The notes beneath the pieces are model-generated. The model worked only from the letters and a program-made list of their open reading frames with translations, had not been told where the DNA came from and ran no database searches. Below, piece after piece: positions 1 to 64,000 of a DNA stretch of 64,000 bases. Numbering within the stretch: position 1 is the stretch's first letter; every line of letters starts with the position of its first letter. Source of the stretch: Bacilli bacterium (GTDB lineage: Bacteria > Bacillota_I > Bacilli_A > RF39 > UBA660); NCBI GenBank assembly GCA_017460745.1, contig JAFUAL010000014.1, positions 924 to 64,923 on the forward strand. Reading direction: 5' to 3'. The position numbers and the translations under genes are program-made.

Positions 1-2
1 AA

Positions 3-251
3 GGTTTAGCATCTGGAGTTTATACATTAGAAGAAACAGAGGCGCCAAGTGGATATGCTTTAAGTACTGAAAAAATAAAATTTACAGTTACAGAGGATAA
101 TAATATTACAAAGGTTGTTATGTACAACACTAAATTAATTAATATTCCAATAACAGATTTAAATATAAGTACAATGACGTTGACATTTGGTTCAATTATA
201 ACTTTCATGGGTGCTGGAATAATAGTATTTTATAAGAAGTTTTATATATAA
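3..251 (+). CDS. C-terminal fragment (5' end outside window) of a cell-surface repeat/adhesin-like protein with a C-terminal hydrophobic anchor
   Basis: Frame 3 is open from the window start to TAA at 249-251. Translation is GLASGVYTLEETEAPSGYAL...IPITDLNISTMTLTFGSIITFMGAGIIVFYKKFYI. The G-x-Y-x-L-x-E-T-x-A-P-x-G-Y motif is typical of Gram-positive SpaA/Cna-B-type surface-protein domains. The protein ends in a TM segment plus a basic tail. Confidence 0.5.
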   Translation, partial: GLASGVYTLEETEAPSGYALSTEKIKFTVTEDNNITKVVMYNTKLINIPITDLNISTMTLTFGSIITFMGAGIIVFYKKFYI

Positions 252-330
252 TAGGTAAAACATCAAATTGATGTTTTACTTTTTTTATAAAAAAGATCAA
301 AACTTTTATATTTTTAATTGTAAAAAATAA

Positions 331-1875
331 ATGTTTGTGATACCATATTATTATATGGAGGATTGTATGCAGGATAAAAAGGATAGAATTGAAGATAGTA
401 ATATAGATAATGAATTTATAGAATTACAAAAGACTAAAAAATCAAAGACTAATATCTCAGGCTTTATTTTGTTGTCTGTAATTACAACAGTTGGGGTTAT
501 GTTAGCCTTAGGTCTTTCTTTTTCAGCAATAAAGTTAATGGATTCAAATGAAACAATTAATACTTTGATATCAAGTTTAACTGGTGATGATAATCAAGAT
601 AAATATATAATTACTTATGTAGAGAGTACAGGAGACTTGGATGAATTTGGTAGAAATATAGGAAGTGGATCTATTTATATATCAAATGCAACTTTTTCAA
701 ATGCAGAAAATGGAGGAAGTGGTGAAGTAACTTATTTTGGTGGATTATTGTTAACAACTAAAACGACTTTTGATAATGCAAACTCTAAAATAACGTATGA
801 AGTTACATTGATGAATGGAACTAAAACACCAAAAACATTTCAAGGATTAATTTTTAACAATGATGGCAATGTCAAATATACTATTTCTGGAATAAAAGAA
901 GGAGATGTAATCAAAGCAGGTCAAAGTGTTAAAACTTATGTCACTGTTGAGTATGTTCCAAGTCAAGATGCTGGAAATAAAAATAATACAGAATTTCCAA
1001 AAACGATTGAATCATCAGCTGAATATAGTTTTGAACAATCAGATAAATCTTTGCATATAGAAAGTGCTGAGACTTATAAAACAACAAATGATGGAAAAGG
1101 TGAAGTAATATTTTATAATGGAATGATGTTAACAACTAAAACAACTTTACCAAATGATAAATCAACAGTAACTTATAAAATAACTATAAAAAATGATTCA
1201 ACAGAAGTAAAAACTTTTAATGGTTTAAATTATAATAAAGACTCAAACGTTAAATATACTATATCAGGAATTAAAGAGGGAGGAACAATTAATCCCGGTA
1301 GTAGTGCAGTTATTTATCTTGTAGTAGAGGGTAATGAAAATGCAAAATATCCTTTAACTGTAGAAACAACTGTAGAACTTGATTTTTCAGATTTTGGAGT
1401 AAGCACTCAAGAAACAGGTATTTATTTAACAAACCAATTTCCGACTAAGGATGAAGTTGGAAAAGAATTTGAAGGTACAAATTATGTTTATTCTTTTTCA
1501 CTTATTGTAGGAAGTAAAACAGTTGGTGCATATTATGAGATAACAGCTGTTCCAAGTGCTGATAATACTCTTAACCCAAATTATGTTAAAGTTTATATGG
1601 AAAAAAATAATAAAGGTGTAGATTTATCCTTTAGAAAAAATGGACGTGTAAAAGTATTTACAGAATATTCAAATAGCGAAAATGGAGCAGAAGGAAAAGT
1701 TATTTATAAGGGATATATTACTGAAGAAGATGCAGCAGTTGGTAAAATAAATTTTGTTATGCGCATGTGGATATCAGAAGATGTAAATTTATCAGATGAT
1801 AATTTAATGGATTATATGAATAAAAAATTTAGTGCAAAAGTTAATACATATGCAACTTTTACCGATAATAAATAA
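331..1875 (+). CDS. Membrane-anchored extracellular protein with two ~120-aa tandem internal repeats; function unknown
   Basis: 514-aa ORF with an N-terminal TM segment (FILLSVITTVGVMLALGLSF). Repeats: GEVTYFGGLLLTTKTT...YTISGIKEGDVI and GEVIFYNGMMLTTKTT...YTISGIKEGGTI. Start is uncertain (ATG 331, 355 or 367; GGAGGA at 357-362). Confidence 0.5.
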   Translation: MFVIPYYYMEDCMQDKKDRIEDSNIDNEFIELQKTKKSKTNISGFILLSVITTVGVMLALGLSFSAIKLMDSNETINTLISSLTGDDNQDKYIITYVESTGDLDEFGRNIGSGSIYISNATFSNAENGGSGEVTYFGGLLLTTKTTFDNANSKITYEVTLMNGTKTPKTFQGLIFNNDGNVKYTISGIKEGDVIKAGQSVKTYVTVEYVPSQDAGNKNNTEFPKTIESSAEYSFEQSDKSLHIESAETYKTTNDGKGEVIFYNGMMLTTKTTLPNDKSTVTYKITIKNDSTEVKTFNGLNYNKDSNVKYTISGIKEGGTINPGSSAVIYLVVEGNENAKYPLTVETTVELDFSDFGVSTQETGIYLTNQFPTKDEVGKEFEGTNYVYSFSLIVGSKTVGAYYEITAVPSADNTLNPNYVKVYMEKNNKGVDLSFRKNGRVKVFTEYSNSENGAEGKVIYKGYITEEDAAVGKINFVMRMWISEDVNLSDDNLMDYMNKKFSAKVNTYATFTDNK

Positions 1876-1893
1876 AAACGGTAGGTGATAAAA

Positions 1894-2496
1894 ATGGGTA
1901 TGAGTTTTGAACAAAAAACAACATGGCAAAAGATAAAATGGCTATTGAATTTTGTAACTACCGTATTAATGAATTCGATAATTGTTATTTTAGTTTTAAT
2001 TGGTATTATATTTTTGCTATATTACATTGATGTAGTGAAAAATTCTACTAATGGCAAATGGCAGCCACCGCTTTATCAAGCATATGTTATAGTTAGTCAA
2101 AGTATGGAACCAACGATTCATGTTCAGGATGCTATTGTTACGAAAAGAATGGATGATTATAAAATTGGAGACGTATGTACATATTTATCAAAAAATCCTA
2201 ACTTTTTTGGTGTAATGATTACTCATAGAATAATAGGTACAGATATTGATAAAGATGGCAATAAAGTTTATGTATTTAAGGGAGATAACAATTTTTCTGC
2301 TGATAACATGAATGTTGAAAAAGACCAGATATATGGTAAAGTTGTAATGAAGATACCAAAAATAGGTTATGTTCAATATTTCTTATCAAGCGCATCTGGT
2401 TGGATAATTGCAATAGTTATTCCATGTGTTGGTATAATAACACTTGACATATTAAAGTTGATAAATACGCTTAGAAAGAAAAAAAGAAGAGGTTAA
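1894..2496 (+). CDS. Signal peptidase I, SipW/archaeal-type (S26 family)
   Basis: SQSMEPTIHVQDAIV is the S26 catalytic Ser motif. N- and C-terminal TM segments are present and the size (~200 aa) is typical of SipW-like peptidases. RBS GGTAGGTG at 1881-1888. Confidence 0.7.
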   Translation: MGMSFEQKTTWQKIKWLLNFVTTVLMNSIIVILVLIGIIFLLYYIDVVKNSTNGKWQPPLYQAYVIVSQSMEPTIHVQDAIVTKRMDDYKIGDVCTYLSKNPNFFGVMITHRIIGTDIDKDGNKVYVFKGDNNFSADNMNVEKDQIYGKVVMKIPKIGYVQYFLSSASGWIIAIVIPCVGIITLDILKLINTLRKKKRRG

Positions 2497-2498
2497 AT

Positions 2499-3047
2499 AT
2501 GAAGAATAAAATATTAATTATTTGTGGATTTTTAGTCTTGACTATATTTATAGTTTTTAATACATTTACATGGTATACATATTTTACTAACGCAAGTAAT
2601 GGTTTTAATGTAAGTAATAATAGTAAATATTTAGAAACATCTGGTATAATTTTTCAAGATAATGGAAATAATGTTTATGACTCTAAAGCAGAAAGCTTAG
2701 AAGATGATAATATTGAAAGTGTTCCATCATATAACTTTAAAGTAACTAATACAAATAATCGAGCTGGAATATATAATTTGTATATTGAAGATTTACCAGT
2801 TAATATGATAAATGATGGTTGTACTGAGGATACGCTTCTGACACGTGATCAATTAAAATATCAATTTATAATGAATGGTGTTATAATTAAAGATGGTGTT
2901 ATGAATACAATAAATGATAATATACTTGATACTAGAGAAATAAGTGCAAATACAACAAATGATTATTCTTTGAAAATATATATTCATGATGAGGCACTTA
3001 ATTGGTTTGGCAAGCATTATCATTATAAAGTTACTATAAATAAATAG
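2499..3047 (+). CDS. Putative SipW-cognate secreted protein (TasA/camelysin-like class signal peptide)
   Basis: Lies immediately downstream of the SipW-type peptidase. The N-terminal hydrophobic region ends in TFTWYTYFTNAS, which resembles the SipW-dependent signal motif (GGTxAYFSD). Confidence 0.35.
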   Translation: MKNKILIICGFLVLTIFIVFNTFTWYTYFTNASNGFNVSNNSKYLETSGIIFQDNGNNVYDSKAESLEDDNIESVPSYNFKVTNTNNRAGIYNLYIEDLPVNMINDGCTEDTLLTRDQLKYQFIMNGVIIKDGVMNTINDNILDTREISANTTNDYSLKIYIHDEALNWFGKHYHYKVTINK

Positions 3048-3055
3048 GTGATTAA

Positions 3056-3724
3056 ATGAAAAAATTTATTAAAGATTATATAAAAATAATTTCAACAACT
3101 TTGATAGGATTAGTATTTGTTTTAGCAAGTTTTTACTTAATGATTAACTATAATCATAGTGAGGAAATCAAAAAACAAGTATATATAAGTTATAATGATT
3201 CAAGGTATCAAGAAGGACAAGAAATTTTAAGAAAAATTAATGATAATTTAGTTAAATTTCAAAATAATTCTAATAAAAGTAATGCTAAAGTATTGATGTA
3301 TAATAGCATCTTAAATTGTTATAATGTATTACAAAGTGAAGGAACATTCTTTACTTTAAAACCAGAGAAAAGTTATAGTTCATATGAAATATATGAATTA
3401 GGAGAAAATTTTCAAAGTAAATTAATTAATTCTTGCTATGTATTAAATCTTAGTTATTTAAAAACAGAGGATTTACCAAATGAGTTTAAAGATGTTGCTC
3501 CATTTGTTACTAGTTATGTTGATTCTATAAATGCAAATGTTCAAGATAGTTTAGCAGAGATTGAAAATAATAGTAGTTATTTTTATACAACAAATATTAC
3601 ATCAGCAACTATTAGAAATTATTTAAATAGTGACTATTCAACAATTGCTAATGCTTATATTGATTTTGCTAATATTATACTTAACTTATCCGAAAATATA
3701 AATAGTGTTGGGGAGGGAGTATAA
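3056..3724 (+). CDS. Hypothetical membrane-anchored protein
   Basis: 222-aa ORF with an N-terminal TM segment and an RBS. No recognisable domain. Confidence 0.4.
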   Translation: MKKFIKDYIKIISTTLIGLVFVLASFYLMINYNHSEEIKKQVYISYNDSRYQEGQEILRKINDNLVKFQNNSNKSNAKVLMYNSILNCYNVLQSEGTFFTLKPEKSYSSYEIYELGENFQSKLINSCYVLNLSYLKTEDLPNEFKDVAPFVTSYVDSINANVQDSLAEIENNSSYFYTTNITSATIRNYLNSDYSTIANAYIDFANIILNLSENINSVGEGV

Positions 3725-4209
3725 TGCTAAAGATATTAAACAAAATTATTTTACATTTAAAAAATATTATATTAATTCTTTTAGTTCCTGTAACTATCTA
3801 TATAGTAGGATATATGTTTGAAAGAATTGGAAAAGAAATGTTTGGAGAACATTTATTAGAATTTATCGATGTTTTGTTTCCGTTCATATTGTTAATTATT
3901 TTGAATTTAATTAATTTATTTGCTAAACAAGAAGAAGTAAAAGATAATTTTTATTATAATATAACATCACTTTTGTGTATGATAGTAATTTCTATATTTT
4001 GTTATAGAGCTTTAATGGATTCTAATATGTACTTTTTAAATAAGTATAAATATCATATTAATTTTAATTATTTTTCTGATCAAATAGCTCCAATTAAAGT
4101 AATGCTATATGGTTTATCAGTTAGTAATATCTTATTAATGATTTCAAATGCAATAAAGATAGAAAATAAAGAAATAAAAGAAACTAAAAAAGTGAATAAA
4201 TCAAAGTAA
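3724..4209 (+). CDS. Hypothetical polytopic membrane protein
   Basis: 161-aa ORF that is start-stop coupled to the previous gene. It has 4 predicted TM segments. Confidence 0.4.
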   Translation: MLKILNKIILHLKNIILILLVPVTIYIVGYMFERIGKEMFGEHLLEFIDVLFPFILLIILNLINLFAKQEEVKDNFYYNITSLLCMIVISIFCYRALMDSNMYFLNKYKYHINFNYFSDQIAPIKVMLYGLSVSNILLMISNAIKIENKEIKETKKVNKSK

Positions 4210-4237
4210 ATAAAAACATAATATCTTAGGTGATATT

Positions 4238-4834
4238 ATGTTTTATTTTATTATAAAGATTATTTTTTATTTGTTAATTATACTTAGTATATACTATTTT
4301 TTAAATAAACATGAAATAAAAATATTAGAAATTATTATTTTATTATTTATTTTTAATATATGTATTTATTCTATGAACAATAATATTAGTATTATATATA
4401 CTTTAATAACATCTTTAATAATTTTATTAAGTTATTATTTGTATAATTATTTATATAATACAAGTATAAATAAGAAAATAACTAATGATAATGTTATTAT
4501 TAATCGTGGTATAATTAATTTTAATAGTTTAATAAAAGAAAAAATTAGTTATGATAATTTGATATATGAATTAAAAAAGAAGGGGATAGATAATCCAAGT
4601 CTTGTTGATTATTGTATTAGAAAAAATAATGAATTTATTATTTTTAAGAAAAATAGTATTAGAAATTATCCAATTAGTTTAATAATTGATGGAAATATTT
4701 TAAAGGATAATTTATTTAGTATAAATAAAAGCTTAGAATGGATGAATCAAAAAATTATGGAAAATAGTTTAGAACTTAAAGATATTAATTATGCCTATTT
4801 TAAAAATAAAGAGATATATTTTATTACTAATTAG
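4238..4834 (+). CDS. Hypothetical membrane protein with a soluble C-terminal domain
   Basis: 198-aa ORF with an N-terminal TM bundle and a C-terminal ~100-aa soluble region. Confidence 0.35.
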   Translation: MFYFIIKIIFYLLIILSIYYFLNKHEIKILEIIILLFIFNICIYSMNNNISIIYTLITSLIILLSYYLYNYLYNTSINKKITNDNVIINRGIINFNSLIKEKISYDNLIYELKKKGIDNPSLVDYCIRKNNEFIIFKKNSIRNYPISLIIDGNILKDNLFSINKSLEWMNQKIMENSLELKDINYAYFKNKEIYFITN

Positions 4835-4845
4835 TATTAATAGAA

Positions 4846-4875
4846 AAAGTAGCAAGTTTATCTTGTTATTTTTTT
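4846..4875 (+). terminator. Probable intrinsic terminator after the membrane-protein gene cluster
   Basis: agcaag-tttat-cttgtt hairpin (one G-U pair) followed by a T8 run. Confidence 0.35.
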
Positions 4876-4898
4876 CTTTAACCTGTATAATATTGTAG

Positions 4899-7064
<2,166 letters not shown>

Positions 7065-7068
<4 letters not shown>

Positions 7069-7793
7069 AAATAATAAAATATGAAAGAAGTAAAAAAAAT
7101 AAGTATAAAGTATACTTAGAAGATGGTGAATTTGTAGAATTATATGAAGATATTATTTTAAAACATGAGTTACTTTTTAAAAAAAATATAACTGATATCG
7201 AAAAAATAAAAAAAGAAAATGATGATTATAAACTATATATTAAAACTCTTGAATATATTAATAAACGTATTAGGTGTGAAAGTGAGATTAGAATTTATTT
7301 AAAAAAATATACGAGTGATTCAAATTTAATAGATGAAATAGTAAAAAAATTATATGATAAAAAATTATTAGATGATGCTCTTTATATAAAAAGTTATATA
7401 AATGATAAAATTAATTTTACAAATGATGGACCAATTAAGATAAAAAAGAATTTAACTGATTTAGAAATTGATACATTTTTGATTGATGATTTACTTTTAA
7501 TTTTTGATGAAAAATTAGAACTTGAAAGAATAGAAAATTATGTTAATAAAAATTTAAAAACTAATAAAAAAAGTTTATATTTATTTAAACAAAAGATGTT
7601 TATTAATTTAGTAAATTTAGGATATAATAGAGATACTATCATGAGTTTTTTAGATAAAATAAATTTTTCTGAATCAAATCTAAAAGAAAAAGAAGAAGAC
7701 AAGTTAAGAAAAAAATATTCTAAAAAGTATGAGGGTAAAGAACTTGATTATTTTATAAAAAGAAAATTATATGAAAAAGGATTTAGAGATTAA
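7065..7793 (+). CDS. recX: Regulatory protein RecX
   Basis: The N-terminus MKIIKYERSKKNKYKVYLEDGEFVELYEDIILKHEL and the repeated helical modules are typical of RecX. Confidence 0.65.
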
Positions 7794-7925
7794 CATTAAT
7801 TAATTTGATCATTTTATGTAAATAAATAATATAGATTATTTTGAAAATATGTACAAAACAATCTATATTTTTTTTTAATTATGTGATAAAATATTACCAT
7901 AATAGGTATAATAAAGGTGATGAAA

Positions 7926-9365
7926 ATGAAAAAAACAATTTTATTATTAGTAAATGGATTTGGAGTTGAAAAAAAGAATTCATATTCAATCTATGATGAT
8001 TCTTTAATGCCTACATTTGCTGAATTATCTAAAAAATACTTATTTTCTAATAATTCAGTTATTTCTAAAGTTAATAATATATATGATGCATATCGTAATG
8101 TTTCAATGAATATAAATGAACCATATAATTACAGCATACTTGATTCAGAAATAGAAGATAGAAAATTAGGAAATAATGAAATTTTATTAAAAGTTAAAAA
8201 TGACTTTGATACTAAAAATGGTAATTTGCATTTCTTTTGTTTAGTAGATACAAGTTTGAAGATTGTTGATCATTTAAAATATATTTTAAAAACAATTAAC
8301 CCTAATTCAAAAAAGAAAATATTTCTTCATTTAATAATATCATCTAATAGCATTGAGGATTACAAATATTTAACTGATGTATTTAGTCATATAAATATGG
8401 ATTTGGCCGGGTATGCGGAAATTGGTTTTATTTTGGGACTTAATTCCATATCAAATGATGCTAAACAAGTTGATATGAACTTTTTCTTTAGAATGTTTAT
8501 TTCTAAAGTAGGAGAAAAATGGCAATCATTTACTCAAAAGTTTGATGTTTTATATGCGATGAAAACATTACCATATGATACTAAACCATTTATAGTTAAT
8601 TCTAATTTTAGTTTAGAAATGAATGATACATTCTTTATTTATAATTATGATAATGTAGATTTAACTAATTTTATAACTACTTTATCTAATATTAGTTATG
8701 GAGAAAATAAAAATAACTATACATATTATTCTTTATTTCCAGTTATTAGTAATATGAATATTTCTCATATTTATGAAAGTATAACTGCGAAGAGATCACT
8801 TGCAACAAACCTTGAAACACTTGGAGCAAAGGCACTTATTTTTTGTAATGCAAATCAAGTTAATATATTTAATTACTTTTGTAATGGATTAAAAAATGAA
8901 CAAAATGAAACTTTATCATTTGTTGATATAAAACCAATAGAAAATAATCCAGAAGTAATATTTAGTACAATAGAAAAAATGGATAGAGAATTAACTATTA
9001 TAAATTATAATTTAGATGAAGCAAGTACAACTACTGAAATAAAAGATAAGTTGAAAATGGTTGATAATTTATTAAAAGTACTTGAAACTAATAGAAATGG
9101 AAATAGATATACAGTTATTTTATCTAGTTTGTATGGAATGGTTAAGTCAGTTAAAAATGAAAATGATGTTGTATCTAATGTAATATTTTCCAATGAATTA
9201 CCATTTTTGTATATAGATGATTTTCTAACTAAAAAAGATTATTTAATAACAAGTGGTTCGATTAATGATATTATAAATAGTTGTTATAAAAGTTTAAATG
9301 AAAGAGTAAAATGCAATTCTTTAGTTGAAAGAAAAAATAGTTTATATAAATTGTTCTTTAAATAG
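7926..9365 (+). CDS. Cofactor-independent phosphoglycerate mutase (iPGM) homologue lacking catalytic motifs (probable pseudo-enzyme)
   Basis: The N-terminus LLLVNGFGVEKKNSY aligns with iPGM LIILDGFGLRxET, and GNLHFFCLVDTS aligns with LHLFGLLSDGGVHS. The MGNSEVGH catalytic Ser segment is absent, and the metal-ligand positions are substituted (D to N; DGRD to SSNS). Confidence 0.45.
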   Translation: MKKTILLLVNGFGVEKKNSYSIYDDSLMPTFAELSKKYLFSNNSVISKVNNIYDAYRNVSMNINEPYNYSILDSEIEDRKLGNNEILLKVKNDFDTKNGNLHFFCLVDTSLKIVDHLKYILKTINPNSKKKIFLHLIISSNSIEDYKYLTDVFSHINMDLAGYAEIGFILGLNSISNDAKQVDMNFFFRMFISKVGEKWQSFTQKFDVLYAMKTLPYDTKPFIVNSNFSLEMNDTFFIYNYDNVDLTNFITTLSNISYGENKNNYTYYSLFPVISNMNISHIYESITAKRSLATNLETLGAKALIFCNANQVNIFNYFCNGLKNEQNETLSFVDIKPIENNPEVIFSTIEKMDRELTIINYNLDEASTTTEIKDKLKMVDNLLKVLETNRNGNRYTVILSSLYGMVKSVKNENDVVSNVIFSNELPFLYIDDFLTKKDYLITSGSINDIINSCYKSLNERVKCNSLVERKNSLYKLFFK

Positions 9366-9373
9366 GAGTTGTT

Positions 9374-10774
9374 ATGTATAAGTTTTTAATAACTTTAAAA
9401 AAAATAGGATTTTTGTATATTCCTGTTACTATATTAGTAATAATTTTAAGCTTATTATTTAAAATAGATATTTTATTAGTATTAAAATTTATATTTAGTT
9501 CAATTTTAATAATATTTGGAGTTAGTTTTTACTTAATTGGATATGATTTAAGTTATTTAAAGATAAGTGATAAAATTTGCAATAATTTATTAAAAAAGAA
9601 AAATATTTATTATATGCTTGGAATATCTTTTCTAATATCCTTTTTTTTAATTATATTTGAACCTGAAATATTGAAAGTTTCATATTCTAATATTAGTTTA
9701 TTAATTATATTATCTTTAAGTATTAGTTTCTTTTTTATATTATCACTTATTAGAATATTAAGTAAATCTAATTATAAGTATTACTTAATTATTTCTTATA
9801 TTATTGTATTTTTACTTATGAATTTAACGGATAAAGAAATTATTCCTTTTGTTTTAGAAAGAAGTACTTTGATGCTAGGACTAGTATCAGCTCCTTTCTT
9901 ACTTACAATGGGGCTTAGTTTATCAAAGAGGAAAAAAAATAAAAATAGTAATCAAACTAGTTTTGGTATACTTGGTCTTTCATCAATTGGACCTATGATT
10001 GTGTTTTTAATAATAGGAATGTTTTATAAAATAGATACAAATAATATTCAAAATATTAACTTTATTTATAGTCTATTATATATTTTAATTTCTTTGGTTA
10101 TACTTTTTATAGTTTATTTAGTTTTTTTAAGATTTAATATTAAAAGAAATAAAAAACAAATATTAATAGTTATCAAAGGATTAATACTAGTTTTCTTGGG
10201 TATTAGTTTGTTTTTAGTAGGTGCAAATAATTATTATGAATTTGCAAGTATTTTAGGAAGTAAATTAAGTAGTTATCATACTATTCAAATTGCAATAGTA
10301 ATGTTTATTTTTTCATTCTTTATTATTAGAGTTGAGCCGTCATTTAATTTCTTAATGAATTATGTTGTTGATGTTACAAGTGGTGGTATCAAAGATAAAT
10401 TTTTGGAATTATTTTTAGGAATAGGAGCAAGTCTTGCTTTAATAATTTCAGTTTATATAGTTAAAAATAATTTAGAAATTATGGAATTTTTAATACCTAG
10501 TTTCTTTTTAGCAATTTTGTTGTCATTTTTTACACCTAATAAGTTTTTAGGAATAGCCTTTGATTCTCTTGGTGCGATTATAGGAACTATTTCTTCGACA
10601 TTTTTCATACCATTTTTACTTGGATTAAATAGTAGTGCAAATACAATTGGATTACTTGCATTTATTGGAATTGTTCCAGTTATATTTTTAGAACTTGCTG
10701 GTTTTATTTACGAAAAAGAAGTGATACTTCATGATTATAATAGTTTAGATGAAGGAATAGTTGATTATGATTAA
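9374..10774 (+). CDS. DUF1538-family polytopic membrane protein
   Basis: 466 aa with ~12 TM segments. Paired with a downstream P-II-like gene, as is typical for DUF1538. Confidence 0.55.
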   Translation: MYKFLITLKKIGFLYIPVTILVIILSLLFKIDILLVLKFIFSSILIIFGVSFYLIGYDLSYLKISDKICNNLLKKKNIYYMLGISFLISFFLIIFEPEILKVSYSNISLLIILSLSISFFFILSLIRILSKSNYKYYLIISYIIVFLLMNLTDKEIIPFVLERSTLMLGLVSAPFLLTMGLSLSKRKKNKNSNQTSFGILGLSSIGPMIVFLIIGMFYKIDTNNIQNINFIYSLLYILISLVILFIVYLVFLRFNIKRNKKQILIVIKGLILVFLGISLFLVGANNYYEFASILGSKLSSYHTIQIAIVMFIFSFFIIRVEPSFNFLMNYVVDVTSGGIKDKFLELFLGIGASLALIISVYIVKNNLEIMEFLIPSFFLAILLSFFTPNKFLGIAFDSLGAIIGTISSTFFIPFLLGLNSSANTIGLLAFIGIVPVIFLELAGFIYEKEVILHDYNSLDEGIVDYD

Positions 10775-11396
10775 ATTATTAGTTGTTATTTATAATAAAG
10801 AAAAAAGATTAAAATTAATTTTTCAAAAGTATAATTTAAATTATAAAGTAGTTTCAAATGCAACAGGAACAGCTAATAGTAAAATACTAGAATATTTAGG
10901 TTTAAATGGAATTAAAAAAAATGTTTATTATACTTTAATTGATAGTGCTATGGAAGATTATATTTTTAATGATTTGAAACTTTGGTGTAATATTAATAAA
11001 AAAGGTATGGGAATAGGTTTTACAATTAGTTTGTCAAGTTCTAGTAAATTTATTAAAGATAGTTTAGAAAGTGGAGATATTAAAATGAACAGTAATAAAA
11101 AAAATTATGAACTTATTGTTACCATCGTAAGTACAGGTTTTAGTGATGAAGTAATGCAAGCATCTCTTGCCGAGGGGTGTAGTGGTGGAACAGTTATAAA
11201 AGGTCGAAGCATTGGAAGTCATGGAACAATGTTTTTAGATATATCGCTTGAACCTGAGAAAGAAATAGTTTTAAATATTGTGCCAACTACTATAAAAAAA
11301 CAGGTTATGGAACGTATTACAAAAGAATGTGGAATAAAAACTGAAGCAAGAGGAGTAGTTATTTCTATGCCGCTTGATAATGTGGTAGGAATCTAA
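10761..11396 (+). CDS. P-II (GlnB-like) family protein with tandem domains; partner of DUF1538
   Basis: The C-terminal half GGTVIKGRSIGSHGTMF...ARGVVISMPLD matches the P-II fold signature. It overlaps the upstream membrane-protein gene by 14 nt. Confidence 0.5.
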   Translation: MIMIKLLVVIYNKEKRLKLIFQKYNLNYKVVSNATGTANSKILEYLGLNGIKKNVYYTLIDSAMEDYIFNDLKLWCNINKKGMGIGFTISLSSSSKFIKDSLESGDIKMNSNKKNYELIVTIVSTGFSDEVMQASLAEGCSGGTVIKGRSIGSHGTMFLDISLEPEKEIVLNIVPTTIKKQVMERITKECGIKTEARGVVISMPLDNVVGI

Positions 11397-11510
11397 AATT
11401 ATTTTTCTAAAATTGTGGTAAAATATGTCGAATATTAAAAAAAGTATGTAACTTTAAGTATAAAAAGTTTACATATTTTTTCTTTATTCAAATTGTTTGA
11501 TACATTAAAT

Positions 11511-11539
11511 TTGACAAAAATGCCACTTTGTGCTATAAT
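11511..11539 (+). promoter_or_regulatory. Consensus sigma-A promoter for the L,D-transpeptidase gene
   Basis: TTGACA, a 17-nt spacer, then TGcTATAAT (extended -10). It lies ~25 nt upstream of the RBS AAGGGGGA. Confidence 0.6.
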
Positions 11540-11562
11540 ATTAGCGATAAAAGGGGGATAAT

Positions 11563-12201
11563 ATGAAAAAACAATTTAAAACAATTATTATAATTTTTTT
11601 AGTATTATTAATGGGAACATATGTAAATGTTGAGGCTAAAACTAAAACATTAACTGGTATCGTATTAAATAATAATGTTGATGTAAAAAGTGATACTTCA
11701 AAATCATCTAAGAAGATTTATACATTAAGTCAAGGAACAAATGTAAAGGTAAAAGAAACATCAGGTAGTTATTATATATTAGAAGGCAAAGGACAAGTTG
11801 GTTATGTTAAAAAAAGCTCTATTGCTTTAACATATATTTTAGTCGATATAAGCGATCAAAAATTATATGTATATAATGATGGTGTAAAAAAATGGAGTGC
11901 TAATGTTGTAACTGGTACTAAGGGTGTTAATGATACACCTAAAGGACATTATACATTAAAAAGAAGTAATTTTAAAAAAGATACTTATTTAATGGGTAAT
12001 TCACACGTTGATTATTGGATGCCATTTATAACAAGCAGAGGAATAGGATTTCATGATGCTTCATGGAGAAGTTCATCAAATTTCAAGAAAAGTACATATT
12101 TAAAACATGGTAGTCATGGATGTGTTAATATGAAAACAAAAGATGCTAAAAAATTATATGAAACTGCACCAAGTAGTGTGGATGTTATAGTAAGACAATA
12201 A
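11563..12201 (+). CDS. L,D-transpeptidase (YkuD fold) with N-terminal signal peptide and SH3b-like domain
   Basis: HGSHGCVNM is the catalytic Cys motif. The SH3_3-like region is GTNVKVKETSGSYYILEGKGQVGYV. Confidence 0.8.
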   Translation: MKKQFKTIIIIFLVLLMGTYVNVEAKTKTLTGIVLNNNVDVKSDTSKSSKKIYTLSQGTNVKVKETSGSYYILEGKGQVGYVKKSSIALTYILVDISDQKLYVYNDGVKKWSANVVTGTKGVNDTPKGHYTLKRSNFKKDTYLMGNSHVDYWMPFITSRGIGFHDASWRSSSNFKKSTYLKHGSHGCVNMKTKDAKKLYETAPSSVDVIVRQ

Positions 12202-12454
12202 GTTATAAATATAAAGATATTATTTAATGAGTTTAATTACAATTGTAGTTAAACTTTTATTATTAAAAAATGTAATAATATTAAGAAATAGAATAATTTT
12301 TTTGAATCAAAAAATAAACTTAATTGTATTTTTTTGAGTTTACATAATTTACATGTCATTTACAAAATGTGTTTGACTTATTATTTGAAGTTTGTTATCA
12401 TAGACAATGTGCATAAAAAAATAAAGCACATTTAAGAGGTGTAAAAACATAAAT

Positions 12455-13363
12455 ATGAATACAAAAAAAAGATTAAATTGTTATGTATTTAGCAATTTAA
12501 TAATTAGTTTTCTAACACTTAATTTGTTAACTACAACATCAACTACAAATTTAATAAAAAAGACATCTAATAATGTTTTAAACAAGATTTATGAAAAAGG
12601 AAATGTAGAAGTTTCAGCAGTTGCAGATACATTTATAAGCAGTGAAAAAACAAGTAATGTAATAATGATTAGTAATAAAGTCGTTCAAAGTGGAAATGTT
12701 TTAGAATATGTTCGACCAAGTTATAATAGTTTAACAGGAAATAATTTAGTAAACTATGCTTTAAAATTTATTGGACTTCGATATGTTTCAGCTGGAAGAT
12801 CACTTGCAACAGGAACGGATTGCAGTGGGTTTACTAGTTTAATTTATCAAGAATTTGGTATTACTTTAGGACCAACGGTTGCAAGTCAACTCTATAGTGG
12901 AACATATGTTGCTAAAAATGATTTACAACCTGGTGACTTAATATTTTATAGTTATGGAACAACTGCAAGTCATGTTGCATTATACATAGGAAATGGTCAA
13001 ATCATTCATGAATCTAATCCAAGAGATGGTGTAAAGATTAGTACAATGAATATAATGAATTATATAACTGCAAGAAGATTAATAACGACATATGTAGTAG
13101 TTAGTAATCAAAAAGTAAATGAGCAAGTAGTAGAGGTTGTTGATGAAGTCGTAGTTCCTGATTCTAATAATCAAGAAGTAGAAGAGATAGTAAATAATGA
13201 AGAAGTAGTAGTTGAAGTTAATAATACAGAGGAGACTTTAATTACAGAAGATAATAGCACTGATGAAAATAATAATAGTAATGAATTAGTTGAAGAAGTA
13301 GAAAGTGTGTTAGAAACAAATTTAGAAAATTCAGTTGAAGTTGAAAATACTGACGATGAATAA
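12455..13363 (+). CDS. NlpC/P60-family peptidoglycan endopeptidase with an acidic low-complexity C-terminal tail
   Basis: DCSGFTSLIYQEFGI is the catalytic Cys, followed by HVALYIG and IHES. The C-terminal ~90 aa are E/V/N-rich. An upstream promoter TTGACT-17-TATCAT lies at ~12376-12404. Confidence 0.8.
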   Translation: MNTKKRLNCYVFSNLIISFLTLNLLTTTSTTNLIKKTSNNVLNKIYEKGNVEVSAVADTFISSEKTSNVIMISNKVVQSGNVLEYVRPSYNSLTGNNLVNYALKFIGLRYVSAGRSLATGTDCSGFTSLIYQEFGITLGPTVASQLYSGTYVAKNDLQPGDLIFYSYGTTASHVALYIGNGQIIHESNPRDGVKISTMNIMNYITARRLITTYVVVSNQKVNEQVVEVVDEVVVPDSNNQEVEEIVNNEEVVVEVNNTEETLITEDNSTDENNNSNELVEEVESVLETNLENSVEVENTDDE

Positions 13364-13422
13364 AAAAATAAATTTGGGTATTGTAAAATATAAAAAAATA
13401 TTATATAATATCCTTGTTATTT

Positions 13423-13499
13423 GTTCCAGTAGCTCAGCTGGATAGAGCATCGCCCTTCTAAGGCGAGTGTCAGGGGTTCGAATCCCTTCTGGAACACCA
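13423..13499 (+). tRNA. tRNA-Arg (anticodon TCT), CCA encoded
   Basis: Cloverleaf: acceptor GTTCCAG/CTGGAAC, D-arm GCTC...GAGC, anticodon stem TCGCC/GGCGA with loop CTTCTAA, T-arm AGGGG-TTCGAAT-CCCTT, discriminator A, then CCA. Confidence 0.9.
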
Positions 13500-13510
13500 T
13501 ATTATGATTA

Positions 13511-13537
13511 AAAAAGTCTTGTTTAAGACTTTTTTTA
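13511..13537 (+). terminator. Intrinsic terminator after tRNA-Arg
   Basis: aaaaagtctt-gttt-aagacttttt hairpin followed by a T run. Confidence 0.7.
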
Positions 13538-13583
13538 ATAAAAATATTTACAAATGAATAATTTTGATATATAATATATGTGT

Positions 13584-13661
13584 ATTTAGTTCTTGATGAA
13601 CAACTGTGTGGTTGTGGTGGTAGTCATCTATACGGTTGTTCATCAAGGACTAAATTTTTTT
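13584..13661 (+). other. Long-loop hairpin (21-bp stem, 30-nt GT-rich loop, U-tract) between the tRNA and the SufU-like gene
   Basis: The arm atttagttcttgatgaacaac (13584-13604) pairs with gttgttcatcaaggactaaat (13635-13655) with one G-U pair. A T7 run follows. Confidence 0.5.
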
Positions 13662-13740
13662 ATTACTTTTGTTTAAATAAAATAATTTGTAACTTTATAA
13701 AAAAAGTATTATAATGATTACGGAGGTTTGACGGATAATA

Positions 13741-14169
13741 ATGGATAATAATTTGAAAAGAGAGATAATAATAGATAACTATGAAAATCCATATCATCAT
13801 GCGATGATTGATGATTTAGAATATATAAAAGCTAATACTCATAATGAATCTTGTATTGATAATATAGATTTATATGTAAAAATTGATGGTGATAAAATAG
13901 TTGATGCATATTTTTCAGGTGAAGCCTGTGCTATTACAACAAGTGCAACAAGTATTATGTTAAAAAAAATAATTGGTTTAAAGATAGAAGAAGCAAGAAC
14001 TTTAATGCAAGAATATTATAATATGATAGAAGAAAAAGAATATAATAAAGAGTTACTAGGAGAATTGAATGCATATTATGATATAGGACATCAAGCTAGC
14101 AGAATAAAATGTGCAACTTTACCATTTGAAACATTGAAAAAAGTAGTAAATGTATATGAAGGAGAGTAG
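13741..14169 (+). CDS. sufU: Fe-S cluster assembly scaffold/sulfur-transfer protein SufU (NifU N-terminal family)
   Basis: IIDNYENPYHH, GEACAITTSATS and the conserved C-terminal Cys (IKCATLPFE) are present. ~140 aa. Confidence 0.7.
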   Translation: MDNNLKREIIIDNYENPYHHAMIDDLEYIKANTHNESCIDNIDLYVKIDGDKIVDAYFSGEACAITTSATSIMLKKIIGLKIEEARTLMQEYYNMIEEKEYNKELLGELNAYYDIGHQASRIKCATLPFETLKKVVNVYEGE

Positions 14170-14170
14170 T

Positions 14171-14812
14171 ATGCAAAATAAAGATTTATTTATAGAAGGA
14201 AAAAGTATTGCAGATAGTTATATAAAAAAATATAAATACCCATTTGAAGTTTTGCCAAATATATCTGATATTATTATGGATATAGGAAAAAATCTTGATG
14301 ATAACTATGAAAAAATTGGAGATAATATTTGGATTGAAAAAAGAGTTAAATTACCTGCATTTTATACTATTATTGGACCATGTATTATTGATAGTGATGC
14401 TGAAATTAGACCAAGTGCATTTATAAGAGGTAATGTTATAATAGGAAAAGGTTCGGTTTTAGGTAATTCCTGTGAGGTTAAAAATTCTATTATTTATGAT
14501 AATGTAGAAGTACCACATTTTAATTATGTAGGAGATTCTATTTTAGGATATAAATCTCATATGGGAGCCGGTAGTATTACATCTAATTTGAAAAGTACTA
14601 AGACAAATGTAGTTATTAATGATATTGAAACTAAATTAAGAAAAGTTGGGGCCTTTTTAGGAGATTATGCTGAAGTTGGTTGTAATGCTGTTTTAAATCC
14701 TGGAACAGTAGTTGGACGCAACACAATTATCTATCCTTTAACTATGGTTCGTGGAGTAATACCAGAAAATAAAATTGTTAAGAGTATGGATAATATAGTA
14801 GAAAGAAGGTAA
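14171..14812 (+). CDS. Left-handed beta-helix (hexapeptide-repeat) acyl/acetyltransferase, GlmU C-terminal-domain-like
   Basis: Repeating [LIV]-G-x-x-x-x-[LIV] hexapeptides (IIGKGSVLGNSCEV, VGCNAVLNPGTVVG). Stand-alone 213 aa, immediately upstream of glmM. Confidence 0.5.
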   Translation: MQNKDLFIEGKSIADSYIKKYKYPFEVLPNISDIIMDIGKNLDDNYEKIGDNIWIEKRVKLPAFYTIIGPCIIDSDAEIRPSAFIRGNVIIGKGSVLGNSCEVKNSIIYDNVEVPHFNYVGDSILGYKSHMGAGSITSNLKSTKTNVVINDIETKLRKVGAFLGDYAEVGCNAVLNPGTVVGRNTIIYPLTMVRGVIPENKIVKSMDNIVERR

Positions 14813-14814
14813 AT

Positions 14815-16137
14815 ATGAAGTTATTTGGAACAGATGGAGTAAGAGGACTTGTAAATTTAGAACTTGATAGTTTACTTGCTTTAAAGCTTGGGGCAAGTGT
14901 TGCTCATATTCTAAAAAAAGAATTAAACAAAGATAAATTAACTTTCTTAATAGGAAGTGATACAAGAATATCTGCTGATATGTTAAAATCAAGTGTTATA
15001 TCAGGTTTTTTAAGTGAAGGATGCAATATAATTGATACTGGAATAATTCCAACTCCAGCCATTTCTTATTTAATTACTAAATATAATTTAGATGGAGGAT
15101 TTGTTATAAGTGCTAGTCATAATCCAGTAGAGTATAATGGGATAAAGGTATTTAATAGTAAAGGTTATAAATTAGATGATGTTGTAGAAGAAAAAATAGA
15201 AGATTATTTATTAAATGAATTTGAGCTTAATAAAAATATAAATGAAGTAGGAATTACCGAAGAAAAAGATTTAAAAAGTGATTATGTAGAGTTTTTACTT
15301 AGTACAATCGATTCGAAAAAGATGCCATTTAAAGTCGTAATTGATGTTGCCAATGGTGCATCATATAAAACAGCTGAAATGTTATTTTCAAGACTTGATA
15401 TAGATTATAAAATTATTCATAATGAAGTAGATGGATATAATATTAATAATAATTCAGGTTCAACACATATGGATATTTTAAAAGAAACAGTAATAAATGA
15501 AAAATATGATTTAGGTATAGCCTTTGACGGAGATGCTGATAGATGTTTATTTGTTGATGATAATGGAGAAATAGTTGATGGTGATTATGTTTTAGCAATT
15601 GCATCTAAGTATTTAGGTCTAAATAAAATTGTTGGAACTATTATGTCAAATCTTGGACTTATTAAATATGCAAAGGAAAATAATATTGATTTTGTTCAAA
15701 CTAAAGTTGGGGATAGATACGTATTAGAAGAAATGCTTAAAAATAATCAACTTGTTGGTGGAGAACAAAGTGGTCATATTATATTTAAAAAATATTTGAA
15801 TACTGGAGATGGAGAACTTACAGCTTTACAAATATTAAATATTATGACTAAAGAAAATAAGAAATTATCAGAATTAAAACAGATTATGAAAAAATATCCT
15901 CAAGTACTTGTTAATTTAGAAGTAACTAAAGAACAAAAAGATGGATTTGATTCTAATGAAGATATAAATAATTTAATTAAAGAATATGAAAGAAAATTAG
16001 AAAACAATGGTCGAATTGTAGTTAGAAAAAGTGGAACTGAAAATTTAATTCGTATAATGATAGAAGGTACGAGTATCGAAGAAATTAATGGATTAGCAAT
16101 CTCACTTAAGACAGAAATTGAAGAGTTGATTAATTAA
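14815..16137 (+). CDS. glmM: Phosphoglucosamine mutase
   Basis: MKLFGTDGVRG N-terminus and the SASHNP phosphoserine motif. 440 aa. Confidence 0.95.
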   Translation: MKLFGTDGVRGLVNLELDSLLALKLGASVAHILKKELNKDKLTFLIGSDTRISADMLKSSVISGFLSEGCNIIDTGIIPTPAISYLITKYNLDGGFVISASHNPVEYNGIKVFNSKGYKLDDVVEEKIEDYLLNEFELNKNINEVGITEEKDLKSDYVEFLLSTIDSKKMPFKVVIDVANGASYKTAEMLFSRLDIDYKIIHNEVDGYNINNNSGSTHMDILKETVINEKYDLGIAFDGDADRCLFVDDNGEIVDGDYVLAIASKYLGLNKIVGTIMSNLGLIKYAKENNIDFVQTKVGDRYVLEEMLKNNQLVGGEQSGHIIFKKYLNTGDGELTALQILNIMTKENKKLSELKQIMKKYPQVLVNLEVTKEQKDGFDSNEDINNLIKEYERKLENNGRIVVRKSGTENLIRIMIEGTSIEEINGLAISLKTEIEELIN

Positions 16138-16185
16138 TAAAAGTATTGTATAATACATATATCTTATTAATAATAAGGAGGAGTT

Positions 16186-16668
16186 ATGAAATATTTTAGA
16201 AAGAATAAATATACAATATTTGCTTTAGTAATTTTAATCATTTTAGTATTTGTTGGTATTAAATTTAAAAATATATTTGTACCAGATGAAGGAAAAGCAT
16301 CATATGGTACTAGGTTGTCAGGAATTGAAAATCATAAAATCGACGATGCAGATTTAAAAGAAATTGGAACTAAACTTAAAGAGGATGAAAAAGTATTAGA
16401 TTTTGAATATAAAATACATGGTAAAATAATTAATCTAATTATAACTGTAAGTGATGATATGAGTGTCGAAGATGCTAAAGCTAAGGCAAATAGCACGATA
16501 TCTTTATTTACAAACGGTGAATTGTCTTTTTATTCATTACAAGTTTATGTTAAGAAAAATGATTCTAAATTAAATAATTTTCCAATTGTTGGTTATAAAG
16601 GAACTGATGCAAAGGAATTAGTATTTTCAAAGGATAGAGAAATAACAGAGAATACTGAGGGTGAATAA
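16186..16668 (+). CDS. Hypothetical membrane-anchored protein
   Basis: 160 aa with an N-terminal TM segment and a good RBS (AGGAGGAG). No recognisable domain. Confidence 0.4.
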   Translation: MKYFRKNKYTIFALVILIILVFVGIKFKNIFVPDEGKASYGTRLSGIENHKIDDADLKEIGTKLKEDEKVLDFEYKIHGKIINLIITVSDDMSVEDAKAKANSTISLFTNGELSFYSLQVYVKKNDSKLNNFPIVGYKGTDAKELVFSKDREITENTEGE

Positions 16669-16670
16669 AA

Positions 16671-18722
16671 ATGAAAAATAAAAAGTTAATAACATTTATT
16701 ATTGTAATTGCTATTCTTTTGTTTATAGGACTCTTCTTTGTATATTACTATCATGAATCAAGTTTACTCGATTCCAACGATAAAAAATGGATAAGCGATA
16801 ATGGTAAAAAAATAATAGATATAGAAGTATTTAATGATGTAGCAGTTTTTGGACTTGATGGAAATGGAGTGGTATTTGATTTTTTAAGTTATGTAACAGA
16901 TGAGACAGAATTACAATTTAATAAAAAGCCATACTCAAAAGAAGTTGGTCCAACTACTAATTCCTATAGAATAGAAATGGTTGATGGATCATCTTCCATT
17001 GATTCTAATAGATTATTAATGTATGAAGATAATTATGTTGCAATTTCTAAAAAAGAAACAAAAATAAATAAGTTAAGTGATTTTTCAGGTTATACATTGG
17101 GAGTGCTTAAAAGTGATGAATCAAATATAAACTATTATTTAAAACATGTTGATAATTTAAAATGTTCTTCTTATGATGACTTTGCTTCTTTATTTAATGC
17201 ACTAGATAATGATGAAATAAATTTTGTTGTAGCATCTAATATAATGACTCTTGATAAGACAATAAATGGCAAATACCTTATTAATTATTTTTTCACGGAT
17301 ATAAAAAAGGATATTGTTGTTACACTTGATACTAGCAATCAAAATAATGCATCTTTAAATACAATTTTAACAAAATACTTTAATAATTTTATGAAAGAGT
17401 ATTATGTTTCGAATTATAATAAATTATTACTTAATTATTATATAAGTGAAAATAATATAAATGATAAAACTAGAACTGATCTTTTAAGTAAAACTTATGT
17501 ATATGGATATGTTGAAAATACTCCTTATGAAGTTACAAATGGTTCTAAATTAAATGGAATAAGTGCCGAATATATAAATAGAGTAATAAGACTTACAGAT
17601 ATTGATTTTACTTATAAAAAGTACAACAATATTGATGATTTAAATAAAGCAATAAGTAAAGGAGAAGTAGATATCTATTTTGACTATATTGATAATCAAA
17701 ATAATAAATATTTAAAATCAACATCACCTTTTATAGAAAATTTTGTAGTTCTTGGAAAAGTTAAAGATAATTATATTGTATCATCTCTTGAAGGTTTGAA
17801 GGGAATGAACGTATCACTTTTATTTAATAATAAATATCTTGTTAATTATATAAAAAATAGTACAATGTCTAATGTTAAAACTTATAATAATATTAAAGAA
17901 TTAGTAAAAAAATCAAGTAATGAGGCTAGTATATTAGTTCTTGATAAGGAAGTTTATACATATTATAAGAATAAAGAATTAAAAGATTATGAAGTATTAT
18001 TTAGTGATATCATGACAACAGATTATTCTTTTATGATAAAAAGTGATAATGAATCATTTTATAAATTATTTAATTATATAATTAATACAAATTCATATTA
18101 TAAATATCGTAATAATGGATTTAATAATTTAAATGTTTCACCACTTAAAACATCAAGTTTTGAAGAGACTTATTTACTTATTTTAGGAATTATTTTAATA
18201 CCAATTATAATAGGAGCTCTTGTAATTACCTATATCAAAAATCGTCATAAACTAAAATTAGTAAAGAAAGAAGATAGAAAAAAATATACTGATATGTTAA
18301 CTTCTCTTAAAAATAGAAATTATTTAAATTTACAAATAGACAATTGGAATGCAAGTCGAGTATATCCTCAGTCAATTGTAGTAGTAGATATTAATAATTT
18401 AAAATTTATTAATGATAGTTATGGAAGAGAAAAAGGAGATAACTTAATTGTTAGAACTGCTAGTATTCTTGTAAATACTCAACTTGAGAACAGTGAAATT
18501 ATAAGAACTGATGGAACAGAATTTATTATTTATTTAGTTGGGTATACAGAAAATCAAATAGAAATATATACTAAAAAACTTCGTAAAGAATTAACACTTC
18601 TTCCATATGGATATGGTGCATCAGTTGGATTTAGTATGATATTTGATAATATTAAAACAATAGATGATGCAATAAGTGAAGCTTTAATTGATATGCAAAG
18701 TGATAAGGATAGTTATAGATAA
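16671..18722 (+). CDS. Membrane sensor protein: periplasmic solute-binding-like domains, a TM segment, and a degenerate GGDEF domain
   Basis: N-terminal TM, a ~480-aa extracytoplasmic region and a second TM (LLILGIILIPIIIGALVITYI). The C-terminal GGDEF fold (LTSLKNRNYL...VDINNLKFINDSYGREKGDNLI...) carries RTDGTEF in place of the GG(D/E)EF active site. Confidence 0.65.
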   Translation: MKNKKLITFIIVIAILLFIGLFFVYYYHESSLLDSNDKKWISDNGKKIIDIEVFNDVAVFGLDGNGVVFDFLSYVTDETELQFNKKPYSKEVGPTTNSYRIEMVDGSSSIDSNRLLMYEDNYVAISKKETKINKLSDFSGYTLGVLKSDESNINYYLKHVDNLKCSSYDDFASLFNALDNDEINFVVASNIMTLDKTINGKYLINYFFTDIKKDIVVTLDTSNQNNASLNTILTKYFNNFMKEYYVSNYNKLLLNYYISENNINDKTRTDLLSKTYVYGYVENTPYEVTNGSKLNGISAEYINRVIRLTDIDFTYKKYNNIDDLNKAISKGEVDIYFDYIDNQNNKYLKSTSPFIENFVVLGKVKDNYIVSSLEGLKGMNVSLLFNNKYLVNYIKNSTMSNVKTYNNIKELVKKSSNEASILVLDKEVYTYYKNKELKDYEVLFSDIMTTDYSFMIKSDNESFYKLFNYIINTNSYYKYRNNGFNNLNVSPLKTSSFEETYLLILGIILIPIIIGALVITYIKNRHKLKLVKKEDRKKYTDMLTSLKNRNYLNLQIDNWNASRVYPQSIVVVDINNLKFINDSYGREKGDNLIVRTASILVNTQLENSEIIRTDGTEFIIYLVGYTENQIEIYTKKLRKELTLLPYGYGASVGFSMIFDNIKTIDDAISEALIDMQSDKDSYR

Positions 18723-18724
18723 CT

Positions 18725-19528
18725 ATGATAAAAGAATATCTAAAAAAGAATTTAAATATAAATGTAGTAAAGATAAATGAAATGGAGATTCTTCCAGGAC
18801 ATTTATCTTTCTATTTAATATTTATGATTATTCCAATTATATCTTTTATTGGACTTATTGGAAGTCAAATTAACTTAAACTTAGGAACAATTCTAATAAA
18901 TAAAAATATTCCTAAAGCAGTTGCGTCTTTAATTCAAGAAATAAATATAAATTCTAGTAATATGAATATCTTAATTTTTACTATTTTAAGTTTATGGTTA
19001 GCATCTCGTGGTACTAAGGCTATTATTATATCAAGTAATTTATTGTTTAAAATCAAAGAAGATGATAATTTAAAAATAAGAATTAAATCACTTGTTGTAA
19101 CCGTAATATTATTTATTTTAATAGGATTTATGATAATAGTACCAGTTTTAGGTGATTTAATCATTAATTATTTAAGTAGTATAATGACAAATAGTAGTAT
19201 TATAAATTTTATGAACAGTTTTTATGATTTATTAAAATATCCAATTTCTGTAGTTTTAATATTTTTCTTAGTGAAAGTTTTATATACTATTTCACCAACT
19301 GTTAAAATAGAAAGCAAATATATGAATAAAGGATCTTTTTTTACAACAGTAATGTGGCTCTTATCATCAAGAATTTATTCATTTTATTTAAATAATTTTA
19401 ATCATTATAATTTGTATTACGGTAATATGTCGAACATATTAATACTTTTAGTTTGGGTATATTTAATTTCTTATATTTTTGTTATTGGAATGAGTATCAA
19501 TGCCAATAGTTATTTAAATAGAAAATAA
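18725..19528 (+). CDS. yihY: YihY/BrkB-family polytopic membrane protein
   Basis: 267 aa with 6 TM segments and the family-typical layout. Confidence 0.55.
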   Translation: MIKEYLKKNLNINVVKINEMEILPGHLSFYLIFMIIPIISFIGLIGSQINLNLGTILINKNIPKAVASLIQEININSSNMNILIFTILSLWLASRGTKAIIISSNLLFKIKEDDNLKIRIKSLVVTVILFILIGFMIIVPVLGDLIINYLSSIMTNSSIINFMNSFYDLLKYPISVVLIFFLVKVLYTISPTVKIESKYMNKGSFFTTVMWLLSSRIYSFYLNNFNHYNLYYGNMSNILILLVWVYLISYIFVIGMSINANSYLNRK

Positions 19529-19616
19529 TATCAGAGTTTGATATTATTTTTTTAACTTTGATTTGCAAATATAATATTTCTATGTTATGATATGCTTGTT
19601 TTTAGGGGGAATATGC

Positions 19617-20423
19617 ATGAATTTATTAGTTTTAATTGTTGAATTATTACTTAGTTCTATTTTGTTTTTATTAATGAACTATCTAAGTGATAATAAATTA
19701 AATAGAATAGATACTATTATTATTCCAAATATTAGTATGATTTTACTTGCTTGTATTTTTACTAAATTAAAAGATTTTATGATTTTATTTCTTATTTTTT
19801 ATTTAGTTATTGATTTTATATATGTTTTTTTAATTAGTAAAAAATCACTTTTAATAAATAATAAAAATTATTATTTAAATAGTATTATTACTTTAATAAT
19901 TGGAATTATAATTTATCAATTCTTTTTATTAAAAGTAGAATATGCTTATGTTGATATGGAAGTATTTAAAAACTTTATATGGGTACTTATAATATTTTAT
20001 TTTTATAATAAATTAAATATTAAAAGTATTAAATTAGATAAGTTAGATAATGATAATTACTTAGAGTATTATAAAGAATTTGTTGTTTTAAATTATGCTA
20101 GATTAAAGAATAAATATAATTATTTAATAAAAACAAATATAGATATAGAAAATGTATTATATAGTATTTTAATATATGAAACTTATAAGAAAAATAAAAA
20201 TATTATTTATTTAATAAAAGATAGATTTAATAAGAAAAATAATTTATTTGATAATGATAAAACCATAGAAGAAAATATTGTATTTTTAAAAGATAAATTA
20301 GAAGCAAAATATAAAAGAGTTAAAAATAATAAATTAGAAAGTATTATAAAAGATAATTATAAAGATATAAATGATTATAATGAAATATTAAAAATAATGG
20401 ATATAATAAAGGAATTTAAATAA
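19617..20423 (+). CDS. Hypothetical membrane protein with a lysine-rich soluble C-terminal domain
   Basis: ORF with RBS AGGGGGA and ATG at 19617. Four N-terminal TM helices. Confidence 0.4.
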   Translation: MNLLVLIVELLLSSILFLLMNYLSDNKLNRIDTIIIPNISMILLACIFTKLKDFMILFLIFYLVIDFIYVFLISKKSLLINNKNYYLNSIITLIIGIIIYQFFLLKVEYAYVDMEVFKNFIWVLIIFYFYNKLNIKSIKLDKLDNDNYLEYYKEFVVLNYARLKNKYNYLIKTNIDIENVLYSILIYETYKKNKNIIYLIKDRFNKKNNLFDNDKTIEENIVFLKDKLEAKYKRVKNNKLESIIKDNYKDINDYNEILKIMDIIKEFK

Positions 20424-20499
20424 AATAAATTCTTTTTTTTTATAAAATCTTTAATATTTTTTCTAAATAGTTTATAATTGTTATAAGGAAGGTAATATT

Positions 20500-20934
20500 A
20501 TGGAAAATAATTATAATAATGAAGAAAACAAAGTACAACAAAATGTAAATACATTTAATGCGAGCGAACAAGCTGAAAAATTTAATCAAGCAATGGGTGT
20601 AAATACTGAAAAAAAGTCTAAAGTTAATTTGGATAATAGTACCATAATGGGAATTCTTTCATATATAGGACTTTTGGCTTTGATTCCTTATTTTAAAGAA
20701 AAAGAAGATTCGTTTGTCATATTTCATGCTAAACAAGGAATGAATTTACTTATTCTAGAAATTATTGCATATTATGCTGCTTCATTACTTGAAAGATTTT
20801 TGCGTATGCCTGGATTCTTTACTGCTCTTATTGAAATAGGAAGTATTATATTATCAGTTTTAGGAATTGTTAATGTTATTCATAAAGAAACTAAAGAGTT
20901 ACCACTTATTAATCAAGTTAAAATAATTAAATAA
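20500..20934 (+). CDS. DUF4870-like small membrane protein
   Basis: The GILSYIGLLALIPYF...FHAKQGMNLLILEII pattern is typical of DUF4870. Confidence 0.45.
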   Translation: MENNYNNEENKVQQNVNTFNASEQAEKFNQAMGVNTEKKSKVNLDNSTIMGILSYIGLLALIPYFKEKEDSFVIFHAKQGMNLLILEIIAYYAASLLERFLRMPGFFTALIEIGSIILSVLGIVNVIHKETKELPLINQVKIIK

Positions 20935-21009
20935 AAAAACTTATCTTTTGATAAAGTTTTTTTTGCTTTTCAGCAGTTATTGTTATATAATACATATAGG
21001 TTTGGAGGG

Positions 21010-21312
21010 ATGAGTGTGGATAAATTAAGTAGGGAAGAAGTATTACACGTTCTTGATTTGGCAAGACTTAATGCGAGTGATGAAGAAATAGAAAAATATC
21101 GAGTAGAATTAAAACAAATGATTACTGAAATAGATAAGATAAAAGATATAAATGATTTTGATAGTGATTATTTAATTGCACCTTGGAGTAATGAAAGCAC
21201 TTTAAGAGATAATGGAAGTATTTTAATTAGTAAAGATAATGTTTTAAAAAATGTTCCAAATAAAAAGGGTAATTTTGTATCACTTGATGTGGAGGTTTTA
21301 AAAGATGAGTAA
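21010..21312 (+). CDS. gatC: Asp/Glu-tRNA amidotransferase subunit C
   Basis: SREEVLHVLDLARLNASDEEIEKY is typical of GatC. The gene is immediately followed by an overlapping gatA. Start is uncertain (ATG 21010 or GTG 21016). Confidence 0.8.
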   Translation: MSVDKLSREEVLHVLDLARLNASDEEIEKYRVELKQMITEIDKIKDINDFDSDYLIAPWSNESTLRDNGSILISKDNVLKNVPNKKGNFVSLDVEVLKDE

Positions 21313-22735
21313 ATATTTAGATTTAAGTATTAAAGAAATTCATGAATTATTAGTTAAGCATCAAATTAAACCAATTGATTTGGTAGAAGAAGTGATAGAT
21401 AGATATAATAATAATGAATTAAATGCTTTTATAACGATGGATATCGATGGTGCAAGAAGTAGAGCAAAAGAACTTGAAGAAATAGAAGTAGAAGAAGATA
21501 ATTTATTATTTGGAATACCAATTGCTATTAAAGATAATATTAATGTTAATGGATTAAAATGTACTTGTGCATCTCATATTTTAGAAAACTATGAATCAGT
21601 ATATGATGCTAGTGTTGTATCTTTAATTAAAGAGAAAAATATGATAATAGTTGGAAAAACGAATATGGATGAATTTGCCATGGGCTCAACAAGTGAAACA
21701 AGTTACTTTGGTCCACCAATAAATCCTTACAATAAGAATAAAGTACCAGGTGGTTCGTCTGGTGGAAGTGCTGTTTGTATTGCTGGAGGAATTGTTCCAT
21801 TTTCACTTGGAAGTGATACTGGTGGTTCAATTAGACAACCAGCATCATTTACTGGAATAGTTGGAATGAAGCCAACTTATGGAAGGGTTTCACGTTTTGG
21901 ACTTATTGCATTCGCTTCAAGTCTTGATCAAATTGGGCCAATGTCAAGAAATGTTTATGAGAATGCAATCCTTTTAAATGCTATTAGTGGTAAGGATGAA
22001 AAAGATTTAACAAGTTTTAAGACAAATGAAGATTTTACAAGAATGATAGGTGAGGATATTCGTGGTATGAGAATAGCTGTACCTAAATATTTTGTATCTG
22101 ATATTGTGTCCCCTGAAGTAGTAGAGATTTTTAATAAAAATATAGAATTACTAAAGCAAAGTGGTTGTATTGTTGATTATGTAGATATTAAATTTATAGA
22201 AAAAGCGGTTGTCTTATATCAAATAATTGCTATGGGAGAAGCAAGTAGTAATTTAGCAAGATTCGATGGTGTAAGATATGGTTTAAGTGAATCCGGAAAA
22301 ACAATTGATGAAATGTATAAAAAAACAAGAACAGAAGGTTTTGGACGAGAAGTAAAAAGAAGAATTATGGTTGGCTCTTTACTTTTAAGTGGAGAAAATG
22401 CTAAAACTTACTATAATAAAGCGATGGCCATTCGTGATGATTTGAAGAAAAGTTTTGAAGAGATATTTAAAAGTTATGATTTAGTACTTGGTCCTACCAG
22501 TAGTCGTGTTGCATATGATTTAAATAGTAATAATGATAATCCTTTAAGTGGATTTATGGATGATATTTTAGTTATGCATGCTAATATGGGAGGATTCCCT
22601 GCTATGAGTTTACCTATGGGTAAAATTAATGAATTACCAATTGGATTGCAAATAATGGGACCAATGTATTCGGAGGCAACTATTTATAAATTAGGTTCAT
22701 ATTTAGAAAGTATTTTAGGAGGTAGCAATGACTGA
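21305..22735 (+). CDS. gatA: Glu/Asp-tRNA amidotransferase subunit A
   Basis: Amidase-signature family (GGSSGGSAVCIAGG...GSDTGGSIRQPA). 476 aa. Confidence 0.95.
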   Translation: MSKYLDLSIKEIHELLVKHQIKPIDLVEEVIDRYNNNELNAFITMDIDGARSRAKELEEIEVEEDNLLFGIPIAIKDNINVNGLKCTCASHILENYESVYDASVVSLIKEKNMIIVGKTNMDEFAMGSTSETSYFGPPINPYNKNKVPGGSSGGSAVCIAGGIVPFSLGSDTGGSIRQPASFTGIVGMKPTYGRVSRFGLIAFASSLDQIGPMSRNVYENAILLNAISGKDEKDLTSFKTNEDFTRMIGEDIRGMRIAVPKYFVSDIVSPEVVEIFNKNIELLKQSGCIVDYVDIKFIEKAVVLYQIIAMGEASSNLARFDGVRYGLSESGKTIDEMYKKTRTEGFGREVKRRIMVGSLLLSGENAKTYYNKAMAIRDDLKKSFEEIFKSYDLVLGPTSSRVAYDLNSNNDNPLSGFMDDILVMHANMGGFPAMSLPMGKINELPIGLQIMGPMYSEATIYKLGSYLESILGGSND

Positions 22736-24146
22736 TTATAAAAAAACAATTGGAATAGAAGTGCACGTTGAATTAAAAACAAAAGAAAAATTGTTTTCAC
22801 CTATGATTAATAACTATGGAAGTCTTGCTAATAGTAATGCTAATATTATTGATTTAGGTCTTCCCGGTGTACTTCCGACACTTAATCGTGAAGCAATTGA
22901 TTTAGCCATCCGTGCTTGTCATGTTTTACATTGTAAGATAAATCATCATATGCATTTTGATAGAAAAAATTATTTTTATCCAGATAATCCTAAGAACTTC
23001 CAAATTACTCAAGAAAGAACTCCAATTGGACGTGATGGTTATGTTGAAATAAATGATAATGGTATTAAGAAAAAAATAGAAATACTTGAAATGCATATAG
23101 AAGAAGATACAGCTAAAAGTATTCATGCTAAAAATAATACTTTACTTGATTTTAATCGTGCAGGTGTTCCACTTATTGAAATAGTTACTAAACCATGTAT
23201 CAAATCAAGTCGTGAGGCCGTACTTTATCTTGAAGCCTTAAGAGAATTACTTTTATATGCTAAAGTATCGGATTGTAAAATAGAGGAAGGTTCAATGAGG
23301 TGTGATGCTAATATATCTATTAGTAACTCAGATAAACTTGGAACTAAAATAGAAATAAAAAATATTGGTTCAATTACTAATGTAGGACTTGCAATAGAGT
23401 ATGATGCGAGAAGACAAGAAGAACTACTTAGTAAGGGAGAGATTTTAAAAGAAGAAACAAGAAGATACGATGCTAAGTTAGATAAAACTATTTTAATGCG
23501 TGTTAAAGAAACCGGAAATGATTATAGATATTTTCCTGAACCAGATATTCCTTTCTTTACCATAGATGATGAGTATATCAATAATATAATAAGTGAAATT
23601 CCACTTAATGCTTATAAAAGACGTGAAAAATATTTAAATGCTGGAATTAATACCATAAATGTGGATAAAATTATTGCTAATATTGATATATGTGATTATA
23701 TGGAAACTTTAAATGATGTAAATTTAAAAACAGCATCAAACTTACTACTTGGTGATATAAGTGCCTATTTAAATAAGAAAAATATTAGTATTTTTGAAAC
23801 AAAGTTAACACCATCAAAAATGAAGGATTTAGTAGAAAAACTTGATGGTAATATTATTAGCAATAAAAATTTCAAAGAGATTGTTGTTGATATAATGGAA
23901 AGTGATTTAAATATTGACGAAATACTAGAAAAAAATAATATTAAAAATGTTGTTGATAATAAAGAAATTGAATCTTTGATTAATAAAGTATTAGAAAATA
24001 ACTTAAATGTTGTTTCGGATTACTTAAATGGAAATGAAAGAAGTTTAAAATATTTAATGGGACAAGTTATGAAGGAAAGCCATGGAAGTATTAATCCAGC
24101 TAAAGCCAATGAAATGCTTGTTAAGTTACTGGAAGTTAAAAGATAA
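22728..24146 (+). CDS. gatB: Glu/Asp-tRNA amidotransferase subunit B
   Basis: The N-terminus TIGIEVHVELKTKEKLFS and a C-terminal GatB/YqeY domain. 472 aa. Overlaps gatA. Confidence 0.95.
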   Translation: MTDYKKTIGIEVHVELKTKEKLFSPMINNYGSLANSNANIIDLGLPGVLPTLNREAIDLAIRACHVLHCKINHHMHFDRKNYFYPDNPKNFQITQERTPIGRDGYVEINDNGIKKKIEILEMHIEEDTAKSIHAKNNTLLDFNRAGVPLIEIVTKPCIKSSREAVLYLEALRELLLYAKVSDCKIEEGSMRCDANISISNSDKLGTKIEIKNIGSITNVGLAIEYDARRQEELLSKGEILKEETRRYDAKLDKTILMRVKETGNDYRYFPEPDIPFFTIDDEYINNIISEIPLNAYKRREKYLNAGINTINVDKIIANIDICDYMETLNDVNLKTASNLLLGDISAYLNKKNISIFETKLTPSKMKDLVEKLDGNIISNKNFKEIVVDIMESDLNIDEILEKNNIKNVVDNKEIESLINKVLENNLNVVSDYLNGNERSLKYLMGQVMKESHGSINPAKANEMLVKLLEVKR

Positions 24147-24209
24147 TATTCAAAACTTTTAGATGTGAATATTTTATTTAAAATTACATAAAATATAATA
24201 GAAAGTCAT

Positions 24210-24238
24210 TTGACTTTCTTAAAAATGTGTGCTAATAT
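24210..24238 (+). promoter_or_regulatory. Consensus sigma-A promoter driving the tandem RNA repeats and the toxin gene
   Basis: TTGACT (24210-15), a 17-nt spacer, then TAATAT (24233-38). The -35 sits inside a gaaagtca/tgactttc hairpin that follows gatB. Confidence 0.6.
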
Positions 24239-24257
24239 ATATGGCACATAAGTGATT

Positions 24258-24367
24258 ATGTAATTGATTGCATTGTGAAAGGAAACTGAGGAACATATTA
24301 GTCAATCAATTTATTTCATCTATGAATAGCGTTGTGAAGGGAAACTGAGGAACATGTTAGTCTATTC
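24258..24367 (+). ncRNA. Two tandem ~59-nt structured RNA repeats (candidate type III antitoxin RNA)
   Basis: The core RTTGTGAARGGAAACTGAGGAACATRTTAGTC occurs at 24272-24302 and 24331-24361 and differs only by three A/G transitions. Each core is enclosed by a stem of different sequence (attgattg/caatcaat versus gaatag/ctattc), which is compensatory covariation. No ORF is present in the region. Confidence 0.6.
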
Positions 24368-24376
24368 TAAGATTTT

Positions 24377-24405
24377 GGGAATTCAATTATGGATTCCCTT
24401 TTCTT
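24377..24405 (+). terminator. Intrinsic terminator between the RNA repeats and the toxin ORF
   Basis: gggaattc-aattat-ggattccc hairpin followed by TTTTCTT. It sits 18 nt before the toxin RBS GGAGG (24411-15). Confidence 0.65.
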
Positions 24406-24422
24406 AACTTTGGAGGCAACAT

Positions 24423-24809
24423 ATGAATAATGGTCAAATATTTTATATAAATTTTAGCGGTTATAAAGGGTCTGAAATAAATGACACTCATTTAGGCATT
24501 GTATTTCGTTTACCTAATGTGAAAAATATGGTATTTTGCATACCATTAACCAGTCCTAAAAGGAAACACTTTAAATCGATCGAGGCATTTAACAATAGAA
24601 ATTATAACGAATTAAAATACCAAAATCTGATTTATATAAATCAAACTGATTCAATTGCATTACTTGATCAATTGAGAACAATTTCTACTGCAAGGTTATT
24701 AAACGAATACAAAGATGCAGATAATCACAGTATTGTTTTAAATGAAGAAAATCTATCATTAATTACTATAAAAACAATTAAATATTTAAAACATATATTC
24801 AAATATTGA
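24423..24809 (+). CDS. PemK/MazF(Kid)-fold endoribonuclease toxin
   Basis: GQIFYINFSGYKGSEINDTHLGIVF...VFCIPLTSPKRKHF aligns with the MazF/Kid signature G-[DE]-[IV]-[WY]-x-[VI]-x-F-x-P-x-K-G-S/H-E-x-x-G-x-R-P-x-[VL]-V...P-x-T-[ST]. 128 aa. Confidence 0.65.
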   Translation: MNNGQIFYINFSGYKGSEINDTHLGIVFRLPNVKNMVFCIPLTSPKRKHFKSIEAFNNRNYNELKYQNLIYINQTDSIALLDQLRTISTARLLNEYKDADNHSIVLNEENLSLITIKTIKYLKHIFKY

Positions 24810-24958
24810 TTATATATATCTAAATTGTAAACTATATAGTTTATAATATTCTTATTGATATGCTTAAATAATAAAAAAACATATAATATATCAAAAAAGT
24901 TGTGAAAAATGCTTGATTATTTGCAACTTTTTTTATACAATTATTGTGGGTGGTAAAA

Positions 24959-25243
24959 ATGTCTAAAAGAAAGATTGTAGAAGAGATTTCAGAGGAGTAT
25001 AAAGAAAGACTTGAAAGACTAGATAGTCTAGAACAAGAGTTTGTTGATTCTGTTGTTAAGTTAAGAAAAGATAAAAAATTAACTCAACAAGAGGTTGCAG
25101 ATGATGCAAGTGTAATTAGAGAAACAATTGCAAGAATTGAAAATCGTATTACATCACCTCAAGTTAATACTTTACTTAAAATTCTTGAACCATTTGGTTA
25201 TACAATTAAAATTACTAAAATAAGTAAGAAAAAAGAAAATTAA
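24959..25243 (+). CDS. XRE-family helix-turn-helix DNA-binding protein
   Basis: HTH LTQQEVADDASVIRETIARIENRITSPQVNTLLKI. RBS GGGTGG precedes ATG 24959. Confidence 0.6.
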   Translation: MSKRKIVEEISEEYKERLERLDSLEQEFVDSVVKLRKDKKLTQQEVADDASVIRETIARIENRITSPQVNTLLKILEPFGYTIKITKISKKKEN

Positions 25244-25257
25244 GAATTGATTTATTC

Positions 25258-25674
25258 TTAATTTTCTTTTTCTATATAACCTTGAGTTTTAATTTCTTGT
25301 TCTAATTCAGAGTTACTTATATATATATCACTTATTCTAGATAATACTGTTTCTTCTTTTCCGTCTTTAATAAATAAAACTATGTTTGTTTCATCAAAAG
25401 TAAAGATTTTTTTTAATGATTCTAGTTCATCATCATTTAATTTAACAGTATTTAAATAATAAATATTAATTTTATTATCATTTGCTACATCTTTTAAATT
25501 GTTTTTTAAAACTTTTCCTTCATCATTATCAGTTAAATATAGAACGAAACTTTCTTTATTATCTAACATCTGATTTAAATTTTTTATATTTATATTTTTT
25601 AAATAATTATTAGAACAAGCACAGCTTAATAGTAATATTGTAACAAGAAATAATATTTTTTTCTTCATAAACAC
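25258..25674 (-). CDS. Small lipoprotein (only minus-strand gene in the window)
   Basis: Lipobox LLLSCACSNN after a signal peptide. 138 aa. Confidence 0.55.
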   Translation of the reverse strand: MFMKKKILFLVTILLLSCACSNNYLKNINIKNLNQMLDNKESFVLYLTDNDEGKVLKNNLKDVANDNKINIYYLNTVKLNDDELESLKKIFTFDETNIVLFIKDGKEETVLSRISDIYISNSELEQEIKTQGYIEKEN

Positions 25675-25758
25675 CTCAATTGATATGATAACACATAAAA
25701 AAAATGTTGTAAATAGATTAAATTTATGGTATTCTTTATATAGAAAATAGGTGAGGAT

Positions 25759-26433
25759 ATGAAATATGTAAAGTATTTAATGCTATGTTTTTTATTTTGT
25801 ATTACTTTAAATGTTAAAGCACTTGACAGTTGTACAACAGATGAAATGAATAGACTTAAAGAATTAGCAGGTAATGTTGAATTTAAATATAACTATGAAA
25901 TAAGTAATGAATATATTGCAGAGAATGCCGCTGAAGAAAATTTTGTAGAAGGGGTATTTAAAATACAAGTTTTAAATCATAATGAGGATTTAAGATATGT
26001 TCTTCAATATGATGGTTCCGAATTTGAAATAAATGGTAATGATTTAAGTAGTTTTAGTTTTGATGAAGGAGAAACAATTACTTTTAAAATATATTCATAT
26101 ACTACTAATTTATGTACTCACAATATGTTAAAAACTTATACTATAAAATTACCTTATTATAATCAATATTATCATTATAATAAAGATAAATGTGAAAGTA
26201 ATCAAGAATTTGAATATTGCAAAGAATATTTAGATAAATATACTGGTAAATCAATTTCAGAGATTGACGAAGAATTTGAAAAAAATAAAAATGATGGTTT
26301 AAATATTGTTTCTGAATTACCTAAAAATAATATTGTAATAATTATAATTTCCCTAATAGTAGTTTTAGGATTAGGAATAGGTGGAGTTGTTGTTTATAGC
26401 CAATACAAGAAAAGAAAAAAAGATGATTTATAG
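25759..26433 (+). CDS. Secreted Cys-rich protein with C-terminal TM anchor and basic tail (paralog A1)
   Basis: Signal peptide ...TLNVKA/LDSC, four conserved Cys (CTHNML...CESNQEFEYCKEY), a C-terminal TM IIISLIVVLGLGIGGVVVY, then KKRKKDDL. It is a paralog of 28082-28765. Confidence 0.55.
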   Translation: MKYVKYLMLCFLFCITLNVKALDSCTTDEMNRLKELAGNVEFKYNYEISNEYIAENAAEENFVEGVFKIQVLNHNEDLRYVLQYDGSEFEINGNDLSSFSFDEGETITFKIYSYTTNLCTHNMLKTYTIKLPYYNQYYHYNKDKCESNQEFEYCKEYLDKYTGKSISEIDEEFEKNKNDGLNIVSELPKNNIVIIIISLIVVLGLGIGGVVVYSQYKKRKKDDL

Positions 26434-26448
26434 TATAGTGGTGATAAT

Positions 26449-28062
26449 ATGAAAAAAAATAAATTTATATATATGAGTATAATAGTTTTAATTTTTATTG
26501 CTGCATTAAACATTCTTAGTGTTAAGAGTGTTAAAGCTGAAACTAGTTATACTAATGGTGATCTAAGAAGGTGCAAAGAAGAAGATAAGAACAGTGGAAA
26601 ATGTGAAGAAAAAATAGTGGGTGGAAAAGTAATTGAAACAAGAATAAAAGAAACGTTTGATGAGTACACCGTTACTAAAATTGTTCGTAAAAAAACAGGT
26701 AGTGCTGATAAATTTGATATTAGTTTTATTGTAGATGGACCAGATGCTACTCAAACTCAAGTGTCACGTAATGCAAATATAGTTGTTTTATTTGATAAGT
26801 CAAGTTCTTTAACTGGCAATTCAAATTCATATGAGAATGCGAGAAACGCTGTTGTTGATTTTAGTAAGAGGTTCCAAGAACAAAAGTTGTCTTTGGTGGT
26901 ATTTGCTGGAAATATAAAAACGTTTACAGGAACTCCGTTTAATGCAAACAGTATAAAAAATGCTGGAGTTGGTAGTTCATCTCATATAGAAAAAGCCTTT
27001 AAAAAAGCTAACGAAATATTTGATAACTCAGGTGATGATGAAAATAATTACGTTATCGTTTTCGGTGATGGTCAGTATTGGTTTGAAGGTAATACTTGTA
27101 GAAAATGTGATAATTGCAGATCTAATGAATGTCAGCAAGGGAAAAGTAACACTAATTGTGCAATAACATTTGAAGATGAATTGCAGAAATTAAAATCCAG
27201 AAGTAACATTAATTTTTATGCAATTTTATACAAATCATCTTCTACTACTATTTCTTGTGATTATGAATGGATTAAAAAAATTGCTGATGGTGAAAATTTT
27301 TATGACGCAAGAAGCAATAACAATTATTCAGAATTTTTTGAAAGAATTGCCGAAAGTATTGAAACGCATCAGGAATCAACAACTATTACTATTACAGCTC
27401 TTGTAAAAGATCAAATAGGAAGTGATTTTAATTTAACAAGTGGTAATAATATCATAAATGTTGATAAATTAGGTGTTGAAACTACATCCTTTGAAGTTCA
27501 ATTAAAAGAAAGTGCAAAAACTGAATCAGATGTTTTGTGGCATAGTACTAATAATGGATATACAGTAACTATTCAAAAATCTGATGGAACAAATCGTGAT
27601 TTAAGTTCTAGCTTAAGTCCAGAAGTATATTGGAAACCTGAATCAACAGAATTGGAAAGTTGTTCAGGAAATATCAATAATCCAAAAAGTGAATCGAGTT
27701 CAAATGATTACTTTACAGAAGTATGTGAAGACATAGTTACAGGTAATGTTATTGTAAATAATCTTGATTTAGGAGCAAAAAGTTTTAGCATTCAAAGTGG
27801 ATTAGGTTTTCCTGCTAAAATTAATTTAAATGATACAGTAGCATGTACTTATACATTTAATGCATCTAAATTTAAAGAAGATTACATGGTATATCATAAT
27901 CAATTAAGTTCTAGTGATCCAAAAGAAGTAGCAGATGCTACGGTTAGTTTAGAAGATATGAATAGTAAATTGAATTCTTTTTATGAACTTACAACAGGAA
28001 GTAGATTAAATGTATTTAAAGATAATGAATTTCCTGGACAAACTGCAAAGGTACCTGATTAG
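26449..28062 (+). CDS. Secreted vWA-domain protein (paralog B1), putative pilus-associated adhesin
   Basis: Signal peptide, then GDLRRCKEEDKNSGKC, then a vWA domain with the MIDAS motif VVLFDKSSSL. The C-terminal region has the conserved EVYWKPEST...C.G.IN.P motif shared with B2. Confidence 0.6.
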   Translation: MKKNKFIYMSIIVLIFIAALNILSVKSVKAETSYTNGDLRRCKEEDKNSGKCEEKIVGGKVIETRIKETFDEYTVTKIVRKKTGSADKFDISFIVDGPDATQTQVSRNANIVVLFDKSSSLTGNSNSYENARNAVVDFSKRFQEQKLSLVVFAGNIKTFTGTPFNANSIKNAGVGSSSHIEKAFKKANEIFDNSGDDENNYVIVFGDGQYWFEGNTCRKCDNCRSNECQQGKSNTNCAITFEDELQKLKSRSNINFYAILYKSSSTTISCDYEWIKKIADGENFYDARSNNNYSEFFERIAESIETHQESTTITITALVKDQIGSDFNLTSGNNIINVDKLGVETTSFEVQLKESAKTESDVLWHSTNNGYTVTIQKSDGTNRDLSSSLSPEVYWKPESTELESCSGNINNPKSESSSNDYFTEVCEDIVTGNVIVNNLDLGAKSFSIQSGLGFPAKINLNDTVACTYTFNASKFKEDYMVYHNQLSSSDPKEVADATVSLEDMNSKLNSFYELTTGSRLNVFKDNEFPGQTAKVPD

Positions 28063-28081
28063 GAAGAAAGGATAAGATTAT

Positions 28082-28765
28082 ATGAGAAAAATTAAATATA
28101 TGTTAGGATTATGTTTATTCTTTACAGTTTTAAATGTTAAGGCAATTGATGCATGTACTAGTGAAGAAATGTCAAGACTTAAGGAGTTAGCTAATAATGT
28201 TGAAATTAAGTATGACTATGAATTATTCGATGATGAATACGAAGATGATAATGGAAACACTGTTAATACAGAAAATAAGTTTGCTCAATATAAATTTACA
28301 GTTTTGAATACTAATGATGATTTAAGAATAGCATATTCTATCGGTAATGAAAGCGAGAAAAAAACAACTAAGGAAGCAATTGAAAACGAAATCTTTAATG
28401 AAGGAGATCATCTAAGATTTGCAATTTATGCAAGAACAAAAAATTTGTGTATTGATAAAATATTAAGGACAGTAGATATAAAACTTTCTTATTATAATAA
28501 TTGGTATTCTGAAAACGAAGAAAAGTGTGAAGAATACAAAGAATTTAAATATTGTAAACAATTTCTTGAAAAAAATGTTGATAAAGATACTATAGAAAAA
28601 GAATTTAAGAAATATTCTCAAGATGTGAATAAAGAAAAACGTAGTAAAATATGGAATAATTTTGTTAATAATTATTTATTTAAAATATTAATTGGTATTG
28701 CTGTTGTTGGTGGAGGAGTAGCAGTCTTTATCATTAGAAGAAGAAAAATGTTGGAAGGATTATAG
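28082..28765 (+). CDS. Secreted Cys-rich protein with C-terminal TM anchor (paralog A2)
   Basis: Same architecture as A1: signal peptide ...LNVKA/IDAC, conserved Cys pattern, C-terminal TM, then RRRKMLEGL. Confidence 0.55.
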   Translation: MRKIKYMLGLCLFFTVLNVKAIDACTSEEMSRLKELANNVEIKYDYELFDDEYEDDNGNTVNTENKFAQYKFTVLNTNDDLRIAYSIGNESEKKTTKEAIENEIFNEGDHLRFAIYARTKNLCIDKILRTVDIKLSYYNNWYSENEEKCEEYKEFKYCKQFLEKNVDKDTIEKEFKKYSQDVNKEKRSKIWNNFVNNYLFKILIGIAVVGGGVAVFIIRRRKMLEGL

Positions 28766-28769
28766 TAAT

Positions 28770-31181
28770 ATGAAAAAGTTTATAAAAGGTTTTCTTGTAG
28801 TATCTTTGTTATTTGGTATATTTTTAGTATCTTTTAACACTTTTGCAGATGATGCTTCTGCGGACAGAGGCGATTTAAGGTGTACACCTGAGTATAAGAA
28901 TGTTAAATGTTGGGAACATGATGATAATAGTGATGGTAAAGTAGATAGAGTTACAATTCCAGTTACTGTAACATCTAGTAGCGGAAACACTTATACACTT
29001 ACAAAGGTTGCAGAAAAAACTCTTGATGAGGGAACTGTCAAAATTCATTTTGAAGTAACAGGTGATGGTTTTACCACGATTACTCACACAACCGAAACAC
29101 CATATGCTGATATTGCGATTTTGCTTGATTATTCAGGTTCGTTTTCAAGCCATGCATCTAGTGCAAAAGCGGCTATTAAGGCTTTTTCAAAAGAATTTTT
29201 TAGTAAAAATACAGATGGTGATTTACGTTATCAAATTGCTTATGCTCAGTTTAATGAAGCATTAGGTGACGATAATAAAACAAAAAAAGTTTCAAATTAT
29301 ATATCCAGTATGGATAATTATACTTTTAGTTGGCCTGGATTATCTGAAGATAAACATTCAGTAGTTAATGATGGTTTATATGTAGTATGGAGAGATATTC
29401 TTGGGGAAGCTACTAGTGGCAAAAGAAGTGATGTACCATCATACCTTATCGTGGTAAGTGATGGTGGTTTTAGAAATTATGGTTCTTATGCAAAGACTCA
29501 TATGACAAAATATAAAAAAGATTGTGGTTCAAGTGGAAGTCTGGGTGCTGAAAAAGGGCATGATGAAATGGAAGATGAAGCTGATATAATAAAAAATACA
29601 TATAATACTACTATAATGGGAATTATTTATAATAATGATAAAACATGTTATGATCATGCGGATAGGTCTGAAGATATGAATGCTATATTGAGCTCTCCGA
29701 ATAATTTAGTTAAAATGTGGGATAACCTTGGAGATACTTCGGAATTGGAATGCGATGAAATCGAAGACAAAGCATGGTGTTTAGCGTTTAATATGATTTA
29801 TAAACAAATTACAACTGGAGAAACTACTACTTATGATCAAATAGTTGCAAGTGGTATGGATTATTATGGCGAACATTTTAGAACAGGTGGAACTGTAAAA
29901 AAATCATTTAATATAAGAAAAGAGCAAGGTGCATCACAACCTTATAAATCAAAATCATTTAAGGTTAGTATAGATGAGACAGTACCAGCAGGATGGTATC
30001 CAACAAATGATGGTTTTGAAGGTAAAATTAGAATTGGAACTGAAGAGTTAACAATTCCTCGTGATAGTAACGTTAATCCTGAAATATATTGGAAACCGAA
30101 TCAACCAGAAAAAGAATGTGGCGTTGGAATAAATTATCCAGGTTCAAAATTTGTAAATACGGTAGAAGATATTTATAGTATTGTTTGTACTGAAGAGTTT
30201 GAAGGTCCACATAAAATAAATGATGGAGTGACACCAATAGAGGGAATGTATGGTTTTTCATCAACTCTTGATTTTAAAACAAATGCAAAATGTACATATC
30301 GATTCGACCAAGCAGAATATAATTCTATAAAAGCAGATTTGGAGGCACAAATAGCAAAGGCAGAAGCAGAATTGACAGAAGAAGAAAAAGAATTTGAAAT
30401 AGCATCTCTTCAACGTCAATTGCAAGATCTAGAAGATAGAAGAACAGCTTATTATAATAAGGTTGATACTACTTATAACAATACTAGTTTTTTACATACA
30501 TATTCAAGTAGTTTTTATGATATAGAAGCATCTTTAGAAGTAACAAGTACAAAATCAACTAAGACGGTTCTATTTGAAGAAGAGGAAAGAAGTGGTGGAG
30601 AAGTTGATTGTAGTGGTTCAAAAGAAAATAGAACATGTACAATGAATGCAGAGAAAAAAATGTATTTACCTATTAGTTGTTTAGATCCAAGTACAGGAAA
30701 TCAGTATGATACGTTACACGATAATTGTATATCGGGCGGTAGAAAATTTTATCCTCCTAAAAATGAAGGCTCTGGACATGCTACGCTGTTTGCAAAACAT
30801 GTAACATACCTTTCATTAGATGTTGAAGCAGGTGGTTCAAAATGTGATTATGGTATGGAAGAGATAAGAGATATATTTTATCGTCAAATAGATGTTGCAG
30901 ATCCCTTTGTTCAAAATACGGCAGGCTCAAGAGCAATAGGAAGAAACTTCCAAAATAATGATTTGAAATATGATTTTGTTAGAATAATAGATGCAAATAT
31001 CTGGGATGGAGAGTATGAATATTTATTCCAGTTAGGAAAAACAGATATTTTAGATGTCAAAAATGAAACTATTGGTGATAGCGCTAAAGTAAAAAGTTAT
31101 TTAGGTGAAGGATGTAGCTTAGACTCAAATAGCAACAAAATTATTTGTCCATTGGTAAGAGAACTACGAAATATGGGATAA
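28770..31181 (+). CDS. Secreted large vWA-domain protein (paralog B2), putative adhesin
   Basis: Signal peptide, GDLRCTPEYKNVKC, vWA with MIDAS ILLDYSGSFSS, the conserved EIYWKPNQPEKECGVGINYPGS block, and a coiled-coil segment. 803 aa. Confidence 0.6.
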   Translation: MKKFIKGFLVVSLLFGIFLVSFNTFADDASADRGDLRCTPEYKNVKCWEHDDNSDGKVDRVTIPVTVTSSSGNTYTLTKVAEKTLDEGTVKIHFEVTGDGFTTITHTTETPYADIAILLDYSGSFSSHASSAKAAIKAFSKEFFSKNTDGDLRYQIAYAQFNEALGDDNKTKKVSNYISSMDNYTFSWPGLSEDKHSVVNDGLYVVWRDILGEATSGKRSDVPSYLIVVSDGGFRNYGSYAKTHMTKYKKDCGSSGSLGAEKGHDEMEDEADIIKNTYNTTIMGIIYNNDKTCYDHADRSEDMNAILSSPNNLVKMWDNLGDTSELECDEIEDKAWCLAFNMIYKQITTGETTTYDQIVASGMDYYGEHFRTGGTVKKSFNIRKEQGASQPYKSKSFKVSIDETVPAGWYPTNDGFEGKIRIGTEELTIPRDSNVNPEIYWKPNQPEKECGVGINYPGSKFVNTVEDIYSIVCTEEFEGPHKINDGVTPIEGMYGFSSTLDFKTNAKCTYRFDQAEYNSIKADLEAQIAKAEAELTEEEKEFEIASLQRQLQDLEDRRTAYYNKVDTTYNNTSFLHTYSSSFYDIEASLEVTSTKSTKTVLFEEEERSGGEVDCSGSKENRTCTMNAEKKMYLPISCLDPSTGNQYDTLHDNCISGGRKFYPPKNEGSGHATLFAKHVTYLSLDVEAGGSKCDYGMEEIRDIFYRQIDVADPFVQNTAGSRAIGRNFQNNDLKYDFVRIIDANIWDGEYEYLFQLGKTDILDVKNETIGDSAKVKSYLGEGCSLDSNSNKIICPLVRELRNMG

Positions 31182-31251
31182 GTAATAAAAGATAATAAAA
31201 AATTCTTGATTATCAAAAAGAATTATTGTATAATCAAATAAGATAGGAGGT

Positions 31252-31839
31252 ATGTTTACGAAAGTAGCAATGTGGGCTGTCTTCATATTCCTACTTGGTT
31301 TATTTGGTGTAGTATTAATTAATACATTTGGTGTTATTACTACAACTAATCAACAAGATTACACTTTAGTTAAAAATGCAGTTGAAGCTGCAATGAATGA
31401 TTCAATTGATTGGGCATCATATAGAACAGGATTTTATTTGTGTACAGATAAAACTGGTGATGGAGAAGGTATGAGAACATTCACTAGTAAAGATGAATAT
31501 AAAGTTATTCTTAATAGTGATTTGATAACACATGAAGGTGATGCAATAACAGACAAGAATGCTCCTGATTCAAAATGTGCTTTATTGATGGCAGAATACA
31601 AATTAAATAAAGATGTATTTGTTGAAAGTTTTATAAGAAGATTTGCCAATAATGTAAATAACAATAAAAGTTATCAAGTAACAATTCAAGAAGTAATTGA
31701 GTATCCTCCTAAGGTAAGTGTAAGGATTGATACTTTAAATACTTATAATTCTGTTGAATCACGAACAGAGGAATTTAATTTAAATCCAGATTATAGCATC
31801 AGAAATCAAATTGATGCAATATTAGAAGAAAAGAGTTAG
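31252..31839 (+). CDS. Membrane-anchored protein, possibly a TadE/pseudopilin-like pilus-assembly component
   Basis: N-terminal TM MWAVFIFLLGLFGVVLI followed by NAVEAAMNDS, which is weakly TadE-like. Located directly upstream of cpaB. Confidence 0.3.
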   Translation: MFTKVAMWAVFIFLLGLFGVVLINTFGVITTTNQQDYTLVKNAVEAAMNDSIDWASYRTGFYLCTDKTGDGEGMRTFTSKDEYKVILNSDLITHEGDAITDKNAPDSKCALLMAEYKLNKDVFVESFIRRFANNVNNNKSYQVTIQEVIEYPPKVSVRIDTLNTYNSVESRTEEFNLNPDYSIRNQIDAILEEKS

Positions 31840-31850
31840 AGAGGGAGAAT

Positions 31851-32612
31851 ATGAAAAAATTAAAACAAATTTTATCAAACAAAAATACTGTAACACTTGT
31901 AGGCGCAGTATTAATAGTTCTTGTATTATATGTTTTTTATAACATAAAAGTTAATCAAGCAACAACACCTATAAGGGTTCCTTATGCAATTCAACCAATT
32001 GCAGCAAGGACAAAAGTTACAAAGGATATGATTGGATATCTTGAAATTACACAATCTGCCTTAAAGGGAGATATCTATACACATGAAAATCAAATAATTA
32101 ATAATGTATTATATACTAGATATGAAATTCCAACAGGTAGTTTATTTTATGTAGATGCATTATGCGAAGAAAAGGATTTACCAGATTCTTGGATGCTTCA
32201 AATGGATGACGGAATGGTAGCATATAATTTTGATGTTACAATGAAATCAACATACGGTAATTCAATTTATCAAGGAGATAAGATAGATTTATATTTTAGA
32301 GGAAGAGATGATACTGGATTAGTTCTAGTTGGAAAATTCTTAGAAAATGTAAAGGTTTTAATTGTAAAAGATTCATCTGGACGTAATGTTTTTGAAAATA
32401 CTACTGAAGTTGGTACTCCTAGTCAGATGATTTTAGAAGTAACTGAAGAACACCATTATTTATTAAGAGCAGCTGAGAAAATTAATAATGTTGAAATTAT
32501 TTTAGTTCCAAGTGGAACGACACTAGAAAATAATACAAATGAAAAGGTACAAACATTAACTAGTGAAGAAGTTAAACAATATATAGAAACCAAATCAAAA
32601 ACAATGCAATAG
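31851..32612 (+). CDS. cpaB: Flp pilus assembly protein CpaB/RcpC-like
   Basis: N-terminal TM, then an SAF-like region (PIRVPYAIQPIAARTKVTKDMIGYLEI). Size and position upstream of the Tad ATPase are typical. Confidence 0.6.
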   Translation: MKKLKQILSNKNTVTLVGAVLIVLVLYVFYNIKVNQATTPIRVPYAIQPIAARTKVTKDMIGYLEITQSALKGDIYTHENQIINNVLYTRYEIPTGSLFYVDALCEEKDLPDSWMLQMDDGMVAYNFDVTMKSTYGNSIYQGDKIDLYFRGRDDTGLVLVGKFLENVKVLIVKDSSGRNVFENTTEVGTPSQMILEVTEEHHYLLRAAEKINNVEIILVPSGTTLENNTNEKVQTLTSEEVKQYIETKSKTMQ

Positions 32613-32619
32613 GTGAGTT

Positions 32620-34110
32620 ATGAATCAAGGTATAAACGTATATGATTTAACACCTAAAAGTAACGAAAACAAAACCAATACTGAGATAAACGATAGTTTA
32701 TTTTCCAGTATTGATTTTGGGCCTTTAAAGGCATATCTAGATGATGATAACATTACCGATATTTCTTATAGTAATAATGGACAAGTTTGGCTTAAATCAC
32801 TTGATCGTGGAGTTTACCGTGTAGATAATCCTGGTATTAATAATGATTTAATGGAAAAAATTGCATTCCAATGTGCAAATATCATGGGGAAAACCTTTAA
32901 TATGGCAAGTCCACTTCTTGATAGTGAATCAAGTGAACTTCGTATGAATTTTATTCATGATTCAATTGCTAGAAATGGAATTGCAGCGGTTTTCAGAAAA
33001 ACACCAGCTAAGATAAGGCTTGAAAAAGAAAAAATTGTTGAACAAAAATATATTACGACAGGCATTCATGATTTTTTAATTGAATGTGTTAAAGGACATT
33101 GTAACATAATTGTAAGTGGTGAAACTGGTTCAGGAAAAACTGAGCTTGTTAAGTACCTTGCAAGTCATACTGCAACGAATGAAAAAATAATTACAATTGA
33201 AGATACTTTGGAACTTCACTTAGATAAAATATTTCCGGAACGTGATATAGTTTCAATGAAGACTAATAATATAGCATCATACTCTGACGTTTTAGTTGGT
33301 TGTATGAGACAGAATCCAAAATGGATATTACTTTCCGAGGTTCGTAGCGCTGAAGCAGTTACGGCAGTTCGTAACTCTATTTCATCAGGTCATAATATTT
33401 TGTCAACAATCCATGCTGATAAAGCGTCAAGTATTCCTTATCGTTTATATAGTTTGTTGGAATCTAATATTGATGTTGAACAATTCATGACAACAATTTA
33501 TAGATATATTCAATTAGGTATACATGTTCGTGCTAGATATGATAAGCAAACTGGTAAGTTTATGAGAGAAGTATGCGAGGTGTGTGAGTTCTTTGTTAAT
33601 GAAGAAAATCAACCAGAGTATAATATTATATATAGAAAAAATGTTGATGGAACGGAAGTAGTAAATGGACCTTCAACACATTTAATAGAATATTTAGAAA
33701 GTCAAGGGGTTGACTTAACTAAAAAGAGTTTTGATAATATTAAAATTCCATCACCATTTGAAGAACCTTTAATCAATGATGATATGGAAGAAGATTTAGA
33801 ACAAACCTCAAAGCAAGAAGAAACAAAAGACAATGGTCATCAAGATGCAAGTCAACAAAATATTAATCAGTTGAATAATAGTAAGCAAGTTGTAAGTCAG
33901 CAAATGCAAGCAAGACCGAATAATGTAAGGCCTACTCAAAATGTTCAGCCAATGCAAAATAGACAACCAACAATGCAATCTAGCATAAATAACTTAAATA
34001 TAGTACCAAATGGAGTAAGACCTAATAATTTTAATAGTAATCAAAACATTCAATCTCCAAACAATATGAGAGCAAATGCTCAACCATTTATTGAAGATGA
34101 GATGTTATAG
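32620..34110 (+). CDS. cpaF: Tad/Flp pilus assembly ATPase CpaF/TadA with an unusual Q/N/P-rich C-terminal extension
   Basis: Walker A GETGSGKTE, Walker B/Asp box ILLSEVRSAEA, His box STIHADKA. The last ~100 aa are low-complexity and Q/N/P-rich (QNVQPMQNRQPTMQ...). Confidence 0.85.
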   Translation: MNQGINVYDLTPKSNENKTNTEINDSLFSSIDFGPLKAYLDDDNITDISYSNNGQVWLKSLDRGVYRVDNPGINNDLMEKIAFQCANIMGKTFNMASPLLDSESSELRMNFIHDSIARNGIAAVFRKTPAKIRLEKEKIVEQKYITTGIHDFLIECVKGHCNIIVSGETGSGKTELVKYLASHTATNEKIITIEDTLELHLDKIFPERDIVSMKTNNIASYSDVLVGCMRQNPKWILLSEVRSAEAVTAVRNSISSGHNILSTIHADKASSIPYRLYSLLESNIDVEQFMTTIYRYIQLGIHVRARYDKQTGKFMREVCEVCEFFVNEENQPEYNIIYRKNVDGTEVVNGPSTHLIEYLESQGVDLTKKSFDNIKIPSPFEEPLINDDMEEDLEQTSKQEETKDNGHQDASQQNINQLNNSKQVVSQQMQARPNNVRPTQNVQPMQNRQPTMQSSINNLNIVPNGVRPNNFNSNQNIQSPNNMRANAQPFIEDEML

Positions 34111-34124
34111 GAAGGTGTGATGAT

Positions 34125-35021
34125 ATGGAATTTATAATAATATTATTAATTGTTATATTTGTTGTTTTATATCGAAAGAGTAATGGTGAATCAGTTTATA
34201 AATTTGTTTCAACAAGTATCGGAGATATATATGACAAATATGCACCATATTCGTTTAAAAATATAAGAGAAAGATGTAAGGAGATGGGACTTGAGTATAC
34301 ACCAAGACAATATACAGTTCAAGTAATTGTTTTTGCATCTCTTGCCTTCATTATCTCATATTTGTATTTTTACAATATAGTTATATCTTTCTTGTATGTA
34401 GTGGCAGTTGTTTCAATAATACCATATTTAGCATATCTTAGATGTAAAAGATTGTATAGTGAATTTATATTTGAACAAGTTCAAGTATATGTAACTAACA
34501 CGATTATGGAATTTCAGACTACTCAATCATTCGTAAAAGCTCTTGAAGGAGTTTATAATTCAGGAGTTTTGGAAGAACCTTTAAAAACAGATATTAAAGT
34601 TATGATTGATTTGGCATATCATAATGGAGATGTTATGGAATCAATTACATATATGAATAGTAAATATGATTTTTATATGACTAGAAATATGCACCAATTA
34701 TTTTTACAAGTTACCCGAGAAGGTGCACATGATACCATTCAAGTACTTGATAATATGTTACTTGATGTTGACCAATTAGTTGAAGGAGTTTATCAAGATA
34801 GAATGAATCGACAAGCCTTCCATAAATCATTTATTACATATGGTTTGATGTTATATTTGATGGTAATGTTAATTCAATGGTTAATTGGAAAAGAAACATA
34901 TATAAGTTTGGTTAATAGCAATATAATAATGCAAATTGGACTTCATATAGTAATACTTTTTAATAGTTATTTTCTTCTATCAGGAGAAAAATATTATAAC
35001 GAGAATGTAGGTGCTGAGTAA
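34125..35021 (+). CDS. tadB: TadB-like (GspF/T2SSF-family) pilus assembly membrane protein
   Basis: 298 aa with an N-terminal TM, a cytoplasmic domain and C-terminal TMs. Position directly after cpaF. Confidence 0.55.
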   Translation: MEFIIILLIVIFVVLYRKSNGESVYKFVSTSIGDIYDKYAPYSFKNIRERCKEMGLEYTPRQYTVQVIVFASLAFIISYLYFYNIVISFLYVVAVVSIIPYLAYLRCKRLYSEFIFEQVQVYVTNTIMEFQTTQSFVKALEGVYNSGVLEEPLKTDIKVMIDLAYHNGDVMESITYMNSKYDFYMTRNMHQLFLQVTREGAHDTIQVLDNMLLDVDQLVEGVYQDRMNRQAFHKSFITYGLMLYLMVMLIQWLIGKETYISLVNSNIIMQIGLHIVILFNSYFLLSGEKYYNENVGAE

Positions 35022-35809
35022 TGGAATTTGCAATTATAATTATAATAGTAGTTTTTGTTCTTAGTTATAGTGGTTCACTTAGTACAAAACAAATATATGA
35101 AGATAATAAAACATTATTTGGATTACTAAAAGAAAAAGATTATGATTTCTTAGTTAAGGCTAAGTATGGAAATGAAGTAAATCCCGATGACTATTTTGAA
35201 AAAAGAATACAACAATTTATTTTAGAATTAGTTGTTGTTGCCGCTGTTTTAATGTTTAATTTTACATGGATTAATTTAATAATCGGTTTAATTATTTTAG
35301 TTGTTTTATATAGAAGTCAATATTCATCATTAAAAAGTTTTTATAAGAAAAATTTAACAGCAATTGATCAAAATTTACCATATTATTTGAAGAGTATTGA
35401 AATACTTGCTCAACACTATACTATACCAGTTGCAATATCAAGATCAATTGAAACAGCTCCTGATATGTTTAAAGAAGGACTTACAGAAATGATTAAGCAG
35501 ATTGATGCAGGTGATTCATCAATTAATCCATATCTTGAGTTTGCAAGAAAGTATCCAGTTGGTGATTCTCTTCGTATGATGAGACTTTTATATCGTTTAA
35601 GTATTGGTGCACAGGAGAATAAGCAAGAGCAATTATCAGTTTTTTCTAAGAGCGTATCAAGTCTTCAAAATAAAGCAAGAGAGATGAAATATGCTTCAAG
35701 ACTTAATACTATGGAAAAAAAGACAATGACAATGTTGATAGTAACTGGTGGTGGATCAATGTTGGTTTTATTCTTTGCAATGGTAATGATGATGGCAAAT
35801 TGGGGGTAG
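35021..35809 (+). CDS. tadC: TadC-like (GspF/T2SSF-family) pilus assembly membrane protein
   Basis: 262 aa with similar topology, start-stop coupled (ATGA) to tadB. Confidence 0.55.
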   Translation: MEFAIIIIIVVFVLSYSGSLSTKQIYEDNKTLFGLLKEKDYDFLVKAKYGNEVNPDDYFEKRIQQFILELVVVAAVLMFNFTWINLIIGLIILVVLYRSQYSSLKSFYKKNLTAIDQNLPYYLKSIEILAQHYTIPVAISRSIETAPDMFKEGLTEMIKQIDAGDSSINPYLEFARKYPVGDSLRMMRLLYRLSIGAQENKQEQLSVFSKSVSSLQNKAREMKYASRLNTMEKKTMTMLIVTGGGSMLVLFFAMVMMMANWG

Positions 35810-35901
35810 TAAATAAATGTAAATTTTAATAAAAGTTATTGAAAAAAAAATAAAACTATGGTACATTATAAATGTACAATTGGAAAGGAGAAATATAATT
35901 T

Positions 35902-36111
35902 ATGAAAGAAGCAAGTGGAGAGTTATCAATGACATTAATTGTTATAATTGCTGCTGGTGTTATTGTTATGATTTTTGCTGCATTTTGGCCTCAAATTCAA
36001 GATTTTATTAATCAAAAATGGACTCAGTTTGATGGTCAAGCAGGTACACCAATGATTGTTACACATGGAAGTATTGAAATTCCTGGTTATAGTGTCGTTT
36101 TAGGAAAATAG
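35902..36111 (+). CDS. Flp-family prepilin-like protein (divergent)
   Basis: MKEASGELSMTLIVIIAAGVIVMIF resembles Flp ..DESGATAIEYGLIAALIAV... It is 69 aa with an RBS GGAGAAA. The Glu normally at +5 is replaced by Thr. Confidence 0.5.
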   Translation: MKEASGELSMTLIVIIAAGVIVMIFAAFWPQIQDFINQKWTQFDGQAGTPMIVTHGSIEIPGYSVVLGK

Positions 36112-36129
36112 TTTATAGGAGAGTGAAGT

Positions 36130-36579
36130 ATGAGGGAAGCCGTTGGTAGTTCTATTTTGTTCTATATTATTTTGATGTTTATTGGTATTTTTATTGTTTT
36201 TATTGCTATTATTATGAATTATGCTGCTGCATATCGTACTAATAATTATGTGGTTAATATGATAGAGCAAAGCGAAGGACAAGATAATTTTAATTCTGAT
36301 TTAGTTTCGTATTTACAGAGTAAAAATTATAATAATGGATTGATTGTAACTTGTTCTCATAATGAAAATGGTTCAGTTTTTCATATTAAAACGTATGTTA
36401 CGTTTTACATTCCTATAATTGAAGCTGGTTTTCCTTTAGAAATCAATAACGATACTAAAACAATATATACTAAATATAATAATAATTTTTGTAATAGTAG
36501 TGGTGGCTACTATGATATGAATTATCCATCAGTTGGATGTTGGGCAGGTTCTGGCACAACTGGAATTAGCTGTTATTAA
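36130..36579 (+). CDS. TadE-like pseudopilin
   Basis: MREAVGSSILFYIILMFIGIFIVFIAII followed by NYAAAYRTNNYVV matches the TadE-like N-terminal pattern. 149 aa. Confidence 0.5.
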   Translation: MREAVGSSILFYIILMFIGIFIVFIAIIMNYAAAYRTNNYVVNMIEQSEGQDNFNSDLVSYLQSKNYNNGLIVTCSHNENGSVFHIKTYVTFYIPIIEAGFPLEINNDTKTIYTKYNNNFCNSSGGYYDMNYPSVGCWAGSGTTGISCY

Positions 36580-36611
36580 CAGCTTTTTTTCTTTAATGTG
36601 GAGGTGAAAAT

Positions 36612-37622
36612 ATGAATATAATAGTTACAAATAAATATAAGGATTTAATTTATAGTGCTAATATAGAAATATTAAAAGAATTAAATGGAGTATTCAAGGT
36701 TAGTCAAATCGTTAATAGTTTTAATTCTATATTCTATAAAAAAATAATAATAGATGCGACTGCTTTAGAGAATTTTCCAAAAGAAAATGTGTTAAAAGAA
36801 CTTGCTGCAGCATTTGAAAAGGATAAATTGATTTTACTTTTGCCACCTGATAATCCACCACCAAAAAAGTTTTTATCTTTTTTAGTTAGTATTAATATTT
36901 ATAATTTTACTGACAATGCAAGTGGATTATTAGAATTAGTTCATAAGAGTAATAAGATAAATGATGTAAAAAATTATATAGAAGAGAGAGAAGAAAAAAT
37001 TGCTGAGACTAAAAATGAAGAAAGTACAATTCATGATGAAAATGATTTACTACCTCAACAAGTAATTTTAGGATTTAATGGTGTAACTGGTAATTCTTAT
37101 GTAACTGAAATAATTTATAGTATAAAGAAGGAATTAGAAGAAAGATATCAGAAGAAAGTATTAGCAATAGAGGTTGAGAAAAGAGATTTTGTTTTTTATA
37201 ATTCTTCTAGTATGATGTCTATAGGTAAAGATAAAGTAAATATCTTTTTACAAAATAATTTAAATGACTACGATTTTATTTTAGTAGATTTAAGTAATTA
37301 TAATAATACTACAATTTGTAATGATGTTATTTATTTAGTTAATCCGTCATTATATGAAGTAAATAAAATAATGATGAAAGATAGAACAGTATTTATGAAG
37401 TTGAAAGGTAAAAAAGTGGTTTTTTCTAATAGTTTACTTACAAGTAATGATGTAAATCAATTTGCAAGAGAAGCCGGAATAAGTGTTTATTATAACCTAA
37501 CTCCTATTAATGATAGAGGAACTAATGATAATATTAGCAAATTACTTACTAAAATGGGAGTTCTTGATAACGAATCAAGTGATAAATCAACTAAAAAGGG
37601 ATTATTTGATATTTTCAAATAG
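36612..37622 (+). CDS. TadZ/CpaE-like protein with degenerate ParA/MinD motifs
   Basis: An N-terminal receiver-like region, then ILGFNGVTGNSYVT in the position of a Walker A motif (the conserved Lys is absent), then YDFILVDL, which is Walker-B-like. Confidence 0.35.
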   Translation: MNIIVTNKYKDLIYSANIEILKELNGVFKVSQIVNSFNSIFYKKIIIDATALENFPKENVLKELAAAFEKDKLILLLPPDNPPPKKFLSFLVSINIYNFTDNASGLLELVHKSNKINDVKNYIEEREEKIAETKNEESTIHDENDLLPQQVILGFNGVTGNSYVTEIIYSIKKELEERYQKKVLAIEVEKRDFVFYNSSSMMSIGKDKVNIFLQNNLNDYDFILVDLSNYNNTTICNDVIYLVNPSLYEVNKIMMKDRTVFMKLKGKKVVFSNSLLTSNDVNQFAREAGISVYYNLTPINDRGTNDNISKLLTKMGVLDNESSDKSTKKGLFDIFK

Positions 37623-37671
37623 TTGCTTTTTTTTAATGTTTATTGTATAATCTACGTAGGTGAGGCGGATT

Positions 37672-37989
37672 ATGTGTAATAGTGATATGCAAATGCTTGT
37701 TGATATAATTATAAAGCTTTTAGATGTCGTACATTTTTTTGTACCTATTGTTCTTATAATATTTTGTACAGTTGATGTTTTTAAAATAATTGTTTCTAAA
37801 AAGGAAGACGAAGTTAAAAAACTACGAAATGATGTATTTTGGAAAATAGTTTATGCAATTGTTATATACTTGATTCCATTTTTAGTACCATTTATTTTAA
37901 GTGCTGCTGATAAAATATTGCCAATGGAGTATGATAATAGTTGGAAAGAATGTTATGATTATGTCAAAAAAAATCAAAATCATAACTAA
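37672..37989 (+). CDS. Small two-TM membrane protein, paralog 1 of a D-[MV]-F-K family (VirB2/TrbC-like topology)
   Basis: TM1 FFVPIVLIIFCTVDVFKIIVS, a charged loop, TM2 IVYAIVIYLIPFLVPFIL. RBS AGGTGAGG. Confidence 0.5.
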   Translation: MCNSDMQMLVDIIIKLLDVVHFFVPIVLIIFCTVDVFKIIVSKKEDEVKKLRNDVFWKIVYAIVIYLIPFLVPFILSAADKILPMEYDNSWKECYDYVKKNQNHN

Positions 37990-38057
37990 TTTGTCAAAAA
38001 GACTTGATTTATTAACTAATATTTAGTATTATAATTTTAGATATGGAGGAAGATTTT

Positions 38058-38522
38058 ATGTTTCAAATATTAGATTTTTGTTCTGCTGATATGCAAGTAC
38101 TAGTATCTGCTGTAAAGACAGTATTTACTTTAATACAAATAGCTATTCCTGGAGTTTTAATTGTTCTTGGTACAATTGATATGTTTAAGGCAATGGCAAG
38201 TGGAGATGAAAAGAAGACAAAAGAGGCTCAAAGAACTTTTGTAAGACGTATGATATATGCAGTTGTTGCTTTCTTAATACCATTTATCATCCGTTTAGTA
38301 TTTAGTTTCATTGCTAATAATATTGGTGCTGATGAAGCTAAAGCTGGTCAAAATTCTTATAATGAATTCTTTGCATGTTGGAATGGAGCTAAATCATCTA
38401 GTGGAAGTGGTAGCGATTCAGGCAGTACTGGCGATTGTAATGTATGTTGGAAAGATGGACAATCTTATACTGGTGTATCAAGAGACAATTGTGAAAATTA
38501 CATGCAAGGTTATTGCTCATAG
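38058..38522 (+). CDS. Small two-TM membrane protein, paralog 2, with Ser/Gly linker and Cys-rich C-terminal tail
   Basis: IAIPGVLIVLGTIDMFKAMASGDEKK...RRMIYAVVAFLIPFIIRLVFSF, then SSSGSGSDSGSTGDCNVCWKDG...CENYMQGYCS. RBS GGAGGAAG. Confidence 0.5.
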   Translation: MFQILDFCSADMQVLVSAVKTVFTLIQIAIPGVLIVLGTIDMFKAMASGDEKKTKEAQRTFVRRMIYAVVAFLIPFIIRLVFSFIANNIGADEAKAGQNSYNEFFACWNGAKSSSGSGSDSGSTGDCNVCWKDGQSYTGVSRDNCENYMQGYCS

Positions 38523-38582
38523 TATTAAGTTAGAAAATTATTTGAAGTCAGATGACTTCATTTTTCTTTAAGAGGTGAATTT

Positions 38583-38993
38583 ATGTTTATTTTAGAATGT
38601 ACAGATACTGTTCAATTATGTTATAATGCTAGAAAAATTTTAATATTAGTTAAAGAATTTATTAAAATATTACAATGGAGTATTCCAGTACTACTAATTG
38701 TCTTAGGAACATGGGATATGTTTAAAGCTGTAACCAAGGGTGATGATCAAAAAGCAGTTCAAGATGCAACAAAAGCATTTATTAGAAGATTAACATCAGG
38801 TGTAATAGTTTTTTTAGTACCCTTTATAATTAGACTTGTATTAGGATTTGTTGAAGACAATATGCTTTCAAGTAGTAATGGAGATGTATCTGCCACTTCT
38901 TGGATAGGTTGTTGGAATAATGTTGATGATAAGAATTCAAGTTATTTTGCAGGATGTAATAATATTTATCAAGGTAGTTCAAGTACTTCATAG
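38583..38993 (+). CDS. Small two-TM membrane protein, paralog 3, with Cys-containing C-terminal tail
   Basis: SIPVLLIVLGTWDMFKAVTKGDDQK...RRLTSGVIVFLVPFIIRLVLGF, then a tail WIGCWNNVDDKNSSYFAGCNN. RBS AGAGGTGA. Confidence 0.5.
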   Translation: MFILECTDTVQLCYNARKILILVKEFIKILQWSIPVLLIVLGTWDMFKAVTKGDDQKAVQDATKAFIRRLTSGVIVFLVPFIIRLVLGFVEDNMLSSSNGDVSATSWIGCWNNVDDKNSSYFAGCNNIYQGSSSTS

Positions 38994-39106
38994 TATTTGA
39001 ACTTTTTAATTGATATTTTATATAGTCAATTAGTGTCAAGTAATCCTAAAAAAATATTGAAATAGCAGTATTTTTTTTATATAATATTAGGCGTTAGGAG
39101 GATTAT

Positions 39107-41737
39107 ATGAAATATGTTTATTCCTTTAAAGAAGGAAACAAAGACATGCGTAATTTACTAGGTGGTAAAGGCGCAAACTTAGCTGAAATGGCAAATTTAG
39201 GTTTACCTGTTCCTCATGGATTTACTATTACAACAGAAGCTTGTACAGCTTATTATAATGATGGTAAAGAGATAAATGAGGAAATAAGAACCCAAATTGA
39301 TGAATATTTAGTTAAATTAGAAAATGAACAAGGCAAAAAATTTGGAGATACAAGTGATCCACTTTTAGTATCAGTTAGAAGTGGTGCTCGTGCATCAATG
39401 CCAGGAATGATGGATACTATCTTGAATCTTGGTTTAAATGATGAAGCAGTTGAGGGATTTGCTAAGAAAACAAATAACCCAAGATTTGCATACGATTCAT
39501 ATAGAAGATTTATTCAAATGTTTTCTGATGTTGTTATGGAAGTACCAAAGAGTTATTTTGAAAAAATAATTGATGAAGTAAAAGAAGCTCGTGGTATTAA
39601 ATATGATGTTGAATTAACAGTTGAAGATTTAAAAGAATTAGTTACAAAATTTAAAGCAGTTTATAAAGAAAATAGAAATGAAGATTTTCCACAAGATCCA
39701 CATACTCAATTAATGGAAGCAATTAAAGCAGTATTTAGATCATGGGATAATCCAAGAGCAATTGTATATCGTCGTATGAATGATATTCCAGGAGATTGGG
39801 GAACAGCAGTTAATGTTCAATCAATGGTATTTGGAAATATGGGAGATACTAGTGGAACAGGTGTTGCATTTACAAGAAATCCATCTACTGGTGAAAAAGG
39901 AATATTTGGTGAATATTTAATAAATGCTCAAGGAGAAGATGTTGTTGCAGGTGTTCGTACTCCTCAACCTATTTCAAAACTTGAAAGTGATTTACCAGAA
40001 TGTTATAAACAATTCATGGAACTTGCAGAAAAATTAGAAAATCATTATCATGATATGCAAGATATGGAATTTACAATTCAAGAAGGAAAACTATATTTCT
40101 TACAAACAAGAAATGGAAAGAGAACTGCTCCAGCTGCAATTAAAATTGCCTGTGATTTAGTTGATGAAGGAATGATTACACCAGAAGAAGCTGTTTTAAG
40201 AATTGAAGCTAAGAGTTTAGATCAATTATTGCATCCAACATTTGTACCAGATGCTCTTAAAAAAGGAGAAGTTATAGGAGAAGCACTTCCTGCATCACCT
40301 GGTGCTGCAGCAGGTTATGTTGTATTTAATGCCGAAGATGCAAAACGTCTTGGAACAGGTGGAAAAGGTGATAGAGTTGTACTTGTAAGACTTGAAACTA
40401 CTCCAGAAGACATTGAAGGAATGATAGCTAGTCAAGGTATTTTAACTGTTCGTGGAGGAATGACAAGTCATGCTGCTGTTGTTGCTCGTGGTATGGGAAC
40501 TTGTTGTGTATCAGGATGTGGAGATATTCACATGAATGAAGAAGAAAAAGAATTTACTTTAGGTGGATATACATTCCATGAAGGTGATTATATTTCACTT
40601 GATGGTACAACAGGAAAAATTTATAAAGGCGACATTGAAACAATGGATGCAACTGTAAGTGGTAACTTTGGTCGTATCATGGCTTGGGCTGATGAATACA
40701 GAACACTTAAAGTTAAAACAAATGCTGATAATCCAAGAGATACAAGAAAAGCTGTTGAACTTGGGGCTGAAGGAATTGGACTTTGCCGTACAGAACATAT
40801 GTTCTTTGATGAAGAAAGAATTCCAGCAATTCGTAAGATGATTTTAAGTGAAACAGTAGAACAAAGAGAAGAAGCACTTTCACATTTAATTCCATTCCAA
40901 AAAGGTGACTTTAAGGCAATGTATAAGGAATTAAAAGGTCTTCCAATGACAGTTCGTTATTTAGACCCACCACTTCATGAATTTCTACCAAAAGAAGAAA
41001 AAGATATTCGTGCTTTAGCAAGTGACTTAGGTGTAACTTATGAACATTTATTAGAAAAATGTGATGAGTTACATGAATTTAATCCTATGATGGGACATCG
41101 TGGATGTAGATTAGCTGTTACTTATCCAGAAATTGCTCGTATGCAAACACGTGCACTTATGGAAGCAGCAATTGAGGTACATAATGAAGAGGGATTTAAT
41201 ATTGAACCTGAAATTATGATACCACTTGTAGGAGAGAAAAAAGAACTTAAGTATGTTAAAGATGTAGTAGTAGCAGAAGCTGAAAAAGTAAAAGAAGAAT
41301 TAAAATCAGATATTAAATATCATATTGGTACAATGATTGAAATTCCACGTGCTGCTGTTACTGCAGATCAAATTGCTGAAGAAGCTGAATTCTTCTCATT
41401 CGGAACAAATGATTTAACTCAAATGACATTTGGATTCTCAAGAGATGATGCTGGTAAATTCTTAGATAGTTATTATAAAGCAAAAATCTATGAACAAGAT
41501 CCATTTGCAAGACTTGATACAACAGGTGTAGGAACACTTATTAGAATGGCTGCTGAAAAAGGTAGAGCAACTCGTCCAGAACTTGAACTTGGAATATGTG
41601 GAGAACATGGTGGAGATCCTTCATCAATTGAATTCTGTAATGAAGTAGGACTTAACTATGTATCTTGTAGTCCATTTAGAGTACCTATAGCACGTCTTGC
41701 TGCTGCTCAAGCTGCTATTAATAAAAAAAATAGATAA
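39107..41737 (+). CDS. ppdK: Pyruvate, phosphate dikinase
   Basis: 876 aa. The N-terminus GGKGANLAEM (ATP-grasp), the phosphohistidine region GGMTSHAAVVARGMG and the C-terminal PEP-utilising domain (CGE...) are all present. Confidence 0.95.
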   Translation: MKYVYSFKEGNKDMRNLLGGKGANLAEMANLGLPVPHGFTITTEACTAYYNDGKEINEEIRTQIDEYLVKLENEQGKKFGDTSDPLLVSVRSGARASMPGMMDTILNLGLNDEAVEGFAKKTNNPRFAYDSYRRFIQMFSDVVMEVPKSYFEKIIDEVKEARGIKYDVELTVEDLKELVTKFKAVYKENRNEDFPQDPHTQLMEAIKAVFRSWDNPRAIVYRRMNDIPGDWGTAVNVQSMVFGNMGDTSGTGVAFTRNPSTGEKGIFGEYLINAQGEDVVAGVRTPQPISKLESDLPECYKQFMELAEKLENHYHDMQDMEFTIQEGKLYFLQTRNGKRTAPAAIKIACDLVDEGMITPEEAVLRIEAKSLDQLLHPTFVPDALKKGEVIGEALPASPGAAAGYVVFNAEDAKRLGTGGKGDRVVLVRLETTPEDIEGMIASQGILTVRGGMTSHAAVVARGMGTCCVSGCGDIHMNEEEKEFTLGGYTFHEGDYISLDGTTGKIYKGDIETMDATVSGNFGRIMAWADEYRTLKVKTNADNPRDTRKAVELGAEGIGLCRTEHMFFDEERIPAIRKMILSETVEQREEALSHLIPFQKGDFKAMYKELKGLPMTVRYLDPPLHEFLPKEEKDIRALASDLGVTYEHLLEKCDELHEFNPMMGHRGCRLAVTYPEIARMQTRALMEAAIEVHNEEGFNIEPEIMIPLVGEKKELKYVKDVVVAEAEKVKEELKSDIKYHIGTMIEIPRAAVTADQIAEEAEFFSFGTNDLTQMTFGFSRDDAGKFLDSYYKAKIYEQDPFARLDTTGVGTLIRMAAEKGRATRPELELGICGEHGGDPSSIEFCNEVGLNYVSCSPFRVPIARLAAAQAAINKKNR

Positions 41738-41826
41738 TTTGATATAAAGGTTAAATAGAAATATTTAATCTTTTTTATTGACAATGTAATGCATATTTGC
41801 TATCATAATTGATGAGGTAATAGTTA

Positions 41827-42093
41827 ATGAAAAATGAGAATGAATATATTATAAATGATGAAGAGTTTGATTTAATATGTAAATATGTAAAAATCAGATA
41901 TGAATCAAAAGTAAGCCAAAGAGAGTTAGCTAAAAAAATAGGAATAGCTCAATCTACTATTGCTAGAATGGAGAAGAATATACATTCTATGTCAATTGGA
42001 AATTTTACTAAATTATTATCAGCACTTGGTTACAAATTAGAAATTATAGAGAAGGAGGATCAACATGGAAAACAAAATAATAGCATTAACTAA
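41827..42093 (+). CDS. XRE-family HTH protein, copy 1
   Basis: HTH SQRELAKKIGIAQSTIARMEKN. It is 99% identical over 76 aa to copy 2 (43093-43341). Confidence 0.6.
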   Translation: MKNENEYIINDEEFDLICKYVKIRYESKVSQRELAKKIGIAQSTIARMEKNIHSMSIGNFTKLLSALGYKLEIIEKEDQHGKQNNSIN

Positions 42094-42895
42094 ATCATTT
42101 GAAGATGAAAAAATAAGAACAGTATGGAATAAGGAAGAAGAAAAATATTATATTAGTATAGTTGATATGATTAAAGTATTAACAGAAAGCACTGAACCTA
42201 GGAAATATTGGAATTGGTTAAAGAATAAATTACTAAAAGAAGAAAATTTTGAAACGTCTAGTATTACTAGACAGTTGAAATTAAAAGCAACAGATGGAAA
42301 AATGAGATTAACGGATGTTGTAGATATTGAAGGAATGTTTAGAGTTATTGAATCTATTCCATCAAAAAAAGCTGAACCTATTAAGTTATGGCTTGCTCAC
42401 CTTGGAAAAGAAAGAATAGATGAAGAATATGATCCTGAGATAACAATTAATAGAGCACTTGAAGCATATCGAAGAAAAGGTTACTCTGATGATTGGATTA
42501 ATCAAAGATTGAAAGCAATAGATGCCAGAAAAGAATTTACTGATGAATTAAAAAATAATGGTATTGAAAGTAGTAAGGATTTTGCTATACTAACAGATTT
42601 ATTAACTAAAACATGGAGTGGATATTCAACAAAAGAGTATAAGTCATATAAAGGATTAACTAAAGAAAACTTAAGGGATAATATGACTAATATGGAATTA
42701 GTATTAAATATGCTTGCAGAGGCAACCTCTACAGAAATAGCAAAATCAAATAATGAGAAAAGCAAAGAAAATGCAAGAAGTTCAGTAATTGAAGGTGGCA
42801 CTATTGCTAAAAACACAAGAGAACAAATAGAGCGAAAAACAGGAAAGAAAATAGTAACAAATATTAACAATAAAAATATAAAGCAAATAAAATAA
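42065..42895 (+). CDS. RhuM-family (Bro-N/virulence-protein RhuM-like) protein, copy 1
   Basis: The N-terminus IRTVWNKEEEKYYISIVDMIKVLTES matches the RhuM family signature (ETVWLTQAQMAELF...). Confidence 0.55.
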   Translation: MENKIIALTKSFEDEKIRTVWNKEEEKYYISIVDMIKVLTESTEPRKYWNWLKNKLLKEENFETSSITRQLKLKATDGKMRLTDVVDIEGMFRVIESIPSKKAEPIKLWLAHLGKERIDEEYDPEITINRALEAYRRKGYSDDWINQRLKAIDARKEFTDELKNNGIESSKDFAILTDLLTKTWSGYSTKEYKSYKGLTKENLRDNMTNMELVLNMLAEATSTEIAKSNNEKSKENARSSVIEGGTIAKNTREQIERKTGKKIVTNINNKNIKQIK

Positions 42896-42976
42896 AGTAT
42901 TGTAAGAGTTATTTTAACATAAATTTATATTGAAGACACTTTATGGTCTTACTGCAAGGCAGATAAGATAGTAGTA

Positions 42977-43092
42977 CAAGCTGCTATTAATAAAAAATAG
43001 ATAATTATGATATAAAGGTTAAATAAAAATATTTATTTTTTTATTGACAATATAATGCGTATTTGCTGTCATGACTAATGAGGTAATAGTTA
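42977..43092 (+). repeat. Second copy of a ~350-bp direct repeat (41707-42060 / 42977-43325) that includes the last ~30 nt of ppdK, the promoter region, and the HTH gene
   Basis: caagctgctattaataaaaaa(aa)tagataatt...ttgacaat[g/a]taatgc[a/g]tatttgct[a/g]tcat... aligns with the ppdK 3' end and downstream region at >90% identity. Confidence 0.7.
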
Positions 43093-43341
43093 ATGAAAAA
43101 TAAGAATGAATATATTATAAATGATGAAGAGTTTGATTTAATATGTAAATATGTAAAAATCAGATATGAATCAAAAGTAAGCCAAAGAGAGTTAGCTAAA
43201 AAAATAGGAATAGCCCAATCTACTATTGCTAGAATGGAGAAGAATATACATTCTATGTCAATTGGGAATTTTACTAAATTATTATCGGCACTTGGTTACA
43301 AATTAGAAATTATAGAGAAGGAGGCCAAAAATGAAAAATAA
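43093..43341 (+). CDS. XRE-family HTH protein, copy 2
   Basis: Identical to copy 1 except E4K and a different C-terminal tail. Confidence 0.6.
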   Translation: MKNKNEYIINDEEFDLICKYVKIRYESKVSQRELAKKIGIAQSTIARMEKNIHSMSIGNFTKLLSALGYKLEIIEKEAKNEK

Positions 43342-44188
43342 CAAATTAGAAACTATTTCAAATTTATTTGAAGGTCAGGAAATAAGAAGTATATGGGATA
43401 AAGAGAAAGAAGAATATTATTTTAGTGTAGTAGATGTTATAAGTGCATTAACTGATGCAACTATACCTAAAAGATATTGGAGCGATTTAAAACGAGAGCT
43501 AATAAATGAAGGTAGTCAGTTGTACGAAAAAATCGTACAACTGAAGTTAAAGTCCTCAAAGGATGGTAAAAATTATTTAACTGATACACTAGATACTGAA
43601 GGTATATTTAGACTTATTGAATCAGTTCCTAGTCCTAAGGCAGAACCATTTAAATTATGGTTAGCCAAACTTGGTAGACAAAAGGTTGATGAAATATTTG
43701 ATCCTTCTAAAGGAATTGATGAGATGATAGATTTTTATTTAAAAAAAGGATACACATTAGAATGGATTGAAGCTAGAATTAAAGCTATTATTGATCGAAA
43801 AAGGCTTACTAAAGTATGGAATGATGGTGGTGTTAAAGAAGGAAAAGAATATGCAATGCTTACTAATGCTATTTATAAAGAATGGTCTGGTATGACTGCA
43901 TCAGAATATAAAGCATTTAAAGGTATAAGAAAAGAAAATTTAAGGGATAATATGTCTAGAATTGAAGTATTATTAACTGACTTAGGTGAATTAGCAGCTC
44001 ATGATATTGCTGAAGAGGAGCACCCCCAAGGTTTTAGAGAAAATGTAAAAGCAGCTAAGCGTGGTGGAAAGGTTGCAAAAGATGCTAGAAATTCATATGA
44101 AAAAGCAACAAAAAAGTCAGCAATTTCAAAAAATAATTCTTTAAAGTATAAATATATAGATGAAAACAATAAAATAGAAAAAAGGTAA
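43331..44188 (+). CDS. RhuM-family protein, copy 2 (diverged, ~50% identical to copy 1)
   Basis: QEIRSIWDKEKEEYYFSVVDVISALTDA and the conserved KENLRDNM block are shared with copy 1. Confidence 0.55.
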   Translation: MKNNKLETISNLFEGQEIRSIWDKEKEEYYFSVVDVISALTDATIPKRYWSDLKRELINEGSQLYEKIVQLKLKSSKDGKNYLTDTLDTEGIFRLIESVPSPKAEPFKLWLAKLGRQKVDEIFDPSKGIDEMIDFYLKKGYTLEWIEARIKAIIDRKRLTKVWNDGGVKEGKEYAMLTNAIYKEWSGMTASEYKAFKGIRKENLRDNMSRIEVLLTDLGELAAHDIAEEEHPQGFRENVKAAKRGGKVAKDARNSYEKATKKSAISKNNSLKYKYIDENNKIEKR

Positions 44189-44257
44189 ATGTTTTAGTTT
44201 AGTTCTTTTATATTCGAACTATAAAAAAGTAAAAATAAATATGATGCATATAATATA

Positions 44258-44530
44258 ATGGTGATGTTTATGTATAATTTACAAGATGCTTTGCATGCTG
44301 CTTTAATATTAGGAGTTGACTTTTATAATTTTAGTCCAGAAGATTTTTTAAATGGAATTAATATTGAAATGGAACATGGAACTGTAAATAAAGAAACAAA
44401 TGTAACAAATGATAATTTAATTATGACGGCTAAGATTGCATTAGCACATTTAAATGAATTTCCTAATTATTATAATAAAGAATATGGTTTAGGAAAATTT
44501 GAAGAATTTTTGAAAAGTAAACTAAAATAA
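44258..44530 (+). CDS. Small hypothetical protein
   Basis: 90-aa ORF (alternative start at 44270). No recognisable domain. Confidence 0.3.
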   Translation: MVMFMYNLQDALHAALILGVDFYNFSPEDFLNGINIEMEHGTVNKETNVTNDNLIMTAKIALAHLNEFPNYYNKEYGLGKFEEFLKSKLK

Positions 44531-44645
44531 GCAATATTTGAACAAAAATATTGCTTTAATTATAATTTTTTTGATTTTGTTTTATATTAGGTTTGATTAT
44601 TTTTCAAATTTATATTAAAATATACTCGTTAAAGGGGAGATTAGT

Positions 44646-45917
44646 ATGTTTATAGATGAAGTAAAAATTGAAGTAATTGCTGGAAATGGAGGCGACGGGT
44701 GTACTGCTTTTCGTCGTGAAAAATATGTTGCTATGGGTGGTCCATTTGGTGGAGATGGAGGACGTGGCTCTGATATTATTTTTAAAGTTGATACTGGGCT
44801 TCATACTTTAATTGACCTTAGATATATGAAAAGAATTAAAGGTAAAAAAGGTGAAAATGGAACTGGTAAAAACATGAATGGAAGCGATGCCGAAGATGTT
44901 ATTATAAAGGTACCACAGGGAACAGTTATAAGTGATTATGAGACAAATTTAGTTATAGCAGATTTAAAAGATAAAGATTCGGAGTTCGTAGTAGCTAAAG
45001 GTGGCCGTGGTGGATATGGGAATACACATTTTAAAACTATTTCAAATCCTGCTCCAAATTTTTCAGAGAATGGAGAACCAGGAGAAGCTAAAACTTTAAA
45101 ACTTGAATTAAAGTTACTTGCTGATGTTGGACTTGTTGGTTTACCAAGTGTTGGAAAAAGTACAATTTTATCATGTGTATCAAAAGCTAAACCAAAGATA
45201 GCAGATTATCATTTTACAACATTAACACCTAATCTTGGAGTTGTAAAAACTAAAGATAATAGAAGTTTTGTTATGGCCGATTTACCTGGCCTTATTGAAG
45301 GAGCAAGTGAAGGATTAGGTCTTGGTGATAAATTTTTAAGACATATTGAAAGAACAAAAGTAATTGCTCATGTTATAGATATGGGTGGGGTTGAAGGCAG
45401 AGACCCATATGAGGATTTTGTATTAATTAATAAAGAATTAGAATCTTTTAGTGATAAATTAATTAAAAAACCAATGATAGTTATTGCTAATAAAATGGAT
45501 ATGCCAAATAGTCAGGAAAATTTAGAAAAATTTAAAGAAAAAGTTGATTTAGAAATTTTTCCTATAAGTGCAATTACAAAGACAGGACTTGATCCAGTTC
45601 TTATTAAACTTGCCGATTTAATTGAAACGACACCTGACACTCCTTTATATGCTGAATCTGAATATATATCACATGTTTTATATAAATATGAAGAAGAAAA
45701 ACCATTTACAGTAGAAAAAGTAGATAATAAATACATTATTAAGGGTAAAGTAGTAGAAAGAATGTTTCAAATGGCTAATTTTCAATCTGAGGAAGGTATA
45801 GAAAGATTTTTACATCAAATTAAAAAACTTGGAGTAGATGCTGAACTTGAAAAGATGGGAATTAAGGATGGAGATAGAGTTATCATATCAGATTTTGAAT
45901 TTGTTTATCAAAAATAG
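44646..45917 (+). CDS. obg: GTPase Obg/CgtA
   Basis: The Obg fold N-terminus MFIDEVKIEVIAGNGGDGCTAFRREKY, G1 GLPSVGKST, G3 DLPGLIEGA, and a C-terminal OCT/TGS-like domain. Confidence 0.95.
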   Translation: MFIDEVKIEVIAGNGGDGCTAFRREKYVAMGGPFGGDGGRGSDIIFKVDTGLHTLIDLRYMKRIKGKKGENGTGKNMNGSDAEDVIIKVPQGTVISDYETNLVIADLKDKDSEFVVAKGGRGGYGNTHFKTISNPAPNFSENGEPGEAKTLKLELKLLADVGLVGLPSVGKSTILSCVSKAKPKIADYHFTTLTPNLGVVKTKDNRSFVMADLPGLIEGASEGLGLGDKFLRHIERTKVIAHVIDMGGVEGRDPYEDFVLINKELESFSDKLIKKPMIVIANKMDMPNSQENLEKFKEKVDLEIFPISAITKTGLDPVLIKLADLIETTPDTPLYAESEYISHVLYKYEEEKPFTVEKVDNKYIIKGKVVERMFQMANFQSEEGIERFLHQIKKLGVDAELEKMGIKDGDRVIISDFEFVYQK

Positions 45918-45924
45918 GAGATAT

Positions 45925-46494
45925 ATGATTGTAGCAACCAATAATAAGGGAAAATTAAAAGAATTTAAAGATATATTAAAAGATTATGAATTATATTCTT
46001 TAAAAGAAAAAGGAATAAATATAGATATTTTAGAAGATGAAGATACTTTTTTAGGAAATGCTAAAAAGAAGGCTTTGAAAATATATGAAATTGCTCATGA
46101 AGCTGTTATTTCTGATGATTCGGGATTGTGTGTAAGTTGTTTAAATGGTTTTCCAGGTGTAATGACTCATAGATTTTTAGGGAGCAACGCAACAGATAAA
46201 GAAAGAAATGAATATATAATTCAGGAAGCTAGTATTCATAATGATAGAAGTGCACAGGTTATTTGTAATATTGTATATTATGATGGCGAACATTTGCTTG
46301 TGGGTGAGGGAATATTAGATGGCTTTATTTCTGATAGTCCAAGAGGTGTGAATGGTTTTGGATTTGATTCTATATTTGAACTTCCAAATGGTTTAACCTT
46401 AGCAGAACTTACTTCCAATGAAAAAAATAAGATAAGTGCTAGAGCATTAGCAATTAAAGATTTAGAAAAAAAATTACAAGGACTTTCAAAGTAA
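45925..46494 (+). CDS. rdgB: Non-canonical purine NTP pyrophosphatase (RdgB/Ham1 family)
   Basis: MIVATNNKGKLKEF...DSGLCV...FGFDSIF. Start set at ATG 45925 after the obg stop, because the upstream in-frame extension from 45838 overlaps obg. Confidence 0.85.
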   Translation: MIVATNNKGKLKEFKDILKDYELYSLKEKGINIDILEDEDTFLGNAKKKALKIYEIAHEAVISDDSGLCVSCLNGFPGVMTHRFLGSNATDKERNEYIIQEASIHNDRSAQVICNIVYYDGEHLLVGEGILDGFISDSPRGVNGFGFDSIFELPNGLTLAELTSNEKNKISARALAIKDLEKKLQGLSK

Positions 46495-46547
46495 TTATAA
46501 TAATTCAAATCTTTTTTTTTATATAAAAAAATGATATAATAAAATTT

Positions 46548-47012
46548 ATGAAAAGACGAGTTTATATATATAGTTTTATATTATTAATTATTGATATAAT
46601 TTCAAAATTAATTGTTAAAAATAATATGGTTTTAAATCAAAGTATTAAGATTATACCTAATTTTTTTAACTTAACTTATGTGTTAAATGATGGAGCAGCT
46701 TTTAGTATATTAAGAGGAAAACTTAATTTATTAATAATTCTTGGTCTAGTAATATTTATAGGTATTATTTATTATTTAAATAAAGAAAGACTTAACAATT
46801 ATAAAATAGTTTATTATAGTTTATTAATTGGAGGATTGCTTGGTAATTTAATTGATAGAATTATTTATAATGCGGTTATTGACTTTTTAGATTTTAATAT
46901 TTTGGGTTTAAATTTTCCTATTTTTAACTTAGCGGATACATTTATTTGTGTAAGTATAGGACTGATTATAATAGAAGGGATTGTAGATTTATATGGAAAT
47001 AAAAGTAGATGA
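46548..47012 (+). CDS. lspA: Lipoprotein signal peptidase (signal peptidase II)
   Basis: NDGAAFSIL...FNLAD conserved motifs. 154 aa with 4 TM. Confidence 0.85.
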   Translation: MKRRVYIYSFILLIIDIISKLIVKNNMVLNQSIKIIPNFFNLTYVLNDGAAFSILRGKLNLLIILGLVIFIGIIYYLNKERLNNYKIVYYSLLIGGLLGNLIDRIIYNAVIDFLDFNILGLNFPIFNLADTFICVSIGLIIIEGIVDLYGNKSR

Positions 47013-47883
47013 AAGTGGAATAAGAATTGATAAATATTTATCTTTAAAAACTGAGTATTCAAGAAATAAGATTCAAAAATTAATTGATAAGGAATTGATT
47101 CATGTAAATGGTCGAGTGATATATAATAATTATAAAGTAGAGTTAGGGGATTTAATTGAAATATTAGAACTGCCAATTGAGCCACTTGATAATTTAGAAC
47201 CAAGTGATATTCCACTTGATATTGTATATGAAGATGATGATTTAATAGTTATTAATAAAGCATCAGGTATGGTTGTTCATCCAGCTCCAGGTAATTATCA
47301 AGATACTTTAGTAAATGCTTTAATTGGAAGACATAATTTAAGTAATAATGGATATAGACCAGGTATTGTGCATAGACTTGATAAAGATACAAGTGGTTTG
47401 ATGTTAGTTGCCAAAAATGATTTTACTCATGAAAAATTATCCACAATGATTGGGGAAAAGCAAGTTGAGAGACACTACTTAGCCTTAGTTGAAGGAACAT
47501 TTAATAATGAAACTGGAACGATAGATGCACCAATTGGACGAGACTCTAAATATAGAGAAAAGATGACAGTTACAAGTATTAATAGTAAAAATGCCATTAC
47601 TCATTTTAAAGTATTAGAAAGATTTAATAACTATACTTTAATTGAATGTATCTTAGAAACAGGTAGAACTCATCAAATAAGAGTTCACATGAAATATATC
47701 AATCATCCTATAGTAAATGATCCTATATACGGTAAAGTAGTATCAGGTTACTTAGAATTTGGACAACTTTTACATTCAAAAAAAATAAAATTTAAGCATC
47801 CAAGAACTGGACAAGTACTGGAATTTGAAGTCATGCCACCTCAAGAATTCATGGATATTTTAAACTGGGTTGTAAACGATTAA
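46993..47883 (+). CDS. rluD: 23S rRNA pseudouridine synthase, RluA family (RluD-like) with S4 domain
   Basis: N-terminal S4-like RIDKYLS, then HRLDKDTSGLMLVAKN with the catalytic Asp. Confidence 0.85.
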   Translation: MEIKVDESGIRIDKYLSLKTEYSRNKIQKLIDKELIHVNGRVIYNNYKVELGDLIEILELPIEPLDNLEPSDIPLDIVYEDDDLIVINKASGMVVHPAPGNYQDTLVNALIGRHNLSNNGYRPGIVHRLDKDTSGLMLVAKNDFTHEKLSTMIGEKQVERHYLALVEGTFNNETGTIDAPIGRDSKYREKMTVTSINSKNAITHFKVLERFNNYTLIECILETGRTHQIRVHMKYINHPIVNDPIYGKVVSGYLEFGQLLHSKKIKFKHPRTGQVLEFEVMPPQEFMDILNWVVND

Positions 47884-47902
47884 TAAAAATAATAGGAGGG
47901 TT

Positions 47903-49153
47903 ATGAAAAAAATATTTATTATAATTACTTTGATTTTAATAATTACAGGATGTAAATCAACTACTAGTAAAGATTTAGAAAAGACAGATGAAGTATTTAA
48001 TTTTACAGATAATATACTTGATAGTGTAGATATTGATGTTTATTCAATATATGGAAGATTTTTTAATATTTCAGGTATTTTAAAAACAAAAGATAATTAC
48101 AAAGTAGTTTTAAAAAATAATGAATTAGAGAAAGAATTTGATATTTATATAAATGATAATAGTGATAAAATAACCTTTCAAACTAGTAAATTAATTAATG
48201 AAGGAATAAATTTAGAAGAAATCGAACCTGGTACTTATATTGTTTTCCTTAAGAACAATGATACTTATTATAATTTAAAAAATGTAAGTAATTATAAAAA
48301 TTTAGAATATTATACGATAACTCAAAATGGAAAAAATAGAAAGATAACCATAGAATTTACAAAGATATTAGATGTTCCTTATTTAATTTTAAATTGTATT
48401 GATGAGAAATTACCAAGTGATGTATATGATATAGTAATTGATCCAGGTCATGGTGGAAAAGATATAGGTGCTAGTTACAAAGATTATACAGAAAGTAAAT
48501 TTAATTTAGAATATGCACTTAAGTTAAAAGAAGAATTAGAGAGTTTGGGTTTAAAAGTAAAACTAACAAGGGAAACAGATAAATCACTTGATAACTATGG
48601 AGAAAAAGGACGAGTTAGTATTCCATATATTACTAAAGCTAAACTTATGTTATCTCTTCATTTAAATTCGGCAAAGCTAAACGTTGGAAAAGGTGGAGTA
48701 GAAATTTATATTGCAAATAATAGTAATATTGATTTTGCTAAAAAAATGGCAGAGAGTATCGTAGAAAAAACGGGTACAATTTTTTCTACTAATTCATCAG
48801 ATAGAGTTGCAAGTGGTGTTTATTTAAGAAAACTTACAAAAAGTGATTTAGATGAATTAAAAAAAGAAGCCGAAAGGGATGGATATACTCCATATGAAAA
48901 GGCAACTACTAGTTCAACATATTATTATATTATAAGAGAAATAGGTGGAATTGTAACAGGCTCATATATAGATGGGCGAAATAAGAAGAAACCAAGTAAT
49001 CCATACTATAATAGCAATCATGGATGTGAAAGTTACTTAGTAGAACTTGGTTATATCAGCAGTGATACTAATTTAGATTTACTTATAAACAAAAAAGATA
49101 AATATATAGAAGCAATAAAAGAAAGTATTAAGAATGAATTAAATATAAAATAA
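47903..49153 (+). CDS. N-acetylmuramoyl-L-alanine amidase (Amidase_3) lipoprotein
   Basis: Lipobox LIITGCKST. The amidase_3 domain begins at IDPGHGGKDIGA...ELGYIS. Confidence 0.8.
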   Translation: MKKIFIIITLILIITGCKSTTSKDLEKTDEVFNFTDNILDSVDIDVYSIYGRFFNISGILKTKDNYKVVLKNNELEKEFDIYINDNSDKITFQTSKLINEGINLEEIEPGTYIVFLKNNDTYYNLKNVSNYKNLEYYTITQNGKNRKITIEFTKILDVPYLILNCIDEKLPSDVYDIVIDPGHGGKDIGASYKDYTESKFNLEYALKLKEELESLGLKVKLTRETDKSLDNYGEKGRVSIPYITKAKLMLSLHLNSAKLNVGKGGVEIYIANNSNIDFAKKMAESIVEKTGTIFSTNSSDRVASGVYLRKLTKSDLDELKKEAERDGYTPYEKATTSSTYYYIIREIGGIVTGSYIDGRNKKKPSNPYYNSNHGCESYLVELGYISSDTNLDLLINKKDKYIEAIKESIKNELNIK

Positions 49154-49205
49154 ACTTGAAGTATCTTTTTAAACTCTTTTAACATATAATTTATTAGGTG
49201 GTTTT

Positions 49206-49556
49206 ATGTCTAAAATTGAATTTAAAGAGTTTGTAAAAAAAAATACGGATTTAATTTCGTTTGTTGAACGTGGAGAAACAACTTGGCAAAAATTATATGA
49301 GTTATATGATTTATATGGAGAAAGTAGTACAGTATGGGATAAATATTTAAAAAATACTTCAACTATTAATAATAACATTGGAAGTAACTTTAAAGATTTA
49401 GTTAATTTAATAAAAGGGGTAGACTTAAATACAGTTCAAAAAGGCCTTTCTAGTTTAGATAAAGCAATAGATGCTTTTAAAGATATAATTCCTACTAAAA
49501 CACCAAATATAGATTCTTATGAACCACGTCCAACTTATAAATATTTTGAGGATTAA
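49206..49556 (+). CDS. Hypothetical protein
   Basis: 116-aa ORF with RBS AGGTGG. No recognisable domain. Confidence 0.35.
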   Translation: MSKIEFKEFVKKNTDLISFVERGETTWQKLYELYDLYGESSTVWDKYLKNTSTINNNIGSNFKDLVNLIKGVDLNTVQKGLSSLDKAIDAFKDIIPTKTPNIDSYEPRPTYKYFED

Positions 49557-49559
49557 AGT

Positions 49560-49781
49560 ATGAGTATAGAAACCCAATTTTATTTAAATAATAATTTATT
49601 ACTTAAGAGATTTTTACATGAAAATCCTATGTATTATAAATACTTAAATAGAGACCCCAGATTTGTTATAGAACTTTCCAAGATAATGAAAGAAAAATAT
49701 AAAATAACACTTCCAGATAAAATAGATAGATTTAAAGATAAACTAGATATGTTGAATACGTTTATTGATATTTTTAATTAA
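49560..49781 (+). CDS. Hypothetical small protein
   Basis: 73-aa ORF tightly packed after the previous gene. Confidence 0.3.
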   Translation: MSIETQFYLNNNLLLKRFLHENPMYYKYLNRDPRFVIELSKIMKEKYKITLPDKIDRFKDKLDMLNTFIDIFN

Positions 49782-49799
49782 ATTTGATAGAATATACCT

Positions 49800-50087
49800 G
49801 TGATTTATATGAAATACAACGATTTAATAAATGAACTACTTGAAATACTCGATAAAAATTCAGATATAGTAAATTTGAAAGAGTTAAAAAAAACATTGTT
49901 AAATGACTCTAATTTTTTACGTGATTTAGAGAAATTTCATTTAATAAAAACGGTAGAGAACAAAAAGATATTATATCAAAATGATAATTATTTAAAATAC
50001 TTAAAATGTGAGACAAATATTAATATTTTAATTCAAGAAATAAAAAATAAATTTAAAATATTTAAGAAAAATGGGTGTTTAAGATGA
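49800..50087 (+). CDS. Hypothetical small protein
   Basis: 95-aa ORF that overlaps the rsmD start. Confidence 0.3.
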   Translation: MIYMKYNDLINELLEILDKNSDIVNLKELKKTLLNDSNFLRDLEKFHLIKTVENKKILYQNDNYLKYLKCETNINILIQEIKNKFKIFKKNGCLR

Positions 50088-50653
50088 AAGTAATAAGTGG
50101 AACTTTAAAGGGAAGAAAGATACTAGGATATAATATAGATGGTACTCGTCCTACAATGGATAGAGTAAAAGAAAGTATTTTTGCTCTTATACAAGATAAT
50201 GTTAAAGGAAGTATGGTACTTGATTTATTTTCTGGAAGTGGTAATTATGGAATAGAAGCAATTAGTAACTATGCAAATCTTGTATATTTTAATGATTATA
50301 ATAAAGAGTGTTGTAAAGTTATAAAGAAAAATCTTGAAACGTTTGATGTTTTAGATAAAGGTATAGTTTTAAATTTAGATTATATAAAATGTTTAGATTT
50401 ATTAAAAAAGCAAAATAAAAAATTTGATTTAGTTTTTTTGGACCCACCATATAAACTTGACGTAATAGATAAAATCATGAGCATTTTAGAAAAAAATAAA
50501 TTGTTAAATAATAATAGTTATGTTATAGTAGAGTTGGTAAATGATAATCTAAAAGAACAATATAATAGTTTAGTCAGAATAAAAAAACGAGTATTTGGTG
50601 AAAAAATTATATATGTATATAAGAATATGGGTGAAAGAGATGAATTTGAATAA
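50084..50653 (+). CDS. rsmD: 16S rRNA (guanine966-N2)-methyltransferase
   Basis: MKVISGTLKGRKI...DLFSGSGNYGIEA...LDPPY motifs. Confidence 0.85.
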   Translation: MKVISGTLKGRKILGYNIDGTRPTMDRVKESIFALIQDNVKGSMVLDLFSGSGNYGIEAISNYANLVYFNDYNKECCKVIKKNLETFDVLDKGIVLNLDYIKCLDLLKKQNKKFDLVFLDPPYKLDVIDKIMSILEKNKLLNNNSYVIVELVNDNLKEQYNSLVRIKKRVFGEKIIYVYKNMGERDEFE

Positions 50654-50822
50654 AAAAGGGTTTGCAATTTCTACTATGTTATATGGTCTTGTATTTGTTA
50701 CAATTGCTATATTTTATTTAATAATTGCAATGGTTAGTGGAAGACATGAAACTAATGAAGAATATACAGAAAGTGTTAGAAGTGAATTAAATGGATTAGA
50801 AATTGTTGTAAGTTGGAGGTAG
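50640..50822 (+). CDS. Type IV prepilin-like mini-protein
   Basis: MNLNKKGF/AISTMLYGLVFVTIAIFYLII has a KKGF-hydrophobic prepilin-like N-terminus with Thr (not Glu) at +5. RBS GGGTGAAAGAG. 61 aa. It overlaps the rsmD end. Confidence 0.4.
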   Translation: MNLNKKGFAISTMLYGLVFVTIAIFYLIIAMVSGRHETNEEYTESVRSELNGLEIVVSWR

Positions 50823-50825
50823 TAT

Positions 50826-51803
50826 ATGTGTGAAAATGTATTGTTTTTAAGAATATTAAGTTTTTTTTATACTGCAATGAGTTTTTTAAGATTTACTATT
50901 CCAATTATTTTAATAATAAAATTAACTTTTGATATATATAAAGGGATAATAAATACAAATGATAATTCATTTAAAGAGAAAGTAAGTCGTAGAATAATTG
51001 CATGTGTTATTATCTTTTTAGTACCAACAATTATAAATGTTTTTTTAGGATTAATTGAAACAGTAACGGGGATGGCATTTAATTATTCAGAGTGTACTGC
51101 TAATATAAAAAATATAGATTATTATGTTGAGAAAAGAGAACTTGAGGAAAAACTTTTATATGAAAAAGAAAGTAGTGAAGCATATCAAAAGTATCAAAAT
51201 GCTATTAATGATTTAACCAAAAAGATACAGGAAAGTTCAAGTAGTACAGGAAGCGGAGATGCAACAGCTATTAGAATAGGTGAAAAATATAATGTTACCG
51301 ATAAACAATTAGAAAATATTGCAAAAGTATGCCAAAGAGAACAAGGACGACCAGAGGGAGCTGCTGCAGAGGCTGAGTTAATGATAAATAAATATGTTTT
51401 AAGTGGATATAGTGGTTCTTTCTATGACTATTTATTTAATTCTAGTAATGGAAATTGGTGGCATCCAATTAAGGCTGGTAACTATGGTTCAACTAAATTA
51501 AAACCTGAAATAAAAGAAGCAGTTAGAAAAGTAGTAGTTGAGGGTCAAAGAAAGTATCCAGCTTACATAAATGAACATGATTGTATTAGTTGTGGAGATG
51601 TTTTATATATAAAAACAGATGGCCAAAGTGCAAATAAAAATAACAGAAGTGATTTTGTTCAAGATAAAACATTTGTTTATACAAAATATAAACAAAATTC
51701 TAAAGTTAAGTATTGGATATTCTATGCTTTTCCAGATGAAAAAAGTGATCCATTTGGTTATACTTATGATGCAAAAGATAAGTTAGCCGCGATCAGTAAG
51801 TAG
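50826..51803 (+). CDS. Two-TM D-x-Y-K family N-terminal domain fused to a ~230-aa C-terminal domain of unknown function (tandem paralog 1)
   Basis: The N-terminus FTIPIILIIKLTFDIYKGIINT...RRIIACVIIFLVPTIINVFLGL is homologous to the three small proteins at 37.6-39.0 kb. A SSSTGSGD linker follows, then a C-terminal domain with conserved Cys/His (KVCQREQG...NEHDCISCG). Confidence 0.55.
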   Translation: MCENVLFLRILSFFYTAMSFLRFTIPIILIIKLTFDIYKGIINTNDNSFKEKVSRRIIACVIIFLVPTIINVFLGLIETVTGMAFNYSECTANIKNIDYYVEKRELEEKLLYEKESSEAYQKYQNAINDLTKKIQESSSSTGSGDATAIRIGEKYNVTDKQLENIAKVCQREQGRPEGAAAEAELMINKYVLSGYSGSFYDYLFNSSNGNWWHPIKAGNYGSTKLKPEIKEAVRKVVVEGQRKYPAYINEHDCISCGDVLYIKTDGQSANKNNRSDFVQDKTFVYTKYKQNSKVKYWIFYAFPDEKSDPFGYTYDAKDKLAAISK

Positions 51804-51809
51804 GTAGTT

Positions 51810-52778
51810 ATGTGTGAGAATGTATTATTTTTAAGAATATTAAGTTTTTTTAATACTGCAATGAGTTTTCTAAGATTTGCTATTCCAATTATTTTAATAA
51901 TAAAATTAACTTTAGATATATATAAGGGAATAATAAATACAAATGATAATTCATTTAAAGAGAAAGTAAGTCGTAGAATAATTGCATGTGTTATTATCTT
52001 TTTAGTACCAACAATTATAAATGTTTTTTTAGGATTAATTGAAACAGCAACAGGAATGTCATTTAATTATTCAGAGTGTATTGCTAATATAAAAAATATA
52101 GAATATTATGTAGAAAAAAGAGAACTTGAAGAAAAACTTTTATATGAAAAAGAAAGTAGTGAAGCATATCAAAAGTATCAAAATGCTATTAATGATTTAA
52201 CCAAAAAGATACAGGAAAGTTCAAGTAGTACAGGAAGTGGAGATGCAACAGCTATTAGAATAGGTGAAAAATATAACGTTACCGATAAACAATTAGAAAA
52301 TATTGCTAAAGTATGTCAAAGAGAACAAGGACGACCAGAGGGAGCAGCCGCAGAGGCCGAGTTAATGATAAATAAATATGTTTTAAGTGGATATAGTGGC
52401 TCTCTTTATGACTATTTATTTAATTCTAGTAATGGTCGTTGGTGGCATCCAATTAAGGCTGGTAACTATGGCTCAACTAATTTAAAACCGGAGATAAAAG
52501 AAGCAGTTAGAAAAGTAGTAGTTGAAGGTCAAAGAAAATATCCGGCTTATATAAATGAACATGATTATTTTGGTGATATATCTAAAATTGTTACAAATGG
52601 TCAAAGTACAAGTAGTAGTTCTAGTATAAAAACACGTACAAATTATGTAAAAGATAACACCGTTATTTATAATAAAATGGGTTCAGTTTATACTTTTTAT
52701 ATGTTTCCAGATGATAAAAGTGATCCATTTGGTTATACTGTTAAGGCTAAAGAAAAAGTAGATGCAATGAATAAATAG
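51810..52778 (+). CDS. Tandem paralog 2 of the same fusion protein, with divergent C-terminal ~75 aa
   Basis: Near-identical to paralog 1 over ~245 aa, then diverges (NEHDYFGDISKIVTNGQSTSSSSS...). Confidence 0.55.
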   Translation: MCENVLFLRILSFFNTAMSFLRFAIPIILIIKLTLDIYKGIINTNDNSFKEKVSRRIIACVIIFLVPTIINVFLGLIETATGMSFNYSECIANIKNIEYYVEKRELEEKLLYEKESSEAYQKYQNAINDLTKKIQESSSSTGSGDATAIRIGEKYNVTDKQLENIAKVCQREQGRPEGAAAEAELMINKYVLSGYSGSLYDYLFNSSNGRWWHPIKAGNYGSTNLKPEIKEAVRKVVVEGQRKYPAYINEHDYFGDISKIVTNGQSTSSSSSIKTRTNYVKDNTVIYNKMGSVYTFYMFPDDKSDPFGYTVKAKEKVDAMNK

Positions 52779-52787
52779 GAGGATTAT

Positions 52788-53303
52788 ATGAAAAAAAATA
52801 TAACATATTTAGTAGTTTTAGTAATTGTTGTAGGTGCCTTGTTTGGACTTAATTATTTTTTAAGACCTAGTATGAAAGAACAGATAAAAACATATTTATT
52901 GGATAATGGTTTTAATCAAAGTGAATATGAAGATGTACTGGTTAAACAAGAATCAACTACTAAAAAAACATCATTTAGTTTAGGGGATTATACTTATATG
53001 TTAGAAGTGGATGAAACTAAAAGTGGAATGAAGACATCTCTTAATGCAACTTATGATTATAAAACGGAAGCTGTAGTTTATTCTTATCGAGTAAATTATA
53101 GTAATAATATTAATATTTGGTTTAAAGGTGAATATAAAGATGATTCTTTTACGTGTAATAAAGAGTTTTCATCAGCAACAATATCTTCTAGTGAGCAAGA
53201 AAATATTTGCAATTTAGCCAGTGTTAATGTTAAAATATTTGAACTTGAGGCCAAAACATTATTTACTAAATATAAGTATGTTGATTATATAAAAAATAGA
53301 TAA
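52788..53303 (+). CDS. Secreted/membrane-anchored hypothetical protein
   Basis: 171 aa with a signal-anchor LVVLVIVVGALFGL and RBS AGGAGGA. Confidence 0.4.
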   Translation: MKKNITYLVVLVIVVGALFGLNYFLRPSMKEQIKTYLLDNGFNQSEYEDVLVKQESTTKKTSFSLGDYTYMLEVDETKSGMKTSLNATYDYKTEAVVYSYRVNYSNNINIWFKGEYKDDSFTCNKEFSSATISSSEQENICNLASVNVKIFELEAKTLFTKYKYVDYIKNR

Positions 53304-53336
53304 AATACTAGAAATAAAAACAAGAGGAGGAATAAA

Positions 53337-54983
53337 ATGAGTAAAATAAATATATTTGCACTTGGAGGATTAAATGAAGATGGCAAAAATATGTATGTTG
53401 TATCAGTTGATTCTGACATATATGTTTTTGATGCTGGACTAAAATATCCAAAAGATAGATATTTAGGAATTGATTATATAATACCATCATTTGATTATTT
53501 AAAGAAAAATATAAAAAAAGTAAAAGGAATATTTTTATCTCATGGTCATGAATCAAATATTGGAGCAATTTCTGATATTCTAATGGATTTACCAAATATT
53601 CCTATTTATGCAACTAAGTATACGATGGAAATCTTGAAAATTCAACTTGAATTTGATAATGTTAAAGCAAATAATTTAAGAGAAATTAAATTTAATGTGC
53701 CAATTTCTTTTGGAAATAATTCTATTTTTCCAATTAGGGTAACACATTCCATACCAGACTCTACTTTATATGTTTTAAATACCAAAGATGGAAGTATTGT
53801 TTATACGGGAGATTTTATATTCGATCCAACTATGCCTGAACATTTTTCATGTGATATTGGACGTCTTGCGTATGTTGGTAAACAAAATGTATTATGTTTA
53901 TTAACAGAATCAATGTACTCTGAAAAACCAGGCTTTACAACTCCAGAACATAGAGTTGGAGGATTTATTAGAAAGGTATTACATGAAAATGAATCTCGAA
54001 TTATCATGAGTGTTTTACCAGCCCATATCTATAGAATTCAAGAAATATTTGATGAAGTATCCAAAACAAATCGCAGTATTGTTATAATGGGGAAGCTTCT
54101 TAATGAGATTATTAATCGTTCAATTGATATGAAATATTTAAATATAAATCGTAATAAAATTGGAGATTTAAGTAATTTAAATGATAAAGGTGTAATCGTT
54201 TTAGTCAGTGATTTAAAAGAAAAACCATATGCTAATTTGGAAAGAATTTTAAAAGATAATGACAAATATATTAAACTATCAAGCGATGATACAATCTTTA
54301 TAACAGAACCAATGTATATGGGTGTTGAAAAAAGAATGGTTTATATCATGGATGAATTTGCAAGACGTAGAATAAATGTTGTAGCCTTGTCTTCAAAAGA
54401 ACATTTATTATTTCACCCATCTAAAGAAGATATTATGTTAATGATTCAACTTATGAATCCTAAATATTATTTTCCAGTTAAAGGTAATTACAAAGATCAA
54501 GTGGAAAATGGAAATCTTGCTTTAAAACTTGGTATAAAAAAAGACAAAATATTATTAAAACAAAATGGAGATATTGTAACATTTGTAAATGGAAAACTTG
54601 AAGAAAACTTTAAAAGTATCAAAGTTGATGAAGTATTAATTGATGGAAAAAGTCAAAATGATATTGGAGAAGTAGTTTTAAAAGATCGTGAAATGTTAGC
54701 AGAGGCTGGTATTGTAATTGTAACAGCAACTCTTGATAAGAAAACAAAAGAAATGTTAACTGATGTTGAAATACTTACAAGAGGATTTATTTATGTTAAA
54801 GATAATATGGATATTTTAAAAGAGGCAAGTATTATTTCAGAACAAATTATTAAGAATAATACTACTAATAATTATGTTGATTATAATAATATTAAACAAG
54901 AAATACGTAGTACTTTAGGAAAATATTTTTATGATGAAGCTGAATGTCGTCCAATGATTATTACTGTAATTGGAGAAATTTAA
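53337..54983 (+). CDS. rnj: Ribonuclease J family protein with non-canonical motif II (RNase J2-like)
   Basis: Beta-CASP/metallo-beta-lactamase architecture. 548 aa. Motif II reads HGHESN instead of the canonical HGHEDH. Confidence 0.8.
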   Translation: MSKINIFALGGLNEDGKNMYVVSVDSDIYVFDAGLKYPKDRYLGIDYIIPSFDYLKKNIKKVKGIFLSHGHESNIGAISDILMDLPNIPIYATKYTMEILKIQLEFDNVKANNLREIKFNVPISFGNNSIFPIRVTHSIPDSTLYVLNTKDGSIVYTGDFIFDPTMPEHFSCDIGRLAYVGKQNVLCLLTESMYSEKPGFTTPEHRVGGFIRKVLHENESRIIMSVLPAHIYRIQEIFDEVSKTNRSIVIMGKLLNEIINRSIDMKYLNINRNKIGDLSNLNDKGVIVLVSDLKEKPYANLERILKDNDKYIKLSSDDTIFITEPMYMGVEKRMVYIMDEFARRRINVVALSSKEHLLFHPSKEDIMLMIQLMNPKYYFPVKGNYKDQVENGNLALKLGIKKDKILLKQNGDIVTFVNGKLEENFKSIKVDEVLIDGKSQNDIGEVVLKDREMLAEAGIVIVTATLDKKTKEMLTDVEILTRGFIYVKDNMDILKEASIISEQIIKNNTTNNYVDYNNIKQEIRSTLGKYFYDEAECRPMIITVIGEI

Positions 54984-56083
54984 TGAATATTTTAAGTATT
55001 ATAATAATTGTTATCTTAATAATTTTAGTTATATTAAATATCTTTTTATTAATTAAATTAAATAGTAAAAAAAGTAATAATCTTGATTTAATAGAAAGAT
55101 TAGGTAAATTTGAATTATCTATTAATAAAGAAGTAAGTGATTTAAAAGAAAATTTAAAAAGTGATATGATGAATAACTTTATTAAAGTAAATGATAAATT
55201 AGAAACTAAATTAAATGAAATAGATAATAAAGTTAATAATCGTATTGATGAAAACTTTGAAAAAACTAATAAAACGTTTACTTCTGTTTTAGAGCGTCTT
55301 TCTAAAATAGATGAGGCTCAAAAGAAAATTGATAATTTATCAATGGATATAATCTCACTTGAAAATATTTTAACAGATAAGAAAACAAGAGGTATATTTG
55401 GAGAAGTTAATTTATATAGTATTTTAAAGAATGTTTTTGGTGAACGAAATGATAGAATTTATAGAAAACAATATAAATTATCAAATGGTTATATAGCCGA
55501 TTCAGTAATATTTTCACCTAGTCCTTTAGGAACAATTGCAATTGATTCAAAGTTTCCATTAGAAAATTATCGGATAATGGTTGATAAAAAGAAAAGTGAT
55601 GAAGAAAGAACAATTGCTTATAAAAAATTTAAGACTGATGTAAAAAAACATATTGATGATATAAGTTATAAATATATTATTGATGGTGAGACAAGTAATC
55701 AAGCTATGATGTTTATACCAGCTGAAGCAATATTTGCTGAAATAAATGCTTATCACATGGATTTAATTGAATATGCTTATAAGAAACGTGTTTGGCTTGT
55801 TAGTCCTACAACTTTAATATCAACTTTAACTATGATTTTAATGATAATTCAGAATATTGAAAGAGATAAATATACAAGTATAATACATGAAGAATTAAAT
55901 AAACTAGGTAACTTGTTTGATAATTTTAAAGAAAGATTTGATAAGTTATCTAGAAGTGTTGTAACTGTTAATAAAGATATAGAATCATTTGCAATTACAA
56001 CCGATAAAATTAAAAAGAAATTTGATAGTATATCAAATGTTGAAATTAAAGATAATAAATTAATAGAAGTAGAGGACGAATAA
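54983..56083 (+). CDS. rmuC: DNA recombination protein RmuC family
   Basis: An N-terminal TM, a long coiled-coil and a C-terminal RmuC-like domain. ATG overlaps the rnj stop (TAATG). Confidence 0.55.
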   Translation: MNILSIIIIVILIILVILNIFLLIKLNSKKSNNLDLIERLGKFELSINKEVSDLKENLKSDMMNNFIKVNDKLETKLNEIDNKVNNRIDENFEKTNKTFTSVLERLSKIDEAQKKIDNLSMDIISLENILTDKKTRGIFGEVNLYSILKNVFGERNDRIYRKQYKLSNGYIADSVIFSPSPLGTIAIDSKFPLENYRIMVDKKKSDEERTIAYKKFKTDVKKHIDDISYKYIIDGETSNQAMMFIPAEAIFAEINAYHMDLIEYAYKKRVWLVSPTTLISTLTMILMIIQNIERDKYTSIIHEELNKLGNLFDNFKERFDKLSRSVVTVNKDIESFAITTDKIKKKFDSISNVEIKDNKLIEVEDE

Positions 56084-56168
56084 AAGATAAAATTAATTTT
56101 TAAATTAAATTATCTTTTTTTTCTTTAATTTTTAATTTTTATGATATCATAATAATATAGGAGTTTTT

Positions 56169-57893
56169 ATGAAGAAAAAGCGTGTTAAATTAAAAAAGAA
56201 AAATTTCAGCTTGTTTATCATAATTATTATATTATTTACATTAGGATGTATTTGGATATTTAATAAAGAAGGGGTAACGACCAAATTTTTTGAAACACCA
56301 AGTACAGGTTATATTGCAAGTACAAATAATAAAGTTATGTTAATGAAATTAGAAACTGCTTCAGAAGAAGAAAAATTAGTTGATGGTAAAGAACTTGTAA
56401 GAGGTACTACTATTAAGTATTTAAATAAAGATAAGAAAACAATAGATGAAAAAGAATATATTTGTGTTAAATTAGATGACGGAGAATATTATATTTTATC
56501 CACTAATGTTGTGGATAAAAAAGAAGATGTCGTTCAAGAGAGTGAAATGTACGTTAGGACCAGTTTTAATTTACTAAAAGATTTAGATGGAAATATTGAT
56601 ACTTTATTAAAAAAAGGAGATAAAGTTGAAATAATTGGTTATGAAAATTTAGATGCTGATGGAAAAGTTGATATTTATAAAGTTAAAAGTGAAGATAATG
56701 AAGGCTACTTTTATGGTGATTATTTAGTCCTTACAAATGAAGAAGCCCTTAGTAATTATGATGCAGATGGAATTTATAAAATTCATGAATCGCGTAGTGA
56801 CAAATATGGTGGAGGAAGTGCAGCCACTTTAGATTATTTTCCAGTTTTAAAACCAACATTTGAAAATAATAAAATGCCAGATGAAGTATATGCTTTATAT
56901 ATAAATGGTTCCAAAGGAATAAAATCGAGTATAGATAATTATATAGAATATGCTAAAACAACTAAAATAAATGCTTTTGTTGTTGATATAAAAGATGATC
57001 AAGTTCCAGCTTATAAAAGTAAAATATATGAAACATATTCTCCAACAAATTTCAAGTATGCCTACAATAGTGTAGAAGACTATGAATATGCTATTTCCCG
57101 TCTTAAAGAAGAAGGCTTTTATGTAATTGGGAGAATTACAACTTTTAAAGATGATTATTATGCTATAGATAATCCAGATAATGTTATTAAAAAAAGTGAT
57201 GGAAGTTTACTTAAACATAATGGTTCTTATTGGCCAACAGCCTTTAGTCGTGATGTATGGAAATTTAATGTTGATCTTGCAAAAGAAGCAATTAATTTAT
57301 TCCATTTTGATGAAATTCAATTTGATTATTGTCGTTTTCCGGATCGTTTAAATACATATGAAAAAGCAGGTACAATTGATTATAATAATAAATACAAAGA
57401 AACAAAAGCTGAGGCTATTCAAAAGTTTTTAATGTATGCAACAAGGGAAATTCATAAATTAAATGTTTATGTATCGGTTGATGTATTTGGTGAATCAACT
57501 TGGGGATATGTAACAGCCTATGGACAATATTGGCCTGCAATGTCAAATATAGTTGATGCTATAAGTGCCATGCCATATACTGATCACTTTGAACGTGTGG
57601 AATCTTATTGGAAAAATCCATATCAAACTATGCTTAATTGGGGAAAGACAGCCAGTATTCGTCAACAAGAAACACCAACTCCAGCTATACCTCGTACTTG
57701 GATTACAGCTTATGATACACCATATTGGAATCCGACAGTAACATACGATGGAAAAATGCTTGAACAAGAGATTCAAGGATTATATGATGCTGGTCTTAAA
57801 GGTGGATACATGACATGGAATTCAGGTAGTAATTTAGCAAAATACAAAACCCAAGCCTCTGCATTTAGTAAAATATATATAAGTAAAACATAG
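56169..57893 (+). CDS. Membrane-anchored putative glycoside hydrolase (DUF4015-like)
   Basis: An N-terminal TM and a C-terminal TIM-barrel-like region (ALYINGSKGI...AFVVDIKDD...FDEIQFDYCRFP) resembling DUF4015 putative hydrolases. Confidence 0.4.
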   Translation: MKKKRVKLKKKNFSLFIIIIILFTLGCIWIFNKEGVTTKFFETPSTGYIASTNNKVMLMKLETASEEEKLVDGKELVRGTTIKYLNKDKKTIDEKEYICVKLDDGEYYILSTNVVDKKEDVVQESEMYVRTSFNLLKDLDGNIDTLLKKGDKVEIIGYENLDADGKVDIYKVKSEDNEGYFYGDYLVLTNEEALSNYDADGIYKIHESRSDKYGGGSAATLDYFPVLKPTFENNKMPDEVYALYINGSKGIKSSIDNYIEYAKTTKINAFVVDIKDDQVPAYKSKIYETYSPTNFKYAYNSVEDYEYAISRLKEEGFYVIGRITTFKDDYYAIDNPDNVIKKSDGSLLKHNGSYWPTAFSRDVWKFNVDLAKEAINLFHFDEIQFDYCRFPDRLNTYEKAGTIDYNNKYKETKAEAIQKFLMYATREIHKLNVYVSVDVFGESTWGYVTAYGQYWPAMSNIVDAISAMPYTDHFERVESYWKNPYQTMLNWGKTASIRQQETPTPAIPRTWITAYDTPYWNPTVTYDGKMLEQEIQGLYDAGLKGGYMTWNSGSNLAKYKTQASAFSKIYISKT

Positions 57894-57904
57894 AAAGGAA
57901 ACAA

Positions 57905-58195
57905 TTGATGAAGACAAAAGAAATAAAACTAGAAAGTAATAGTTATACAGTAGTTGAAAATAAAAATGATTGCTTAAATATAGAAGAATTAGAAGGAAAA
58001 TATACTGACTATTTTAATGACTATGATTATATATTAGGAGATTATGCTTATAATAAACTACGTTTAAAAGGTTTCTGTGATAAGCAAAATAAAAAATGTA
58101 ACAATATTAATAATATAAATATCAAAGATAAATATTTAAAAGAACTTTGTGCATACGAATGTAACTATTTTTTAATAAAAAAAATTAATCAATAA
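57905..58195 (+). CDS. Small Cys-containing hypothetical protein
   Basis: 96-aa ORF with RBS AAAGGAAA. Confidence 0.3.
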   Translation: MMKTKEIKLESNSYTVVENKNDCLNIEELEGKYTDYFNDYDYILGDYAYNKLRLKGFCDKQNKKCNNINNINIKDKYLKELCAYECNYFLIKKINQ

Positions 58196-58266
58196 ATTCT
58201 TGAATTTATTGGTTTTTTTACAAAAATAAAGTAAAAGTACTTGAAATATAAAATAAATATGTTAAA

Positions 58267-58563
58267 ATGAATATAGAAGATATGGAGGATAATATGAATA
58301 TTGATGAGAAAAAGAAAATGACATTGACTCTAGAAAATGGTACTAAAGAAGAAGTAGAACTTTTATTATCTTTTAAATTCAACGATAATAATAAAGAATA
58401 TGTTATATATACAAAAAACGAAAAAGATGATAATGGAAACGTAACGATTTATGTTTCTAGTGTTACTCGTGTAAATGATGATATTACACTTGGCACAATA
58501 ACAGATGATGCGGAATGGTCAAGAATTAAAGATCTTTTAAGAGAACTTTCAAAAAATGAATAA
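58267..58563 (+). CDS. DUF1292-family small acidic protein
   Basis: LTLENGTKEEVELLLSFKFNDNNKEYVIY matches the DUF1292 pattern. Alternative start at ATG 58294 after GGAGGA. Confidence 0.5.
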   Translation: MNIEDMEDNMNIDEKKKMTLTLENGTKEEVELLLSFKFNDNNKEYVIYTKNEKDDNGNVTIYVSSVTRVNDDITLGTITDDAEWSRIKDLLRELSKNE

Positions 58564-58578
58564 TCGGGAGGTGAAATT

Positions 58579-59481
58579 ATGCTTAACAATATTAGTACGA
58601 CAGATGATAGTATCTATTATTTAGGTGATAGACCAAGAAATGGAGCAAGATTAGTAAAATTAAGTAATCCCGGTTCGTTTAAAGCTAAAACAACAAAATT
58701 ACAAGAAGAATATAGAAGTAGTCATCCAGTAGAAGAAAATAATGTTGAAGTTTCAAGCGCTCAAGAAACACCAGTTGCGTCTAACTCTGAAGTAGACCAA
58801 CAAGTTGAGTCAAAAGAAGCAGATGAACCTAATGATAATATACTTCCATTTACAAGTAAAGAGGTATTATTATCAAAAAAAGATAGTTTAGGAATTGAAG
58901 CATATCAAGATGTTGAAAGCAATATTGTTAATTTACAAGATTATCAAAATGCAAGAAGGCTTAGGGTAAATGAAGTAGTAGTAGGAAATGCAAATCGTAC
59001 AAGAAATGTTCTTGGTACTGTAAGAGCAAATGTAGAAAGCAATACAGAAGTAAGTCAAGAGCCATTTGATTTTAGTAATGTTGTTGCCTCAAATCAAACT
59101 GATGCAGCTAGTGAAGCAGAGGTAAAATATGATAACGATACAAAATTAGATCAATGGTTGAATAAAGAAAATGGAACACAGTCAATAAATACAAATGATG
59201 CAATGTTAAATGAGGTAAATGAATTACAAAATAAACGTAATGACAATGCTAATTCGCTTGCAACCCAAAAAGAAATATTAGAAGCCCTTCGTGCTCGTAT
59301 AGCAACAAATGAAGAATTGTGTAGACAAAGAAAACAACAATTAGAAGAAGAAAATTTACAACTTACTCAAGAATTAAATGATGTTCTTGCTGAGATAAAT
59401 CAATTAACAAGTTTAGCTAATGAGCAAGAAGCATTCTTAGGAATATCTGATGAAGAAGTAGGTAAGAGTAAAGCAGCTTAA
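58579..59481 (+). CDS. Hypothetical protein with C-terminal coiled coil
   Basis: 300-aa ORF with RBS GGGAGGTGA. The C-terminal 80 aa are heptad-rich. Confidence 0.4.
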   Translation: MLNNISTTDDSIYYLGDRPRNGARLVKLSNPGSFKAKTTKLQEEYRSSHPVEENNVEVSSAQETPVASNSEVDQQVESKEADEPNDNILPFTSKEVLLSKKDSLGIEAYQDVESNIVNLQDYQNARRLRVNEVVVGNANRTRNVLGTVRANVESNTEVSQEPFDFSNVVASNQTDAASEAEVKYDNDTKLDQWLNKENGTQSINTNDAMLNEVNELQNKRNDNANSLATQKEILEALRARIATNEELCRQRKQQLEEENLQLTQELNDVLAEINQLTSLANEQEAFLGISDEEVGKSKAA

Positions 59482-59585
59482 AATAAAAGTATAAAGTTAT
59501 AGATTAGTCTATAACTTTTTTTGAATAAAAAAATAAATATTAATCATAATATTAAAGAGAAAATAGTATTATTTATTGGTGAGGT

Positions 59586-59786
59586 GTGATACGTTTTTTT
59601 CTATTCTTAATAGGTTTTGGTTTTAGTGTTATAGGTTGTATGTATATAATTTTATATTTAAATTATTTAACCATTGGATATAGTTTTTTAGAATATCTAA
59701 AATTTATTTTAGGAAGATTTGAATGCTTATTATCCGTTATAGGTTTTCTTTTAATTATTATATCCATATGTAAAAAGGAGATATGA
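59586..59786 (+). CDS. Small two-TM membrane protein
   Basis: 66 aa with RBS GGTGAGGTG. Start-stop coupled (ATGA) to the next gene. Confidence 0.35.
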   Translation: MIRFFLFLIGFGFSVIGCMYIILYLNYLTIGYSFLEYLKFILGRFECLLSVIGFLLIIISICKKEI

Positions 59787-60424
59787 TGACATATATATAT
59801 GATATTTTATTGAATTTTAATGATGATTTTTATGAATTTTATGAATGGGAAAAAAATGATAAAATTTATCATATTAAAAAAATACCACTTTTTAAAGTAG
59901 ATACTAATACCTTAGAAGATATATATAAGAATAAAGTAATATTTAATGAAAACTTTTTAAATATTATAATGAATAAAACAGAATTATTTAATAATAAAAA
60001 AGCTAAGAATTTAAAATATGCATTTTTATTAACTGATTCATATAAAGTAATAGGAATAAATATTGTTAATAATAATATTACTTATAGTGATTTATTACTT
60101 GATGAAGCATGTGATATTACTAGTATATCTGAACGAATCAATTATACTAATCTAGAATATAATATTGTAGAATCTAAAAATATTAATTATTTTGAAACAA
60201 GAAAAGAAACAAATTTAAAAAATAGTTTGTTAGAAGAAATAGAAAAAATTGTTAATGCTAAAGATTTTGAAAAATTAGAATATTTATATTTTGAATATTT
60301 TGGTAAATTAAAAAATAATGAAAATATTTATACTGAATTAGTTAATAGTTTAGATAAAATTAATGAAAGGCATTATAAACTATTAGAATTAATAAAATTG
60401 AGTAATAAAAAGAAGGTAATTTGA
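59783..60424 (+). CDS. Hypothetical protein
   Basis: 213-aa ORF coupled to the upstream gene. Confidence 0.35.
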   Translation: MMTYIYDILLNFNDDFYEFYEWEKNDKIYHIKKIPLFKVDTNTLEDIYKNKVIFNENFLNIIMNKTELFNNKKAKNLKYAFLLTDSYKVIGINIVNNNITYSDLLLDEACDITSISERINYTNLEYNIVESKNINYFETRKETNLKNSLLEEIEKIVNAKDFEKLEYLYFEYFGKLKNNENIYTELVNSLDKINERHYKLLELIKLSNKKKVI

Positions 60425-60476
60425 CAAATTAAGATTATTTTGGTAGTATATTAACTTGCAATTTGAAGGAGGCTTT

Positions 60477-61160
60477 ATGTTTTATTCGACTAAGCAAGCA
60501 GAGGATGTATGTAGTTGCGAACCGGCCCTCTTATTTGATTTAATAAAAGAGAGTGACAAAGAGGTACTTGAAAATATACTTAATAGTGATACAGATTTTA
60601 ATATAGAAGATGATAATGGAAATAATATTATAATGTGTTTACTAAAAAATAAGTATTATGATTTAGTACTTAAGTATATTGATCGTGTTGATATTAATCA
60701 TCAAAATGCAGCGGGTGATACCATAATGCATATATTATTTAGTATTGATTATAAAGATGTTCGTGAAATAATAGAATATATTCTAGAAAATATGACAATT
60801 GATTTAAATATTAAGAATAATTTAGGAGAAACAATTCTTGATAAATCAATTAGTAAAAATTACTTGTATACAACCATTAAAATACTTGAAAATGATAGTT
60901 TTGATTCAATTGATATATATTCATTTAAAAAACTATATGAAACATATATTAAAAGTAATAATTATGGAATGTATTCTAAGTTATCTAATCTAGAAATAAT
61001 TATGGATAGTATAGAACATAAGAGATTAATACCTAAAATGAGAAAACTTGTGTATTTAATCAATAATAATAAAGATGATATTGAAAAAGATTTTTATAAA
61101 TCTAAAATAGATGTTTTAGATAATTTAATTAATAAAGTTGTAAAAGAAGTAATAAATTAA
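60477..61160 (+). CDS. Ankyrin-repeat-like protein
   Basis: Repeating D-x-N-G-x-[TN]-[IP]-[IL]-[MH] units (DDNGNNIIMCLL, NAAGDTIMHILF, NNLGETILDKSI). Start at ATG 60477 after GAAGGAGG. Confidence 0.45.
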   Translation: MFYSTKQAEDVCSCEPALLFDLIKESDKEVLENILNSDTDFNIEDDNGNNIIMCLLKNKYYDLVLKYIDRVDINHQNAAGDTIMHILFSIDYKDVREIIEYILENMTIDLNIKNNLGETILDKSISKNYLYTTIKILENDSFDSIDIYSFKKLYETYIKSNNYGMYSKLSNLEIIMDSIEHKRLIPKMRKLVYLINNNKDDIEKDFYKSKIDVLDNLINKVVKEVIN

Positions 61161-61249
61161 ATAGTTTTAAAAACTATTTTTTTTATATTATAAATTTGAC
61201 TTTAATAAAAAAATAAGTATAATATTCCCCTTGGGGAGTTGATTTATAA

Positions 61250-61801
61250 ATGAAAGAACAAATAAATTTATTTGGTGAAGATTTTGAAAAAACAAGAATG
61301 GAATGTTTAAAAGAAGAAAGAGAAATTCGTATTTATCAAGAAAAACTTGCTATTTTAACAAGAAAACTTAGAGAAAAAAATAAGGAAAGAGCGAGTAAAA
61401 TAAATGAAATTAGAAAGAATAAAATAAAAGAAATAGATGAAGAATTAATTAAGACAAATGTTAAATTAGAAAATACAAAAAAATTAGAAGAACTTGATTC
61501 ATTAAAGCAAGAAATAGAATATTTGAAATATTTAAAAGAAAAATTATGTGAATTCTTTGGACATGAAGCAATTCTTAATAGCAATGGCTGGAAATGTAGT
61601 TGCTGTGGTAAAACGATATCTTTTATTGAGGTATGTAATGTAACTACAAAGTATATGAATATTATTGATGCAAATCAACCTAATGACAATAATAATAAAA
61701 TTAGATTTACAGATTTTTTAATACCAAATCCAATGGATGCAGATTCCATTCTTCCAAGTTTTGAAAGTTATCAACAAGAATTACGAAAAAATAATAAGTA
61801 A
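61250..61801 (+). CDS. Hypothetical protein with coiled coil and CxxC...CxxC zinc-ribbon-like motif
   Basis: The motif KCSCCGKT lies after KLCEFFGHE. 183 aa. Confidence 0.35.
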   Translation: MKEQINLFGEDFEKTRMECLKEEREIRIYQEKLAILTRKLREKNKERASKINEIRKNKIKEIDEELIKTNVKLENTKKLEELDSLKQEIEYLKYLKEKLCEFFGHEAILNSNGWKCSCCGKTISFIEVCNVTTKYMNIIDANQPNDNNNKIRFTDFLIPNPMDADSILPSFESYQQELRKNNK

Positions 61802-61861
61802 TTATAATGTAATAATTGTATAAATTTCTTTAAAAATGCCATATTATTATTGGGTGAAATT

Positions 61862-62416
61862 ATGAAAAAAATTACAAGTTTTGTTTTATTGGTTTTAGGT
61901 TCTATATTACTTATAACAGGGTGTGGAACGGATTTAATGAATACTCCGACTAAAAGAGTAGAAACAATGTTAAATAACTATATTACTCTTGATAGTGAGG
62001 TATTAAAAGATTTAGATGAAACAATACTATCAGATACTACCATGACATCGACTCAAAAAGAAGAATATAGAAATATTATCAAGAAACTTTACCAAAATAT
62101 GTCATATGAGATAAAAGATGAAACAATTGATTCTGATAATGCAACAGTTGAAGTTGAAATAGAAGTATATAATTATAAAAAAATAATAGATGATGCTAAT
62201 AATTACTTACAAAATAATCAAAATGAATTTTTGAATGATGATAATACTATTGATTTAGAAAAATTTAATGATTATAAATTAAGTGAATTAAAAAAGGCTA
62301 AAGATAAAGTTACTTATACTCTTAATTTAACTTTACATCAAATTGAAGATAAATGGGTTCTTGATAATTTAAGTGATACTGAAATTAGTAAATTGCATGG
62401 AATGTATGCATTATAG
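61862..62416 (+). CDS. Lipoprotein of unknown function
   Basis: Lipobox LLITGCGTD with RBS GGGTGA. Confidence 0.45.
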   Translation: MKKITSFVLLVLGSILLITGCGTDLMNTPTKRVETMLNNYITLDSEVLKDLDETILSDTTMTSTQKEEYRNIIKKLYQNMSYEIKDETIDSDNATVEVEIEVYNYKKIIDDANNYLQNNQNEFLNDDNTIDLEKFNDYKLSELKKAKDKVTYTLNLTLHQIEDKWVLDNLSDTEISKLHGMYAL

Positions 62417-62503
62417 AATAACTTTTATAGTTATTTTTTTTATTGTATTATATATATTGTTATGTTAAAATAGCAATAACATTTAAGTGAGGAATGATTA
62501 GTT

Positions 62504-63718
62504 ATGGAAGATACTAGTTTTATAGATTTAACAAGAGGTGAAAATCTAAGTAAAATTAAAATGGATGAAGAATTAATTCCTATATTTAAAAGGGCAATGA
62601 TAAATTTTCAGAAGCATTTTAATCGTATGGGATATACTAGTACTAGAAATTATAAAGAATTTTTTGATAAATATTTAATTGGTCGTTATCCAATTCGAAA
62701 TATATCTATTGAGTTTAATAAATTACATAAACCACTTGATTGTATGGGAATATATTATCGTGATAAAAGAAAAATAATTATTAATAGAAATTATGAAAAA
62801 GAGCCCCAAATTTTATTAGATATTTTTACACATGAATTTATACATTTTTTAGTTCATCATTATGTTTATGATAAACAAATAGAAGATAATATAACGATGA
62901 TACCTTTTTTTGATGAAGCCTTAACTGAGATGTTGAAAACGGAAATATTACCATATACTTTTAAATCATATTTTTCTCTTATTAAGATGGTTAATTTTTG
63001 GTCTATTATAAATGATAAGAAAATAGATATGAATCTATTTTTAAAAGGCAAAATAGAAGGAATAGATTCTAATTTAATAGAAATTATAAATGATTATGAG
63101 TATGACGGATTAGATGATTATGAAAATAAATTTTATGTAAATATTCAAAGATACATTATAAATCAAGTTAATATAAATATTACTAATTTGAAAGAATATG
63201 AAAAATTGATTGAAAAAACTGCTAAAAGACCATCATCTGATATATATTTTATGAATAAATTTTATAAACAACTTGAAAGAAATATGTTTTTTAATCTTCA
63301 AATATATGATAAGAGCATTCAAAAAAGATTTAGTTTTTATTTAAAAGAATATAGATTAATAATTGAAACGTTAGCTAAAAGGAAATTTAATGGTACTTTA
63401 AATTTAAATATAGATGATGAATTTTATGAAATAGATAAAAGAGGGATAGTTTATAAAGATGAACAATTTTATAAACAAATAAAACGGATAAAACTTCCTA
63501 TAAATGAAAAGAATGTTAATTATTTTGAAAAACAAATTAAAGATATTGATTTTAATAAAATAGCATTACGTGATGAAAAATTAAAAAAAGAATTAATTAA
63601 TAAAAAAGAAAGAATTGAAAGTATTTTAAAATACTTAAAGTTTATAAGTGATTCAGTTAATGAAGAAAAAACAACAGATAGTAGTTATTGCTTTTGTTTA
63701 AATAAAGAAAAAAAATAA
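62504..63718 (+). CDS. HExxH-motif protein (putative zinc metallopeptidase-like)
   Basis: DIFTHEFIHFLVHH contains HEFIH. 404 aa. Confidence 0.35.
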   Translation: MEDTSFIDLTRGENLSKIKMDEELIPIFKRAMINFQKHFNRMGYTSTRNYKEFFDKYLIGRYPIRNISIEFNKLHKPLDCMGIYYRDKRKIIINRNYEKEPQILLDIFTHEFIHFLVHHYVYDKQIEDNITMIPFFDEALTEMLKTEILPYTFKSYFSLIKMVNFWSIINDKKIDMNLFLKGKIEGIDSNLIEIINDYEYDGLDDYENKFYVNIQRYIINQVNINITNLKEYEKLIEKTAKRPSSDIYFMNKFYKQLERNMFFNLQIYDKSIQKRFSFYLKEYRLIIETLAKRKFNGTLNLNIDDEFYEIDKRGIVYKDEQFYKQIKRIKLPINEKNVNYFEKQIKDIDFNKIALRDEKLKKELINKKERIESILKYLKFISDSVNEEKTTDSSYCFCLNKEKK

Positions 63719-63880
63719 TAAAATAATTGAATTATTTGTATGAAAAGTTATAAAATTTGTTAAAAAGACTTGCATATTTAACAAATTACGTGTATATTAT
63801 TAGTAGTTACCAGTTCTATGTTTGGGATTCCTCAAACCCTTACTCAGATTTGGTGGATATAGAAAAAAGGAGGTAAAAGA

Positions 63881-64000
63881 ATGGCTTTAACAAAAGAAAA
63901 GAAAACTAGTATTGTTGAAAGTTTTAGAAGAGATGAACATGATACTGGATCTGTTGAAGTACAAGTTGCAATTTTAACTAACGAGATTAATGCTTTAACA
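63881..64000 (+). CDS. rpsO: 30S ribosomal protein S15 (3' end outside window)
   Basis: [50 protein letters not shown]. Confidence 0.9.

Follow-up and report, generated by a model that had tools for sequence, protein, structure and literature searches.

[quoted passage not shown] Type III arrays have a published repeat period of 31–62 nt and a copy number of 1.9–5.6 (PMC3401426), and every type III antitoxin with a solved structure is a pseudoknot, the single-stranded ends of which enter the active site (PMC4627078). Non-identical repeats have been reported for TenpI (PMC12283969), while those of ToxI and CptI are identical. In ToxIN/AbiQ and TenpIN the pseudoknots are processed by the toxin. 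The CptIN system of Eubacterium rectale (PDB entry 4RMO) consists of a promoter, about two tandem RNA repeats, a terminator and the toxin. Outside type III, a structured RNA known in Rfam as the pemK motif (RF02913), credited to Weinberg et al. in 2017, is reportedly associated with pemK toxin genes of Firmicutes.

Positions 24200–24809 of the window, the 64,000 nt stretch of Bacilli DNA that was analysed here, contain a toxin module composed of a promoter, two RNA units of ∼50 nt each, an intrinsic terminator, a ribosome-binding site and a gene for a toxin of 128 amino acids. It shares its layout with CptIN and its operon logic with ToxIN/AbiQ and TenpIN, and with a period of 59 nt and two copies its array falls inside the published type III ranges. 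As may be the case in TenpI arrays, and unlike the repeats of ToxI and CptI, the two units are not identical throughout. The type III order of promoter, tandem repeats, Rho-independent terminator and toxin is found in the window and in the family, and the toxin is predicted to have the Kid/MazF-related endoribonuclease fold that is expected of such systems. The type III pseudoknot is not recovered; covariation instead supports a nested hairpin.

From these sequence comparisons we consider it reasonably likely, with a probability of about 0.6, that the module represents a type III-like family outside ToxIN, CptIN and TenpIN in which a hairpin RNA, rather than a pseudoknot, would be the antidote. 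This reading is favoured because of the layout, period and copy number of the array, the RNase fold of the toxin, the finding that the RNA is the sole conserved partner of the toxin and the finding that the RNA can exist alone. A type III arrangement had been proposed in the initial annotation. Its layout holds and is conserved in the family; neutralization by the RNA and processing of the repeats are inferred.

Organization of the toxin locus

The gatB gene ends at position 24146 and the next plus-strand ORF of any size is the toxin gene. The leader that separates the two (24146 to the toxin ATG at 24423, 276 nt) had been described as free of coding capacity of 60 amino acids or more. This is true at a stricter threshold, with no ORF of at least 35 amino acids on either strand, and the interval is overlapped by just four mechanical ORFs of 26–34 amino acids.

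A σ70-type promoter (TTGACT-17-TAATAT with a TG extension) is present on the plus strand at 24210–24238, where it had been recognized before. Its position relative to unit 1 is conserved and an equivalent promoter-like site is found in 45 of 48 related loci. The promoter looks constitutive. Two inverted repeats, for which no strand is assigned, are located across it. The first one, AGAAAGTCA-TT-TGACTTTCT (24200–24219), was found by a repeat search, is perfect with 9 bp arms and overlaps the −35 box. Among the 45 loci that have a recognizable promoter, 25 contain a perfect inverted repeat (6 bp or longer) around the −35 box, with arms that vary among loci (GTC/GAC or ATC/GAT), and this element may be an operator. 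The second one, TGTGC-N11-GCACA (24228–24248), brackets the −10 box and the start site. Most main-clade loci have a counterpart with arms of 4–10 bp, the inner bases of which differ (TGTGATAA/TTATCACA, TGTGGTAA/TTACCACA and others). The presence of inverted repeats at both promoter boxes suggests a DNA-binding regulator.

The predicted transcribed region of ∼170 nt comprises a 5′ hairpin and the two ∼50 nt units and ends at the terminator just before the ribosome-binding site of the toxin gene. The small hairpin at the start of the transcript (ACAUAA-GUGA-UUAUGU, plus strand, 24246–24261) is read from the sequence, and its counterparts in the alignments of related leaders are ACAAG-UUGU or CAUAAGnnAUUAUG. 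RNA unit 1 (24262–24311, plus strand) is predicted from the covariance model, pair counts and RNAalifold to be a three-helix hairpin with conserved internal loops. Helix P1 is formed by (AA)UUGAUUGC and G-CAAUCAA(UU), helix P1b by UGU and ACA, and P2 is the hairpin AG-GAAA-CU. A single-stranded linker (24312–24320, plus strand) follows and carries a conserved CAU(C) motif at 24317–24320, in which the C and the A are invariant and the T is at least 90% conserved among 46 leaders. Unit 2 (24321–24370, plus strand), assigned by the same three methods, has the core of unit 1 enclosed by a different outer stem (GAAUAGC/G-CUAUUC). The two ∼59 nt repeats with a near-identical core noted in the initial annotation are recovered as direct repeats at 24267–24306 and 24326–24365, which are 59 nt apart and 88% identical over 40 nt, each surrounded by its own inverted repeat (AATTGATTG/CAATCAATT and ATCTATGAATAG/CTATTCTAAGAT).

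An intrinsic terminator is located between the array and the toxin gene (24377–24405, plus strand). It reads GGGAATTCA-ATTA-TGGATTCCC followed by TTTTCTT, corresponding to a 9 bp G+C-containing stem, a 4 nt loop and a T run. The region contains two terminator-like sites, compared with 0.3 expected from shuffles. The ribosome-binding site GGAGG (24412–24416, plus strand), read from the sequence and aligned in relatives, is 6 nt before the ATG of the toxin gene (24423–24809, plus strand), the 128-residue product of which has a MazF/PemK–CptN fold and is probably an endoribonuclease. Terminator and ribosome-binding site thus lie where they were first placed. A stretch in the region of the ribosome-binding site, GGAGGCAACATATGAAT, resembles the unit core GAGGAACATATTAGTC; we dismissed this likeness because it is absent from other loci.

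The toxin and its family

The toxin matches Pfam PemK_toxin (PF02452) over residues 3–103 with a score of 34.7 bits against a cut-off of 23.1 bits (E = 2.2e-8), and most family members have the same precomputed match. Searches of PADLOC and of the remaining Pfam families gave no match to the toxin. The absence of a match to Pfam ToxN_toxin at E values up to 10 distinguishes it from ToxIN/AbiQ and agrees with the earlier assignment to MazF/Kid and not to ToxN/AbiQ. A profile search of PDB sequences returns just PemK, MazF and EndoA, weakly (E = 0.003–0.6), and CptN (PDB entry 4RMO) is not among the matches. The AlphaFold2 model of the toxin is confident (pLDDT of 92), and a Foldseek search with this model places the MazF proteins of Staphylococcus aureus and Bacillus subtilis first (E = 4e-5) and CptN 19th (E = 1.6e-4). 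NCBIfam gives twilight matches alone, to MazF models and to the CptIN model. Taken together, the Pfam, PDB profile, Foldseek and NCBIfam results place the toxin as a divergent member in the MazF/Kid–CptN fold group; it is PemK by the Pfam criterion and is not CptIN, ToxN or AbiQ by theirs. It is probably an endoribonuclease of the MazF/PemK fold.

In an alignment of 60 family members, residues Gly16, Glu18, His23, Pro41, Leu42, Thr43, Ser44, Pro45, Lys46, Lys48, His49, Phe50, Tyr71, Asp76, Ser77, Gln83, Ser88 and Arg91 are invariant or nearly so. The GSE and xPxTS motifs of the type II MazF/PemK/Kid toxins, such as S. aureus and B. subtilis MazF, are kept. The catalytic residues of MazF are an arginine and a threonine. 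The threonine is probably retained as Thr43 of the PLTSPK motif, which is at least 90% conserved across the family, and the arginine position is aligned to the nearly invariant His23 in the alignment from the PDB profile search.

The family is small and isolated, in which it differs from MazF/PemK/Kid: a profile search of 1.84 billion representative proteins yields 22 clusters at E ≤ 1e-10, many of which are fragments. Its members come solely from uncultured gut Bacilli, 'Tenericutes' and Erysipelotrichaceae MAGs, and a tblastn search with the toxin was negative for 72,556 plasmid and 50,697 phage records. The protein is named a type II PemK/MazF toxin by NCBI. The locus differs from such type II systems in that no MazE/PemI-type protein gene is present in the window leader or conserved next to the toxin across 55 loci.

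The most depleted 5-mer in the toxin ORFs is ACATC, with three occurrences versus 19.7 expected (z = −5.2), and it is not depleted in 152 background ORFs (ratio of 0.98). We rejected it as a cleavage motif of the toxin: more than half of the expected count stems from the invariant Thr43–Ser44, where the serine is encoded as AGY in 44 of 44 genes. The depletion is probably phylogenetic freezing, because AGY can be exchanged for TCN only by two substitutions via non-serine codons, and it is not counted as evidence.

The RNA unit and its linkage to the toxin

A covariance model of the unit was built from 86 distinct units. In the window its two copies score 66.8 bits (unit 1, E = 1e-15) and 57.8 bits (unit 2, E = 4e-13), and nothing else across the 64 kb falls below an E value of 0.3. 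With a MAFFT alignment of the full leaders as input, RNAalifold predicts both outer stems as well as inner pairs. The structure that was tested on the 86-unit alignment consists of an 8 bp P1 with a single bulged base, P1b (UGU/ACA) and a variable hairpin, P2. The fraction of paired cells is 91.5%, compared with 26–39% when the 3′ partners are slid by 1–3 columns, and 228 cells are changed on both sides, compared with at most 55 in the slid controls. The covariation score is 0.459 versus at most 0.113 in these controls, part of the P1 covariation being a fixed difference between the two units. Within each unit class, too, the stems co-vary from locus to locus, for example with A-U in 28 leaders and G-C in 16, or U-A in 32 and C-G in 13. 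The differing stems that enclose the two cores had been put forward as compensatory covariation, and indeed 12 of the 15 pairs change on both sides in the alignment. This earlier view was correct for the outer stem, which was the only helix noticed; the unit is actually a three-helix hairpin.

The internal loops are almost invariant (G17, A18, A33, G35, A37, U42 and A44 in unit alignment numbering) and one non-Watson–Crick pair covaries perfectly, being A-G in 74 units and C-U in ten. Scans of all column pairs, which may miss weak or tertiary contacts, detect no pseudoknot or extra long-range Watson–Crick covariation. By this comparative evidence each unit consists of three helices nested in one hairpin, and its compensatory covariation is strong. 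The stability obtained by folding the window leader alone is not significant (z = −0.98), and the case for an RNA structure rests on the comparative data. Rfam scans of the window leader and 20 related loci give just chance-level matches or tRNAs, and no Rfam family matches the RNA. The RF02913 covariance model has no match in the window leader at E values up to 10 or in the 20 related loci at the gathering threshold.

In ∼60 related loci from uncultured gut Bacilli the same RNA is found beside the toxin, even where toxin identity is below 50%. The order promoter, (5′ hairpin), unit 1, linker, unit 2, terminator, ribosome-binding site and ATG is common to 46 distinct full leaders (55 genome loci) and is kept down to 44% toxin identity. 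All 46 leaders contain the terminator (hairpin and T run), with stem sequences that differ. The loci outside this set are at contig ends (L023 and L040), have a rearranged leader near the contig start (L008), contain a toxin pseudogene without the RNA (L055) or have a single hybrid unit (L007, L027 and L041). In some loci, such as L007, an apparently intact toxin is accompanied by a single hybrid unit with an outer stem that is unable to form, which counts against an antitoxin function of the RNA.

Using the covariance model, units were found beside all five of the most divergent toxin representatives fetched. Four units precede the toxin in L063 and two in L066. L065 has a downstream unit in addition to two upstream ones, and L064 has a full and a partial unit upstream and another unit downstream. 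A weak unit is found even beside P0142 (L067), a toxin outlier with E = 1e-9. The initial annotation had named two observations that would speak against it, toxin homologues without upstream repeats and stems that fail to co-vary across relatives. Neither occurred: the RNA is carried by all 46 distinct full leaders and by the five divergent representatives.

The number of upstream units ranges from one to four among loci. One deep clade has a third unit with its own terminator 15–35 nt past the toxin stop codon (L037, L041, L043–L049, L051–L054 and L059), which the clade of the window does not have. In 48% of the loci the P2 hairpins of the two units differ by no more than one edit, compared with 3% between loci, and the outer stems are unit-specific in all loci. 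Such a variable copy number together with concerted evolution of the core fits a dosage-dependent product acting in trans.

A pattern search of metagenomes starting from the RNA gave seven loci: three with the toxin, two single-unit remnants and two orphan-array assemblies. The latter (L061 and L056) are two assemblies of the same intact two-unit array, which comes with its own promoter and terminator but lacks a toxin gene. In these seven loci no gene class besides the toxin follows the units, and the RNA pattern has no match in viral contigs. When the neighbouring ORFs of the 55 loci are clustered all against all, no family adjoins the toxin beyond a handful of loci. The flanking genes vary in identity, size and orientation, with tRNA genes often among the neighbours, which fits a small autonomous cassette.

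A proposed RNA antidote and alternative explanations

We propose a self-contained module of type III design, the antidote of which would be an RNA and not a protein. Most transcripts would end at the terminator, such that the small RNA would be in excess over the read-through toxin mRNA. The units would bind and inhibit the toxin via their conserved loops, and the two units of a transcript may correspond to the pair of active sites in a MazF-like dimer, while the differing outer stems would prevent one tandem copy from mispairing with the other. Decay of the RNA after a stop in transcription or loss of the locus would free the toxin. The CAU(C) motif in the linker is a candidate site at which the toxin might cut the array into monomers. 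We judge it an even chance that the toxin stands between type II MazF and type III CptN and works with a closed-hairpin array that is perhaps unprocessed, with two units covering both active sites of a dimer and, in some lineages, an extra unit in the 3′ UTR of the toxin.

Several features count against reading the RNA as an antitoxin, namely that the units are closed and nested, that they are not identical throughout, that inverted repeats are present at the promoter and that RF02913 provides a precedent of another kind.

The main alternative, possible if rather unlikely, is that the RNA is a cis-regulatory leader and no antitoxin. The units would then be bound by the toxin or by a host factor and control the termination, stability or translation of the toxin mRNA, and toxicity would be kept in check by low expression or by a partner from another place in the genome. 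Such a role has a precedent in that the RNA class upstream of pemK, with which our locus shares the concept of a structured RNA accompanying pemK toxin genes, is curated as cis-regulatory, RF02913 carrying the label Cis-reg in Rfam. The units are indeed located in the 5′ UTR directly ahead of the terminator and the ribosome-binding site, the extra unit of one clade is in the 3′ UTR of the toxin and hence on the toxin mRNA itself, and the inverted repeats across the promoter point to added regulation. However, pairing of the units with the 5′ arm of the terminator is weaker than in shuffles (−3.9 versus −4.7 kcal/mol). No antiterminator is found, and because this complementarity is not beyond chance no riboswitch-like expression platform is seen. 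A leader is also at odds with the intact array that has a promoter and a terminator and exists without a toxin gene, and with the copy number of one to four and the concerted evolution of the unit core. Moreover, a MazF-fold RNase without any antidote would be unusual.

We regard it as improbable that the module is a divergent member of cptIN, in which case it would still be type III and the family would not be new. Both are found in gut Firmicutes, both have about two repeats and a weak sequence signal spans the full length of the toxin: the NCBIfam CptIN model (NF047359) has weak, near-full-length matches in 13 of the 60 members (best E = 3.9e-5). These matches nevertheless amount to 15–20 bits (15.5 bits for the window protein and 18–20 bits for the best members shown), far under the cut-off of 90 bits, whereas Pfam puts the protein in PemK_toxin above threshold and the PDB profile search gives MazF/PemK and not 4RMO. 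The toxins of the present family have 122–139 residues compared with 155 for CptN. CptI has identical repeats that form a 45 nt H-type pseudoknot, whereas the ∼50 nt unit described here forms a nested three-helix hairpin, the outer stems being unit-specific. The E. rectale cptI repeat, for which the one sequence compared was derived from a primer (PMC4627078), is unlike the unit, with an alignment that is not above shuffles and without the invariant motifs. A far-flung branch of cptIN would alter the classification alone.

We give little credence to the units being a tandem riboswitch or ligand-sensing aptamer that gates the toxin through the terminator. The highly conserved internal loops inside covarying helices, the tandem arrangement and the terminator behind it are what such an element would look like, but the RNA is found just with a single small toxin family, as an orphan or as a remnant, matches no Rfam family, lacks an antiterminator and has extra units downstream of the gene.

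The initial annotation had offered the XRE-type HTH gene at 24959–25243 as a reverse-order protein antitoxin, which we consider very improbable: the gene is adjacent to the toxin on the same (plus) strand and matches Pfam HTH_3, but it is 150 nt past the toxin stop behind its own promoter-like site, the downstream neighbours of the toxin vary in size, family and orientation, and no homologue adjoins the toxin in any of the 55 loci, the best match (E = 3.5e-4) being 2.6 kb away in one locus. By this comparison the HTH gene is specific to the window. A protein antitoxin may be encoded elsewhere in the genome. Given the failure of the HTH alternative, the retention of the RNA and the covariation of its stems, the type III layout is conserved across the family.

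Our literature search found no type III system of the PemK family. If the RNA of the present module is indeed an antidote, a family annotated as 'type II PemK/MazF' would be guarded by RNA, showing that current annotation hides type III systems. The family would be an intermediate between protein-neutralized MazF and RNA-neutralized CptN, and the unit would be a new protein-inhibiting RNA fold. As the RNA element is small (∼50 nt) and well defined by covariation, it is suited for structural work. In uncultured gut Bacilli, the module could serve in phage defence or in the stabilization of genomic islands.

The internal loop beside P2 and the terminator arm

Directly adjoining P2, one of the three helices of the RNA unit, columns 19 and 32 of the unit alignment (24279 with 24288 and 24338 with 24347 in the window) form a non-Watson–Crick pair that covaries perfectly, being A–G in 74 units and C–U in ten. 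The pattern suggests that the internal loop, whose conserved strands are GA-rich (GAAG and GAGGA), is structured, perhaps as a kink-like or sheared-pair motif.

Similarity to the invariant GAGGAAC(A) motif of the unit is frequent in the 5′ arm of the terminator, for example in the window (24377–24385) and in the related loci L044 (GAGGAACAT), L050, L037 and L010 (AAGGAAC). One possibility is a degenerate, partial copy of the repeat or an additional binding site; an ordinary terminator with a purine-rich arm is equally possible.

Number and form of the RNA units

In a deep-branching clade of the toxin family a third RNA unit follows 15–35 nt 3′ of the toxin stop codon, with its own terminator 3′ of it. 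The outer stem of this third unit is similar to that of unit 2, and ACAUAUUA often precedes the unit. It is present in L037 (3404–3454, here and below in the coordinates of each locus), L041 (3405–3456), L043, L044, L045, L046/L047, L048, L049, L051, L052 and L053 (all at about 3403–3471), L054 (2520–2569), L059 (2375–2425), L064 (834–885) and L065 (630–679). The clade of the window has no such unit. The largest array observed consists of four tandem units upstream of the divergent toxin P0124 (L063, 367–629).

Four loci contain a single hybrid unit, in which the 5′ arm of unit 1 is joined to the 3′ arm of unit 2: L007 (2329–2380), L027 (136–188), L041 (2881–2930) and L062 (782–832). This make-up is as expected for recombination between the cores of units 1 and 2. 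Such a hybrid is unable to form the outer stem; the toxin ORF of L007 is nevertheless apparently intact.

An intact two-unit array on the minus strand of L061 (2071–2177) recurs with identical sequence in L056 (7482–7568). It has a promoter (TTTACT-17-TAAAAT) and a terminator and is flanked by two unrelated genes, and no toxin gene is present throughout the 3.4 and 7.6 kb loci that hold it. Possibly this array is an orphan antitoxin RNA of the 'anti-addiction' kind.

Promoter repeats and codon use at Ser44

An inverted repeat (AGAAAGTCA/TGACTTTCT) overlaps the −35 box in the window (24200–24219) and a second one (TGTGC...GCACA) surrounds the −10 box (24228–24248), with equivalent positions in main-clade loci. 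The arms vary in sequence among loci while their complementarity is kept. Of the 45 loci whose promoter could be recognised, 25 have a perfect repeat around the −35 box; repeats around the −10 box occur in most main-clade loci, and the deep clade has neither. These repeats look like operators of a dimeric DNA-binding protein, despite the fact that the module encodes no such protein.

For the invariant Ser44, the toxin ORFs of the 45 loci use AGY codons exclusively (44/44 genes), while TCN accounts for 57% of the serine codons in the same genes. The apparent avoidance of ACATC is a consequence of codon use at Ser44 (Thr43–Ser44 codons at 24549–24554 in the window).

Genomic neighbourhood

In the window, the region 3′ of the XRE-type HTH gene (25759–28062) contains several genes whose products are probably secreted or anchored in the membrane; one encodes a 537-amino-acid protein with a putative signal peptide.

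In many loci tRNA genes lie at most a few hundred bases from the module, for example in L013 (3400–3472), L034 (3425–3497), L036 (3425–3498), L007 (2006–2196) and L037 (2516–2588), and likewise in further loci. This proximity suggests that the module is inserted at tRNA-rich intergenic sites or at the borders of genomic islands.

Follow-up and report, generated by a model that had tools for sequence, protein, structure and literature searches.

The 15 genes between positions 25759 and 38993 of the window (the whole stretch of DNA analysed here, 64,000 nucleotides) form a real pilus-and-adhesin operon, which hundreds of uncultured species of gut Bacilli have kept. It probably represents that half of a conjugation-type machine which makes contact, not a stand-alone adhesion pilus. 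Its unusual feature, missed by the first-pass annotation, is that in most relatives the whole block forms the front part of a conjugation-type supra-operon. What is new is the tie between a Tad-like module and a Gram-positive type IV secretion system (T4SS) gene set; the kind of system is already known.

The gene order proposed by the first-pass annotation was recovered in full, with 15 densely packed ORFs in the same direction on the + strand: A1, B1, A2, B2, a gene first taken as TadE-like, genes for CpaB-, CpaF-, TadB- and TadC-like proteins, a short pilin, P11, P12, and S1 to S3. Intergenic gaps range from 4 to 92 nt, and the TadB and TadC genes overlap by 1 nt. Terminator-like hairpins are located 3′ of P11 (36568..36584, +) and at the operon end (38976..39003, +); nine such hairpin sites were observed against 2.1 expected. 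Of the 80 genome loci compared, most show the same gene order, as do many of the 80 metagenome loci, and it is also kept on a 1.52-Mb contig. Across these genome loci the ATPase is 61–91% identical, and relatives of it occur in at least 533 species-representative genomes. The recurrence of the gene order and the spread of the ATPase place the locus far beyond chance.

That the locus has the core of a Tad-like type IV filament is supported by a CpaF-like ATPase, a CpaB, a P12 that is TadZ-like at the level of fold, and a short pilin and a pseudopilin-like protein with a common leader. The ATPase (32620..34110, +), of the CpaF/TadA secretion type and with a variable Q/N-rich C-terminal tail, matches T2SSE (E 2e-27), and its top PDB match is CpaF (E 1.6e-18). 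Just upstream, the CpaB/RcpC-like protein (31851..32612, +) has an N-terminal TM helix and matches RcpC above the gathering score (E 3e-7; 30.8 bits vs 28.8) and TIGR03177 below the family cut-off (E 6e-7). Both names given in the first reading therefore hold. The preceding gene (31252..31839, +) encodes a protein with an N-terminal TM helix that belongs to DUF5411 (PF17424, E 1.6e-34); TadE was undetectable in it and that assignment was rejected. Its product is a putative conserved assembly or minor component.

The polytopic platform proteins P8 (TadB-like; 34125..35021, +) and P9 (TadC-like; 35021..35809, +) gave no direct match in profile searches of Pfam and PDB, and their names stand through a two-step homology chain that passes by a Bacillota plasmid, Priestia koreensis NZ_CP061869. 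P8 matches the T2SSF-family protein of this plasmid (hhalign probability 96.6%, E 5e-10), which in turn gives a 95% match to canonical T2SSF. P9 matches the partner protein of the plasmid (96.9%, E 1.7e-10) and, directly, canonical T2SSF (66%, E 6e-5).

The short pilin (35902..36111, +; 69 aa) consists of a six-residue leader, MKEASG followed by E, and a hydrophobic helix. The leader MKEA[TS]G followed by E is invariant, and 97 homologous short ORFs (91 loci) begin with MKEA[TS]GELNMT. The label "Flp-like" was dropped: the Flp motif G/XXXXEY is absent and the match to Flp1_like is at E 0.02. P11 (36130..36579, +) carries the leader MREAVG followed by S, a TM helix and a globular domain, and 91 homologs begin with M[RK][ED][AS]xGG, so that a leader M[KR][ED][AS]xG is common to the pilin (91 loci) and P11 (80 loci). 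P11, described earlier as a second TadE-like protein, is pseudopilin-like, and its profile search matched neither TadE nor DUF4320. P12 (36612..37622, +) is a cytoplasmic protein with the two-domain TadZ/CpaE fold, a receiver-like N-domain and a ParA/MinD-fold C-domain, and its P-loop lacks the Walker A lysine, in agreement with its naming as a degenerate TadZ. The absence of a linked prepilin peptidase (TadV) was also confirmed within the reach of crude tests: a scan of the 64-kb window for A24-like motifs was negative, and a motif scan with BLAST found no such peptidase in 165 related loci.

The core order CpaB, ATPase, TadB, TadC, pilin, pseudopilin is the ordinary one of monoderm Tad loci, and the statement that the locus departs from textbook Tad organisation is not sustained for this part. 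Canonical monoderm Tad/Flp loci, as those of Microbacterium and Arthrobacter plasmids, present CpaB, (TadZ), CpaF, TadB, TadC, a short pilin and a TadE-like gene, with a TadZ fold that P12 shares; the loci of Bifidobacterium breve and Micrococcus luteus are also of this kind. On the other hand, in the present locus the TadZ-like gene lies 3′ of the pilins, the Flp motif is missing, TadV is unlinked, TadB and TadC are too divergent for Pfam, and DUF5411, the A/B pairs and the VirB2-like genes are extra.

The first module of the operon encodes two pairs of surface proteins. A1 (25759..26433, +) has a signal peptide, a beta-sandwich ectodomain with four invariant Cys (C25, C119, C145 and C154), a stalk helix and a C-terminal TM anchor; A2 (28082..28765, +) is its paralog, 38% identical. 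Both also have a P.YN motif and a basic tail after the C-terminal TM helix. The signal peptide, the four Cys, P.YN, and the TM helix with its basic tail are conserved across 29 aligned A-family members, which bears out the early description of these proteins as signal-peptide, four-Cys, C-terminally anchored ones. The AF2 model of an A protein (pLDDT 90.6) presents the beta-sandwich, the stalk and the TM helix. A1 has no Pfam family, a PDB fold search gave no match below E 0.07, and the family counts only 102 database matches, all unnamed.

B1 (26449..28062, +; 537 aa) is a Sec-exported vWA/MIDAS protein that matches VWA_2 above the gathering score (E 3e-8). B2 (28770..31181, +; 803 aa) is Sec-exported and vWA-like; it contains a coiled-coil stretch, and its C-terminal part is rich in Cys. 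They are 23% identical (BLASTP E 4e-9), and both carry DxSxS (residue 116 in B1, residue 120 in B2), an N-terminal GDLR-C...C head and a PE[VI]YWKP...C.G.IN.P block. The earlier description of the B proteins as secreted vWA/MIDAS proteins holds, with a VWA match of B2 (E 2.9e-4) that falls below the gathering score. An LPXTG sorting signal is absent from B1 and B2. In most loci the A gene is directly 5′ of a large exported-protein gene and both are upstream of DUF5411. The pairs of the relatives always travel with the Tad-like core, so the idea that they are an independent adhesin module, which their occurrence without tad genes would have suggested, fails.

Sec signals without a wall-sorting signal would also suit a T2SS-like pseudopilus piston, which would drive the B proteins, or some other cargo, across the peptidoglycan with no external pilus, and DUF5411/CpaF/PilC operons have been classed as "secretion-related" (Miller et al. 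2022, PMC9523054). We regard such a piston as very unlikely, given that CpaB and TadZ accessories and a 58-aa pilin are typical of Tad pili and that the T2SS-type pseudopilin set is absent.

The last module includes three paralogs with two TM helices: S1 (37660..37989, +), whose probable true start, by the start positions of orthologs, is the ATG at 37672 (MCNSDMQ...); S2 (38043..38522, +), with a Cys-rich tail; and S3 (38583..38993, +). Their T4SS_pilin matches are all sub-threshold (E 2e-4 to 0.02), with E 0.022 for S1, whose assignment also draws on an alignment, 3.3e-4 for S2 and 2.4e-4 for S3; S2 also matches the MMCAP2_0566 family (E 1.3e-4). The VirB2-like call made for them gains strength from synteny with real T4SS genes. 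Downstream DNA was sufficient in 29 relatives; in 19 of these the S genes lead into genes of the VirB6-, VirB3-, split VirB4-, wall hydrolase- and VirD4-like kinds, and S3 orthologs are directly 5′ of them; the T4SS genes are likewise downstream in metagenome loci. By Pfam and NCBIfam, VirB6 corresponds to TrbL_4 and pLS20_p028, VirB3 to PrgI, and VirD4 to the CD1115 family, above cut-off. Since the operon of the relatives runs through the S genes into the T4SS genes, the module is probably, by ancestry, that half of a conjugation-type apparatus which serves contact or mating-pair formation.

The syntenic interval of the window clade lacks the T4SS half; the Tad-like genes, the duplicated A/B pairs and the three S paralogs are intact in this clade. 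No VirB4, VirB6 or VirD4 was found in the 64-kb window, which counts against a conjugation role in this genome. This retention of one half favours a stand-alone Tad pilus for host or mucus adhesion, as in B. breve, with the vWA proteins as tip adhesins of the TadG kind; the proximity of T4SS genes in relatives would then be only a neighbourhood effect and the S genes would belong to the neighbour. The ordinary core order, the frequency of vWA domains in adhesins and the gut origin of these organisms point the same way. We nevertheless consider it unlikely. The S genes were kept and multiplied beside the Tad-like genes even after T4SS loss; in one related locus (L086) P12 remains with the S and T4SS genes and the Tad core is absent; and the nearest annotated relatives of the ATPase are from conjugative or mobilizable Bacillota plasmids with the same arrangement.

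The missing half could also mean that the locus is what remains of an integrated conjugative element in decay, without current function, and the neighbouring gene seems to agree: a divergently transcribed lipoprotein with a thioredoxin-like fold (25258..25674, −), which adjoins the A gene in 33 related loci, is degenerate in the window clade, where the CxxC and the cis-Pro GTPT present in relatives are both gone. However, all 15 ORFs are intact, and intact orthologs occur in at least nine species of the clade (40–90% identity, 85–90% for the ATPase), which makes decay highly improbable.

A non-exhaustive search showed no relaxase next to the T4SS genes of the relatives, which counts against classical conjugation there. 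A chromosomal, vertically inherited organelle for DNA exchange or uptake, comparable in function to Helicobacter ComB or to the Ups pili and Ced importer of archaea, would account for this: the pilus would bring cells into contact, the relaxase-less T4SS would move DNA, and in the window clade the translocon would have been relocated in the genome. In the relatives, VirB4 and the Tad ATPase are both about 70–90% identical over many species in syntenic chromosomal contexts, no integrase was seen nearby either, and a VirD4 coupling protein is present; the genomes are small, about 1.5 Mb. DNA import is nevertheless without direct evidence, the relaxase search covered only part of the ground, and the window itself has no translocon, and we judge this organelle distinctly unlikely.

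We lean towards reading the locus as one that encodes a Tad-like machine for a type IV filament, of the type embedded in Bacillota conjugation operons, plus surface adhesin modules. The closest parallel is the pLS20-family conjugation operon of Bacillus, genes 34–52 (Val-Calvo et al. 2021, PMC8557374; Gago-Cordoba et al. 2021, PMC8092201), of which genes 34–45 parallel the locus. There, p34 is an exported adhesin without sorting signal, needed for conjugation in liquid medium (PMC8092201); p36 is a DUF5411 protein; p37 is a CpaF/VirB11-type ATPase (33% identical, E 6e-42); p38 and p39 are membrane proteins of about 250 aa, followed by p40 and p41, small proteins with an N-terminal TM helix; and p45 is a two-TM VirB2-like protein (T4SS_pilin above gathering score), followed by VirD4, VirB6, VirB3-like and VirB4 genes. 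Unlike the present chromosomal locus, pLS20 is a relaxase-bearing plasmid with its T4SS half present; its adhesin is a thioester/CnaB TIE protein instead of vWA, it has no A-type anchor, CpaB or TadZ-like gene, and p38 and p39 match P8 and P9 weakly (8% and 28% hhalign probability).

Plasmid NZ_CP061869 presents a large Ig-like surface protein, DUF5411 before the ATPase block, SAF/CpaB, CpaF, the T2SSF-family protein and its partner, with a T4CP gene nearby; homology is detectable for CpaB (BLASTP E 2e-21 with the SAF-domain protein), the ATPase and both membrane proteins. It differs by a ParA-like gene before the ATPase, dissimilar to P12, by a small polytopic protein without Pfam match, maybe a prepilin peptidase, and by the absence of A/B pairs and S genes in the stretch read. 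The relatives' T4SS resembles that of Mycoplasma ICEs (Mbov_0395/0396/0397, MMCAP2_0565/0566): their VirB4 is best matched by the Mbov_0397 family (E 2.5e-104, below the family cut-off) and their VirB6-like protein by MMCAP2_0566/Mbov_0396, below family cut-offs, as are the weak matches of S2 to the ICE pilin-like families. In the relatives VirB4 is split into two ORFs, and we know of no Tad-like module in mycoplasma ICEs. Operons with DUF5411, CpaF and a PilC/GspF platform, beside a large surface or invasion-type protein, were also predicted in the gut Bacillota Roseburia, Ruminococcus and Eubacterium (PMC9523054); compared by published description, these are from Clostridia, with T4SS linkage and A, B and S families unreported.

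In the proposed mechanism, the CpaF-like hexameric ATPase, placed by the TadZ-like P12, would drive the TadB/TadC-like membrane platform, which would polymerise a pilin of about 60 residues, with P11 and perhaps DUF5411 as minor subunits. The CpaB/RcpC-like collar would be the passage of the filament across the wall. B1 and B2 would be the ligand-binding proteins, held or presented by the membrane-anchored A proteins, whose genes lie 4–15 nt upstream of each B. We infer that the present function is that of a cell-cell or host adhesion organelle, possibly acting with a T4SS whose genes lie in another part of the genome. In the IncI1 R64 thin pilus (type IVb, with the PilV adhesin) and in archaeal Ups with the Ced importer, a type IV filament gives contact for a separate VirB4-type DNA translocon. 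These belong to unrelated subfamilies in diderm or archaeal envelopes and no homology is claimed; the R64 thin pilus and the pLS20 TIE adhesin, which occupies the same operon position, serve as functional analogues.

Outside the locus, the S family is also represented by two tandem paralogs (50826..52778, +), 83% identical to each other, each with an S-like two-TM N-terminal domain (BLASTP E 2e-8 with S2) and a C-terminal domain of about 220 aa.

The locus comprises 15 co-directional ORFs on the forward strand (25759–38993), separated by 4–92 nt and with one pair overlapping by 1 nt, in a window of about 25% G+C where nearly all genes lie on this strand. The order of the ORFs matches exactly that of the first-pass annotation, and most of its gene calls were right. 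Terminator-like hairpins are located directly 3′ of the gene for the pseudopilin-like protein P11 (36568–36584) and of those for S2 (38543–38560) and S3 (38976–39003), two of the three two-TM, VirB2-like paralogs at the end of the locus. The region contains nine such sites, with 2.1 expected, which suggests attenuation downstream of the pilin genes and a defined end of the operon. A promoter scan was uninformative at 25% GC (109 sites versus 102 expected). The interpretation of the locus as an ICE remnant or a pseudogenised region was rejected, since the ORFs are intact and conserved.

The ORF at 32620–34110 encodes the ATPase (T2SSE match, E 2e-27), the first of the features by which Tad systems are recognised. 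Its best solved relative is the Caulobacter CpaF (E 1.6e-18), followed by archaeal GspE, VirB11 and FlaI, and it is assigned to the CpaF/TadA subfamily, a placement that is approximate because the scores against the NCBIfam VirB11, TrbB and TadA models were all under the cut-offs. The C-terminus (33760–34110, residues ~380–496) is a Q/N/P-rich low-complexity tail, whose length and sequence vary among homologs that are otherwise 85–90% identical, and matches span only ~77% of the query. The ORF at 31851–32612 encodes the CpaB component (RcpC/CpaB, PF16976, 30.8 bits versus a gathering score of 28.8; TIGR03177, E 6e-7, under its cut-off). The preceding ORF (31252–31839), for which TadE had been queried, encodes instead a DUF5411 protein (E 1.6e-34) in which TadE is not recognisable. 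P12 (36612–37622) has the TadZ/CpaE fold, a receiver-like domain plus an atypical ParA/MinD ATPase domain, as its TadZ-like call had implied; a profile search with its family gave no matches among PDB sequences, and no similarity was found to the ParA-like protein of a Priestia koreensis plasmid or to p47 of plasmid pLS20.

P8 and P9 (34125–35021 and 35021–35809) are the candidates for the TadB and TadC platform proteins. No Pfam match, including PF00482, was obtained for 34 family members at a permissive threshold, and ten distant full-length relatives likewise gave no PF00482/T2SSF match; they were taken from an exhaustive search with phmmer that returned only 240 matches among 1.84 billion representatives. 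Profiles of the two families had no matches among PDB sequences. In hhalign comparisons, the P8 and P9 families aligned with two adjacent proteins of the Priestia plasmid at 96.6% and 96.9% probability (E 5e-10 and 2e-10, over 232 and 197 columns, respectively). The first protein of this pair is named as T2SSF-family by PGAP, scores 24.2 bits with PF00482 against a gathering score of 25.2, and matches canonical actinobacterial TadB/TadC at 95% probability. Broadened P8 and P9 profiles compared directly with canonical T2SSF reached only 57–66% probability, with the cytoplasmic domains in register. Since there is no direct Pfam or PDB profile match, the identity of P8 and P9 as TadB and TadC rests on the two-step chain via Priestia, and from these sequence comparisons it is supported but not proven. 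The call of CpaF stands on the T2SSE match and on CpaF as the best relative in the PDB, while those of TadB and TadC are retained through this chain and not through a direct profile match. A comparison of P8 with P9 in hhalign gave an N-terminal match only (53% probability), and homology of P8 and P9 to p38 and p39 of pLS20 is not claimed (8% and 28% probability).

The short pilin (35902–36111, 69 aa) is a member of a family that numbers 97 short ORFs in 91 loci, with a median of 58 aa. These proteins have a near-invariant start, MKEA[TS]G-ELNMT, followed by a hydrophobic helix. The Flp motif G/XXXXEY is absent, with no EY after the MKEA[TS]G leader in the 97 homologs, and the match to Flp1_like is only E 0.02; in its size and its hydrophobic helix the protein is Flp-like. 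P11 (36130–36579) and 90 homologs (median 148 aa) start with M[RK][ED][AS]xGG, a leader in common with the pilin. From its sequence, this conserved leader of six residues, the last of them Gly, resembles a class III signal. P11 has no match to TadE or to DUF4320, and its comparisons with the Priestia DUF4320 protein and with pLS20 p40 were not significant, with a common motif visible after the TM helix. A prepilin peptidase of the A24 type (TadV/CpaA) was found neither in the window, by a crude motif scan, nor within ±10 kb of 165 related loci, by an equally crude motif scan and BLAST, in agreement with the lack of TadV noted in the first-pass annotation. With neither the Flp motif nor a linked TadV, two strict Tad features, the locus is Tad-like and is predicted to work like a Tad pilus.

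A1 and A2, the anchored proteins at the head of the locus, each present a signal peptide, a C-terminal TM helix and a basic tail. The alignment of 29 members of the A family showed four invariant cysteines (C25, C119, C145 and C154 in A1 numbering) and a P.YN motif with an invariant N and a near-invariant P, so that the features first ascribed to these proteins hold for the family. The AlphaFold2 model of A1, built with 72 sequences (pLDDT 90.6), consists of one helix, a beta-sandwich, a helical stalk and the TM helix. This fold had no meaningful match among solved structures in Foldseek (best E 0.08). A similarity of A1 to CD1107-like proteins (E 0.024) was dropped, because it is confined to the TM region.

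B1 and B2 encode secreted vWA/MIDAS proteins, as had been proposed: B1 matches VWA_2 (E 3e-8) over the Pfam gathering score and B2 matches VWA (E 2.9e-4) under it. Both have a Sec-type signal, an N-terminal GDLR-C...C head, a PE[VI]YWKP...C.G.IN.P block and the DxSxS MIDAS motif which, together with the vWA fold, characterises the vWA/MIDAS adhesins. They are distant paralogs (23% identical, E 4e-9). An LPXTG-like motif and a C-terminal TM helix are absent from B1 and B2, which separates them from the RrgA-type tip adhesins of sortase pili.

Across the related loci the A gene is recognisable, and the B gene is hypervariable, encoding 537–1349 aa that are mostly not alignable, with a start always 4–15 nt past A. 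The A–B duplication also occurs in the near relative L001, and in another locus, L053, the whole A–B–DUF5411 cassette is doubled. The co-occurrence of the pairs with the tad core was checked by comparative genomics: in the loci examined, A/B pairs were never apart from the Tad-like core, and the occurrence without tad genes that would have made them an independent adhesin module was not seen there.

The ATPase has thousands of close relatives and, with one genome scanned for each GTDB species, is encoded in at least 533 genomes. The 80 genomes among the matches listed are all MAGs of uncultured organisms from gut or rumen, variously named as Bacilli, ‘Mollicutes’, ‘Tenericutes’, Erysipelotrichaceae, Clostridia/Clostridiales and Muribaculaceae, and including Clostridium sp. 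CAG:628 and Candidatus Onthocola. From names such as CAG:628 we take this lineage to be the order RF39, for which the NCBI taxonomy gives only ‘Bacilli incertae sedis’. The conserved order across loci is A, a large exported B-like protein, DUF5411, CpaB, ATPase, TadB, TadC, pilin, P11, P12 and S. A divergent lipoprotein gene is often located upstream of A. In the window it is found at 25258–25674 on the reverse strand, divergent from A1, and encodes a thioredoxin-fold lipoprotein whose CxxC and cis-Pro GTPT are lost in the clade formed by the window and its nearest relatives and kept by the other relatives; conserved cysteines are retained in the A, B and S proteins that adjoin the CxxC-less lipoprotein. 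Searches of the literature on pili or T4SS of RF39 and on pLS20 with Tad gave no paper in which this lineage-wide locus or a Tad–T4SS linkage is described.

S1–S3 score 15–21.5 bits with T4SS_pilin (PF18895), for which the gathering score is 26.6. Their topology is VirB2-like, with two helices, a lysine-rich, positively charged cytoplasmic loop and one conserved Cys at each outer end. There are three S paralogs in the window and four in L001, and P12 is also kept. S orthologs precede VirB6/VirB3/VirB4 in the relatives. Two tandem paralogs further downstream in the window (50826–51803 and 51810–52778, 83% identical) present an N-terminal two-TM domain of the S family (E 2e-8 versus S2) and a C-terminal domain of ~220 aa with no Pfam match, which by eye resembles a cell-wall hydrolase motif in its sequence. 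The next ORF (52788–53303) encodes a 171-aa protein with a single TM helix.

Outside the window clade, the operon of most relatives runs on past the S gene into T4SS genes. These encode a protein of ~390 aa carrying a single TM helix; in many cases an S-domain fusion protein; a VirB6/TrbL-like protein (TrbL_4; pLS20_p028 family, E 1e-9); a PrgI/VirB3-like protein; a VirB4 split in 184 and 597 aa (Mbov_0397 ICE family, E 1e-16 and 2.5e-104), with precomputed matches to PF26593 TraC-like and P-loop_TraG; a wall hydrolase (SpoIID plus M23 or Peptidase_C39-like, or Glucosaminidase plus CHAP in L165); a ~250-aa protein; and a VirD4 coupling protein (CD1115 family, 307 bits versus a cut-off of 250). 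The overlapping ORFs of ~184 and ~597 aa were seen in all relatives inspected (L018 18595–20939, L026, L040, L164 and others) and together correspond to the N-terminal and core regions of the Mbov_0397 ICE VirB4 family, in which the protein is a single chain; as the split is conserved, it is not an assembly error. Among the 29 genome loci with at least 6 kb beyond P12, the T4SS arrangement follows S in 19, and in one relative the full Tad and T4SS arrangement lies on a 1.52-Mb contig. Relatives of the VirB4 occur in 502 metagenome stretches, 80 of which were kept (74–90% identical). In the metagenome locus L086 (3459–4412), a thioredoxin lipoprotein is followed directly by P12 and the S/T4SS genes, with no A/B or Tad-like core between them, an arrangement which indicates that P12 is able to travel with the T4SS half. 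A non-systematic inspection of the surroundings of the relatives’ supra-operon revealed no relaxase or integrase, and no relaxase-sized unexplained ORF is present inside the supra-operon of L086, L111 and L159.

The window clade accounts for seven of the ten loci lacking the T4SS arrangement, and in six of these seven the gene after S encodes pyruvate phosphate dikinase. A tblastn search with all the T4SS proteins found none in the 64 kb window. VirB4 is absent both from the window and from the syntenic interval before RmuC, and VirD4, a VirB6-like channel protein and the wall hydrolase were likewise not found in the window, which by these components does not encode a T4SS. RmuC lies after the T4SS block in 15 metagenome loci, five of which have the ‘IYDILLNF’ protein there too. 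The window has both genes (RmuC, 54944–56083; ‘IYDILLNF’, 59783–60424) with no T4SS gene ahead of them, and the window clade has therefore lost the translocon or moved it from the syntenic position.

The nearest Bacillota ATPases in PLSDB are plasmid proteins of the ‘CpaF/VirB11 family’ (29–35% identity, E down to 1e-45). The Priestia plasmid presents, in order, an Ig-like surface protein, DUF5411, SAF/CpaB, a ParA-like protein, CpaF, the T2SSF protein with its partner, and DUF4320, with a T4CP gene near these Tad-like genes. In pNARUSE, of the pLS20 family, and in Listeria pLGUG1, the 5′ part encodes a thioester adhesin (p34), p36, the ATPase (p37) and two membrane proteins of ~250 aa; the 3′ part encodes small proteins with an N-terminal TM helix and the two-TM p45, then VirD4, VirB6 (pLS20_p028), DUF5592 and VirB4. 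Mating in liquid medium depends on the p34 adhesin, for which no anchoring mechanism is known (PMC8092201). The family was described in 2021 with p37 as ‘VirB11’, p38–p47 as unknown and no VirB2 homolog (PMC8557374). We found that p36 matches DUF5411 (E 1.4e-5) and that p45 (pNARUSE gene 45, L162 15412–15642), the positional counterpart of the S proteins, matches T4SS_pilin over the gathering score (E 1.3e-7). Operons with CpaF, PilC and DUF5411 in gut Clostridia had also been predicted by a language-model study to represent a secretion-related system (PMC9523054). The locus belongs to a divergent Tad-like clade of Bacillota conjugation operons. Its core layout is the same as that of canonical monoderm Tad loci; the unusual features are its membership in a conjugation-type supra-operon and the orphan A, P12 and S families.

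These sequence comparisons suggest that one class of Bacillota T4SS operons repeatedly includes, as built-in parts, both a VirB2-like protein and a Tad-like module for a filament (ATPase, platform pair, short pilin and DUF5411), and that in one very large uncultured gut lineage the machine has been fixed in the chromosome. They bear on the question of how Gram-positive conjugation systems, which have no VirB2/VirB5 pilus, locate a recipient cell and keep hold of it. The ATPase, positioned by P12, would power the TadB/TadC platform, which would assemble the short pilin through the CpaB collar, with P11 and perhaps DUF5411 as minor subunits. B1 and B2 would bind ligands via their MIDAS sites and be retained by their cognate A anchors. 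The ancestral role may have been donor–recipient contact for the adjoining T4SS, and in the window clade it may have moved to general cell–cell or host adhesion. A broader proposal, which we consider rather improbable, is that these uncultured small-genome gut Bacilli vertically inherit a relaxase-less hybrid organelle, in which one operon would encode a Tad-type pilus together with adhesins and a VirB4/VirD4 translocon, and whose function would be contact-dependent delivery or the exchange of chromosomal DNA; in the window clade, with the translocon lost or moved, the VirB2-like proteins would have been taken over by the Tad-like machine. If true, this organelle would take the place of the long-sought ‘mating pilus’ in Gram-positive T4SSs. 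The sequence comparisons themselves suggest a role for the orphan families DUF5411, A, P12 and S, and for the window they predict a conserved surface adhesion apparatus of an abundant, uncultured gut group.

Two genes are located just upstream of the locus (24423–25243), one for a toxin of the MazF/PemK-like type (E 2e-8) and one for an HTH_3 regulator; the HTH gene is syntenic in L001 and the MazF gene is not. About 7 kb upstream, the ORF at 16671–18722 encodes a membrane protein of 683 aa that has a GGDEF domain at its C-terminus (E 9e-17) and could be relevant to the regulation of a surface organelle. At 331–4834, small exported or membrane ORFs are clustered around a gene with a weak signal-peptidase S26 match (E 0.011; SMEPT motif), and this cluster could be a dedicated signal peptidase operon. 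Past the pyruvate phosphate dikinase gene, the stretch 41827–44188 contains a small ORF that is HTH-like and, in addition, two ORFs of ~280 aa, paralogous to each other, with the common N-terminal motif ...IR..W.KE.E.YY.S.VD.I..., which look like mobile-element or phage-derived cargo.

Follow-up and report, generated by a model that had tools for sequence, protein, structure and literature searches.

What are the small membrane proteins encoded by three tandem genes directly behind a Tad-like locus, and which machine do they serve? The window, i.e. the whole stretch of 64,000 nt that was analysed, belongs to a clade of uncultured low-GC gut Bacilli. The ORF calls agreed with the three genes that a first-pass annotation had placed here on the plus strand. 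The first, p1 (class A, 37672..37989, 105 aa), was called from its ORF and a ribosome binding site, with GAGG upstream of the ATG, and has orthologs at about 23 loci. A longer form starting with the GTG at 37660 is unlikely because the orthologs begin with MCN. The protein starts with MCNSDMQ, followed by TM1 with a Pro, DVFK, a basic loop, TM2 with a Pro, and SWKEC; a long tail is absent, and its profile matches reached 79-107 bits. The second, p2 (class B, 38058..38522, 154 aa), has a GGAGG ribosome binding site 8 nt upstream, an MFQILD start shared with an NCBI homolog, an S/G linker, and a tail with four Cys; AF2 predicted helices at residues 10-48, 51-88, and 93-110. The third, p3 (class C, 38583..38993, 136 aa), was called from its ORF and a profile match, and combines two N-terminal Cys with WIGCW and a short Cys tail, while the Cys-rich tails of its orthologs comprise up to ~300 aa.

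The identities are 40% over 106 aa between p2 and p3, and 33% over 76 aa between p1 and p2. A profile built from distant members, without any sequence of the window clade, matched exactly five ORFs of the window, with 70-107 bits. These results confirm that p1, p2, and p3 are paralogs, each a two-helix membrane hairpin, as had been proposed. The common layout described earlier (TM1, D-[MVI]-[FY]-K, a basic loop, R-R/K, and TM2) was found in full, as were the Cys-rich tails of p2 and p3. Overlooked at that time were the N-terminal Cys, a second Cys 25-35 residues past TM2 (xWxxCW), and one Pro per helix.

The adjoining locus, on the plus strand throughout, begins with a region (25759..31181) in which a Cys-containing protein with a signal peptide and a C-terminal anchor is encoded twice (25759-26433 and 28082-28765). 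Behind each copy lies the gene of a large secreted protein with a VWA domain (26449-28062 and 28770-31181). This region is conserved in related loci. Next are a DUF5411 protein (31252-31839; PF17424 at 1.6e-34), a CpaB/RcpC-like protein (31851-32612; PF16976 at 3e-07), and a secretion ATPase of the TadA/CpaF-VirB11 superfamily (32620..34110; PF00437 at 2e-27). NCBIfam scores of the ATPase are 114 bits for VirB11, 104 for TrbB, and 97 for TadA, all of them under the models' own cutoffs; among PDB sequences the best match is CpaF with 70.5 bits, compared to 62 for VirB11. Two polytopic membrane proteins follow at the TadB/TadC position (34125..35809; 298 and 262 aa). Neither has a sequence match in Pfam, NCBIfam, or the PDB, and both are strictly conserved in position and length among related loci, which makes them candidate TadB/TadC-like proteins on the basis of layout. 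A Flp-like small pilin (35902-36111), with a weak Flp1_like match, and a pseudopilin-like protein (36130-36579) both start with M[KR]EA[SV]G and continue with a hydrophobic helix. The last gene before p1 encodes a 336-aa protein without a family match at the TadZ/CpaE position (36612..37622).

A prepilin peptidase gene was not found in the Tad-like locus. The lack of a TadV-like gene, together with the conserved Asp of TM1, had raised the idea that the hairpins themselves are prepilin peptidases. This idea was rejected: the Asp is at the cytoplasmic end of TM1, but there is neither a GxGD motif nor a second Asp, and the conserved Asp is substituted in some members (e.g. P0175, P0240, and P0209).

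We estimated how often the array and the Tad-like locus occur together in relatives. In the window clade the array follows a Tad-like locus in ~21 of 25 informative loci. When loci were anchored on the hairpin genes, the array lay behind the gene at the TadZ position in ~18 of 22 cases; when they were anchored on DUF5411 and were of sufficient length, this was true for three of three, one of which is only 36% identical. The TadZ-position protein itself is conserved in every Tad-bearing locus except L024, in which a single gene encoding a signal peptide, an ectodomain, and a hairpin replaces the Flp-like, pseudopilin-like, and TadZ-position genes. The observation that the array lies at a Tad locus, and that a T4SS locus is missing from the window, thus held, and the location is a conserved one. 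Four loci (L019, L022, L023, and probably L025) have an array of classes A and B beside ppdK and no adjoining Tad locus. Adjacency may therefore be inherited gene order and not reflect function.

To which family do the hairpins belong? With PF18895 (T4SS_pilin), p1 scored 15.3 bits, p2 21.1-22.1, and p3 21.5, against a cutoff of 26.6, and p4 and p5, the two downstream copies described below, did not match this model. Values for the family as a whole are higher: 62 of 141 representatives match PF18895 at E<1e-3, the best at 1.5e-9 and some over the cutoff. One of them, P0157, matches the family profile at 1e-35 and reaches 29.2 bits on PF18895. Most matches of the distant-member profile carry a precomputed PF18895 annotation, and the family profile retrieved 3987 cluster representatives at E<=1e-10. 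By transitive homology at the sequence level, p1-p3, together with p4 and p5, are diverged members of PF18895 and loosely VirB2-like. The family itself is not novel, because the hairpins are already catalogued under PF18895. The comparison with VirB2/TrbC-type pilins stands at the level of PF18895 and of T4SS-linked homologs; it fails for the canonical TrbC/VirB2 model PF04956, which p1-p3 did not match in Pfam at E<=1, and for solved conjugative pilins, none of which the family profile found among PDB sequences. The only PDB matches were TM5-TM6 segments of GPCRs, at E ~1e-4, indicating that hairpin composition alone can yield such E-values, and single weak Pfam matches were therefore not relied on. 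In fold comparisons, many unrelated helical hairpins score level with conjugative pilins. Weak matches of p1, p2, p4, and p5 to the Mycoplasma families Mbov_0395, which is pilin-like, and Mbov_0396/MMCAP2_0566 (NCBIfam NF045849, NF045889, and NF045848) amount to 13-21 bits, compared to cutoffs of 40-90.

In four related loci (L026-L029) the hairpin gene lies in or next to a T4SS cluster. In such relatives it is gene 1 of a chromosomal T4SS cluster of monoderm type, and the other genes encode TrbL/VirB6-like and PrgI/VirB3-like proteins, VirB4, an M23/lysozyme hydrolase, and a coupling protein. The VirB4 of L026 matches NCBIfam VirB4_plasma at 3e-109. BLASTP comparisons of p2 and p3 with these T4SS-linked hairpins gave identities of 39-45% and 75-94 bits (39-43% for p2). 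Genes for VirB4, VirB6, or a coupling protein were not found in the 64-kb window or in the 10 kb past its 3′ end, the latter with only housekeeping and sporulation genes, and VirB4 was likewise not found in the window-clade loci examined, a result that covers these loci. Thioredoxin lipoproteins with a CxxC motif adjoin the hairpin genes in L027 and L030, in keeping with disulfide formation. The window encodes a PedC-like lipoprotein with a thioredoxin fold (25258..25674, minus strand), divergent from the Tad-like locus, that is 34% identical to the L027 homolog; the latter has CSNC and lies divergently beside the T4SS hairpin gene, whereas the window protein has no CxxC motif.

The family hallmarks are one Pro per helix, a D-x-x-K that opens the basic cytoplasmic loop, and a near-invariant pair of outside Cys. 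Basic residues mark the loop and acidic ones the ends. Of 365 members, 340 have both conserved Cys, and in 319 of these 340 (94%) the number of outer Cys is even; where there are more than two outer Cys, this number is even in 124 members and odd in 21. An even count in 94% argues for disulfides and gives support to the earlier proposal that the tails are disulfide-stabilised. Extensive disulfide chemistry is not known from gut anaerobes, which counts against this proposal. For p1-p5, a cleavable signal peptide was not found, as there is neither a basic n-region nor an h-region; p1, p4, and p5 start with MC, and p2 and p3 have 5-12 residues ahead of the conserved Cys. Processing at the N-terminal Cys by the lipoprotein or signal peptide route was considered and rejected for the same lack of n- and h-regions and because classes A and D start with MC. 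In this AT-rich clade, dN/dS values are ~0.3-0.5 for the hairpin and ~0.75-0.86 for the tail, both rough values with synonymous sites near saturation and poor tail alignments.

The reading that we favour, and to which we give about even chances, is that p1-p3 are disulfide-stapled, pilin-like surface subunits with variable tails that belong to the T4SS pilin family, and that their partner is either the Tad machine or a T4SS elsewhere. The data show directly that the proteins belong to this family, that relatives occur in T4SS clusters, and that the place behind the Tad-like locus is conserved, and they establish the conserved residues, the cysteine parity, and the payload fusions. From these we infer the topology, the disulfides, polymerisation or docking, and the partner, as follows. 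The hairpin would insert with both ends outside, its short N-terminus bearing the conserved Cys. TM1, with its Pro, would lead to the D-x-x-K at the start of the basic cytoplasmic loop, and TM2, with the second Pro, to an outside linker that runs to the second conserved Cys. The two Cys, C8 and C106 in p2 numbering, would form a disulfide stapling the outer ends of the hairpin, and the additional Cys, always paired, would stabilise the variable tails at the cell surface. By analogy with the T4SS-linked relatives and VirB2, the hairpins may be kept in the membrane as a pool of subunits, pilin-like or channel-lining, which an envelope-spanning machine would take up or dock; this machine would be the adjoining Tad-type one or a T4SS with its genes at another place in the genome. 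Surface variability would come from the fast evolution of the tails in tandem paralogs. Several observations count against this reading: genes for VirB4, VirB6, or a coupling protein were not found in the window or in the 10 kb past its 3′ end, sequence matches to PF04956 and to solved conjugative pilins are missing, the PedC-like neighbour in the window lacks CxxC, and the window hairpins score under the PF18895 cutoff, with spurious GPCR matches of comparable strength.

The same domain also occurs in other proteins. A recurrence 12 kb downstream, fused to a large domain, had been noted before, and there are in fact two tandem copies, p4 (50826..51803, 325 aa), with a class D hairpin, and its duplicate p5 (51810..52778, 322 aa), both on the plus strand, with 94% identity between their hairpin parts and housekeeping genes on both sides. 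Their C-terminal domain matches the fold of the SleB catalytic domain, a lytic transglycosylase, at ~12% identity, and did not match Hydrolase_2 in a Pfam search. E172, within REQG, is invariant and is a candidate equivalent of the catalytic Glu of SleB. Across the family, the idea of a fixed hairpin with varying payload proved correct: Cys-rich tails, SleB-like, NlpC/P60-like, and esterase domains, and N-terminal ectodomains were found. The C-terminal payload enzymes are extracytoplasmic, N-terminally extended members have a signal peptide in 10 of 10 cases, and in L024 and L026 a signal peptide, an ectodomain, and a hairpin are combined in a single protein. Together with the charges of loop and ends, these features support the predicted topology with both ends outside.

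That the hairpin is fused to enzymes and to ectodomains of 400 aa is easier to reconcile with an anchor than with a subunit that polymerises. The hairpin might thus be a membrane anchor or docking module only, which never polymerises and presents payloads for envelope remodelling or adhesion on the outer face, independently of Tad. The diversity of payloads at either end, the location of p4 and p5 12 kb away among housekeeping genes, and the four loci with an array and no adjoining Tad locus are in line with this possibility, as is the finding that the VirB1-type hydrolases of Gram-positive bacteria are all membrane-anchored (PMC12857230). The array may also have transcription signals separate from those of the tad genes. 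A promoter-like site lies upstream of p1 (37623..37651, plus strand; TTGCTT, 17 nt, TATAAT), which was read from the sequence as a consensus match only and is under the −35 threshold of the scanner. Terminator-like hairpins with a T run are found on the plus strand between p2 and p3 (38543..38560) and at the end of p3 (38976..39003), the latter setting the array apart from ppdK, which has a promoter-like site at 39057-39085. But a plain anchor would not require that a near-invariant Cys pair, two Pro, and D-x-x-K be kept over thousands of clusters. In addition, 90 of 141 family representatives as well as class A are free of payload, and it is the small form without payload that heads the T4SS clusters. 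We therefore regard a pure anchor as possible, though rather unlikely.

A third explanation is that the hairpins were co-opted from a T4SS as non-pilin accessory subunits of the Tad-type machine, e.g. for lining or gating the platform or for guiding the fibre through the wall. This would account for a place right after the TadZ-position gene that is kept over wide divergence, and also in L001, in which ppdK is not the neighbour; for the L024 hairpin gene that takes the place of the Flp-like, pseudopilin-like, and TadZ-position genes; and for an ATPase with similar scores for VirB11 and TadA/CpaF. However, no Tad system is known to have VirB2-like proteins or a component of this type, some loci have no adjoining Tad locus, separate transcription is possible, and the fast-evolving tails suggest surface exposure and not a place in the core of a machine. 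An accessory role is thus improbable in our view. Bolder, and in our estimate a long shot, is the proposal that the Tad-type machine of this clade took over VirB2-like hairpins, which build or sheathe a disulfide-stapled fibre or conduit without VirB4. With an ATPase on the TadA/VirB11 border and TadB/C-like platform proteins, this would be a hybrid of a type IVc and a conjugative pilus, with the L024 variant as its most extreme version.

Holins, other lysis proteins, or bacteriocin/immunity peptides are hardly credible. In their favour, the proteins are small with two TMs, the hairpin of p4 and p5 is fused to the fold of a murein hydrolase, and p2 has a very weak YxzE-like bacteriocin match (E 0.09). 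But searches of Pfam, NCBIfam, and PHROGs yielded no holin or lysis family, a match that the first-pass annotation had named as decisive against a pilus or secretion role, the surroundings are chromosomal housekeeping genes and not a prophage, conservation across the clade is chromosomal and syntenic, and relatives are located in T4SS clusters.

The combination of VirB2-like hairpins beside a Tad-type locus and fast-changing Cys-rich tails has not been described before. According to reviews, the T4SSs of Gram-positive bacteria lack VirB2-type pilins, with Patescibacteria as the sole exception (PMC12857230; PMC4027160). The hairpin family comprises thousands of sequence clusters, heads chromosomal T4SS clusters in low-GC Bacilli, and has spread further, to a place beside a Tad-like pilus locus and into fusions with cell-wall hydrolases. 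If its members are surface-exposed, disulfide-stapled subunits, they offer a handle on how the secretion and pilus machines of monoderms cross the wall and make contact, and their variable tails would be candidates for adhesins or antigens in gut bacteria that are abundant and uncultured. If the hairpins work with the Tad machine, the apparatus would be a hybrid of a new type.

PF18895 proteins share with the window proteins the two-helix hairpin, the short basic loop, and the occurrence of their genes in tandem arrays of divergent paralogs. To our knowledge, no PF18895 member has been demonstrated to form a pilus. As a precedent, in Patescibacteria tandem arrays of 2-11 divergent PF18895/VirB2-like pilins are not always near virB4 (PMC12102498). 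The window proteins differ in scoring under the Pfam cutoff, in lying next to a Tad-like locus within 64 kb that contain no VirB4, in their Cys-rich tails or enzyme domains, and in N-termini at or near the conserved Cys without a signal peptide. Canonical VirB2, TrbC, TraA, and TrwL have a long cleaved signal peptide, for which the hairpins have no counterpart, and the host of the hairpins is a monoderm. For canonical VirB2/TrbC, polymerisation with phospholipid into an extracellular pilus is a further defining trait.

Mycoplasmas have no cell wall. In their integrative conjugative elements (ICEs) a small hairpin protein and a hairpin-plus-extension protein adjoin a VirB4 of the same type, as in the hairpin systems, whereas the window genes lie outside any ICE. 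CDS15 and CDS16 of ICEA, which adjoin the VirB4 gene, are required for transfer (PMC6030558), and gene order suggests that they represent the Mbov_0395/0396-type families.

With Tad/Flp systems, the neighbouring locus shares the CpaB-like gene, the ATPase of the TadA/CpaF family, two platform-like membrane proteins, and the Flp-like and pseudopilin-like proteins. Flp-type pilins have a class III leader ending in Gly and a single helix, whereas the hairpins are without a leader and have two TM helices; the candidates for such pilins in this locus are the products of 35902-36111 and 36130-36579. In comparison with the SleB/CwlJ lytic transglycosylases of the spore cortex, the domain of p4 and p5 has a pilin-like hairpin as its tether, in place of a peptidoglycan-binding domain.

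Three small open reading frames on the + strand, p1 (37672-37989, 105 aa, GAGG ahead of the ATG), p2 (38058-38522, 154 aa, GGAGG 8 nt upstream), and p3 (38583-38993, 136 aa), had been described in the first-pass annotation as tandem paralogs, and this was confirmed. The ORFs are real, the identities are 40% over 106 aa for p2 and p3 and 33% over 76 aa for p1 and p2, and a profile of distant family members only matches exactly five ORFs of the window, with 70-107 bits. The other two, p4 (50826-51803, +) and p5 (51810-52778, +), form a tandem pair of duplicates 12 kb beyond p1-p3. The array of p1-p3 has a promoter-like site of its own (37623-37651, +) as well as terminator-like hairpins between p2 and p3 (38543-38560, +) and at its end (38976-39003, +). 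At a G+C content of ~25%, the window carries gatA/gatB, ppdK, obg, lspA, rluD, and RNase J, which mark it as chromosomal. Hardly any gene lies on the − strand and the GC skew stays positive throughout (1-64000), as expected of a long leading-strand stretch.

The comparison of these proteins with VirB2/TrbC-type pilins was partly supported. The window proteins score 15-22 bits against PF18895 (T4SS_pilin), under the cutoff of 26.6 bits, and match DUF4134, CagC, and Mycoplasma ICE pilin-like families (NCBIfam) more weakly. These sub-threshold PF18895 matches alone are unsafe, because the same searches match TM5-TM6 of GPCRs, and a PDB profile search returned GPCRs only. The transitive evidence is stronger, and by it the window proteins are diverged members of PF18895. 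A family profile retrieved 9719 cluster representatives at E<=1e-3, of which 3987 remained at E<=1e-10; 62 of the 141 best representatives match PF18895 at E<1e-3, some of them over the cutoff, and most matches of the distant-member profile carry a precomputed PF18895 annotation. PF18895 is already a known family; the context and the architectures found here are new.

Alignments of the window proteins with their relatives revealed a shared plan. The N-terminus is short and contains a conserved Cys, and a long helix then holds TM1 with an invariant Pro; TM1 ends with D-x-[FY]-K, a basic loop closes in R-R/K, TM2 contains a second conserved Pro, and a linker of 15-35 residues terminates in x-W/F-x-x-C-W. 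The AlphaFold model of p2 (pLDDT 74) has helices at residues 10-48, 51-88, and 93-110, and the model of p4 contains the same hairpin. The net charge of the loop is positive and both termini are acidic, so that, by the positive-inside rule, both ends are predicted to be outside. Counted as independent support for this topology were signal peptides in 10/10 family representatives with an N-terminal extension, proteins of related loci in which a signal peptide and an ectodomain precede a C-terminal hairpin (for example, L024 6377-7897 and L026 10461-12269), and the C-terminal payloads of the family, which are extracytoplasmic enzymes. An N-out/C-out topology would place both conserved cysteines outside.

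The conserved Cys pair is complete in 340 of 365 family members. Of these 340, 319 have an even number of cysteines when the pair and those beyond it are counted, and members with more than two divide into 124 even and 21 odd, counts that were taken over related sequences and are not a clean probability. Full disulfide pairing would produce just such a bias, which supports the earlier suggestion of disulfide-stabilised tails. We infer a staple from the N-terminal Cys to the post-TM2 Cys. Divergent genes beside the hairpin gene in two related loci (L027 9452-9859, −; L030 3854-4267, −) encode PedC-like thioredoxin-fold lipoproteins with CSNC or CSHC. The window contains a 34% identical homolog (25258-25674, −), divergent from the Tad-like locus, from which the CxxC is gone.

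The tails evolve faster than the hairpins, with rough dN/dS values of 0.75-0.86 versus 0.29-0.50. The tandem genes of p4 and p5 (50826-52778), 83-86% identical, combine the hairpin with a SleB-like fold that is recognised by no sequence library; in the protein P0156, this domain is joined to a C26 peptidase and lacks the hairpin. We favour, with about even confidence, the view that p1-p3 are pilin-like membrane hairpins that have a T4SS origin, are stapled by a disulfide, and display variable tails rich in Cys. That the hairpin is instead a pure anchor or docking module appears rather unlikely.

The array had also been placed at the 3′ end of a Tad locus, and a Tad-like locus (25759-37622, +) indeed lies directly upstream. 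Its 5′ part (25759-31181, +) consists of two pairs, each with an anchored Cys-containing protein first and a VWA protein second. The further genes encode DUF5411, a CpaB-like protein, an ATPase with about equal scores for VirB11/TrbB and TadA/CpaF, two platform-like membrane proteins, a Flp-like pilin, a pseudopilin-like protein (36130-36579), and a protein in the TadZ position. The locus contains no prepilin peptidase gene, and the platform-position and TadZ-position proteins have no match in Pfam, NCBIfam, or PDB sequences. The Flp-like and pseudopilin-like proteins have the leader M[KR]EA[SV]G in common. The secreted proteins of the locus (36130-36579; 25759-31181) are likewise cysteine-rich, and the pseudopilin-like protein has a C-terminal GCW motif resembling that of the hairpins. 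Just upstream are a MazF/PemK-like toxin gene (24423-24809) and a small HTH-like ORF (24944-25243). Genes for two BRO-N domain proteins (42065-42895 and 43331-44188) follow downstream of ppdK; nothing else of phage type lies nearby.

The order Tad locus, two to four hairpins, ppdK is found in about 18 of 25 hairpin-anchored loci (five fetched loci and 20 genome contigs, all from uncultured Bacilli of rumen, rabbit, or human gut), and in all three DUF5411-anchored loci that are long enough, one of them only 36% identical. In L001, the array still follows the Tad locus though ppdK is not adjacent; an amine oxidase-like gene and a gene for a 487-aa polytopic membrane protein (6543-9550) lie between the TadZ-position gene and the array. 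In contrast, L019, L022, L023, and probably L025 have p1-type and p2-type hairpins (classes A and B) ahead of ppdK without an upstream Tad locus. In L019 (5855-9526), the array is preceded by a signal-peptidase-like gene (S26, weak, below cutoff), by genes for a YetF-domain protein, and by several genes without assignment whose products are membrane proteins or secreted. In a variant (L024 5569-8699), the TadC-position gene is followed immediately by that of a 506-aa protein with signal peptide, ectodomain, and C-terminal hairpin, and then by A and B; the Flp-like, pseudopilin-like, and TadZ-position genes are absent, and there is no room for any. Given the Tad-less loci and the array's own promoter- and terminator-like sites, the conserved order makes a strong link as synteny only. 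A role as non-pilin accessory of the Tad machine is improbable, and a holin or bacteriocin is very improbable, as no lysis family was matched in Pfam, NCBIfam, or PHROGs.

For pilin-like hairpins, the partner machine would be either the neighbouring Tad-type system or a T4SS encoded at another place in the genome. In four low-GC (26%) metagenome contigs, close to the window in G+C (L026 10001-20378, L027 10001-20351, L028 10001-20345, and L029 10001-20348), a small PF18895 hairpin gene opens a chromosomal T4SS cluster. Next come the genes for a 540-600-aa protein in which a signal peptide and a Cys-rich ectodomain precede a C-terminal hairpin, a TrbL/VirB6-like protein (~800 aa), a PrgI/VirB3-like protein, a split VirB4 (NCBIfam VirB4_plasma, 3e-109), an M23/lysozyme hydrolase (~900 aa), and a coupling protein. 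The T4SS-linked hairpins are 39-45% identical to p2/p3. Three of the four clusters occupy the same position on the chromosome (uvrA ... whiA ... htrA) and therefore look fixed rather than mobile. According to reviews, VirB2 homologs are absent from Gram-positive T4SSs, with the exception of Patescibacteria (PMC4027160, PMC12857230). Patescibacteria have 2-11 divergent PF18895/VirB2-like pilins in tandem arrays (PMC12102498), and p1-p3 resemble these arrays in being tandem, divergent paralogs.

Follow-up and report, generated by a model that had tools for sequence, protein, structure and literature searches.

The 64-kb stretch of DNA analysed here (the window) contains two units at the 3′ end of ppdK, which start at 41708 and 42977 (spacing 1266–1269 nt) and each comprise the final 30 nt of ppdK and a promoter, followed by one XRE-HTH gene and one Bro-N gene; this two-unit layout is as an earlier note on the sequence had described it, with the second gene then assigned differently. 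The ppdK tail motif (CAAGCNGCNATHAAW) occurs twice, as compared to 0.01 occurrences expected by chance per 64 kb. The features are listed below under the cassette names that our interpretation gives them.

39107..41737, + strand: ppdK (pyruvate, phosphate dikinase), open reading frame of 876 aa
41708..41737, + strand: tail copy 1, left end of cassette 1, CAAGCTGCTATTAATAAAAAAAATAGATAA, encoding QAAINKKNR*
41708..42058, + strand: putatively homogenised 5′ module, copy 1, approximately 95% identical to 42977–43324
41749..41770, + strand: AT-rich inverted repeat, GGTTAAATA-GAAA-TATTTAATC, directly upstream of the -35 box
41778..41806, + strand: cassette 1 promoter, TTGACA-17-TATCAT, extended TG
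41827..42093, + strand: HTH1, XRE-family, 88 aa, Pfam HTH_3 (4e-11), 29-nt overlap with Bro1
42065..42895, + strand: Bro1, 276 aa, Bro-N (residues 16-111) and helical C-terminal part, PADLOC PDC-S13
42896..42976, + strand: right end of cassette 1 (RE-D), ending …GGTCTTACTGCAAGGCAGATAAGATAGTAGTA at junction 42976|42977
42977..43000, + strand: tail copy 2, left end of cassette 2, CAAGCTGCTATTAATAAAAAATAG, encoding QAAINKK*
42977..43324, + strand: putatively homogenised 5′ module, copy 2
43044..43072, + strand: cassette 2 promoter, TTGACA-17-TGTCAT
43093..43341, + strand: HTH2, XRE-family, 82 aa, Pfam HTH_3 (3.4e-11), 11-nt overlap with Bro2
43331..44188, + strand: Bro2, 285 aa, Bro-N and helical C-terminal part, PADLOC PDC-S13
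44189..44257, + strand: distal boundary of cassette 2, apparently eroded

PpdK carries the Pfam domains PPDK_N, PEP-utilizers, and PEP-utilizers_C (matched on an identical protein) and has relatives in 80 genomes that are 73–84% identical; its last 10 codons (41708–41737) are provided by cassette 1. Tail copy 1 follows an attL-like junction at 41707|41708 and is homologous to cassette-starting tails in other loci, with the homology always starting at CAAGC, and tail copy 2 forms an attR-like junction with RE-D. Copy 1 of the 5′ module holds the tail, the AT-rich palindrome, the promoter, and HTH codons 1–77. The palindrome, which could act as a weak terminator or else serve as an auxiliary operator, is kept in many cassettes with an alpha-type HTH gene; others present a GC-containing terminator hairpin instead. 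The cassette 1 promoter is the best promoter-like site of the region in a promoter scan (11/12), and its spacer, which is conserved with alpha-type HTH genes and different with beta-type genes, contains an imperfect inverted repeat (AATGCA-TATT-TGCTAT) representing a putative HTH operator. While the promoter reported in the earlier note for both units is present in unit 1, unit 2 has TGTCAT as its -10 box, degenerate as compared to the family consensus TATCAT, and its promoter was not called in the scan. The protein encoded by HTH2 is present in identical form on 8 contigs. The last ~32 nt of RE-D are homologous to the right end of a Bro1-like cassette in another ppdK array, L146 (…GGTCCTATTGCTAGTCAGATAAGACAGCAGTA|CAAGC). 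Neither a right-end module nor a third tail was found in 44189..44257, where only TTTTAGTT resembles the start of RE-B, a right end that closes Bro2-type cassettes elsewhere.

Identity between the units is 88–100% per 60-nt segment from 41708 to ~42058 (42977–43324 in unit 2) and drops abruptly to 45–78% at the HTH/Bro boundary. The first 351 nt are approximately 95% identical (20 alignment columns differ, including three right where the tract ends), which bears out the near-identity of the 5′ parts reported earlier. The single difference reported between the HTH proteins was found across their first 77 aa (E4K), but their C-termini are unlike (…EDQHGKQNNSIN vs. …EAKNEK); the proteins encoded at the 3′ side, for which about 50% identity had been given, are strongly divergent, with a slightly lower identity of 43% (118/275). 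The 5′ and 3′ parts differ in age: where a codon specifies the same amino acid in both units, its third base is conserved in 96% of cases in HTH and in 61% in Bro, and Bro four-fold sites are 27% identical, as compared to a chance level of 39%, so that Bro synonymous sites are saturated. Since the sequence following unit 1 (42896–42976) is unrelated to that following unit 2 (44189–44257), the repeat is not a full tandem duplication. Bro1 and Bro2 fall in separate clades, each with 85–89% relatives in other genomes, and represent old, separate lineages. Bro1-like genes are also paired with two unrelated HTH families, which points to regulator/effector shuffling.

The two HTH genes in the window share 98% DNA identity with each other, and none of the 16 other alpha-type HTH genes compared exceeds 86% identity to them; across genomes, 5′ modules show 76–98% DNA identity. 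An independent tandem (L105) has HTH copies that are 100% identical over the 127 nt available and Bro proteins that are 69% identical, and one strain (L003) carries the cassette 2 allele at site 42021 of cassette 1. In L146, two adjacent cassettes with the same HTH type are only 80% identical; homogenisation is therefore not a general rule. Later gene conversion of the 5′ module, one of the mechanisms that the earlier note had offered, is probably the best reading of this combination of a young 5′ part and an old 3′ part, but is indistinguishable from an effector swap by homologous recombination.

In related metagenome loci, every cassette identified in arrays downstream of ppdK is bounded by the ppdK tail (CAAGCYGCWAT…stop). 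The junctions are precise: all 39 non-redundant junctions (6 between ppdK and a tail and 33 between an RE and a tail) lie on the ppdK strand, start with CAAGC, and keep the in-frame stop codon, and in none of them does the homology reach the equally conserved upstream ppdK codons. Loci L098 and L099 share 100% identity over at least 300 nt on the right side of |CAAGC, and their left sides are unrelated. REs are common to cassettes with unrelated cargo. Arrays adjacent to ppdK are found in L100, L109, L146 (with six tails), and L081; the PpdK of these hosts shows only 69–81% identity to that of the window. Many cassettes are tiny, with a length of 0.6–2.4 kb and one or two genes under a promoter of their own, and as many as five are packed in ~7 kb. 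Sequences flanking the junction showed no consistent dyad symmetry, which leaves the crossover dinucleotide undefined.

Autonomous elements of 6–7 kb with the same ends as the cassettes encode a large serine recombinase (LSR). One such element in L081, 7.1 kb long and flanked by a tail on either side, codes for an LSR that has Resolvase, Recombinase, and Zn-ribbon domains; LSR homologues adjoin tails in L099, L102, and L104, and a remnant is present in L109. The genes for two LSR relatives are located 3–5 kb downstream of ppdK on the same strand in 11 of the 11 places listed. A 6.3-kb element with the same left tail and RE is present at this ppdK position in four host backgrounds, and a different native tail, which it has displaced, follows it in each. 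A segment of L091 (6898–8891) has the ends of the L081-type element without the LSR and is a non-autonomous derivative. In L099, RE-B, which closes HTH-Bro2-type cassettes elsewhere, sits at, and overlaps, the 3′ end of an LSR gene. The ppdK-tail site thus appears, from these sequence comparisons, to be used by serine-recombinase elements in many uncultured gut Bacilli. No LSR of the relevant family was found in the 64-kb window, in agreement with the earlier remark that no integrase is visible there, so that no recombinase is tied to its two cassettes; no autonomous element with RE-D was found either.

Because tails bound the cassettes and LSR elements are found at the same site, the window would contain two recombinase-less cassettes at attB, and we consider it likely that the region is the ppdK-proximal part of an integrative-cassette array, not a duplication. 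In the window's lineage of uncultured low-GC gut Bacilli, a single LSR family would mobilise elements that integrate at one ppdK position, between the …LAAA and QAAI… codons (30 nt before the ppdK stop codon in the window). The left end of each element would bring its own copy of the final ppdK codons, so that ppdK stays intact, and a family-specific RE of 60–90 nt would form the other end, with the previous tail shifted downstream at insertion. Repeated insertion at the ppdK-tail junction would then give arrays of the form tail-cargo-RE|tail-cargo-RE|…. Cassette 1 would correspond to 41708–42976 and cassette 2 to 42977 to ~44190, both placed by an LSR acting in trans; because cassette 2, with its eroded distal end, has neither a right end nor a third tail, the end of the array is set by comparison with other genomes. 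Each cassette forms a self-contained operon with a sigma-70-type promoter that the XRE-HTH protein probably represses, and the overlapping HTH and Bro genes are probably translationally coupled. The 5′ modules would have become near-identical after the cassettes were neighbours, likely by gene conversion over the sole sufficiently similar stretch, which extends from the tail up to where the HTH gene ends; we infer both the direction and the mechanism of this homogenisation.

A true tandem duplication, by which a 1.27-kb segment was copied and the Bro halves then diverged fast under diversifying selection while HTH was constrained, would account for the regular spacing of 1266–1269 nt and the like gene order, and fast evolution is possible for defence-type genes. 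However, this reading, in line with the term used in the earlier note, is already contradicted and very improbable: saturated Bro synonymous sites beside 96% conservation in HTH mean that protein-level selection cannot explain the pattern, the separate clades and unrelated 3′ flanks described above speak against it, and elsewhere Bro1-like genes are accompanied by the right end of unit 1. An assembly artefact, in which a repeat was collapsed or expanded or two strains with different Bro alleles at one locus were merged into a chimera, is even less probable; this reading draws on the origin of the window in a metagenome assembly and on a shared 351-nt module that exceeds short-read length. Yet the same architecture and order are present on eight contigs from at least six samples and different assemblers, with an identity of at least 99.9%; three contigs cover the whole architecture, and the short contigs L002 and L003 cross the internal junction, covering Bro1-RE-tail-HTH2-Bro2. 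In addition, the copies are resolvable since they differ at 17–20 positions, and the tail-bounded design is found again in unrelated genomes. The comparison of related strains proposed in the earlier note gave no variation in copy number or cassettes, as all layouts are alike among sampled strains of the window's species, with no empty site, copy-number variant, or circular form, which counts against the cassette reading.

Gain and exchange of the cassettes by homologous recombination alone (e.g., by transformation), with the conserved ppdK end and HTH module as flanking homology and no site-specific recombinase at this locus, is also improbable, if less so than the two preceding explanations. 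No recombinase is present in the window, the 5′ modules (76–98% DNA identity across genomes) would give homology, and the homogenised tract itself would show such recombination acting at the locus. Against this, all 39 junctions start at the same base and never run into the conserved upstream ppdK codons, internal junctions are bordered on their left by unrelated REs, which provide no homology, and LSR-bearing elements are found at the same site. These same-base junctions and the recombinase-bearing elements in several hosts fit the site-specific insertion at the ppdK tail that the earlier note had listed among its explanations.

The long genes had been assigned to the RhuM family; this assignment was rejected, as Pfam gives Bro-N (2.6e-6 for Bro1, which also matches phrog_15286) and no RhuM match. 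Both proteins match the PADLOC family PDC-S13 over their full length (1.5e-110 for Bro1; 1e-110 and 1e-107 for the pair in the window). Residues 147-256 of Bro1 match DinD of E. coli weakly (23 bits, far below the NCBIfam cut-off of 242). For the AF2 model of Bro2, which is of moderate confidence (pLDDT 74), the only significant Foldseek matches in the PDB are to DdrC (7qvb, 8u0g, and 7udi; E 7e-7 to 3e-5), with a TM-score of only 0.36–0.48; in Deinococcus, DdrC is a dimeric sensor of DNA nicks and breaks (PMC11347143). The Bro proteins thus combine a Bro-N domain with a DinD/DdrC-like helical part, probably bind DNA, and belong to a candidate phage-defence family, and the family HMM and the model together suggest a role in defence. 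PDC-S13 is mentioned in no paper of the literature searched. Alternatively, though this seems unlikely, the HTH-Bro pairs could be leftover phage or satellite repressor/antirepressor or toxin-antitoxin-like modules with no host-beneficial defence. Some sources label Bro-N proteins “phage antirepressor”, a naming in line with this alternative, as are BFVD fold matches to phage Bro-N/KilA-N proteins. Moreover, Xre-Bro two-gene modules have been predicted to be toxin-antitoxin-like regulatory modules (Makarova et al. 2009, PMC2701414), and in pneumococcus a Bro protein was toxic while its Xre partner neither neutralised it nor served as an antitoxin (Chan et al. 2014, PMC4257102). However, no phage structural or replication genes were found near any cassette examined, and the full-length PADLOC match and the presence of AbiU2 and DNA methyltransferase genes in neighbouring array cargo would favour a role in defence.

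The arrays resemble the composite SCCmec/ψSCC islands of staphylococci, whose insertion into the 3′ end of rlmH (orfX) is driven by the Ccr large serine recombinases: in both, an LSR inserts at one position near where a housekeeping gene ends, the element brings replacement terminal codons, direct repeats of the site bound every element, and recombinase-less elements gather in tandem beside autonomous ones. Here, however, the target is ppdK in uncultured gut Bacilli, many of the cassettes are very small, the cargo consists of regulator-effector pairs rather than resistance genes, and mobilisation in trans is what we infer. Streptococcus thermophilus also shows tandem accretion, at the fda 3′ end (CIMEs, ICESt1, and ICESt3), where the target is likewise the 3′ end of a glycolytic/gluconeogenic gene and att-flanked non-autonomous elements lie in tandem with autonomous ones; those elements, however, rely on tyrosine integrases and span tens of kilobases. 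Integrons (IntI, attI, attC) share small, mostly one-gene cassettes in a single orientation, a discrete 60–90-nt recombination module per cassette that is common to unrelated cargoes, and, if only the ppdK-tail junction acts as attB, insertion proximal to a fixed platform. In contrast to integrons, the ppdK arrays have neither an IntI tyrosine recombinase nor an attC-type GTTRRRY core, and a housekeeping gene serves, with its coding end, as their platform, their cassettes have their own promoters, and the enzyme associated with them is a serine recombinase. While PDC-S13 is a single-gene model, the gene is nearly always behind an overlapping XRE-HTH gene in the loci examined. Like the previously described Xre-Bro modules, the cassettes in the window are mobile units of two genes, one for a small Xre HTH protein and one for a Bro-N protein, although here the HTH gene comes first and the C-terminal domain is unlike the ORF6C type of pneumococcus.

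The 3′ end of ppdK is followed by two units with the same order of elements, i.e., the last 30 nt of ppdK (the tail, starting with CAAGC), an AT-rich inverted repeat, a promoter, an XRE-HTH gene, and a long gene overlapping the HTH gene. The features of this region are:

39107–41737, + strand: ppdK, encoding a full-length PpdK of 876 aa
41708, + strand: start of unit 1, with the last 30 nt of ppdK
42977, + strand: start of unit 2, 1,266–1,269 nt from the start of unit 1
+ strand, one per unit: promoter, TTGACA-17-TATCAT in unit 1; -10 box TGTCAT in unit 2
41827–42093, + strand: XRE-HTH gene of unit 1 (HTH1)
43093–43341, + strand: XRE-HTH gene of unit 2 (HTH2)
42065–42895, + strand: long gene of unit 1 (Bro1, 276 aa), overlapping HTH1
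43331–44188, + strand: long gene of unit 2 (Bro2, 285 aa), overlapping HTH2

In a global alignment of the two units, identity per 60-nt window was 88–100% from 41708 to ~42058 and fell abruptly to 45–78% exactly at the HTH/Bro boundary. The shared tract is ~95% identical overall (20 differing alignment columns), bearing out the near-identical 5′ modules and divergent 3′ halves described in an earlier note, although Bro1 and Bro2 proved to be 43% identical at the protein level rather than the "about 50%" given there. At codons for identical amino acids, third bases matched at 96% in the HTH genes versus 61% in the Bro genes, where four-fold sites matched at 27% (chance level, 39%); the two halves are thus of very different ages. 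A simple tandem segmental duplication, as the earlier note had named the arrangement, would require uniform divergence and repetition of both unit ends, and is ruled out by the identity step, the contrast at synonymous sites, and the unrelated 3′ flanks of the two units. An assembly artefact is also unlikely, since eight contigs from at least six samples all carry the same layout at ≥99.9% identity and short contigs of the same species span the internal junction. An apparent frameshift in Bro1 of one such contig (L003) was a 13-N scaffold gap. The tail motif occurs twice in the window (41708 and 42977), as compared to 0.01 occurrences expected per 64 kb; tail-like matches at 29166, 40130, and 21185 are one-mismatch coding matches. 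An Rfam scan of 41000–45000 gave just one sub-threshold match, to a CRISPR repeat.

Several other genes in the window deserve mention. At least five paralogous genes (37672–38993, 50850–51059, and 51804–52043) encode small (~105–160 aa) hydrophobic proteins with no Pfam match; three of them are consecutive and immediately precede ppdK, and the same trio is found upstream of ppdK in L060 and L100. A further XRE-type HTH coding region (25031–25201) is 33% identical to HTH1/HTH2 over 57 aa. Between the cassettes and obg lies a gene encoding a 90-aa DUF5661 protein (44258–44530), followed by a hairpin; this gene may be native or a remnant of a further cassette.

The small proteins belong to the XRE-family HTH (Pfam HTH_3, about 4e-11); their scores with the HipB and Y4mF antitoxin models were below the cut-offs. 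Both long proteins, which had been labeled RhuM-family, have Bro-N (PF02498; 28.4 and 37.9 bits versus a 25.6 cut-off, residues 16–112) as their sole Pfam match at E ≤ 0.01, and neither matched the RhuM family HMM (PF13310, Virulence_RhuM). Both also matched phrog_15286 (function unknown) and, over their full length, the PADLOC family PDC-S13 (Bro1, 1.5e-110, residues 9–275; Bro2, 1.5e-107, residues 10–280), a candidate phage-defence family. The C-terminal half of Bro1 matched the DinD model (NCBIfam NF008573) at 23 bits, below the 242-bit equivalog cut-off; Bro2 showed no match to this model. A moderate-confidence AlphaFold2 model of Bro2 (pLDDT 74) found Deinococcus DdrC as its sole significant fold match in the PDB (E 7e-7 to 3e-5, TM 0.30–0.48), while its viral fold matches were Bro-N/KilA-N proteins; a PDB sequence search with Bro2 gave nothing significant. 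The DdrC protein is dimeric and recognises both nicked DNA and double-strand breaks (PMC11347143). The Bro family is large (1,393 clusters at 50% identity, E ≤ 1e-30), with carriers labeled as "Bacilli bacterium" MAGs in the source databases. Xre-Bro pairs were earlier treated as toxin-antitoxin-like regulatory modules (PMC2701414), and a pneumococcal Bro protein was toxic without being neutralised by its Xre partner (PMC4257102); the cassettes described here fit type II toxin-antitoxin systems in operon layout (overlapping genes) only. We found no mention of PDC-S13 in the searchable literature.

Proteins similar to Bro2 (73–85% identical) and to Bro1 (80–89%) are each common in other metagenome contigs, and in most contexts examined an HTH gene of the 80-aa class overlaps or abuts the Bro gene; one context (L085–L090) had no HTH gene called upstream of Bro. 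In two contigs with no ppdK gene in the stretch examined (L084 and L091), the DNA upstream of the HTH gene is homologous to the window's promoter region and to the "ppdK tail", with the tail homology beginning sharply at CAAGC. PpdK relatives in GTDB genomes were at best 73–84% identical; none had HTH-Bro after ppdK and obg was not adjacent, such that synteny helped little in locating an empty site, with only the MAG locus L081 being informative. In two other contigs (L123:1750–6760 versus L124:6515–6750), mscL and an HTH-Bro1-like module flank a tRNA gene with the anticodon CAT. L123 carries a ~5-kb insert exactly at the 3′ end of this tRNA gene, with …CTACCAT repeated at the far side; the insert encodes an ABC-F ATPase and a radical-SAM protein as well as a fragment of a Resolvase domain. 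The site resembles a second integration hot spot beside the same kind of module.

A metagenome scan with the HTH alignment, together with later look-ups, identified arrays of tail-bounded cassettes downstream of ppdK in hosts whose PpdK is only 69–81% identical to that of the window. Tails in three of these arrays start at:

L100: 4979, 5879, 7145
L109: 2714, 4459, 7148, 8710, 9292
L146: 4232, 6603, 7915, 9173, 9885, 11441

All 39 non-redundant junctions (6 ppdK|tail and 33 right end|tail) are on the ppdK strand, start at CAAGC, and keep an in-frame tail and stop (QAAIKAKKN* and variants). To the left of the internal junctions are families of right ends (RE), discrete 60–90-nt modules common to cassettes with unrelated cargo. 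Two loci, L098 and L099, share 100% identity over at least 300 nt on the right side of the junction and show no relationship on its left side, identifying the junction as a recombination breakpoint. No centre of dyad symmetry stands out around the junction (about 3–5 of 14 pairs everywhere). A second tail in L006 was a chance match inside ffh, and a scan of viral contigs for the tail gave 12 matches, all in one unrelated phage coding sequence, and no phage attP.

Cargo in these arrays is varied. Directly after an HTH-Bro1-like cassette, L146:7915–9173 encodes a beta-type XRE-HTH (one of two HTH families, alpha and beta) and a 250-aa KilA-N protein and ends in RE-B; the regulator type of Bro cassettes is thus also paired with a different, related DNA-binding effector. 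Two cassettes (L109:2714–4459 and L147:730–2440) have the same ~75-nt right end and different cargo, namely an ABC-F ATPase (possibly for ribosome-protection-type resistance) and a 427-aa HisRS-like protein. A stretch of ~7.1 kb between two ppdK-type tails (L154:11703–18829) contains genes for MarR, groES/groEL, HSP20, a cold-shock protein, thioredoxin, and a RelA/SpoT-domain protein; the array system would thus also carry stress-response genes. The first cassette of the L146 array contains a pair of IS3-family transposase genes (HTH_Tnp_1 and rve; 4362–5602), indicating that IS elements also accumulate in such arrays.

A large serine recombinase (LSR) adjoins the att site in related loci only (L081, L099, and L149–L159). 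In L081, the ppdK tail is separated from a second tail by 7.1 kb of inserted DNA encoding AbiU2, an HTH protein, and a 532-aa LSR with Resolvase, Recombinase, and Zn-ribbon domains. Homologues of this LSR abut tails in L099, L102, and L104, with a 27-aa remnant in L109; in L099, the reading frame of the recombinase extends across RE-B and reaches into the tail. The family is abundant, with protein clusters of hundreds of member sequences. In 11 of the 11 places shown for the relatives P0393 (97% identical) and P0433 (69%), the gene follows ppdK at a distance of 3–5 kb and in the same orientation. Four host backgrounds (L154–L157) contain the 6.3-kb P0433 element with the same left tail and RE; the native tail that follows it is different and host-specific in each, a hallmark of site-specific integration at a single ppdK position. 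Non-autonomous derivatives also exist, as L091 (6898–8891) carries the ends of an L081-type element without the recombinase. The proposal of site-specific insertion at the ppdK tail thus gains from the fixed-base junctions and from the LSR elements at the same site in related loci; against it, the 64-kb window contains no LSR homologue; the earlier statement that no integrase was visible holds for this recombinase family. Called genes within ~5–7 kb on either side of the cassettes have housekeeping Pfam domains or none, and no recombinase domain is found among them. An integron was rejected, as there was no IntI/attI, no tyrosine recombinase linked to the arrays, no GTTRRRY in the …GTA|CAAGC junctions, and no consistent dyad symmetry; a XerC-like gene is found upstream of ppdK in L154, L155, L158, and L159, and is absent from L156 and L157, which have the same element.

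Read against these arrays, the two units of the window are cassettes with the following limits:

41708–42976, + strand: cassette 1, with tail, promoter, HTH1, Bro1, and right end RE-D
from the second tail at 42977, + strand: cassette 2, lacking both a right-end module and a third tail

The final ~32 nt of RE-D are found again behind the Bro1-like gene of the L146 array. Searches downstream of Bro2 yielded neither a right end nor a third tail, and short BLAST gave no RE-D match in other loci; L146 supplied the match described above. As cassette 2 has neither a right end nor a third tail, it has lost its distal boundary. Should ppdK|tail be the only attB-like sequence, newly arriving elements would insert proximally and cassette 1 would be the younger arrival, which fits the erosion of the distal end. 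The circle formed by excision of cassette 1 would have a junction reading …GATAAGATAGTAGTA joined to CAAGCTGCTATTAATAAAAAAAATAGATAATTTGAT, and the matching empty site would read ppdK …GCTGCTGCT joined to CAAGCTGCTATTAATAAAAAATAGATAATTATGAT; the eight contigs of this species, all alike, include neither an empty site nor a circular form. The element restores the ppdK frame, with insertion in the 3′ end of a conserved gene and an in-frame stop kept in every tail.

The near-identity of the two 5′ modules calls for a separate explanation. Among 18 cassettes, alpha-type HTH genes are 75–98% identical at the DNA level; the two copies in the window share 98% identity, and neither exceeds 86% with any other copy. 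The identical tract, from the tail to the Bro ribosome-binding site, is the whole stretch of possible homology between the two cassettes. In other loci, the HTH partner of a Bro1-like effector comes from one of two unrelated families (30% protein identity), and regulator and effector have therefore been re-assorted. Gene conversion, also proposed in the earlier note, is favored by the homogenised HTH gene beside old Bro genes, a mosaic repeated in an independent tandem, L105 (HTH copies 100% identical over the 127 nt available; Bro proteins 69%), but in L146 the HTH genes of adjacent cassettes, although of one type, are just 80% identical. A suggestive single site is 42021 A>G in strain L003, where the base is the allele of the other copy, as conversion would predict. 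The simplest account is that gene conversion, or a homologous exchange equivalent to it, took place once the two cassettes were adjacent. A homogenised regulator beside divergent effectors in two independent tandems offers a clear natural case of concerted evolution confined to those parts of neighboring cassettes that can recombine.

The promoter spacer contains an imperfect inverted repeat (AATGCA-TATT-TGCTAT; perfect in L147, GTAGCA-AATA-TGCTAC), and the spacer element AATGCATATTTGCTAT is a putative HTH binding site (predicted operator). This repeat is kept with alpha-type HTH genes and replaced by …GTTGC…ATAGAACA… with beta-type HTH genes, a co-variation suggesting that the HTH protein may repress its own promoter. 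The 11–29 nt overlap of the Bro gene with the HTH gene suggests coupled translation. In cassette 2 (43044–43072), the -10 box is TGTCAT versus TATCAT in the family and two positions of the putative operator are altered; the region between the cassettes showed no terminator-like site. Cassette 2 may thus be more weakly expressed, differently regulated, or reliant on read-through from cassette 1. In the effector, the DNA-binding Bro-N domain is followed by a helical region that may resemble DdrC and DinD; the effector would bind abnormal or foreign DNA, with paralogues differing in specificity. A defence role for the Bro effector is possible, if somewhat doubtful. These data place PDC-S13, an uncharacterised PADLOC candidate, in a conserved operon with an XRE regulator and tentatively link it to DNA-damage-response proteins (DdrC by fold, DinD by a weak sequence match), raising the idea that the PDC-S13 protein may sense broken or foreign DNA.

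We tentatively propose a serine-recombinase equivalent of the integron that could have the ppdK tail as its platform, with RE|tail attP-like and ppdK|tail the sole attB-like site; an LSR acting in trans would excise, circularise, and proximally re-insert promoter-bearing cassettes of one or two genes without a directionality factor. If so, gut Bacilli, which to our knowledge lack classical integrons, would gain a shuffling store of accessory genes, with many of the cassettes carrying candidate defence genes (e.g., XRE + PDC-S13). The data define an integration system, with a precise attB in ppdK, an abundant LSR family, and several 60–90-nt RE families; as LSR/att pairs are sought after as genome-engineering tools, it is relevant that the ppdK-site LSRs come with natural examples of attB, attL, and attR. 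No description of ppdK as an integration site was found in the searchable literature. Cassette accumulation here would work like that of SCCmec/ψSCC at rlmH and like CIME accretion at fda. The ppdK arrays differ from integron arrays in having no IntI and no attC core and in cassettes with their own promoters, but resemble them in cassette size and discrete end modules; these arrays of very small, self-promoted, att-bounded cassettes in Bacilli have an integron-like layout associated with a serine recombinase.
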